From Halocafeteria seosinensis (lineage: Eukaryota), in contig LVLI01000191.1 of NCBI GenBank assembly GCA_001687465.1, forward strand, positions 1 to 36,268: DNA of 36,268 bases, given 5' to 3'. The stretch's first letter is position 1; every line of letters starts with the position of its first letter. This document shows, one piece after another, positions 1-36,268 of the stretch. The position numbers were made by a program, and so were the translations under genes. The notes beneath the pieces were generated by a model that had not been told where the DNA came from, searched no databases, and saw only the letters and a program-made list of their open reading frames with translations.

Positions 1-55
1 AAAACGTGGTATCGCGGTGTCTTGTTGCAAACTCTATCAAGTTATTCGGTTTTAG

Positions 56-338
56 GTTCAATGCATCTCTGAGCTTACCGTTCTTGAGCCACAAAGCGAT
101 GCAACTTGCCAACAGTCAGACTGCACATGTAAGGTGAATGCTCTTAATAGCTTAATGACGTGTGATACTTCAGTATGTTGGCCACGAGGTGACAGCACCG
201 TATTTAGATTATACTAGGCAGAAGGTCACTCGACCCAAAAACGCGGAGAGCATCATTAGCCAGTTCCAGACACACAAGGAGTTGGTTACGGAAATGCACC
301 CCTGTGATCGTCAGAAGTGGTACCATGGTATTTGGTAA
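56..338 (+). CDS. Possible 3' end of a spliced gene entering from the left edge (exons 56-128, 174-338); product unknown
   Basis: TTTAG acceptor ends at 55. A GTAAGG..TTCAG intron at 129-173 (45 nt, short for this window) joins two open segments in phase, giving ..FNASLSLPFLSHKAMQLANSQTAH|YVGHEVTAPYLDYTRQ..WYHGIW*. No family recognised. Confidence 0.3.
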
Positions 339-669
339 CCACCCGCCAAATAGCACCCGAAGAATTTCAAAGACTCGGGGATGCGGAGATAACTTTATTC
401 GGATCTAGGTATCTGCGAGAGCATGTGTAGCCACCTTCGATTCGTTTTCTTGGATATCCTTTTGGTAAAGCTGTGGAGACATCTTTTCTTTTCTTCATGG
501 TCTTCCATTCGTAAACCCCAGAGTTTTGGGGGGAGGGCACCCACTAATGGAACTTCACATTTATATTACCGTCATGACGTTTAGCCCTCCAGCGAGAGAA
601 GAGAGTAAAAATACAAGGTACCTCACATTCAGCCGATATAGGTTGCATGTTGCATGTAGCTCCAAAACG

Positions 670-679
670 TATATATAAA
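670..679 (+). promoter_or_regulatory. TATA-like box
   Basis: TATATATAAA, 165 nt upstream of the DCTN4 ATG and about 50 nt upstream of a long hairpin. Confidence 0.3.
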
Positions 680-834
680 GACGACACCATCTTCTTGTCT
701 GCAGTTGGCCATCTTCACAAAATCCTGCCACAGTGCCATTACCCGATATTTGTCTCTATTCACGCAGTATTGGTTCTGCCCAGAGGCACTGAGGCATTTT
801 GATTATTTTATTGTTTAATATTTCTCCTAGTGAA

Positions 835-2933
835 ATGGCTGCCGGTGGGCGACACATTTATCGTCTGCCCTTATGGGAACTGGGATACCAAGGAGGTCCC
901 GGATGGACCCGTAAAGATGAGGCAGATAACCATACTAGTCGTCTTTCAAAGGCCTCCGCGGCTACACAGGAGGGTGAGGAACCCCAGACAATTGCGCAGC
1001 AAATTAAGGACAGAAGCAAGAGGCCACATGCGAAATGGCTGGAATTTCACCCGTTGCAAAGTTACTATTGCTGTGATGGATGTGGACTCTTACTGCATGA
1101 GAAAATCCCCGGATGCACATTGCACGCGGTGGAATCCAGATTCTGTCCTCAATGCGGCACGTTCTACAGTCCCCAACAAGCGTCGGAACAGAAAGGCAGG
1201 TATGTATTTCAACGCACAAGCAATCAAAACAGTATCCGTCATACCGCATGTATGCAGATGTTTCAAATGTTTCCATTGTCCTATGTGCTCTGCTTTGCTG
1301 CTTTCTCGTTCCAAGAGTGAAACATCGGAGGGGGACAATAAATCATACTATCAGTGTGGAAAATGCGACTGGTCGTCTCTGCAGATTGTAACAGCCTCCA
1401 GTGCGGAGCAACTAGCGGGTACGTTTTTCGTCCGTCATCACCGTAGCCGTTCATCGGTAACGTGACATCTCTTGCTGTCCAGACTCTATGAAGCAATTCA
1501 TTGAACAAAAGACTGCAAACGAGGATTCCTACCTTGATGATTACTTGAACCGATTGGCCGCGAATATTCGCCGAGTCTCTTCGAATAAGACAGATGTATT
1601 TTCGCAGAAGGGAAAGAGACGACCGCAGGATAAGAAGACACAGGCCGCAGCCGTAGCTAGCAAATTGGATCATATAAACCGAATTGAAACAATTCTAGAG
1701 AAAGAGGGATTTCCCCTTTCCTTCACTTCGGCTAGCTGTTCTGCTGCATTCCTGGATATGCCTTCAACGGAGAAGGCAGAAGAGCTCGTAGAATCTGCCA
1801 AGAAGGCAGACTTCGTCGAAGGAGTTGAACTTATTAACAGGAAACTCTCTCTGTTACAGCAGATTCATCCCTCAATATATCACCTATGCAAGGAGCCGGA
1901 GGGAAGTGAGTCCAATCAAGAGTTGCAAATAGATAAATTATCAGAAATGAGAAGGCATTACGAGAAGCGACAAGAGGATGCTGAAGGCGATATTGGCACA
2001 TTGGACGCTTCTAGTAACACATATAGGCAACTTCCCACACCTTACCGTTTGCAAATTCAAAGACTGATTCGATGTGCCATGTGTCAAGCTGAGAGTGAAC
2101 CGGGAATTCTCCAGAGAATGGAGAGCCATTTTCATTCGGTCAATCGCTCTGTTCCCTTCTCTAAATACCGAAAACATCAGTCGGCGCTACAAATGTTACC
2201 TCACCTCTCTATTATAGGAGTGAAGCATTATGGTGCTGACTTGGGCTACAATGAAGAAGAGGAAGCCTTTAAACACATGTCAGAATCCCTTCGCTGGAGA
2301 GAGTGCCTATCAACAAATGGAAACTTCGCGGATGAAAAGATTGCCTCACTCCCGCAGGCACTAGGGACACTTGAGGATTTGCTTCCAGCCAGCCCTAATG
2401 CAGTCTACAAACTTCGTGACTTACGTTCTGGAGAATCGGCCCAGGTAGTGGCGGCGCTTCAGAATCCTTCAGGAAGTACCATGAAAATAGATATTGGTAC
2501 AGACCAACTCCAGTCAAGAGGCATACATGACGTAGGTGTTGACCTTTGTAGCCCCAGTGTCCAAGACGGTGCTGTGGAGTTACCTCCATTTGAAATTGGC
2601 GCGGAAGATGACCCCATTACTTTCAGCCTCAGCCAGTGGTTGGCAGAAGTAGAAGAAGGACCTGGGGAGCAATTCAAACTCCTTGAGAGGAAAAACCATA
2701 CAGCGCTCATCCAGTTCGAAATATCGAAGCCTCAGAGCTCGCAACTTGATGATACTAAAACGTATGCGGTTTGCCTGCCTATGCAGGTTGCCTTTGGTCC
2801 CGAATCCCAGTTCGCGATGGATCTCAAGCCTTCTGTTAGACGAAGGGTAGAACAACTTTATGGACTAGTGACAGAAAAAGAAAACCAACATATACTCTTT
2901 CCTTACATCCTAAAGTTGAGAGTGGAACCGTGA
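835..2933 (+). CDS. DCTN4: Dynactin subunit 4 (p62); exons 835-1199, 1258-1418, 1483-2933
   Basis: GT-AG introns 1200-1257 and 1419-1482 join three overlapping ORFs. The result has the p62 Zn-binding pattern HPLQSYYCCDGC..VESRFCPQC..GRCFKCFHCPMC..YYQCGKCDWSS, then LP.PYRL...RCAMC and a C-terminal LQNP beta-sandwich region. Confidence 0.88.
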
Positions 2934-2947
2934 ACGTACGGGTTTGT

Positions 2948-5459
2948 TCATTCTTCTACATCAAAAGAAAAAGGATCGTTACCAGAATTCGATACTTCTG
3001 TGCCCCCCCGTGGCTGATTAAGGAAAGAGTCTGCTGAAGGCGTACCTCCATGGATGGCAGCAGATAACCCGGACGCAACTCCTTGGATTTGGTTCAATCC
3101 CTCTTTCGTCAAAACGCCAGCATTTAGTTGAAGAGCAGTAAACGCACGCAAAACCGGCAGTAGCGCTTCTATAGTTTCTCGTGGTGGCCAATGGGCCGAT
3201 TCATCGAAATATGTTTTAAACCCTTGGATAACGATTTCTAAGTACTGCGGGCTCTCGCGGACAATGCAACCTATCAAGATAGTAATATATGCCCCAGCTA
3301 CTAAGTCCTCGGTTGACATGTCACTACCATCGGTCGGTTCTGCTGTACGAGGCTCGTCCTCGTTCTCGGATAAAGGCGGTAATTGCAACCTGGAGTTGAT
3401 GGCCCGAAATACGTAAGCGAGCAGAGCCAAGAAGTTAATAGGACCCGCGACGCTGTTCACTTCGGTCATTGCCACTTTTTCTCGATTTTCGACAGAATGC
3501 TCAACGCAGTTCGTTAAAGCTCCAAGTGTGTGTAGGAACTCATCAAAATGTATCACGTTGAGGTGCTCTCGATCCAAACAAGAATACAGGGATGAAGCAA
3601 GAATGCCGATGCCTGTTAGCGTTGCATTGTCGTCCATGGTTGAATGTCTGTGATCTCGAGGAAGTGGCTGGCCGATGGCCGTATACCCCAATTCGCATTC
3701 ATTAGCTAGGTTCATCACTACCCGAAGAGCTGTGCTAAACAGCTCAAATACGGTATATTCATTCTTTCTGTCTTTAGGGCTTTCCATTCTCTTCTCCAGC
3801 GCCTTGTCAAGTACCAGGAGTACAACAGCCGGAACCGAACTCACTGCCATCTCCCCCGTTTCCATACTACTAGACACAATGCTTTCCTGATTCTGTTTGT
3901 TCATGAAGCACATGTGCTCCAGAACTCGAAGAATGTTTGTGAGCCTCAGTGGGATTAATCCGCTAGAGCTGGCGTTCTCCAGGTAAGTATGGCTCGTTTG
4001 GACTAGAAAGCCAATCAGCGGACGGAGAGCCATTTGACTACCTAGATAAACCTTGATGTTTGCCACCTTTTCGATATATCTGCGACTCCATGAAGAGTAA
4101 CTTTTTATAGATTGGCCGTTTTCGTTTTGAGGTTCTCCCAAGGAAATGCAGCGAGTGATACAAAGAATTGACAAGTCTGCTGCAGCATACTTGTTAACCG
4201 GCAGGAGTGCATTTCGAATATGCCATTTCTCCTCGTTGGCTCTGCTTTGTTCAAATGATTCGGAACTTGGTGGGCCTTGCACAGGGCTTTCAGCAGCCTT
4301 AGATCCGCTGTCTTCAGTCGATTCAACGTCATCACTCAATAACGCTGCGACGGCCTCTCGCATCTCCTGAGATGAGTCATTGTTCTCCATCGGCATTACG
4401 CTAGTATTTTTATTAGTGTTATGGTTGGAGGAATCTTGTGTTTGACCTCCCCCTTTCTTCTGCAGTCGTGCCCTCAGGGCATTCTTTGGTGCCTGCTTTG
4501 GTTGACTACGTTTCGTTTCGATATTTTCTTTCTTGTTGCCGACAGCATTCGAAGCGTTGAGGGAGGCTTGAACAATAAAGATTAATGTTCTCAAGGAGGC
4601 TTTCGTAACCAAATCGATATTGGTGCTGCAAAAATGACCGAAGACAAGCCGTAGAGCTTCAGGAGGTACAAATCAGCACCGGAATTTGGGTACATACCCA
4701 CTCTGGCAAACCATATACATCATTCCAGCGATAGCTAAGGCCATTGACTCGTCGATGGGAGTAGTCCTTTTTAATTCATCCTGCTGAGAGTTCGTCTGCA
4801 GCGATAGAAGAGGCACTTCTTTACAACATCCCTCACGTTGACAGAATTCAAACAAAACTTACAAACGCTCCCGCCGCTGATACTATTTTTTCGAGTAGTT
4901 TCGTATGCGTCTGTAGCAATCTTTGCCCTTTCTGGTCTCGTGAGATTTCCCGAAGTAACCTAAGCGTCTCTAGCGCTGACACTGCCTTTGCTGATGAGGA
5001 GGATGTGTTCGCTCTAGCTGTCGACATCAATTCATCCAAGCTCAAGGACAATTCGTCCAATAACGTTCGATGATGCCGCTGTTTTCCGTGTGTGTTCCCA
5101 TGGAAGCTGCGATTGGATGAGCTAAAGGCGGCCGATGCACTGCCACTCCTCGCTTCGGGGGACGATATATCATCATCTTTCAGCTCTATAATGTCATTAG
5201 GTTTATCTCGATTCCTCTCCTCAGCTGCCATATTTCTCGTCCCTTTTTTATCGCTTTCCGGTGTTTGAACAACCGCGTCCCGAGTCCCCGATACACTAGC
5301 GGCTTTATTCTTTCTATTTGTAGGCGTTCGGGCCGTGTATGGCTCTGTATGAGGCCGTTTAGAGCCTCTAAAATGCGCGGCCTCTTGCTCCTCCTCGGGG
5401 TGCCGGGGAGAATGATGCGTGGGCGTCTTTGCTCTATTGCGTTTGATAGACGCCGACAT
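2948..5459 (-). CDS. WAPL: Cohesin release factor WAPL; exons 5459-4863, 4795-4698, 4625-2948
   Basis: Introns 4796-4862 and 4626-4697 (GT-AG on minus strand) restore one frame. WAPL-domain motifs: ILRVLEHMCFMNKQNQ, LRVVMNLANE..G, FDEFLHTLGALTNCVEHS.ENR, EDLVAGAYITILIGCIVRESP. First in-frame ATG at 5459; an upstream exon is not excluded. Confidence 0.85.
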
Positions 5460-5751
5460 TATGACCCATATTTTACCATCGTCTATACGCACATGTACTT
5501 AATAATACCAACCAACATGAATGCCATGGTATGGTGCACACAGGAGACAGCGCGGTTTTGTTGAAGTTGGAGTCCTCTCCCAAGATATGATAGTAGCCCA
5601 CTTTATCATGCAGATTTCATGGTCTTTCCGGTGTTGTTTGTCTCATACCGTTTGTTCATAGGAAAGAGAAACGAGTGAAGTTCCCTATGGTTGTGTCACC
5701 TTTGTGTTTTAAGGCAGTGAAAAGCCGCTACGGGGCGCCTTAATGAATGAG

Positions 5752-8488
5752 ATGGGGGCAAAACAGGGGAAGGACGCCCACGCAAGTGTGCATGATGAAG
5801 CTTCCATACACAGGGAGCAACGCCGACAGCACAATCAAGGGCCAAATAGTGGCAGTGGAAACACTGATAACCCAGGTGGCTCCTCTACCACCGCTAAAGC
5901 CTCCCCTGTAGTCAATAAACCAGGACAAGGAGGCTCAGCCCCGTTCCAAGCCACAGGTCCTGGTCCTCCTGGAGGTGGTTTACGTATCAAATTACCGGGT
6001 AATTCTGGCTCCAAGAACAACAAACGGAGAGAGCAGCAGCCGCCGGTACAGCAAGTTCATTCGAACAACAACGAGCAGCAATCTCAGCAACGACCTAGAC
6101 CTATTCAGAACCGAGACAGAGGGAGTGAACAGGAAGAGGATGAATCTCAGTATGTGTTACCCAAAGAAAGAAGAAATAGATCTATTGTGGACCACTATGA
6201 ACTGCCGGAGAAAGAGGTAGCTAGAGGTACGGGTTGCGCGCGCCACACTGACGTGTACTTCCCCCACTGTTCCTAGTCATTGTTGACATTTCTTGACAGG
6301 TCACTACGGCGTGGTCAGAATGGGAAAAGGAAAGGTTGATGGAGAAATTTACGCTGTCAAGAGCATTCTCAAGAAGAAAGCAAGTTACCTTCCGCTTATA
6401 CGAAACGAGATCAAGATTCTAGAGAAATTGCAGCACCCGAACATTATCCGTTTGGTAAGTCTGAACGTTACGAATCTGAGTTATTGCATGTGTAGGGGAG
6501 AAAACTCTTATCAAATGCCTTCTATCTGGATCCTGTTCCACAGGTAGACTGTTTCGAGGAAGGAAGAACAGTGCATCTGGTGTTTGAGAAATGTGATGGG
6601 GGCGAATTATTCACTCCAATCGCTGACTCTAATTTCCGGTTCACGGAAAGACAAGCCAGTCGCGTTGTGTCCAAAATGCTTTTGGCTATTCAGTACTGTC
6701 ACGAACGATCATTGGTTCATCGGTACGTTGATTAAGTAAACTTAAGGCTTTGCCCCGATTCTCGTAACGTTTTCCTTTGTCACGAGCCCACTACAGTGAC
6801 CTCAAGCCAGAGAATGTTCTTCTTAGCGACTACGGTATTGACTCGGAGATCAAGGTGATCGACTTTGGACTTGCTACTGCAGTTTCTGCGGGTGAAATAC
6901 TGACTCATCATGGTATGCGGGAAACATCATGCATTCTAACATGTGACGGACGCTCCTCACAACAAGTGTGTATCTTGGAATGATAACGCAGTTGGCACTC
7001 CCTATTACATAGCACCTGAAGTAATTGAAAAGCAATACAATGAGCTTTGCGATTTATGGTCCTGTGGGGTGATTACGTTCACTCTCATGTGCTCGTACCC
7101 GCCATTCTGGGACAATTCCGAGAGAGGGATATACGCGAAGATTAAGTAAGTAAACAGTTGCAAACACACTCCTACTAATTCCACATGACATCACGTGGTT
7201 CTCAGACGAGGACAATACGGGTTTGAAGGCCCAGAATGGGCCAAACGGACCACAGCCGTCAAGGATTTCATCGACAAACTGCTCACGAGGAACCCGCGCA
7301 GACGGCTGACGGCAGAAGCAGCTCTACAGCACCCTTGGATAATGTACGAAGGGGAAGCGTCAGTGGAGAGGCATGACCCAAGATTGTTAAGTACGTGATA
7401 AGTGCTTCATGGGTACTTGAGTCACAGTGCGCACCCCACACTTGTGTTATACAGCTCGATTACGGAAATACTGTGCTTATCCATTCTTGAAGAAACTGGT
7501 TATGCTAATTGCAGCACACTTCTTTATCCACCGCACCAATGATCTCTCAAGAGAAAACGTACGTAGCGTGAGTTTGAACACTCGATTCTGGTTTCTATTT
7601 TCGTCAGAGTTGACGTATGTGCAGGAAATGTGGTCTCAATTTGATCCCCAAGGAGAAGGACGAATAACGATCCAGTCTCTGGTAAACTACTTGATGGAAC
7701 GAAGGAGGATCCTGAATCGACCAATTTCGCAACGCGAGATCAAAATGATACTAGAGGGCTTGCAAATGTGAGTCTCTCCTACATGTGCGCAGACATTTCT
7801 GTCGCTACAATTTTTTTTCTCCGCAGTTACGACCATGAGAATGTGACATTCATGGAATTTGTTGCTTGGAGTGTCCCTCGTACAGTCTATCTCAACGTAA
7901 GCCATTGGGAGCATTTTTTGTCGCCTTATTGTGCAGCTATGTCGTTTTTCTGTGGCGCTGCAGAACGAGCGGTTACTGCAAGCATTTGAAATCCTGGATG
8001 TCGACGGAGACGGCTTTATATCTGTTGCTGATATTGAAAAGTTTACGTTAAATCTTGCAGCAGGTGGTGTCTTCTCAGGCATTCGACGCCGTTATAAACT
8101 GTACGCCTCTGAGTTCCAAATTGAGCCATTCAGGAAGTACGCTGACACCATCGTTCAGAACCTGAATCTCTTCGAAGGGCCGGCAGATCTCAATAAGCTG
8201 TCTCTAGATGATAAGCCTGTAATACTTTCCACCAGTGTAATGGAATGCGCGGCTGCTGCAAACCGACCTGTTTGGCATGAGACTCGGCATGCGCCGTATC
8301 AGCAAGGTTACATAGCTCAGCATGGTAGTCCGCAGAAGATGGCATGGTATCAACGCCTGTGGAACATTTTTGGTCGAAAATCGAGAAGAATCAATAAAAA
8401 ACAGAAAGAAAAAAGAGATGTCGGCATGGGGGTGGATTTTGCGTCATTTATGAGAATTGTATGCGGTAACGAAGCTGATCCGTTTTAG
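5752..8488 (+). CDS. Calcium-dependent protein kinase (CDPK)-like: CAMK kinase domain + junction + partly degenerate EF-hands; 10 exons
   Basis: Nine GT-AG introns: 6227-6299, 6455-6543, 6723-6796, 6913-6991, 7146-7205, 7391-7454, 7559-7624, 7768-7826, 7897-7963. Motifs ARGHYG, YAVK, GGELF, HRDLKPEN, IDFG, GTPYYIAPE, DLWSCG; junction RLRKY..FLKKLVM; canonical EF loop DVDGDGFISVAD. MGAKQGK at 5752 resembles an N-myristoylation start (alternative ATG at 5743). Confidence 0.88.
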
Positions 8489-8517
8489 GACTTAAGCTTG
8501 GCTACTTGAGTTAGAGC

Positions 8518-11500
8518 TCAGTGCCTCCGGGAAGCGTTCTGTGGATGCTTTCTTGATTTCTTTTTCTTCTTGCTGCTGTGCACGGAAGATGCCCTCAAGA
8601 GCTCTTGCTTCTGAGTGGGAGATGCCTCTCGCCTCTCCGACGACACAGTGAAGAATTCGTCCGCCAAGGCATCACGTCTGGCTTGTCCGCTTATAACATA
8701 CTTTCGGAAACGGATCCAGCGACCGCGTGCTTCAGGAGAATACCGACAGTTTTGTTTCTCGCGGTTCTCTGCTCTGCGTTCTATCCCCTGCTCAACGAAT
8801 CTCTCGATTGCGGTTGTGAGGAAGCCGCGGCGGTATCGCAATTGCAGGTATCGTTTGATTAGTCCCCGCTGGTAGAGCCATTCAGGAGGGATGAGGTGCC
8901 TGCTTTTCTTCATGGTGAAATCACTGTACCGGGTAATAAGACGATTTCTCCCTCCATCTCTCTCTGTGTTGTAGGCTCGCACATGCTTTCTATGGTTTAT
9001 TGTGTTGGCAGGATTTAGTAGTGCTCCCCCAATGATGCCTAGATCCGTGAATGTTAACGTGGCATGCTCATAGCCCAAACCTGACGCCATACCAGCCGCC
9101 TGAGGCAGTGTAACGAACGTCAACCTTCCACTCAAGGACCTTCCCGTGGGACCTTTTAGGCCTCCCAGTGCAAACAATCTGGGACCGATGATGGGGAGGA
9201 ACGTAAGACACCGTGAGTATGGTATTGCGAAGGCTATGTTCCATACTGCCCGGCTGTATGAAGCCAATGGGAAGAAAAAAAATGTAATAAATACTTGTCC
9301 CATCGCGATTCCGCGAAGAAGGTCTCCCAAGAGCTGATCTTTGAATTCCTGCCACCACCAGAACATATAAAATGCGCAGCATAGTATGTACATCCCATAC
9401 AACGGCCATACTATGTAAATCTCGTTGCCACGCAATATTGAATAAATTGGCCGTGAACTGTGATGGTGAAGCAAAGCCGCCCTCGTTGATACGTGTTGCA
9501 GTCGCTGATGACCTGAATTGTTGCTCAGTTGAGATGGAGCGGGGACGGTTCGCCCCGAGGGCGTTTTGGGACTCGTCGAATCGGATTGGCCTAGAGGACG
9601 TACCGTGGTCAACCCGTCGACGTTCGACACTCTTGTACCGTCCCCTTTAATTATACTCTTGGGTATCATATGATGAGGCGGCTTCTCTTTGCAGTGCCAT
9701 GTTTCACCATTGGGGCCTTCCAGCGTCACTTTACCAAAACTGAGTCCCATCTGGAATTGTACAACTTCAGGATTATGTGTATCCCACTGTGCCATAAATA
9801 TGTAAATCGAATGTGCCCCTTGATGTTCAGGAATGATCACCACTTTCTTAATTACTCCCAGCCAATGGGCCAGTGCCTTCACTCTCTCCTCCGAAATGGC
9901 TCCTGACGCAGCCGGGACAAAAATAATAGGGAGCTCGTACGATTTTGGTGGCAGCACTGACCCCAATTTTACGTGCTCTTTTGAGACATGGACATCATTC
10001 ATAGAGGCACCATGTACCTCGGCTTTCGTGTTCAAAGACTTAACGTCATCTCCCATGTATATTCCGTGGATCGGTCGATAGCGGGTGAACACTTTGCAGG
10101 ACATACGTTCCATCCAGGTATCACATCTATCTCGGCAGTCCAGAGCCAAGGAATTTCTGACAACTTCTTCTGCTGCGATGGTATCCAGGGCTTCTCCGTC
10201 TTCAATACTTTCTCCAAGCTCTCTCTTAGGTCTTCTACCAATCCAGCAGCATCCTTTGGGCTGACCATCATAGATTATCGCTTTGCGTAACCAAGCAGCG
10301 CGTTGGTTCGGATGTCGGTTACAGCACTTCATCAGCGCAGAGCATCTCTTCACGCAAAATGTGGGGGGATCAACCCATCCATAGGTAACCTCATCATCTG
10401 TTCCAACATCGCTATCGTTAGGATGCTGTAGTCCTTCATACAGGAACATATCCCTTATACAGCAGTGGGTCACGGCGCAACTTATTTTGGAAGTTAAGCC
10501 GTAATCACATTCCAGCCTTGTTTGAACTACCACAGGTTTCCCGTTTTTCGCAGGTGGGAATTTTTCTGGAGTAGATGTTGTTGCTTCATAGTACTTTTTC
10601 ATCATTAGAAACCCCTCCTTGGTTTTCCCTTCACGTTTTTCTGCAGCTTCGCGAATCCGAATTTCTTTCCATAGTTCATTGTACTGGTTTTGAAAGCGGG
10701 CAGTGGTGCCCCACTTCATGATCTTTCGAAGTACAATGGACGCAAAGTACTGTACAACACAGCCCATTAAGCCAGCAACCACAAGTTGGAATGCGTAGGG
10801 AGAAAGGTCCCTAAACCAATCAATATCTTGGTACAGAACAGCCACTGTTACTAGTGCAGCGGTCATGGATCCCATTAGTACCGCAAGTCGTTGATTCCGT
10901 GTAATGAAAGGGTCGTACCTGAACAGGAACTCCATGTACGGATGTTCAAATCGCATCCTGAGACACCATAAGTTTCCAATAAGTGCCTTAAATTCCCAGA
11001 ACCGCTTGCAAGGGTTTATAGGAGCTGCTTTTTTGTACGGGTTCTTGTTCATAGTATCGTCAATCTTAATGAGGTGCCCCTCATGAATGGGTTTCAGGGC
11101 AGCTGCCTGAATAAACCGAGCTGTTTGGTGGTCTAGCAGATGTAATAGCCTCATTTTCTGTTTATGTACCACAGCTTTCGGATCGTCCTCATCTCCCAAT
11201 ATAATTTTGTCAACTCTCGATCGGCCGAGAAGAGCCTTGGATAAGACGATTCCTCGGTAACTCCCCAAGATTGATGCAAACAGAAATTGATCCCATACTT
11301 TCAGTGAAGGTGGCTTTTGGGCCGTCAACATGGTTCGAAAATCTCCGTAATGATGCGTCTGTTTCTGGTATTTGGCAATCTTCCTGAGACAAGATTGAGG
11401 GAGGCAAAACCTAACGCAAATAGGAAAATCTTGTCGAACGTGCTCAGGGGTAAACTCATGCTCAAGTGCCTGTTTGGGCCCCAATCGGAAGACGCCTCCT

Positions 11501-11976
11501 TCGAGCAGAACCATGCGACGTATGAATTGCATTTCGTCATCTTCTAAGAGAGCTTTTAGAAACAAGCGCTCTTGCATACGGTCTATAAAGTAAAGAATGC
11601 AACTGATCACAAGGGCACATCCCACTAAGACGGCGGTGCCTGCAATGACCACACGGGACGCTGTTATTTCATCACGGCTATTTACAGGGTTCCACACGCT
11701 GTCCAGATTTCGGAACGTGTCATCGGGGTCCTCCCTGGTGGTGTTAGCTTCCAGATATCGGTTGTGGCTTACATGCGCACGAAGGAAGTGGGACTGGCTC
11801 AACGGCCCCGTAGACCTCTGAGGAGTTCGTGGGACCTCCCCTACGAGCTCTGAGACACTAATAGTGATGAAAAACAGCATCCCCATAAATAGACTGTACC
11901 CTAAAAGAATCTGGCATGCTGATAACCGTTCTTTAGGGTGAGCAAAGTGATTTAAGTTGTCTTCACGGCGATCCAT
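8518..11976 (-). CDS. Multi-pass membrane protein with a polycystin-1 (PKD1-family)-like transmembrane motif; apparently intronless
   Basis: About 1150-aa ORF with 6 or more hydrophobic segments. EHPYMEFLFRYDPFITRNQRLAVLMGSMTAALVTVAVLY resembles the H.W...F......TR.QRL..TM block of PKD1-like proteins. ATG at 11976 (MDRRED) chosen by eye; the ORF is open upstream to 12132. Confidence 0.7.
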   Translation of the reverse strand: MDRREDNLNHFAHPKERLSACQILLGYSLFMGMLFFITISVSELVGEVPRTPQRSTGPLSQSHFLRAHVSHNRYLEANTTREDPDDTFRNLDSVWNPVNSRDEITASRVVIAGTAVLVGCALVISCILYFIDRMQERLFLKALLEDDEMQFIRRMVLLEGGVFRLGPKQALEHEFTPEHVRQDFPICVRFCLPQSCLRKIAKYQKQTHHYGDFRTMLTAQKPPSLKVWDQFLFASILGSYRGIVLSKALLGRSRVDKIILGDEDDPKAVVHKQKMRLLHLLDHQTARFIQAAALKPIHEGHLIKIDDTMNKNPYKKAAPINPCKRFWEFKALIGNLWCLRMRFEHPYMEFLFRYDPFITRNQRLAVLMGSMTAALVTVAVLYQDIDWFRDLSPYAFQLVVAGLMGCVVQYFASIVLRKIMKWGTTARFQNQYNELWKEIRIREAAEKREGKTKEGFLMMKKYYEATTSTPEKFPPAKNGKPVVVQTRLECDYGLTSKISCAVTHCCIRDMFLYEGLQHPNDSDVGTDDEVTYGWVDPPTFCVKRCSALMKCCNRHPNQRAAWLRKAIIYDGQPKGCCWIGRRPKRELGESIEDGEALDTIAAEEVVRNSLALDCRDRCDTWMERMSCKVFTRYRPIHGIYMGDDVKSLNTKAEVHGASMNDVHVSKEHVKLGSVLPPKSYELPIIFVPAASGAISEERVKALAHWLGVIKKVVIIPEHQGAHSIYIFMAQWDTHNPEVVQFQMGLSFGKVTLEGPNGETWHCKEKPPHHMIPKSIIKGDGTRVSNVDGLTTVRPLGQSDSTSPKTPSGRTVPAPSQLSNNSGHQRLQHVSTRAALLHHHSSRPIYSILRGNEIYIVWPLYGMYILCCAFYMFWWWQEFKDQLLGDLLRGIAMGQVFITFFFFPLASYSRAVWNIAFAIPYSRCLTFLPIIGPRLFALGGLKGPTGRSLSGRLTFVTLPQAAGMASGLGYEHATLTFTDLGIIGGALLNPANTINHRKHVRAYNTERDGGRNRLITRYSDFTMKKSRHLIPPEWLYQRGLIKRYLQLRYRRGFLTTAIERFVEQGIERRAENREKQNCRYSPEARGRWIRFRKYVISGQARRDALADEFFTVSSERREASPTQKQELLRASSVHSSKKKKKSRKHPQNASRRH

Positions 11977-12219
11977 GTTTACTGTCGGCAGCAATAGGAT
12001 GACTTCTCTGCCTCCACACTCACTGGTGTGCAACAATAATGTTATATGTAAAGGACACAATACAACACTGTTACTGGAGTGAATATGACAAGCCTCGAGA
12101 ACAGTAACAAACAACATAGGCGCTTGCGTCACCTTGGCTGATGAGCGGTAAAACGTGCTACGGGGGGGAAACTGGCTTCACTGACAGTCACTGTGTATTT
12201 TCGTTGAAGTGTCACATGC

Positions 12220-12785
12220 CTATTCATGCTCAATTTTATGTTCTCCGTAGGACTTGCGCAGCACTTCCGCAGATTTGGAATGATCTGCGAACGGTAAGAG
12301 CAAGTTTAACAGAAGCAATTCATGTTCTGATCCTAGTTATGGCAGACATACCCGCGGGGCCATATCCCGTAGACTTCCCGTAGACGTTGATAGTTCTTGC
12401 AGACTTGTCATGCTCGATCTTGCCACCTCCTAGAACCTCTAGATGAAAGTCGGAGCCAATTTCATCTTGTACTTTTTCGAAGATATCGCCTGCAACAGTA
12501 CCAGGTATAGACAGCGTTGTATGGTATCCTCCATACCTTCACAGTCTATGCAATTTGTTGAAGGCCGAACCTACCATGGTATTCGCAGTCCCCTCGTCCT
12601 CTTACAATGTGCTTACTGTTTCCAGAAGAATCTTTTACTTGAATAAGAATGTACCTGCCAAAAAGTTCAAAAGTCCACTTATCATCACGTGGGGAATTCA
12701 AACTTCCCGGCACCGTAGAACAATCTTCTTACTTGAATTTGCCTTCGTCGATCTCAGCATCGACGATATCATCCAGGGACGACAT
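12220..12785 (-). CDS. PHPT1: Janus/Ocnus-family 14 kDa phosphohistidine phosphatase; exons 12785-12733, 12654-12575, 12489-12352, 12284-12220
   Basis: Only fragments appear in the ORF track. Introns 12655-12732, 12490-12574 and 12285-12351 give MSSLDDIVDAEIDEGKFKYILIQVK..KHIVRGRGDCEYHGDIFEKV..LEVLGGGKIEHDKSARTINVYGKSTGYGPADHSKSAEVLRKSY..*. GxFKY, EYH (catalytic His), GGGxI and VYGxSxxYG motifs are all present. Confidence 0.93.
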
Positions 12786-13238
12786 TGTTTCAAATTCCTG
12801 TGTGGTGTTAATAAAGTCCCGAATAGTTCCCCTTGAGAAGCAATGTTCCCTGTTAAGCAATCTGTGTTCGGATTCGTGGAATCCTATGCGCAGAGTGTGC
12901 CCAGCTCGGAGTGTATACAGGATACTGCAGCAGTTTGCCAGCCGTCGCTTTGCGTTTCGCGTTGAACAACGAATGACCGAACGGAATACCATCATATACT
13001 GCTCCAATCCGATATTATCGATCTTTGCGCTACAACATGCATGATGCATCGCCGCGTCAACGCGGTGTTCAAGAAAGAAACAATCCTTTCGTCGACTTGT
13101 TGACCCCGATCACGGCGTCCAAGAATGCCATGATATGGCTTGATTTTGCCTCTTTCGGCACATGATTGGACATGCCGTAGTCATATAGCCTTTCTATGGT
13201 GTGTTGTGTCTCGAGAGAGGAACTCGTACGGGAGGAAA

Positions 13239-16200
13239 ATGGCCATGCTGGGAGGATTTGGCGTGTCCGTCTCGGACCAGCGCCATGCTCATTTAGGCCT
13301 TTTAATGGACCAATTGAAGACTGCTCGGCTACATTCAGCCTCCTATTCCGAAGAAGTCCAACTTGAGAAGCTGAATGAGGTCAGGAACTTCTTGAAGGAA
13401 TCCGGGGAAACTGGACTGAAGAACCGGGAATACTTCATTTCCAACGCTACGGGGGCTATTTTGGAACTCTTTGGTTTATTAGACGAGATACACAGACGAA
13501 AAAGGGAGCGATACGTGCATGGAGCTTCTGATGGAGAGGATACACAGGAGGATGAGATAACCTTGGCCGTTTTGGAAATTTTTATCGAACTGTTAACACC
13601 ACTGCAAGAGGAAGAGGATGGCTCATCCCAGAAACACACTTCCTCACGACGAGGTAGCGGTGCATCCAGTAACACGATTTCTGTTCCAACTCACGCCCAG
13701 GCTGCCTACCGCATTGTACAAAGGAGAGAACACATACAGACATTGCTTGAGTTAGTAGCCAATGAGAGCACTTGGGACTCACTCTTGTCATTACAAGTTC
13801 TAGTCCAACTAGTGAAACTTGTTCCTGACATGCTTGTACCACATCTCCAGGATTGTGAAGCGGGATTTGAGGCCCTTATGCAAATGCTCCATGGGAGCGA
13901 GGAGATAAGGAACGAAGCACTACTGCTGATGGTGCATCTGTCTAACCTGAGCTTGCATTTTAGACAGTTCTTTATGTTCCAGGACGGGTTGAGCCAGGTG
14001 TTTTCGCTAATCCACGAGGGAAGTCACTCTCCTACTGACGTATTTCTCCAGGATGGATTGCAGGTTGTCTGTAACGTTTTACGGTCCATTGGTGTTGGAG
14101 ACTCGAACTTGATCGTTCAGCATGACAACTTCTCATCCTCATCGATCAACCCCATTCTACTTAGCAACACAAATTTGCCGCAAAAATCATTTATCGAATT
14201 CGAGAAGTACAAGGATATCATGTCGTTGTTACAGATTTCGGATGGTGATATTGAAGCTAAACAAGAATATGGACATGAGGAAACTACAACGGAGTCGGGC
14301 GGATTTGGGGCGACTCTACGAATGTCATCTACGGATGGTGAAACACAGAAACGGAGTCACCATGAGCAAGATCACCACGGATCGATCGAGCCTGTTGACA
14401 GCGGAATGTTACGATCACAGAAGTCTCTGATTATACACTACGGATTAAGTGTCTTGGAATCGTTGCTAGACCATATTCCCCCCTTGTTGCATCACCTGTT
14501 CTGGAGGGCTAATTGCAATTGTGGGCACGTACTAAAACAGTCGTCTCCGTATAAGTTTTCTGCTGGCCATACGGAAGAAGACGTGGTTTGGGATTGGATG
14601 GATCGACTCTTCGCCGAAAAGAGAAATGTAGTGGCTCACAACCAAGAGGGTTTGGCGATGGCTCCTGGGTTTGTCGAACACATAGCTGATATCGCTTTTG
14701 GACCTTATTGCTCAACGATCCAAAGGATTCGAGCTGTAAGTATCGTCTCTGCAATGGCTTATAACAACAGCCGTGTAGAGCATTCGCTAATGGAAATTGC
14801 ACTTTCCCGCCGAGTCAATGAGCACTTGGCGGGGGAACTAGGTCGTTCGTACAACTTCGTAGAGCTGCCTCAGGAGGGTACCTTCTTAAATGTGTTCTCG
14901 GCGAGCACTATTATTGCTCTACTGGCATCTACTGGACAAAACGCAAGCCTGTCTGAATCTTTTGATGTGGATTCTGTTAATGTTGAAACATTGTCGAGTT
15001 CTTCGTGGGAGCACATTCATGGTCTCCGTCCCCAATCGCAGGGGGAGACGTGCGCTAATTTCCTTTTAGAACACCTGCAGTCCTCTGAAGACGCATGCAT
15101 TACCTTTATTGGTCAAACGATTTCGTCGCCACGGGCTATGAACATTGATAACGATGCGGAGTCTCCGCCCATCTTATCTCCAGGTAGGATTGTGTTGGAT
15201 GCTTTTTTCTCCAGCTGCGATGCTCTATCTTCCCAGTTACAAGCCAACGAATCGTTTGCTTTCAACGAAACTAGCCGAGCCCATCTTGGTGTGTTTTCAT
15301 TCTGCTGTCGGGTATATGAGTCGATATTTCGTACCAGCCGTACGGCTTGCGAAGAAATTGGATTCAGACTATCTCGGGCTCAGAGACCGACGGACACAGG
15401 GAATTACTGTGAGCGCTTGTTAGATTTTATAATAAAAACGCTGTTAACTCTGCTAACAAATCGCGGAGCAAATGCTGACTCCGTATATGTGAATCTTGAA
15501 AAGCAGCAGATCGAGCACTCAGCAACCAGTGGTATGAGCTTGAGCGATTACATGGTCTGGTCGCTTTTTAGGATCCTATCCCCCTGGGCTTGCATTTCCA
15601 ACGAAGTGGTGGAACAAATTGCCCAAGAAGTGATGGGAGTTTACATGATAGACGTCGGGAAGCATCTCGAGGCAAGCCTTTCCCGGCAGGCTGCCGTTGC
15701 TTTTTTTGTTACCAGTCTCTGCCTGTCGTCAAAGGAACCTAGTGAGACCCACCCCAAGTTGGAGCGGATTCTTGAGGACAACGAATCTTTGGCAAGTTCA
15801 TCCGCGGAACAGATAAGAGCAAGTATACTACATAGTGTAACACTAGGAAACTTGGAGGGTATTCTGAGCAATTTTTGGAGCAGCTCTTCGTCCGGGGAGT
15901 TCTTTCAAACAGTTGAAACCGAATGGAAGAATAGCTTTGATGGCTTGTCGCGCAGCCTAGGGCTAAACGAGGAGTTGCTCTTTCGAACCTTACAACTGCT
16001 GTGTCCTTCTTTCGATATAGAGCATACCAAGAATCGACTCAGTCCTCTATTGTTAACGGCCTCATCGTCGTTGTGCAGCTGCTTAGCGATGCAATACGAA
16101 ATTGATATATCCTATGTCCCATTTGAATCGCCGCCTCGAGACAACACTGCATATTGCAGTGCCACAATGGATCCTTTCATTGTACTGAAAACACGCCAGT

Positions 16201-18269
16201 TGCAGCAACAGTTGAGCGAAAAAGCTGCTGAGCAACAAATCAGTAAGATAAACCATCTTTTGGCTTCTTACGATATTTCGGAAAAGGTACTAGACGCAGA
16301 AAGCATTAGCAACGATCTGTCGGCGGAAGTGCTGAAGCAAGTCGTGAAAGAGTTGTTAAGGCTTGTGAAGGAGTCTCCATCGGATTCGAAAATCGCTACT
16401 GATGACGTCGCATCCAGCATTCCAAGGGCAGGAGCAGGCAAAGAAGCACCAATAGTGAAGCAGCTAGAAGAAGAGCGGGATACCTTCAAAAGACGTGTCA
16501 AGGAACTAGAGGCTGATGTTGAGGCCCTGGAATCGGCGAATATCGTACCTACTCGTAAGCAAGGAACTTCTGCCACCGAGGAAACGGAAAATCTTCGACA
16601 GCAACTTGAAAACGAGCGTCATCGGAGACGCGAATTAGAGGAACAGCACACTTCGCATTTTGTCAATCCAGAACGCTTAACTGTGGGTCGCGGCCCGCAC
16701 GTTGCCATAGGCGGCAACGATAACTTAGAAAGAGCAATTTCCTTCGTAGCACAAGCAATGAGAACCCTTGAAATTACAGACAAAGAGGCTCCTAACGATG
16801 CGGCCAACTTACCACGGAACCTGTCCAGAGTTGAGGAGACCTTGGCTTCAAAGTGTAGTTCTTTGAACTCAATCTCAGCTGAGCTGGAACAGCTACGAAA
16901 CGACCACGAAGAACTACTTGTACTCCTGGCATCTCAAGATTTCGAGCAAGAAGAACTAAGGCAAGAACTTGCCAAGTGGGGCGGAAGCACTGCCCTCCAA
17001 AACGCACAAGAACGTGCCCAGCAGGCACTGCGCAGGTTCACCAACGACGGCGATAATATTGTTGACAACGAGTATTTGAGCAAAACGTTAGAATTCATGG
17101 ATAATGAACGTGGAGTTTCTTATGAAAAAGCGGCTGACACCTCTATGAATTACTCGTTTGGATACGACTCTCATCCCGTGACTGCTATTCAAGATCCCAA
17201 TAACGAGCATGGGCAGGGGTTCGAGCGTTGGGATGATAATATGGGTGAATCCGGGGGTACAAAGGAACGGGTAGTAACGGAAAACGGTTCAATTGGGGAA
17301 GAACGCAGACGTTCTGTGGAGAATGACGCAGTCGATATAAAGCCTAGTGATGAGCAGCAAGCAAGTATAAATAAGAATGGCCATCCTAATTGCGAGCATG
17401 GATCACTTGTTGAATCTTTTGGCTTACAAGAGCAGCAGACCACGTCTCAAGATAACAGTTCAGAGCAGTATAGTAGGATGAGTGAGCAAGACCATCCATT
17501 CCGTGAACATGTAGACACTTCGCAAGAGGGACTTAACCAATTTCAGGACAACCCTTCGAAGCATACCATGATGAATGATGAAAGTAGCTATACTGCTCCA
17601 GAGCAAACGGAAGAGTACGTGCAGTTTAGCTCGCACGATGGAACTGAGCTGAAGGAACCACAAGAGGAACATTCCGGAAACTTGGAGGACGATGAAGAAA
17701 CCCACTATTCTGCTCGAGAGCAAGGTGCCCTGGATTATTTTCGATCGCAGCATCGGCAGCAGACTGATGACGTTAGCGCTAGAGGGTATCAACAAAATCA
17801 TCCTACGAATGTCCAAGATGATGATGACGAGTTTGAAGAAGTGCCTTTATCTCCCGACGGAAGTGAAACACATAGATCGGGCCAAGCAGGATTTGCTAGC
17901 TCAATATGGAGTGGACTTTGGAATCTGGGTAAGACTGTAATCGATGATGCCGTGGAAGACCCCTACTACGAAAATAACAACGAAGATACAGAAGAAGGGT
18001 ATGGCGAGGAGGATTTCCTATATGAGAATCGCGAGATGCCCTATGATAAACCCGGTAAACACTGGTTCAGTAACGCCGAGCTGGCCGCGCAACGGCAACA
18101 TGAGTATGACTGCTCCAACGTCGATAGCAATGTTAAAGATACTGAAGAAAACAGTGAGCCTTCTTCCTCTCAGTTTTTCGCGAGTGGTGCCGGGGACTCA
18201 ACTAGTCTCTTTGACACAGATACTGGTGAGTCCCCAACAGTGCGCAGTGCAGCAAAGTGGTTCGGATGA
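13239..18269 (+). CDS. USO1: Uso1/p115 Golgi vesicle-tethering protein, single exon, with long acidic tail
   Basis: Armadillo-head motif EEIRNEALLLMVHLS..FQDGLSQVFSLIHEG..FLQDGLQVVCNVLR, coiled coils, and the p115 C-terminal signature LRNDHEELLVLLASQD. First ATG at 13239. Confidence 0.82.
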   Translation: MAMLGGFGVSVSDQRHAHLGLLMDQLKTARLHSASYSEEVQLEKLNEVRNFLKESGETGLKNREYFISNATGAILELFGLLDEIHRRKRERYVHGASDGEDTQEDEITLAVLEIFIELLTPLQEEEDGSSQKHTSSRRGSGASSNTISVPTHAQAAYRIVQRREHIQTLLELVANESTWDSLLSLQVLVQLVKLVPDMLVPHLQDCEAGFEALMQMLHGSEEIRNEALLLMVHLSNLSLHFRQFFMFQDGLSQVFSLIHEGSHSPTDVFLQDGLQVVCNVLRSIGVGDSNLIVQHDNFSSSSINPILLSNTNLPQKSFIEFEKYKDIMSLLQISDGDIEAKQEYGHEETTTESGGFGATLRMSSTDGETQKRSHHEQDHHGSIEPVDSGMLRSQKSLIIHYGLSVLESLLDHIPPLLHHLFWRANCNCGHVLKQSSPYKFSAGHTEEDVVWDWMDRLFAEKRNVVAHNQEGLAMAPGFVEHIADIAFGPYCSTIQRIRAVSIVSAMAYNNSRVEHSLMEIALSRRVNEHLAGELGRSYNFVELPQEGTFLNVFSASTIIALLASTGQNASLSESFDVDSVNVETLSSSSWEHIHGLRPQSQGETCANFLLEHLQSSEDACITFIGQTISSPRAMNIDNDAESPPILSPGRIVLDAFFSSCDALSSQLQANESFAFNETSRAHLGVFSFCCRVYESIFRTSRTACEEIGFRLSRAQRPTDTGNYCERLLDFIIKTLLTLLTNRGANADSVYVNLEKQQIEHSATSGMSLSDYMVWSLFRILSPWACISNEVVEQIAQEVMGVYMIDVGKHLEASLSRQAAVAFFVTSLCLSSKEPSETHPKLERILEDNESLASSSAEQIRASILHSVTLGNLEGILSNFWSSSSSGEFFQTVETEWKNSFDGLSRSLGLNEELLFRTLQLLCPSFDIEHTKNRLSPLLLTASSSLCSCLAMQYEIDISYVPFESPPRDNTAYCSATMDPFIVLKTRQLQQQLSEKAAEQQISKINHLLASYDISEKVLDAESISNDLSAEVLKQVVKELLRLVKESPSDSKIATDDVASSIPRAGAGKEAPIVKQLEEERDTFKRRVKELEADVEALESANIVPTRKQGTSATEETENLRQQLENERHRRRELEEQHTSHFVNPERLTVGRGPHVAIGGNDNLERAISFVAQAMRTLEITDKEAPNDAANLPRNLSRVEETLASKCSSLNSISAELEQLRNDHEELLVLLASQDFEQEELRQELAKWGGSTALQNAQERAQQALRRFTNDGDNIVDNEYLSKTLEFMDNERGVSYEKAADTSMNYSFGYDSHPVTAIQDPNNEHGQGFERWDDNMGESGGTKERVVTENGSIGEERRRSVENDAVDIKPSDEQQASINKNGHPNCEHGSLVESFGLQEQQTTSQDNSSEQYSRMSEQDHPFREHVDTSQEGLNQFQDNPSKHTMMNDESSYTAPEQTEEYVQFSSHDGTELKEPQEEHSGNLEDDEETHYSAREQGALDYFRSQHRQQTDDVSARGYQQNHPTNVQDDDDEFEEVPLSPDGSETHRSGQAGFASSIWSGLWNLGKTVIDDAVEDPYYENNNEDTEEGYGEEDFLYENREMPYDKPGKHWFSNAELAAQRQHEYDCSNVDSNVKDTEENSEPSSSQFFASGAGDSTSLFDTDTGESPTVRSAAKWFG

Positions 18270-18421
18270 CTGTTTTCTAACTAGTGATTTTAGAGGGGTT
18301 GCTTCCGGATGCGTTGATATACTTCCTGCTTTTGTCCTTGGCAAGAGGGCGTTTGCGTTCCATAGTTTGCTCATTTCTACGTCAACGCCAATGCTGTTTG
18401 AAGAAGTTGTTGCGAGTGCGC

Positions 18422-21400
18422 TTAACTGCTGATTATTTGCACTGAACAATCACCACTTCCTACTGCATCTTCTGCTGGTTCATCCCTATACAAATCAAAG
18501 GCAGGATGCAAAACAACATCTCTACCGGCTAGTCGATTGCACGCCGAAAACGTTAGCAGTCCGTATAACAGGTTTTCACCTTCGGGAATTTCCTCTAACC
18601 TACTCCGTAGCTTTTTCACTAGAGGGTGACTACCCTTAACAATAGAGAATCGTTCGATATCACGCTGGTATGTTTCTGCACATCTCTGCACGGCAGAGTT
18701 GCTTTTTTTCTTTCCGCGGGTCGGCTTGGCAAGAGCCGATTCCTCGGGTAAAATATACTTCCTGAGCAATCTCCACACGGGATTGTTCTCGAATTCGGGC
18801 GGATTCTCTTTATGCACGGCTTCTTCGCTCCCCGGGAATCCTAAAAGAACCACGAAACGCCAAAGTGTGTGAGCGAGGGTATGTTCTTCATCAGATTTTA
18901 GTGCTTCACCCAAAGCCAAGAAGGTTACATCCTCAAAAGTAGCATTTATTTCTTCGGGATACAAACTTGTACGGTCGTTCGAGCTCGACTTTTGCTTCCG
19001 AGCCTGTGACAATCTTCTTTGTCCCAACTTCGCTTTATCCTTCCAAAGTCCTTCCAACTCCTTTATTAGAGCGTCCGGCGCCTGGACTTCCTCTAATATC
19101 TCTTCGTACGGCATGGCTCCAGTGAAACAGTGGAACATGCAGAGACCGAGATTCCACATATCGTTGTGAAAACCTTGTGTCGAGGCGTCACCGTATATTA
19201 GGAATTCTGGTGGCACGTTTTCGAAAGTGGTAAAATGATGAACCTGCACTGACTTTCCCAAAGATTCCGAGTCACAATCCGCTGTTCCAAAGTCGGCGAG
19301 TTTAACGAGGTTGGACCGTTTGGAGTAGCAATCTAATGGCAATAAGAGTCTATAATTAGCATCCTCAATCTTGTACCTCAGGTGGACGCAACTGTTGTTG
19401 CAATCATTTGAATTAAGCATTTCGCTTGCGGGTCTCAGCAGAAAGTTCAGGAGCTTAATATCATAGTGACACAAACCAATTTCTCTCTGGGCTACATGAA
19501 GCGAAAATGCCATTTGAAACACATAGCTCAAGGCATCTTGTCCTGAATAGGATACGTCGATATTTTCGCCGTCTTCCATTCGAAGAAATTCCTCCATATC
19601 GCCTTGCGCGCAGAGTTCCATTCTAATATACTGATAATGCGATTTCTCACTTTCCGGAGGACTCGGAATTTTTGCTACCTGTGGATTGTCCGAACTTTGA
19701 GAATCGTCCCCTTGAATGCTTTCAATGGCACTCTTGACCTTTTCGCTATGTTGAGAATATACTGAGCTAAGCTCTCCGGCGGAAACCTGCCATGGGTTCG
19801 TGCTTTCCTCGTTTCCCCACCAAGCCGCTGATATGTGATACTGGTGAGGGAAGACTTGATAAACCTCTACGTAGTGAGGACACTTACCAGTCCGCACCAA
19901 CTCACTGAGTAAGCATGAAGTTTGTACTTCAGCTTTTACCATTTCAAAGTTATCAACTGCGCACAATGTTTCAACGTCCATGATAGCCACTGCCTCCATT
20001 CTACATAAAGCAGCACACCAGACCTCGTAAACCTCCTTAAATCCACCGGCAGTCAAGTATCGTCCCCATGGAAACGCTTTTAAAAACGGGTACCACTGCG
20101 TATTTAGGGGAACAACTGGTTTGCTACTGGTATCAGCAAAATCATGATGTTTGGTTTCGGCTGCCCTCCAGGAGTATAACGTCCGCGAGATCCTATTCCA
20201 GTCTTTGCAAACTTGGGGTGCTATGTGCATTAAATGATAAGAATCCAGGAACTCCAGCACAAATTCAAAAACTTTCAATGACTCCTCTTTAGAAAGTTCT
20301 TTCCGTTTAGTGTCCCGGCGCTGTGCTTCTGTTTCCTGGTTGAGAGATGAGGTTTTCGTTGTACTCGCTTGAGGTTTCTTAGTCAGAACGTTACCCGGAG
20401 TCTGTTTCACATCTAAGCCGGGTAGTTTGACCGCGCCTATTAACGACATTCTATCCTTCAGTGAACTAGAGGCTTTGGTTTGCTCCGACGTCTCCGATGT
20501 TGAGTTCTGTCCGGGAGGTTTCACACTCTTATTGGCTAGACCGGGGAGTGCATACGCACTACCACCAACACTAATCCTTCTCATTTGATTCATAGAAGGA
20601 GCGCGCGCTGACTTCATCGACATCCTGCTCATTTTTGCAACAGAGCCCCGTTTCTGCTGCGCGCTACTGAATTTCTTTGAGAAGGCCTGCTTGGCTAGTC
20701 CGTTCTTGGAGCCCAGCTGATTTGCAGGAGCATTGACACCCAATACTTTCGTTTTATCGCTGTGCCCGTGAAGTTTAGTTTCTGTTTCTTCCGTCTTATG
20801 TTGTCGCCCTTCGTCCTCGCGGTGGTGAGATTCTTCAGTAAACTGTAGTCCCTCGGCTACATCGGAGTGGGTACTATTCTCGCTAGTTGTACTCAACGAC
20901 CCCAGGCTTGGTCTCTCCTTATTTCGATGCTGCACTAGTGGCGTCATCTGATCCTGTTGTTTCTCAGTGTTCTGCTCTTCTTCTTCTTCTCCTTCTCCAT
21001 CTCTATCACCGGTGTGACCATCTTCTTCGGATTCCAGCAACGACGATAACCCTTCCATACCAACAACAGATTTCCATGTGTTACTTGCTGACGTCGGTTT
21101 GTCTTTACTGGTTTGTTTCTTACCATAGTAGTTTCGCTGAACGGGTCTTGCTTCATGCCAATGCACACCCTTGTTCGAAAAAACTCGAAGGGGCTTGGAT
21201 GATGAAACGTGCACTTTACTTTCCTGTTGGGTGTCCCCGGCATCGTGACTAATGCTAGAGGAAGCTGTATCATTTCGTCGACGACGTCCATACTGGGACT
21301 TTACAGATGGTCCTCCGGTCGCATTCACTGTATTTTCGTCTACGACACCCAAAGGCTGGTTTTTGCGAAGCTGACTTCGTCCGCCGGTCTGTGTGTCTTT

Positions 21401-21487
21401 TTTGCCTCTACCACCAGTGTTCTCATCAGCGGCGTTCGTAAAGCGGGCTGTACGGATTGGCCTTTCTAAAGGAGGCGTACTGTCCAT
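18422..21487 (-). CDS. Atypical protein kinase with disordered N-terminus and an F-box-like motif; single exon
   Basis: F-box-like ESLKVFEFVLEFLDSYHLMHIAPQVCKDWNRIS. Kinase motifs AGGFKEVY, YIRMELCAQGDME, HYDIKLLNFLL, KLADFG, PPE, DMWNLG, and a C-terminal R..GRDVVLHPAF. Confidence 0.85.
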   Translation of the reverse strand: MDSTPPLERPIRTARFTNAADENTGGRGKKDTQTGGRSQLRKNQPLGVVDENTVNATGGPSVKSQYGRRRRNDTASSSISHDAGDTQQESKVHVSSSKPLRVFSNKGVHWHEARPVQRNYYGKKQTSKDKPTSASNTWKSVVGMEGLSSLLESEEDGHTGDRDGEGEEEEEQNTEKQQDQMTPLVQHRNKERPSLGSLSTTSENSTHSDVAEGLQFTEESHHREDEGRQHKTEETETKLHGHSDKTKVLGVNAPANQLGSKNGLAKQAFSKKFSSAQQKRGSVAKMSRMSMKSARAPSMNQMRRISVGGSAYALPGLANKSVKPPGQNSTSETSEQTKASSSLKDRMSLIGAVKLPGLDVKQTPGNVLTKKPQASTTKTSSLNQETEAQRRDTKRKELSKEESLKVFEFVLEFLDSYHLMHIAPQVCKDWNRISRTLYSWRAAETKHHDFADTSSKPVVPLNTQWYPFLKAFPWGRYLTAGGFKEVYEVWCAALCRMEAVAIMDVETLCAVDNFEMVKAEVQTSCLLSELVRTGKCPHYVEVYQVFPHQYHISAAWWGNEESTNPWQVSAGELSSVYSQHSEKVKSAIESIQGDDSQSSDNPQVAKIPSPPESEKSHYQYIRMELCAQGDMEEFLRMEDGENIDVSYSGQDALSYVFQMAFSLHVAQREIGLCHYDIKLLNFLLRPASEMLNSNDCNNSCVHLRYKIEDANYRLLLPLDCYSKRSNLVKLADFGTADCDSESLGKSVQVHHFTTFENVPPEFLIYGDASTQGFHNDMWNLGLCMFHCFTGAMPYEEILEEVQAPDALIKELEGLWKDKAKLGQRRLSQARKQKSSSNDRTSLYPEEINATFEDVTFLALGEALKSDEEHTLAHTLWRFVVLLGFPGSEEAVHKENPPEFENNPVWRLLRKYILPEESALAKPTRGKKKSNSAVQRCAETYQRDIERFSIVKGSHPLVKKLRSRLEEIPEGENLLYGLLTFSACNRLAGRDVVLHPAFDLYRDEPAEDAVGSGDCSVQIISS

Positions 21488-22110
21488 TATTATGCCTCAG
21501 ATACCTCGAATGCACCCAATGCGCTGCTTAACGGCTGCGGAACACCGATGCCGTCCTTGTTTGGCTCCAGTAGACGCTTTCAATACACGATTGATATCCA
21601 TACTAAGCGGACGAATAGGAACTATTCCAAATATACTGTGTTGAGTGAATGTGCATTATATCTGGTAAGTGCTCGAAGGAAACACAGAACGCGCTCAGCT
21701 CAACTTCACAATTTCCTGCGAATTCATCCTGTAAATTGCAATTTGGAATACAGACTATTATATACTAACACCTGCACGAATTGGGAGACCCCTGTAATAT
21801 TGTTGCATTTGCAAACACTTTTTCTCGTAGAAAAGGGTGCTTAATGAAAACGTCGCATTAAGGAGGGTTGGTTAGGGGTTTCTGCACTTCTGTCATACCG
21901 GGTACCGCTGGTATGTGGATTCCAAGGAACTGAAGAAAGTCTACAAAACAGCAGAGAAAGCCGAGTGTATGCCTTTTGATAGGGCTTGAATGGGGTCCTT
22001 GATGTTCTAATAGTAGTGCAACTAGATACTATCTTCATGTGCAAAAGGAGCTCACTATGCCACCGTCCTCGTGTTTGTATACGACTATCTAGGAAGAATG
22101 CTATCATACA

Positions 22111-22250
22111 TGTATGGCTTACGTATTTCGTGTGATTCAGCGTATGAAACGTCTCACCCTAACCCTAAGACAATACTGCATTCCGCTGTAGAGCTTCTGC
22201 AGCAATGAGTTCTTCACGTGTTGCATGTCATACAGGTGCTGTGTTTTTTT
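22111..22250 (+). ncRNA. Candidate telomerase RNA core (template ACCCUAACCCUAA at 22156-22168); true 5' and 3' ends uncertain
   Basis: Template complementary to (TTAGGG)n. Hairpin 22121-22152 lies just 5' of it, a pseudoknot at 22176-22213 lies 3' of it, helix 22111-22118/22227-22234 closes the domain, and T7 follows at 22244-22250. Located in a long intergenic gap. Confidence 0.6.
22244..22250 (+). terminator. Possible RNA polymerase III terminator (T7)
   Basis: TTTTTTT begins 10 nt after the 3' strand of the putative closing helix. Confidence 0.4.
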
Positions 22251-22574
22251 ACCCACTCTTATTCATTCACAATAAAAGCAAACACCTGTTAAATTTAAAC
22301 AGCAATGACTTTGACCCACAATTATCCCTTGTTAGAGACTTTCGAAGCTAGAACAGGGTAGGTGTGATTCATTGAACACCGTGTGAACCAGGCGTTTGGT
22401 CCGTTGGCGCCAAACTTTCCGCCGATAATGAGTGCGCACTGCCCACTAGCCTAGTGGCACTAGGTCTATTTTCGTTGCTTGGAGGAATTGCTTTAAGTAG
22501 TGTCTCCTTGTTATCTGATGCAACATCTGTTGCATACATTGAGTGTCTCCCATGAGTGACCTTTCGCGCTTAGG

Positions 22575-25500
22575 ATGAATACCAGTCCCATAAGGAAAGA
22601 CAAACCGACCCACAGTCCAAGCTTTTCTCAAGACGAGGTACTTGGAAAATATGGACCTCCAAGAAAAGCGTACTTTGATGACGACGTCAGATGGGTGGAG
22701 AGGTGGAAAACATTCGCTCCAGAGCTCCACGGGCTGGCAACCGACTTCAAAAAGCAAACTGAGATCATTCGAAGAAATCAACGAAGGGATGCAGGAGAGG
22801 AAAGACTACGCAAAAAGGGACTAGTGAAGCGAGAAAGTCCATATAAGACATTGCAATGGGTGGCTAAAGTGAAAAACACAAAGGCGGAGAAGTTTGCTTC
22901 GAGAAAATTTCATTTTTCTCCTGGTTTCTCGATAGATGAACAGACCGGCCCAGTAAGTCTTCGCTCGGGAAGCATTATTAATTGAATGATCAATTCCACT
23001 CTTCTTTGCTGTCCTGTTCAGATATGGAACCTCTTTGTACCTCCGTCGGTGGCCCAGAGAGAACGGAAAAAGATGGTGTGTGGGAATGTAACGTTGCGGA
23101 ATTGCCAACACCGTTGATCGATATGATATTCTTGTCATGCAGAAAGCCGATAAAGTAGCCATGGGAGTTAAGAGCCTTCAAGAGATTCTTCGAATCCATC
23201 GGGTTAATGCAAGAGTGCCTGATGGCTTTTCGTTGGAAATGCAACTGTCCATATTGCAAGAAAGGTACAAGCAATGGAGACAGAGAGAAGCCCGGAAAAA
23301 TGTCTTCACTCACTTTGAAACCAGCGACAAGAGGCTATACTGGTCAAAGCAGTATCGCACAAAGAGATTACTGCGTCGTTTAGAACTAGGCCTAATGGAG
23401 CAAAATTTTGATGAAGTAGTGATTGCGTGGGAAATGGGCGCTCCGAGGAAGTACATGACTCGCAGAGGTGACACTCCAATTACGGCCATGATTAAAGCGA
23501 AAGCGCATACCCATTTGCCGTTGGCGATTCGATTGGGGTGTGATATTGAACAAAGGGACTTCAACGGAACAACCCCACTAACCCTTGCAGCTCTGCTTAA
23601 CGACCCAGAAACCACGAAGATCTTAATTGACTCTGGCGCAAACGTAAATTCTCTTTCTTGTTTAAGCTACTCGGGGGAAACGGTGAGTCCATTAATGGTC
23701 GCTTCTGCTAACGGTAAAAGCGCACTGAAAGTGGTAGTTGCACTGCTTGAGGCAAACGCTGACGTCAATTTATGCGATAACCGAGGCCGCACTGCCTTAA
23801 TGTATGCTTGTAGATTCAGGTCACAGGGGGTCATCCCACTACTTTTGAGTGAAGGAGCTAACCCAGCACAGGTAGACTTTAGTGGATTCAGCTGCTTTGA
23901 GTGGGTTAGGTGTGCAGCCGCCGAGCGGAAAAAGCGAAAACAGGAGCAGCTTAGTGCAGGAAGCACAGTAAAGAGTGAAGTGACCGCCGTTTCGGAATAC
24001 GCGGTTCCTCTGGATGCGCTTGAATTCCAAATAATGCAAGCACTTCTGTCTGCGGTTCAGAGTGCACTATTGTTTAAACATGTAGCCCAAGAGGAGTCCT
24101 CAGAGACAGCACCCTTCGGTGACATCGCGAAGCTGTTTGAGCAGGGACTTAGCGCTCATGAAGTTTTCAGTAAAATCCAAGATTCAGCAAACAGCAAGAA
24201 CACGGAAGACGCAGATCCCGCTTTAAATATTTGGAAATCTGCCTCTGACCAGCTCAAAAAGGGGACACTTAGCAAGAACTTCAGCAAAGCAACTGATGCT
24301 TTTATGGAGAGTGGTCTTGCGAGTAAGTTGGGTATATCGCAACCATCTGCTGGACACAGACTAGAACAACAGCACCGTGAATCGTTAGATCCTATTATCG
24401 CGCATGATGTAGTAGCAGATACTAACGCTGGTACTAACCTAGACCCAGGGAGAAATAACTCCACGCAGCTAGCAGTCTCTGGACAACACCAGCTACCTTT
24501 CCCACCAAAAAAGGCGGACTTGCCCGAGCATCAGCTCGATATTATTGTGCCGGAGGCAGAAGCATGGCCAAGTAGTCTGGAGTACTTGGAGCAATCCCTT
24601 GGAAAGGAACAGGGAAGCACGTGGCTAGGTTACACCAACAAGCGGAAAAAGAAGACCTCATCTTTGTCATTTGCGGCGCTGTTCTTGGCATCTCATAGTA
24701 GCGCGCTAGTTAGGCAACACGCTCGCCGTCAATTGGAGCTGGGCAGGGTACAAAGACTGGAACGACAGTACGATCCTCTACTGTTCGCCTCAGGGTTGGA
24801 AAGTTTACGAGAGCATCGTGCCCAGGAATTCTCGAGGCGCAAGAAAAGGGCCATAAGACGTCTGAGAATGGAGTTAGAAAAAAATAGGAGAGACAATGAG
24901 GCAGGATCAAAAGAGGATCGTACAAGTAGCGTAGACGATGGATTGAAACTTGTTTCGTCTGGAGCAGTTGACAGGAAGACCGAAGGAATCCTCGGCCGAA
25001 TAGCTGCCGATCTAGAGTTCGGAACATTCATTAATCAGCAATACGGAATAACCGGAGGATTTTACTCGGTGTCAGGAGAGATTGATAGCGACGAAGAAGA
25101 AAAACACGTGTTGAAGGGAGGCGAGAAGTGCGATTATAACCCGGAAGACGAAGCGCGCTTTGTTGATCTGAACACTCACCAAAAGCTCGGAACTCGTAGT
25201 GCCCTCTACCTAACTCAACAGGACTCTCATAGGCATCATCTCTTAAAACCACTACTTCCGAAAGGTCTAACAGAAGGAATACTAATTATGAGAGCTCAAC
25301 TTAGAATCCGCGAAGAGGCTGCTAGGGCGAGGGCAAAGAAAGGCACACTGGAAGTCAGCAACTCTTCGGAAACTCAAGAGCGGAATACAGTCGAAAGCGC
25401 TCAAGAGCTGCTTGTAGAAAAGAAAATGGCCAGAATGGATGCCAAGAATAGCAGCAAAAACTACAAGAGTAATCCATCCGGTATCGCTGCTCTCGAGAGG

Positions 25501-28500
25501 GTGAGAGATGCAAGGCAGCAAAAGCGTCGAAAGCAGGAAAACATGGATAAGTTAGTCGAGTTTCAGAAGGAGCAATCGTCGGAGCATACATGCTGGCCGA
25601 TGATTAGTGATCAAGTTTCCGGCCCACGTAAGACGGGAGCGAAATTGCTTAGAAAAGGCTCTAGTGTCTGGCGAAATCAAGTCGTTGGTGGTTACAGAAA
25701 CACTCGTTCGTTTTCTTTGGAGTCCAAGCCTTCTAAGGAAGCTATAGATACCTCCAACAGCTTGTCCAAAACGGATAGCTTCAGAGCTACGAAAACTGGT
25801 GAGCAGTTCGCTGCAGTGCCCTCAGCTATGAAGCAACATCGGGAAGAATTGTCTACCCAGGTCGCCAAGACCATTCGGTCCCAGCTTCCAGGGTTATTGA
25901 ATGACAAAGAAGCCCTATCCAAGCGGCGAGAGTTGGTTGTAAAGGCAGAGGAATCGGAAGAAGCGGAGAAAAAGCAATTTTCAATGCAGTCTATATTTAA
26001 CGGTAAAACGGAGAGCTCTGAGAGTACGTCGGCGCAAACAGCGCAGCAGCGATGGACGTTGACTGACAAAGTAGTGGACTCGTCAAGTGTTCGCACCGCC
26101 ACTGGGGGGCAGTTCAGAAACATTGCGGCCGAGAGGAAGTCCAAGATACTATTCGACAAGTCACAAGATGAAAAGCGAGAAGAAGACCGCAGAATGGCTA
26201 ATGAGCTTCTAGGCACAAAGAAAACAGAGCATTATTCCAAATTCTCCGACTTGGAGATTGTGAAACTGTATTTAGAAAAGCGTGACTTTGATCAAGCTGA
26301 AGAAATTTTAGAACGGGTGCTGAAGCTTCAACGAGAAAACCTTCCACCACTCCATCCCAGTATAGCGAAAACCCACGAACTCTATGGTAGATTATATCTC
26401 GCCAAAGGGCAATTCAGCGACGCGGCTGAGTTCTTGAGAGACACAATTTCGACGCTCAGGAAACAAGGGGAAAGCGTAGTAAAGGAGGAAGTGTTTGAAT
26501 TAAACATGCTTTTAATGGAAACCTTAAAACTAGCGGGTCAACTGCGCGAACTTCGTGAAGAACTAACCAAGTTTAACCAGGAGCACCGCTCAGCCCGCAC
26601 TCTGCAAGAGGTACAACCAGAATCCCACAAGATAGCTTCTTCGGCAATCATGAAACAACAGAGCCTCCTCATTGAAGAAGCGATAGCGAATGTGAATAGA
26701 CAAATAGATAGAGAGCAGATGGCAAGCGAGGACGGTTGGTACATGCTGCGATGCAACAATGCAAAGGCTCGGCTCTTGAGGCGGACACAACGAGCTAAGT
26801 ATATTGCAGAGCATACAGCCGTCTGGCAAACGTTTCAACGTGCTCTGTACGAGCGTTCCCATGGAGATATCCTTTGGGAGATAGTGGAAGATGATTTGAA
26901 GTATCGGACGCCAGAAGAGTTGGACAATATCGCTTCCAAGGGTGCGAACGAGCTGTTGGGGGACATCGAAAGGGAGCCCGAGAAGTTTGGTGCATCGGCA
27001 ACGGTCGACTCCGATGATTCGGAGGATGAACATACTGACTCTAGCGGGAGGACACACTTTTTGAAAATTAACGCATCTACCTATGAACTTGAAATTTTAC
27101 TGGGAGTGTCCAGATGGAAGTCCCTCGCCGTTCAGTACGCCAAACAATTTGGTATGGAAAAGGAGTTTATGTTCCTTTCGGCAGTCCAAGCCTTACGAAA
27201 ATTACGTACTGACAGACTCGTGCGGGCCACCGAAGAAGATATGGCGAGAGTACTTGTAGCCAGCTCAGATAAAGCGGGAAGCATTTACAAGAACTATATT
27301 GAGAGGGCCAGCTGGCTACATGTGATTCCAGTACATCTACGTCAGGCGGTAGTGGAAGCTATCAGCAGGGTACCTTTAGACACAACGCCTCTTGAAAAAT
27401 GCTATGCTTTGGTTTTCCATCAGATATTCGTGCCAATCTTTCAAGGACAGTTCTGGAACAGTAAGGTCGGGGAGCGTTACAAGCTGGAGAGAAGTCTGAC
27501 ATTGATGCTTCCCACCTGGCCGCTGTCCTTAATTGCTAAGATTGCTGCATCCCAAGACTTCATGAAGAAGATTACATTGATGCAAAAGGTTGTCCGGGGC
27601 CACCTTTTGCGAATCTCGAAAGAACTTGATATTGACAAAGTGTGTGGAAGGCTATCCAGCCGTTTTCCTGGACGGGTCGTTATGCTGAGGTACCTCACCG
27701 ACCAACGCAGACAAGCACGTGAGACCTACAGGGACAGACAGCTGCACCCTGGAGTGAATAAGAAATCTAAGAAGAAGCGTCGAGCACGCCGGGGGAGCAC
27801 GGGCGCTTCGGCATGGTTGGGAGGGATGTCGGACATTTACGAACAAACTAGAAGAAAAGCCAACGAGGAAACACCCGCTACGGAGCCAGAGCACTATGAA
27901 TGGGATTTATCTGGTTACGATGGAATCGATGAGTATGGATATCCATGGAGAATAGACGAGTATGGTTTCGTCAGCTACCTTGATCGTAGTGGTACCGAGT
28001 TCTACATGCAGGAAGACGGAAACTGCTACTTCCTTGATGCAGATAGTAATCCGGTTTATTTCCTTTCTCAGCCCCCAGCTCAAACAGCAGTGACTCAACA
28101 GCCTCTTGAGTATGAAATGAATGCCAACGGTTCAGGTGGATATCTAGAGATTGACGATACCAATGCAGAGGGGAACCACGTTTGGGGTGAGCAAGCGTCT
28201 CTATTTGAAAATGAGACTTACGACAACATGGGTGGTTCTCCATTTGCCAATGAGTTTCAAGAAAGTGAATATGCGCAAAATTCTCAGGATGAATTTTATG
28301 GACAGCTAAATGATCAAGGAGACTCCTTCGTAGGGTTTGCACCGTACAGTGAAGATGAATGCGCTTCTTCTGCATTTGAACTGTCTACAGGTGAACGCGA
28401 ATACGATTCAATGGACGAAGATTTCCAGGCTACCCAAATTCAGCGCGTAGTCAGGGGATTCTTCGCCAGACAGTACACACGCAGACTTCTTCAGTACGTG

Positions 28501-28605
28501 TACTCTAGCTTTTTCGATGATGCCAGCGGGCTGTATTATTATCAAAATAACTTCACCGGAGAAACGTCCTGGTATCCTCCAAGTTTTATTACTGTTCAGT
28601 GGTAG
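22575..28605 (+). CDS. Large multidomain protein: ankyrin repeats, degenerate B-box-like segment, TPRs, RGS-like domain, IQ motifs, C-terminal WW; exons 22575-22952, 23022-23075, 23143-28605
   Basis: Introns 22953-23021 and 23076-23142 link the 136-aa ORF to the 1822-aa ORF in phase. Motifs: GTTPLTLAA, GRTALMYAC (ankyrin); DQAEEILERVLKLQRENLPPLHPSIAKT (KLC-type TPR); EKEFMFLSAVQ..AGSIYKNYI..FWNS (RGS); IQRVVRGFFAR (IQ); GLYYYQNNFTGETSWYPP (WW). Confidence 0.85.
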
Positions 28606-29729
28606 CTGCTGGGGCTAGATTATCAAGGAGTTCTTTCACATTTTTTCGAGCGAGATCGTACGGAGTCTTGCCATCGCTGGGGCGGGCAGTGGACCAAGCA
28701 TCTACGATGAAAGAGGTCACCATTAGAGAGATGTTCGTAATAGTACTTACAAGTTCTTCGCGCTAAGATCAGCCGATTTCTTGTGTAGCGTCTTTATAGC
28801 TTTGCCGAAACCCAATTGGCAGACAAGGTGCTGCAGTAGCCAACAAATGCGTGTCGGCACAAGAGCAAAATAAACGTTGATAATCTTACCATCGGAGTAA
28901 ATCCTCTTTTGTCCTTGGGTGATACTTTTGCCCCTTTGTCTAGAAGAAAACCTATCGCTGAGTACTGCGAAGACGCCAGCGTGTAATACCAGTCAACGGT
29001 TTTATACCGAGACTAACAAACAAAGAGCAGCTTACGGAACCGACGGAGCTGGCAACGTGCAAAGGCGTCCAGCCAGATTGGTTCTGTGCATTAATATCTG
29101 CGCCACCTTCCAGCAGAATATTCATGATCGAAAAGGATCCTCTGCAAAGTATCCACTGTATATTGCCAAGGTCGGAATGTAAACAGACGTCCACGGTACT
29201 AACATTCTGGCAGCTGTATGTAAGGGCCTATTTCCTGAGGCGTTGGGGGAATTCACGAATGCTTCGGAATCGACAAGCAGGCGAACCAGGGCCTCCTCTC
29301 CAAATGCACAGGCGTAGTGTAAGGGTGTGGAGCCATCAGGCCTGAAGTTTCGTTAATGTTGAGTAAACAACCGACGCGATTAGTATAGCAACTGGCTACT
29401 TACGCTTGGCTTTCGACGTCTGCTCCCTGCTCAATGAGCCACTTTGCCACATCTACATGCCCATTCTGGGTAGCTCGAGCAAGAGCCGAAAAACCCATTT
29501 TGTCTTTACTACTTGGATCGAAAACTGTCTTTGCTGGCTTTGCTTCATCTGTCGCCGGCTGCGCCTTGCCTCGTTTCTTGGGCGTTGGTGGTGCTGGAGC
29601 ATGTTCTTTGGCATACTCTTTCAGGGAGCTTAGCCGCCCATAAGCAGCCATTTTAAAAGGGTCAGTACTCGCCATGGGTGAGGGTAGTACGGTGTCCTTG
29701 ACCTTATCCATATGCAGCAAGGACGTCAT
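28589..29729 (-). CDS. Small ankyrin-repeat protein; exons 29729-29404, 29341-29204, 29141-29036, 28964-28890, 28830-28751, 28676-28589
   Basis: Five GT-AG introns (29342-29403, 29142-29203, 28965-29035, 28831-28889, 28677-28750) give consecutive ankyrin repeats GFSALARA, GSTPLHYAC, GNRPLHTAA, GWTPLHVAS, GFTPMHLVC, GKTPYDLA. The start could instead be a downstream ATG such as 29675. Confidence 0.88.
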
Positions 29730-29974
29730 CGTTCTGGCTACAAAACGAGCTTTATTGCAGCGGACTCAGTTCTTTAGTTTCAACCCAAATAACATACTTT
29801 ACTTATATTTTAACTTGGCAAAAATACAACACGCTATCAATAGCACCTGGCAGAAAAAATATTTACATGTATCCTCAACACTTGTACAACCGTTTACCGA
29901 CACTTCACTTCAACCAACCAATAGCAGTAATCACTATGTACATTGAATGACCTACAAACTGCTCCAATGCAATG

Positions 29975-31644
29975 CTATGATTGATGTAAGGAGTCTTCAC
30001 TGAAGGATTGCAATTCGCGTCCTTCATTGGTAGTCATGATATCCTGTGCCTTTCCCCTTGTGTTCCTCAGCTTGGGGGACTGCTTCCTGACGGACTGTGG
30101 CAATGCGGGATTCAACGCTTGGCGACCATGACGACTCATTACCGTACTCCTGTGTTTGGAAGAGGAGCTGTACGTATTCGCTGTATCAACTTTCGGGGTG
30201 CCCCGACTGTGGCTAAGCCCCGAAGATTGAAGCTGTCGGTAGCTATTCTGAGACTTGACTCGCTCTCGTTCCAGGTCCTCGAACACGCGGTCTGTCTTGT
30301 TGCTTGAAATAAAGTAGGGTTGATGTGGATAACCTACTCGTTTTGTGATGTTTTCGGGTGCATTCTCAAACTCCCTAGTAGACCTAGCGAGCTTCCATGG
30401 TTCTTCAAATGAGCTGGATGATCGAATGGTCCTGTATGGTTTCAGGTCTTCAGGTCTTGAAGTAGGTCTATACGGCTGAGAGGAAATCTGCTGCAACTCG
30501 CTCAAACGTTTCTCCAATTTTTGCTTCTCTTTTTCAGCCTCGTAGGGACTCGATATACGGACGGTTTCAGAAGAACCGGCATACGATCGAGGACTCCGGT
30601 CAGACGTCTGGAACGCGCTCCCTGTGCGCAGCCCGCGAGTCCGCAGGTACCTCTTCACCCCCCTATGGAGGTGGTCCTCGATAGGAACGTTAAATGATGA
30701 GGGAATTTGGTCTGGGTGTTCTGCGTACTGCGGATTGAATACCCCACTTTGTGTTTTCGTGGACATCAAATGATGCAAATGCTGTGTAACTTTGTCAAAT
30801 TCCTCCATCGCTTTCTCCTCCTCGTTTACTAATTTATTCTGCAATAGACACAAGCATATGGAGGAAGTGGCGGCGAAACCTGCGAATGTATGATTCATGC
30901 ACAAACACTTACCTCTATTTGCTCTTGGAGACTGTCCCGTAATGATTTCCTTAGTTCTTCTCCCTTCTCCGTTACCTCAAAAATATACGATCGACGAGCA
31001 TAAAAGTCGTGTACATGTCTCCTTGAGCGATATCCTCTAAAAATCCTTTGAATCATGACAGCGCAAAGATGCCTGAAGTAAGCGAGGCGTTCCCTGTCCC
31101 GTGTAAGTATGATATCGTAACACTGTTTACGAGAGCTGAACCCTCTAAAACATCTTTGTATCTCCATGGCGGCGTAACTGTAAGAATGAGTCAAACACTC
31201 CAAGGGTAACACCTTGCTGAGCGGCTGCAAGAAGCCGATTTCCATCTACAAGCACATACCACTGAAGCAGAATCCTAGCGCGTACGACGGATCCTCTAAA
31301 GTGCCGCTGTATGGTGGTAGCAGCATCTTGTTCGACGTAGTGAAATTCCTCAGCTTCCCTGCAAGACAAAACCAATCTGTCATCCAGGAGCTGAAAAATC
31401 GTACAAAGAGCTATGAAGTTACAACGTACCTTAACCTTTGTTGGAGACTCTGCCGGAACTGCTCCGGTCCCGAGTTCCATAATTTAACAAAGTCAACAAC
31501 TTCTTCCGTCGCAGTATGCCCTCCTTCTCCTCGCCCGTGCCGTTGTCCTTGAACAGAATCTAAGCGCAGCCTGGAAACGTTCTGCTCGACGGAACTTGCA
31601 TCCTCCGGCTGCTGTGCCTCGGGAGCCTCCTTGGTCGCTGGCAT
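29975..31644 (-). CDS. SPATA17: SPATA17-like IQ-motif ciliary protein; exons 31644-31430, 31358-31260, 31177-30913, 30838-29975
   Basis: Introns 31359-31429, 31178-31259 and 30839-30912. Three IQ motifs (IQRHFRG, IQRCFRG, IQRIFRGYRSRR..HDFYARR.Y) and the family motif HLHHLMSTKTQSGVFNP. Confidence 0.85.
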
Positions 31645-31961
31645 GCTCTGGGCTACTCGTTAACGGTAAAGCCTGGTCGCGATGCTCATCAAGTTGAAGT
31701 TCGTTTATGCAGGGTTTTATGCGCATCAAACTAACAGACTGTATACTATCAAACGTGGAGGGACTATCAGTTGTAATTGCGGACGCACTTTGCCTGTTGT
31801 GGGGCATTGATTAACGACATTCAGCCTCACAAATGAGAAAATTGAAGTTCACAAGGGTACGACAAGTAGAACATTCTCTTGTATTGTTGATGCATGGGTG
31901 CATGATTGTCTCTTCGACTAGACGATAAGGTGAAATAGTCCATAAGACGTCCCCTGGTAAA

Positions 31962-34321
<2,360 letters not shown>

Positions 34322-34531
34322 GCAGAGCGCTGATTGTCATAACCGTTTAGACCGTCGAGAGGAGGTTCATATTTCTTGAAGTTTGCGATATCCACCCCTT
34401 CCGGGATTGGCTTTGTACAACAGGCACTAATAGCGTTATGAGAATACCGCAAACGTCGACCATTTGGTGGTGTCGCTGCTAAATTGTGGAGATAGCTGAC
34501 ATGCAAAAATGTACAATCATTCCGAGGGAAG

Positions 34532-34949
34532 CTACCTGCATGTTTCCAGGTAATCCATCACATAATTCTTTCGTTCGTCCAAGAACCAATACCACCAGCT
34601 GTGGGTAGCTGCGGCATTCTTATTAGTGACGGCGTCTGCTTCTTCGGCAGTAGCACGGCTCAAAGCGTGATACATGGATGATTCAATAGTAAGAGCTGTT
34701 TCATAGCATTCGAGTTGTCGTTTAAGCAGCTCTTTGTGGGATAATTCCTCCTGTGTCGGGGCACTGGCACTAGCGACCTCGGATGCAAGTACTTGAGGGG
34801 CAGGGGGGCCAGTCATGGCAGAACTCAAACTTCGAGGACTCTCGAACGCTCCACCGGGAAACGGATCCCGATCATTCTCCCTTGTCGAAAGTATATCTTC
34901 CCATTCAAGTGTACTAGCACTTCCCACCTGCTGTTCTTGACTGGCCATG
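34532..34949 (-). CDS. Hypothetical protein (MASQEQQVG..); 3' end probably spliced and unresolved
   Basis: About 140-codon open frame with protein-like composition, ending at CAG|GTAGC, a possible donor. Several acceptors at 34478-34497 give different endings. Confidence 0.45.
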
Positions 34950-36070
34950 GTACAATGTACTGCCGTTTGCGGGCTTGCTGTTGGTGCGAACGAAAGTGGT
35001 GACAGCGGCGAAATCTCTACCGACGCATCCAAGATATAATTCTTTGAAATGAAGCACCTGAAAAAAGAGTGAATGCAAAAAAACACCAATGTAGAAAATA
35101 CCAAGGCATCCGGGAAAAAAAGTCAACACAATTGGGGTTTGTCGGAGTTCACGCGATCACCGCGCTAGTCAGCAATGTGATGTTCTCACTGCCCTGGCTG
35201 CAATCGACACCGTTACCGGTGCGTGGTAAGTACATGTATAGGGAGAGAGTGAGTTTTTCTTCTTGTACTACCACATGCCCTCAGTGGCGAGTCAGAGGTT
35301 TTGTGCCCTGCCTACTTTGGATTACAGGATACAGTTTCCTAGTTGAACCCACCCTTGGAGTCCTAAGGCTTGGACATTGGTACCTTGTTGAAGTCACCAA
35401 TTGACGACCCTTACTTGAAGATCCTTGCGGTAAAATAAAGCCTACCACCATGTGGCTATGTAGAACTTAAGCTTACCTTGCTCAGATTATTGAAACAATA
35501 CGTTCGTGAACATCTACGATAAGCACCGCTGGGCGGACGTACAGAATTGGACTGCTGGCTGCTGCTGCAGCATTGCTGCTTCAACCATCTGTGACTCACA
35601 GACTGTGAGTCATTCCACTTCAACGTCTCACACACCTGAGGTTGGTGCAGCACTACAGTAATGGTGCTGTGTTGTAGAATGTCCCGTATGTGCGTGCAGT
35701 TTGTGATGCTCAACGCGTTGTGTGGGAGAAGGCGTAACCTCGTGTAGCGGGCATTTACCAGAGTTAGAACGAGGAGTGTGTGCTGAAGTGTACGTACAGT
35801 AACGTGTTTATTGTTTTAGTACCCGTGATCACCAATGGCCAGAGTAGCGTCACGGGGAAATCATTTAATTTATTCTTTTCCTGTTCCATGAAGTCACTTT
35901 AATTTCTCCAACTTCCCCGTACTCTTGAGCAGCGTCACTTCGTTGTATATGTTGTACCTTGTGCAATGGTCGCTGAGGAGATTGACAATTCGTAGTTATT
36001 TCGAAGTCTTTCGGAAATTGCAAGCTGGATAATTCCGGGAATTCTATAAGTACCACCCGCCGGGTGATAG

Positions 36071-36268
36071 AGTATTTTAACCGGCATATAATAATTTATG
36101 CCGGATTATAATATAAAATGCCGGATTTATTTAATATAAAATAATAAAAAATGCCGGTTATAAGCTAAATTATAGGTGTAATTTTCAGTGTAATTTTTAT
36201 TAAATTCATCGCTAAATTGTCGGTGTAATTTTCGTACCCTATTAGTAATAATTTAGTTTGTATTTAAA
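36071..36268. repeat. AT-rich segment with nested direct and inverted repeats, running off the window; possible terminus of a mobile or viral element
   Basis: 46 G+C in 198 nt (23%, hand count). TAACCGGCAT (36078-36087) is the perfect inverse of ATGCCGGTTA (36151-36160). ATGCCGGATT occurs at 36098 and 36118. GCTAAATTnTnGGTGTAATTTTC occurs at 36164 and 36211. Confidence 0.7.

What the first reader, a model, noticed from the sequence alone, without database searches (positions are those of the whole stretch)
22111..22250. Candidate compact telomerase RNA gene in a long intergenic gap
Seen: ACCCTAACCCTAA (22156-22168) is 13 nt complementary to TTAGGG repeats. A rough expectation for any phase or strand in 36 kb is 12 x 36268 / 4^13, about 0.007. 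Around it, in the canonical order: (1) closing helix UGUAUGGC 22111-22118 / GUCAUACA 22227-22234 (8 bp, one GU); (2) a hairpin ending 3 nt before the template, UUUCGUGUG 22126-22134 / CGUAUGAAA 22141-22149 plus ACG/CGU, where a template-boundary element should lie; (3) an H-type pseudoknot just 3' of the template, stem 1 CUGCA 22176-22180 / UGCAG 22198-22202 and stem 2 AGAGCUU 22190-22196 / GAGUUCU 22207-22213; (4) T7 at 22244-22250. The several GU pairs work only on the + strand, the strand a template requires. The gap (21488-22574) is 2-4 times longer than the other head-to-head gaps here (about 290, 450 and 320 nt). Established: boundary element, template, pseudoknot and closing helix form the universal telomerase RNA core, and ciliate and plant TRs are short Pol III transcripts; TRs diverge too fast for routine annotation. 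Inference: this is the organism's probably unannotated TR. Caveats: the template slightly exceeds two repeats, which is long, and a competing hairpin (GCUGUAGA/UCUGCAGC) overlaps the pseudoknot.
Basis: partly seen in the sequence, partly recalled or inferred. Interest (0 to 1): 0.9.

Follow-up and report, generated by a model that had tools for sequence, protein, structure and literature searches.

The report
Likely spliced telomerase RNA in protist
Sequence contigs skip a textbook intron in the gap between two genes of this single-celled eukaryote, and the non-coding RNA they point to likely carries a perfect two-repeat copy of the common chromosome-end sequence, so it is likely the telomerase template RNA, made as a longer spliced transcript rather than the short RNA first proposed.

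Summary
The 13-nt match is rare per window (0.006) but not per genome (about 7 in 38.9 Mb). Hairpin, pseudoknot and closing helix together occur at 0 of 1500 random anchors under tuned rules, 10-48 of 1000 under looser ones. New: contigs of two runs of one sample skip 21665-21753 (GT..AG on +), and overlapping contigs reach from 21577 or earlier to 22247. So a spliced + strand RNA crosses the proposed 5' end and likely carries the template; it has no credible reading frame. The compact Pol III model leaves no room for the distal stem-loop; a hairpin at 22232-22289 runs through the T7 tract. Verdict: telomerase RNA about 65% (spliced long form 52%, compact form 13%); no telomerase role about 35%.

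The parts
21577..21664 (+). Exon 1 of the gap RNA (5' end not known; 21577 is where the X4 contig starts)
   Evidence: Contigs of X4 (21577-21663) and X3 continue across the joint
21665..21753 (+). 89-nt spliceosomal-type intron, GTAAGT...TACAG
   Evidence: Skipped in one contig each of X3 and X4 (one sample), present in X1; ends read from the window
21754..22247 (+). Exon 2 as far as contigs reach; likely continues to about 22290
   Evidence: X3 to 22070, X4 to 22144, X2 21783-22247. That these are one molecule is inferred from the 362-nt overlap of X4 and X2
21861..21887 (+). G-rich, telomere-like tract; predicted to pair either with the template region 22146-22166 or with 22039-22069
   Evidence: Folds; duplex tests 39, 73; not significant at region level (32 of 130)
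22111..22118 (+).
   Evidence: probability 0.76 in 22105-22255, 0-0.16 in longer pieces
22121..22152 (+). Candidate template-boundary hairpin (predicted); an alternative hairpin 22098-22143 is favoured in longer folds
   Evidence: 13 of 1500 random anchors; probabilities
22156..22168 (+). Candidate template, 13 nt complementary to (TTAGGG)n; copied part probably the 3' 9-11 nt (inferred)
   Evidence: covered by the X2 contig
22176..22213 (+). Candidate H-type pseudoknot: 5-bp and 7-bp stems, 9-nt loop 1 whose U22182 and C22183 are in register for U.A-U and C.G-C triples (predicted)
   Evidence: competes with hairpin 22185-22203
22227..22234 (+). 3' arm of the closing helix (predicted); in the long fold 22218-22231 pairs with 21645-21659 instead
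22232..22289 (+). Predicted 3' stem-loop that contains T7 (22244-22250) in its 5' arm and AATAAA (22271-22276) at its 3' arm; candidate distal stem
   Evidence: Helix probabilities 0.91-0.99; folds better on the - strand (-17.3 vs -12.0); AATAAA position
18422..21487 (-). Left neighbour: protein kinase gene, divergent from the RNA
   Evidence: Pfam Pkinase; homologues start at the same Met
22575..28605 (+). Right neighbour: ankyrin/TPR/IQ gene, model 22575-22952, 23022-23075, 23143-28605 (1964 aa, no internal stop)
   Evidence: introns inferred from sequence

Best explanation
Contigs skip an 89-nt GT-AG intron on the + strand of this gap, and the spliced non-coding RNA they point to (likely Pol II, likely 600 nt or more) is likely this organism's telomerase RNA or its precursor. 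Shown: the joint, contig cover from 21577 or earlier to 22247, the 13-nt telomere match on the same strand as the intron, and no credible reading frame. Inferred mechanism: Pol II starts near the kinase promoter, the intron is removed, and the RNA (perhaps trimmed at one or both ends) binds TERT. The 3' part of the match would anneal to the chromosome 3' overhang and the next six bases would be copied as one repeat. The pseudoknot 22176-22213 with two base triples and the stem-loop 22232-22289 would be the two TERT-activating domains. The G-rich tract 21861-21887 is predicted to switch between the template and 22039-22069 (4.5 kcal/mol apart), so the free RNA would need protein or 5' trimming to open the template.
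For: Joint GT..AG on + in X3 and X4 contigs, absent from X1; ends GTAAGT and TACAG. Template covered by an X2 contig that overlaps the spliced X4 contig by 362 nt. Chance of a sense 13-mer in a 670-nt RNA 0.00006. Nested hairpin, pseudoknot and closing helix: 0 of 1500 tuned, 10-48 of 1000 moderately loose. Two consecutive canonical triples in 65 of 633 random pseudoknots. Stem sizes (5 bp G/C-rich, then 7 bp, U in loop 1) fit the plant consensus (PMC8287931 section 29). Six of 7 gap ORFs score like wrong frames; the 98-aa ORF has no real homologue among 1.84 billion proteins. One X1 contig only lies on the stretch at 80% likeness, so no sign of a young repeat. Long templates have precedent (15 nt for a 6-nt repeat in two Caenorhabditis species), and so has a spliced Pol II precursor (Ustilago).
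Against: The runs are not on record as RNA; all four are one study, and the joint comes from one sample. No spliced contig reaches the template (X4 stops 12 nt short), and the X2 contig has no known strand and depth 5.4. About 7 such 13-mers are expected per genome. The spliced RNA folds no better than shuffles (z -0.35, 16 of 40). The lowest-energy fold pairs most of the template. Loop 1 has only two leading U and loop 3 is 4 nt, shorter than the 6-29 nt of plants. The long arm is not significant at region level (32 of 130). No Sm site or bracketing C/D boxes. If the species is H. seosinensis and its repeat is literally the 7-mer printed, only 7 nt match. One ORF over the template (22098-22208, 36 aa) scores in the coding range (5% of wrong frames score as high).
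Confidence: 0.52

Rival explanations
1. An ordinary spliced non-coding RNA with no telomerase role: a divergent transcript from the kinase promoter, or a long 5' leader of the ankyrin/TPR gene joined through a second intron ending at 22573. The 13-mer would be one of the few chance matches per genome.
For: About 6.8 chance 13-mers per 38.9 Mb. No excess folding. TTAG|G with a pyrimidine run lies just before the ATG at 22575 and GTAGGT at 22358 could be its donor. Loose rules find the core at 330 of 1000 anchors.
Against: Needs a sense 13-mer inside a rare spliced gap RNA (0.00006 per such RNA) plus correctly ordered helices (0-48 of 1000 at tight to moderate rules) plus the triple register (65 of 633). 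A leader of 800 nt or more with several short ORFs would be long for a genome where another divergent gap is 450 nt.
Confidence: 0.3
2. One reading: a compact Pol III telomerase RNA of about 145 nt (22105-22250) from its own type-3 promoter, nested inside an unrelated spliced Pol II transcript.
For: The closing helix is favoured only in this short piece (0.76) and the template is then open (0.83-0.99 unpaired at 12 of 13 positions). T7 follows the core; runs of 7 or more T occur at 4 places on + in the window. The X2 contig stops at 22247, inside the T-run (a contig end is weak evidence). The one published stramenopile candidate (Blastocystis) is of this type.
Against: No room for a distal stem between helix and T7. 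Contigs run through the would-be promoter and 5' end. No USE-like word upstream; Fajkus et al. found conserved USEs only in Blastocystis and Proteromonas among the stramenopiles analysed.
Confidence: 0.13
3. The match is a DNA or splicing signal: one of a pair of oppositely oriented telomere-like boxes (21870-21877 and 22156-22168), each about 400 nt upstream of a divergent ATG, or a doubled branch-point word in an unspliced intron (GTATGA 22142 to CAG 22202).
For: Symmetric placement of the two tracts. The match contains CTAAC, a recalled branch-point word, 40 nt before a CAG (one search lists the sites).
Against: CCCTAA is not enriched in the window (9 seen, 12.9 expected) and none of the other 6 hits lies in the gaps near 5500-5720 or 12785-13239. 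The X2 contig runs unspliced through 22142-22202.
Confidence: 0.05

Closest known systems
Plant/ciliate-type (Pol III, type-3 promoter) telomerase RNAs, including the Blastocystis candidate (Fajkus et al. 2021, PMC8287931; passages and sections 29, 30 read; supplement not readable)
   Same: Order hairpin, template, pseudoknot with a short G/C-rich first stem and longer second stem, closing helix; CCCTAA-type template as in Blastocystis
   Different: Here the locus is crossed by a spliced RNA; no USE-like word found; no long distal stem before the T-run; loop 3 shorter
Ustilago maydis telomerase RNA, cut from the 3' UTR of a spliced mRNA (PMC9564094; passages read)
   Same: Pol II-type precursor whose introns are fully removed, template downstream
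   Different: The Ustilago precursor encodes a conserved protein (Emi1) and has a putative Sm site; here the upstream ORFs look non-coding and no Sm site was found; the RNA is about half the size
Fission yeast and filamentous-fungal telomerase RNAs (as described in PMC9564094, passages)
   Same: Pol II long RNA with a spliceosomal intron
   Different: There the intron is 3'-terminal and only the first splicing step occurs; here it lies 400 nt upstream of the template and the exons are joined
Caenorhabditis intron-encoded telomerase RNA (PMC12921731; passages read)
   Same: Long template match (up to 15 nt), P1.1-like hairpin before it, biogenesis tied to splicing
   Different: There the RNA is in the intron and ends in H/ACA boxes; here the template is in an exon by contig evidence
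Trypanosoma brucei telomerase RNA (as reviewed in PMC11206666; passages read)
   Same: Protist Pol II telomerase RNA processed by the splicing machinery
   Different: Trans-spliced and box C/D; here cis-spliced, no bracketing C/D boxes

Membership tests
Telomerase RNA (any) | Template of more than one repeat, complementary to the organism's telomere | tested here: inconclusive
   13 nt match (TTAGGG)n. The organism's repeat was not seen; the H. seosinensis preprint prints (TAACCCT)n, which fits the 6-mer read with one extra base or a 7-mer that would not fit; the species link is recalled
Telomerase RNA (any) | Transcribed on the template strand as non-coding RNA | tested here: inconclusive
   + strand splice joint and contig cover, no coding signal; but no single contig holds both joint and template, and the runs are not on record as RNA
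Telomerase RNA (any) | Template-boundary helix just 5' of the template | tested here: inconclusive
   Possible (13 of 1500 random anchors) but probability 0-0.35 and two alternatives
Telomerase RNA (any) | Pseudoknot 3' of the template with a pyrimidine triple helix | tested here: inconclusive
   Stems present; two triples in register (65 of 633 random pseudoknots); competing hairpin dominates nested folds
Telomerase RNA (any) | Core-enclosing helix | tested here: inconclusive
   8 bp, but such a helix is found at 535 of 1500 random anchors
Telomerase RNA (any) | Distal stem-loop (stem IV, P4-P6, CR4/5 equivalent) | tested here: inconclusive
   Absent if the RNA ends at T7; hairpin 22232-22289 could serve if it runs on; contigs stop at 22247
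Telomerase RNA (any) | Conserved template and covarying helices in relatives | not testable with these tools
   No relative's DNA obtained; a likely syntenic 50,470-nt contig exists
Telomerase RNA (any) | Binds TERT and templates repeats | not testable with these tools
   Needs bench work
Pol III type-3 (plant/ciliate/Blastocystis) telomerase RNA | USE plus TATA shared with the genome's snRNA genes | tested here: inconclusive
   No word like the published USEs upstream of 22111, one TATA-like TGTATA at 22076; this genome's snRNA promoters were not available
Pol III type-3 (plant/ciliate/Blastocystis) telomerase RNA | Short unspliced transcript that starts just 5' of the core | tested here: not met
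   The RNA seen is spliced and extends more than 500 nt upstream; a nested short RNA is not excluded
Pol III type-3 (plant/ciliate/Blastocystis) telomerase RNA | T-run terminator after a distal stem | tested here: not met
   T7 present but 9 nt after the closing helix, inside the predicted 3' hairpin
mRNA-derived telomerase RNA (Ustilago type) | Precursor encodes a conserved protein | tested here: not met
   43-aa spliced ORF scores -0.099, like wrong frames; the 98-aa unspliced form, which shares its first 39 aa, has only multi-stretch repeat hits
Sm-type (fungal) telomerase RNA | Sm site RAU4-7G near the 3' end | tested here: not met
   No match in 21488-22600 (consensus recalled)
Box C/D-type telomerase RNA | Box C and box D bracketing the RNA with a terminal stem | tested here: not met
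   Near-C words at 21638 (lacks the first GA) and 22425; CTGA at 21930 and 22515; flanks read by eye show no terminal stem
H/ACA-type telomerase RNA | Hairpin-H-hairpin-ACA 3' domain | tested here: inconclusive
   ANANNA at 22299 and ACA at 22353 follow predicted hairpins, but such words are common (6 H-like and 9 ACA words downstream) and lie beyond contig cover

The most novel reading that the evidence does not exclude
The first telomerase RNA of a bicosoecid stramenopile, and of a new build: a stand-alone, non-coding Pol II transcript whose intron upstream of the template is fully spliced out, in a supergroup where telomerase RNA is held to be an ancestral short Pol III product. A telomere-like G-tract in its own 5' part would mask the template until TERT loading or 5' trimming flips it to a second partner, a built-in conformational switch.
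Probability: 0.35. Interest if true: 0.85.

Novelty: new variant of a known kind. Interest (0 to 1): 0.66.

Why it matters
In the papers found, the only stramenopile telomerase RNA candidate is that of Blastocystis, and the promoter-based search failed in other stramenopiles because they lack a conserved USE; a search for 'telomerase RNA' with 'bicosoecid' found 0 papers. A spliced Pol II telomerase RNA here would contradict the view that Pol III biogenesis is kept across Diaphoretickes, would explain why promoter-guided searches missed stramenopile RNAs, and would give a seed for covariance searches. If the species is H. seosinensis, it is in culture with a chromosome-scale genome, so the claim is directly testable.

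Tried and rejected
Rfam: no hit in the window at gathering scores, none in the gap to E 10; no tRNA. No whole genome held, so telomere ends, snRNA promoters, TERT and rival loci were not examined. No RNA holder listed among the runs. X2-X4 contigs do not cover 22305-23300, the start of the ankyrin gene; a part without cover is not used as evidence. Read evidence for the rest of the window was not obtained, so usual UTR lengths and transcript ends in this organism are unknown. JGI metagenomes: 594 stretches matched the kinase patterns, 0 were relatives. A DNA pattern around the template gave 6 loci (4 distinct); none is similar beyond the pattern, none has an Rfam hit, and 0 of 6 have the nested core at either rule set. 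Earlier scan notes: no look-alike by place or sequence. Long-range arms first looked significant (template-covering duplex 8 of 300 and 3 of 298; 21859-21886/22039-22069 0 of 300 and 1 of 297) but the anchors were picked from the fold; at region level the stretch ranks 32 of 130, so I dropped them as evidence. Sliding folding z-scores over 26 windows on each strand: best -2.08 (22170-22289 +), not notable after that many tests. Micro-protein reading: rejected on codon score and lack of homologues; the spliced 43-aa form itself was scored but not searched. Deletion-allele reading of the joint: rejected because its ends are GTAAGT and YAG. Transposon-end reading (raised by earlier notes on other stramenopiles): one contig only in X1 at 80% likeness; old or collapsed copies are not excluded. 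Literature did not confirm the accession prefix of P0001 (0 papers) or settle the repeat unit (one search gives none; one search lists one Blastocystis paper, not read). The H. seosinensis preprint's supplements and figures were not visible and may show the telomere sequence.

Full report
Setting. The window is gene-dense eukaryotic DNA of 44-50% GC. The gap 21488-22574 lies between a kinase gene on - and an ankyrin/TPR/IQ gene on +. The kinase domain is 100% identical to EukProt protein P0001, whose source name is a transcriptome accession beginning GECG; the named distant hits are a diatom, an oomycete and a pelagophyte. I recall that prefix as Halocafeteria seosinensis, a bicosoecid stramenopile; two paper searches did not confirm it. 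The preprint on that genome gives 46.8% GC and 38.9 Mb (parts 1-2 of 3 read), which fits the window's GC. The species is therefore likely, not shown. No genome was held.

Observation. All elements are as described. The 13-mer is expected 0.0063 times per window, 6.8 times per 38.9 Mb and 0.00006 times on the sense strand of a 670-nt RNA. With the template pasted into random window positions, the hairpin occurs at 13, the pseudoknot at 106, a closing helix at 535 and T6 at 44 of 1500 anchors, and the nested set at 0 of 1500; shuffled flanks give 23, 93, 557, 88 and 0 of 1500. Those rules were tuned to the case. Loosened stepwise, the nested core occurs at 0, 10, 48 and 330 of 1000 anchors. So the layout is uncommon, by a factor of roughly 20-100 at moderate rules, but not unique.

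Four runs hold the stretch, one study, at most three samples, none on record as RNA. X1 carries the whole stretch on one contig and may be the window's source. One contig each of X3 and X4 (the same sample) skips 89 nt, which reads 21665-21753, GTAAGT to TACAG on +. That is a spliceosomal intron on the template strand, so a Pol II-type RNA crosses the gap (inference). The spliced X4 contig runs 21577-22144, X3 to 22070; an X2 contig runs 21783-22247 without differences. No single contig holds both joint and template; one molecule is the simplest reading of the 362-nt overlap.

Coding test. A codon score trained on window genes separates true frames (mean 0.094, n 151) from wrong frames (mean -0.103, n 453). 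Six of 7 gap ORFs score between -0.06 and -0.28, the spliced 43-aa ORF -0.099; the seventh, 36 aa over the template, scores 0.05. No gap segment passes the exon threshold. The 98-aa unspliced ORF finds 6 proteins among 1.84 billion, each through 4-10 short stretches; the three I read are tandem repeats, and the ORF has no Pfam hit.

Structure. The compact piece folds no better than shuffles (z -0.51), nor does the spliced RNA (z -0.35). Helix-only energies are -9.2 and -10.0 for the two stems against -9.7 for the hairpin, so the knot is feasible if both form. In its favour, U22182 and C22183 face U22195-A22208 and C22194-G22209, the register for two pyrimidine triples, seen in 65 of 633 random pseudoknots. 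Its 5-bp G/C-rich and 7-bp stems fit the plant consensus; loop 1 is 9 nt (6-8 in plants) and loop 3 is 4 nt (6-29). A stem-loop at 22232-22289 forms with 0.91-0.99 probability and contains the T7, with AATAAA at 22271; it also folds on the other strand. In the long RNA a telomere-like G-tract (21861-21887) pairs with the template; freeing the template costs 4.5 kcal/mol and moves the tract to 22039-22069. These arms passed anchor-level nulls but not a region-level one (32 of 130). No Sm site or bracketing C/D boxes were found.

Telomere. The preprint prints the repeat as (TAACCCT)n. Read as a window on (TAACCC)n it matches the template; read literally as a 7-mer it matches only 7 nt and would refute the candidate. 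A companion preprint gives no sequence in the passages found. I put about 75% on the 6-mer (judgement).

Relatives. Homologues of three neighbouring genes each lie on a contig of 50,470 nt (P0064 58%, P0003 63%, P0060 48% over the regions searched), which suggests one syntenic contig, but its DNA could not be obtained. JGI metagenomes held no relative of the kinase, and the 6 template-pattern loci are unrelated and lack the core. Conservation, the usual test for such RNAs, is therefore open.

Comparison. Fajkus et al. (PMC8287931; passages and sections 29-30; supplement unreadable) report Blastocystis as their stramenopile candidate and say other stramenopiles lacked a conserved USE. A 2025 review (passages) holds Pol III biogenesis to be conserved across Diaphoretickes. 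Spliced Pol II routes are known in Ustilago (precursor mRNA, passages), fission yeast and filamentous fungi (terminal intron, same passages), trypanosomes (trans-splicing, passages) and Caenorhabditis (intron-encoded, passages). None read matches a non-coding RNA with a fully spliced intron upstream of the template. Searches listed no bicosoecid telomerase RNA; the library lacks most subscription papers. Earlier scan notes propose intron-borne C/D candidates in other stramenopiles; they are unchecked and this locus lacks such boxes.

Verdict. It works like a telomerase RNA on anatomy; membership is not shown. Odds: spliced long telomerase RNA or precursor 0.52, compact nested Pol III RNA 0.13, ordinary RNA with a chance match 0.30, promoter or branch-point word 0.05. 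Novelty: new variant of a known kind. Interest 0.66.

Noticed in passing
window 4671-4727 (-): Box C/D snoRNA-like stretch (AUGAUG ... CUGA); Rfam sR32 at 18.5 bits, E 0.083, below the gathering score of 40. It lies at the 5' end of the - strand ORF 2948-4672, possibly in an intron.
   Followed up: partly
window 5413-5448 and 5749-5784: Strongest long-range duplex of 130 regions tested (-41 kcal/mol on +, -30.7 on -): a 12-bp perfect inverted repeat extended by wobble pairs, spanning the gap between two divergent ORFs.
   Followed up: no
window 12218-12785 (-): Small multi-intron gene whose exons resemble 14-kDa phosphohistidine phosphatase (Janus/Ocnus; name recalled, not scanned).
   Followed up: partly
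window 13239-18269 (+): Long gene with weak similarity to plant golgin candidate 6 (Uso1/p115-like; E 6e-8) and a 58%-identical relative P0064.
   Followed up: partly
window 13134-21663: One 8,848-nt X3 contig reaches from the gap RNA leftwards past 21300; its length would take it through the kinase gene to about 13134, which suggests overlapping transcript ends in this compact genome (only 21300 onwards was laid).
   Followed up: no
window 22560-22574 (+): Pyrimidine run plus TTAG|G directly before the ankyrin gene's ATG looks like a 3' splice site, so that gene may have an upstream non-coding exon.
   Followed up: partly
P0001 vs window 18422-21487: The transcriptome protein P0001 has a different N-terminus from the window ORF and from P0002/P0003, probably from a frameshift in its assembly.
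   Followed up: no
window 36098-36268: Abrupt AT-rich end with short tandem repeats, possibly the edge of an inserted element.
   Followed up: no
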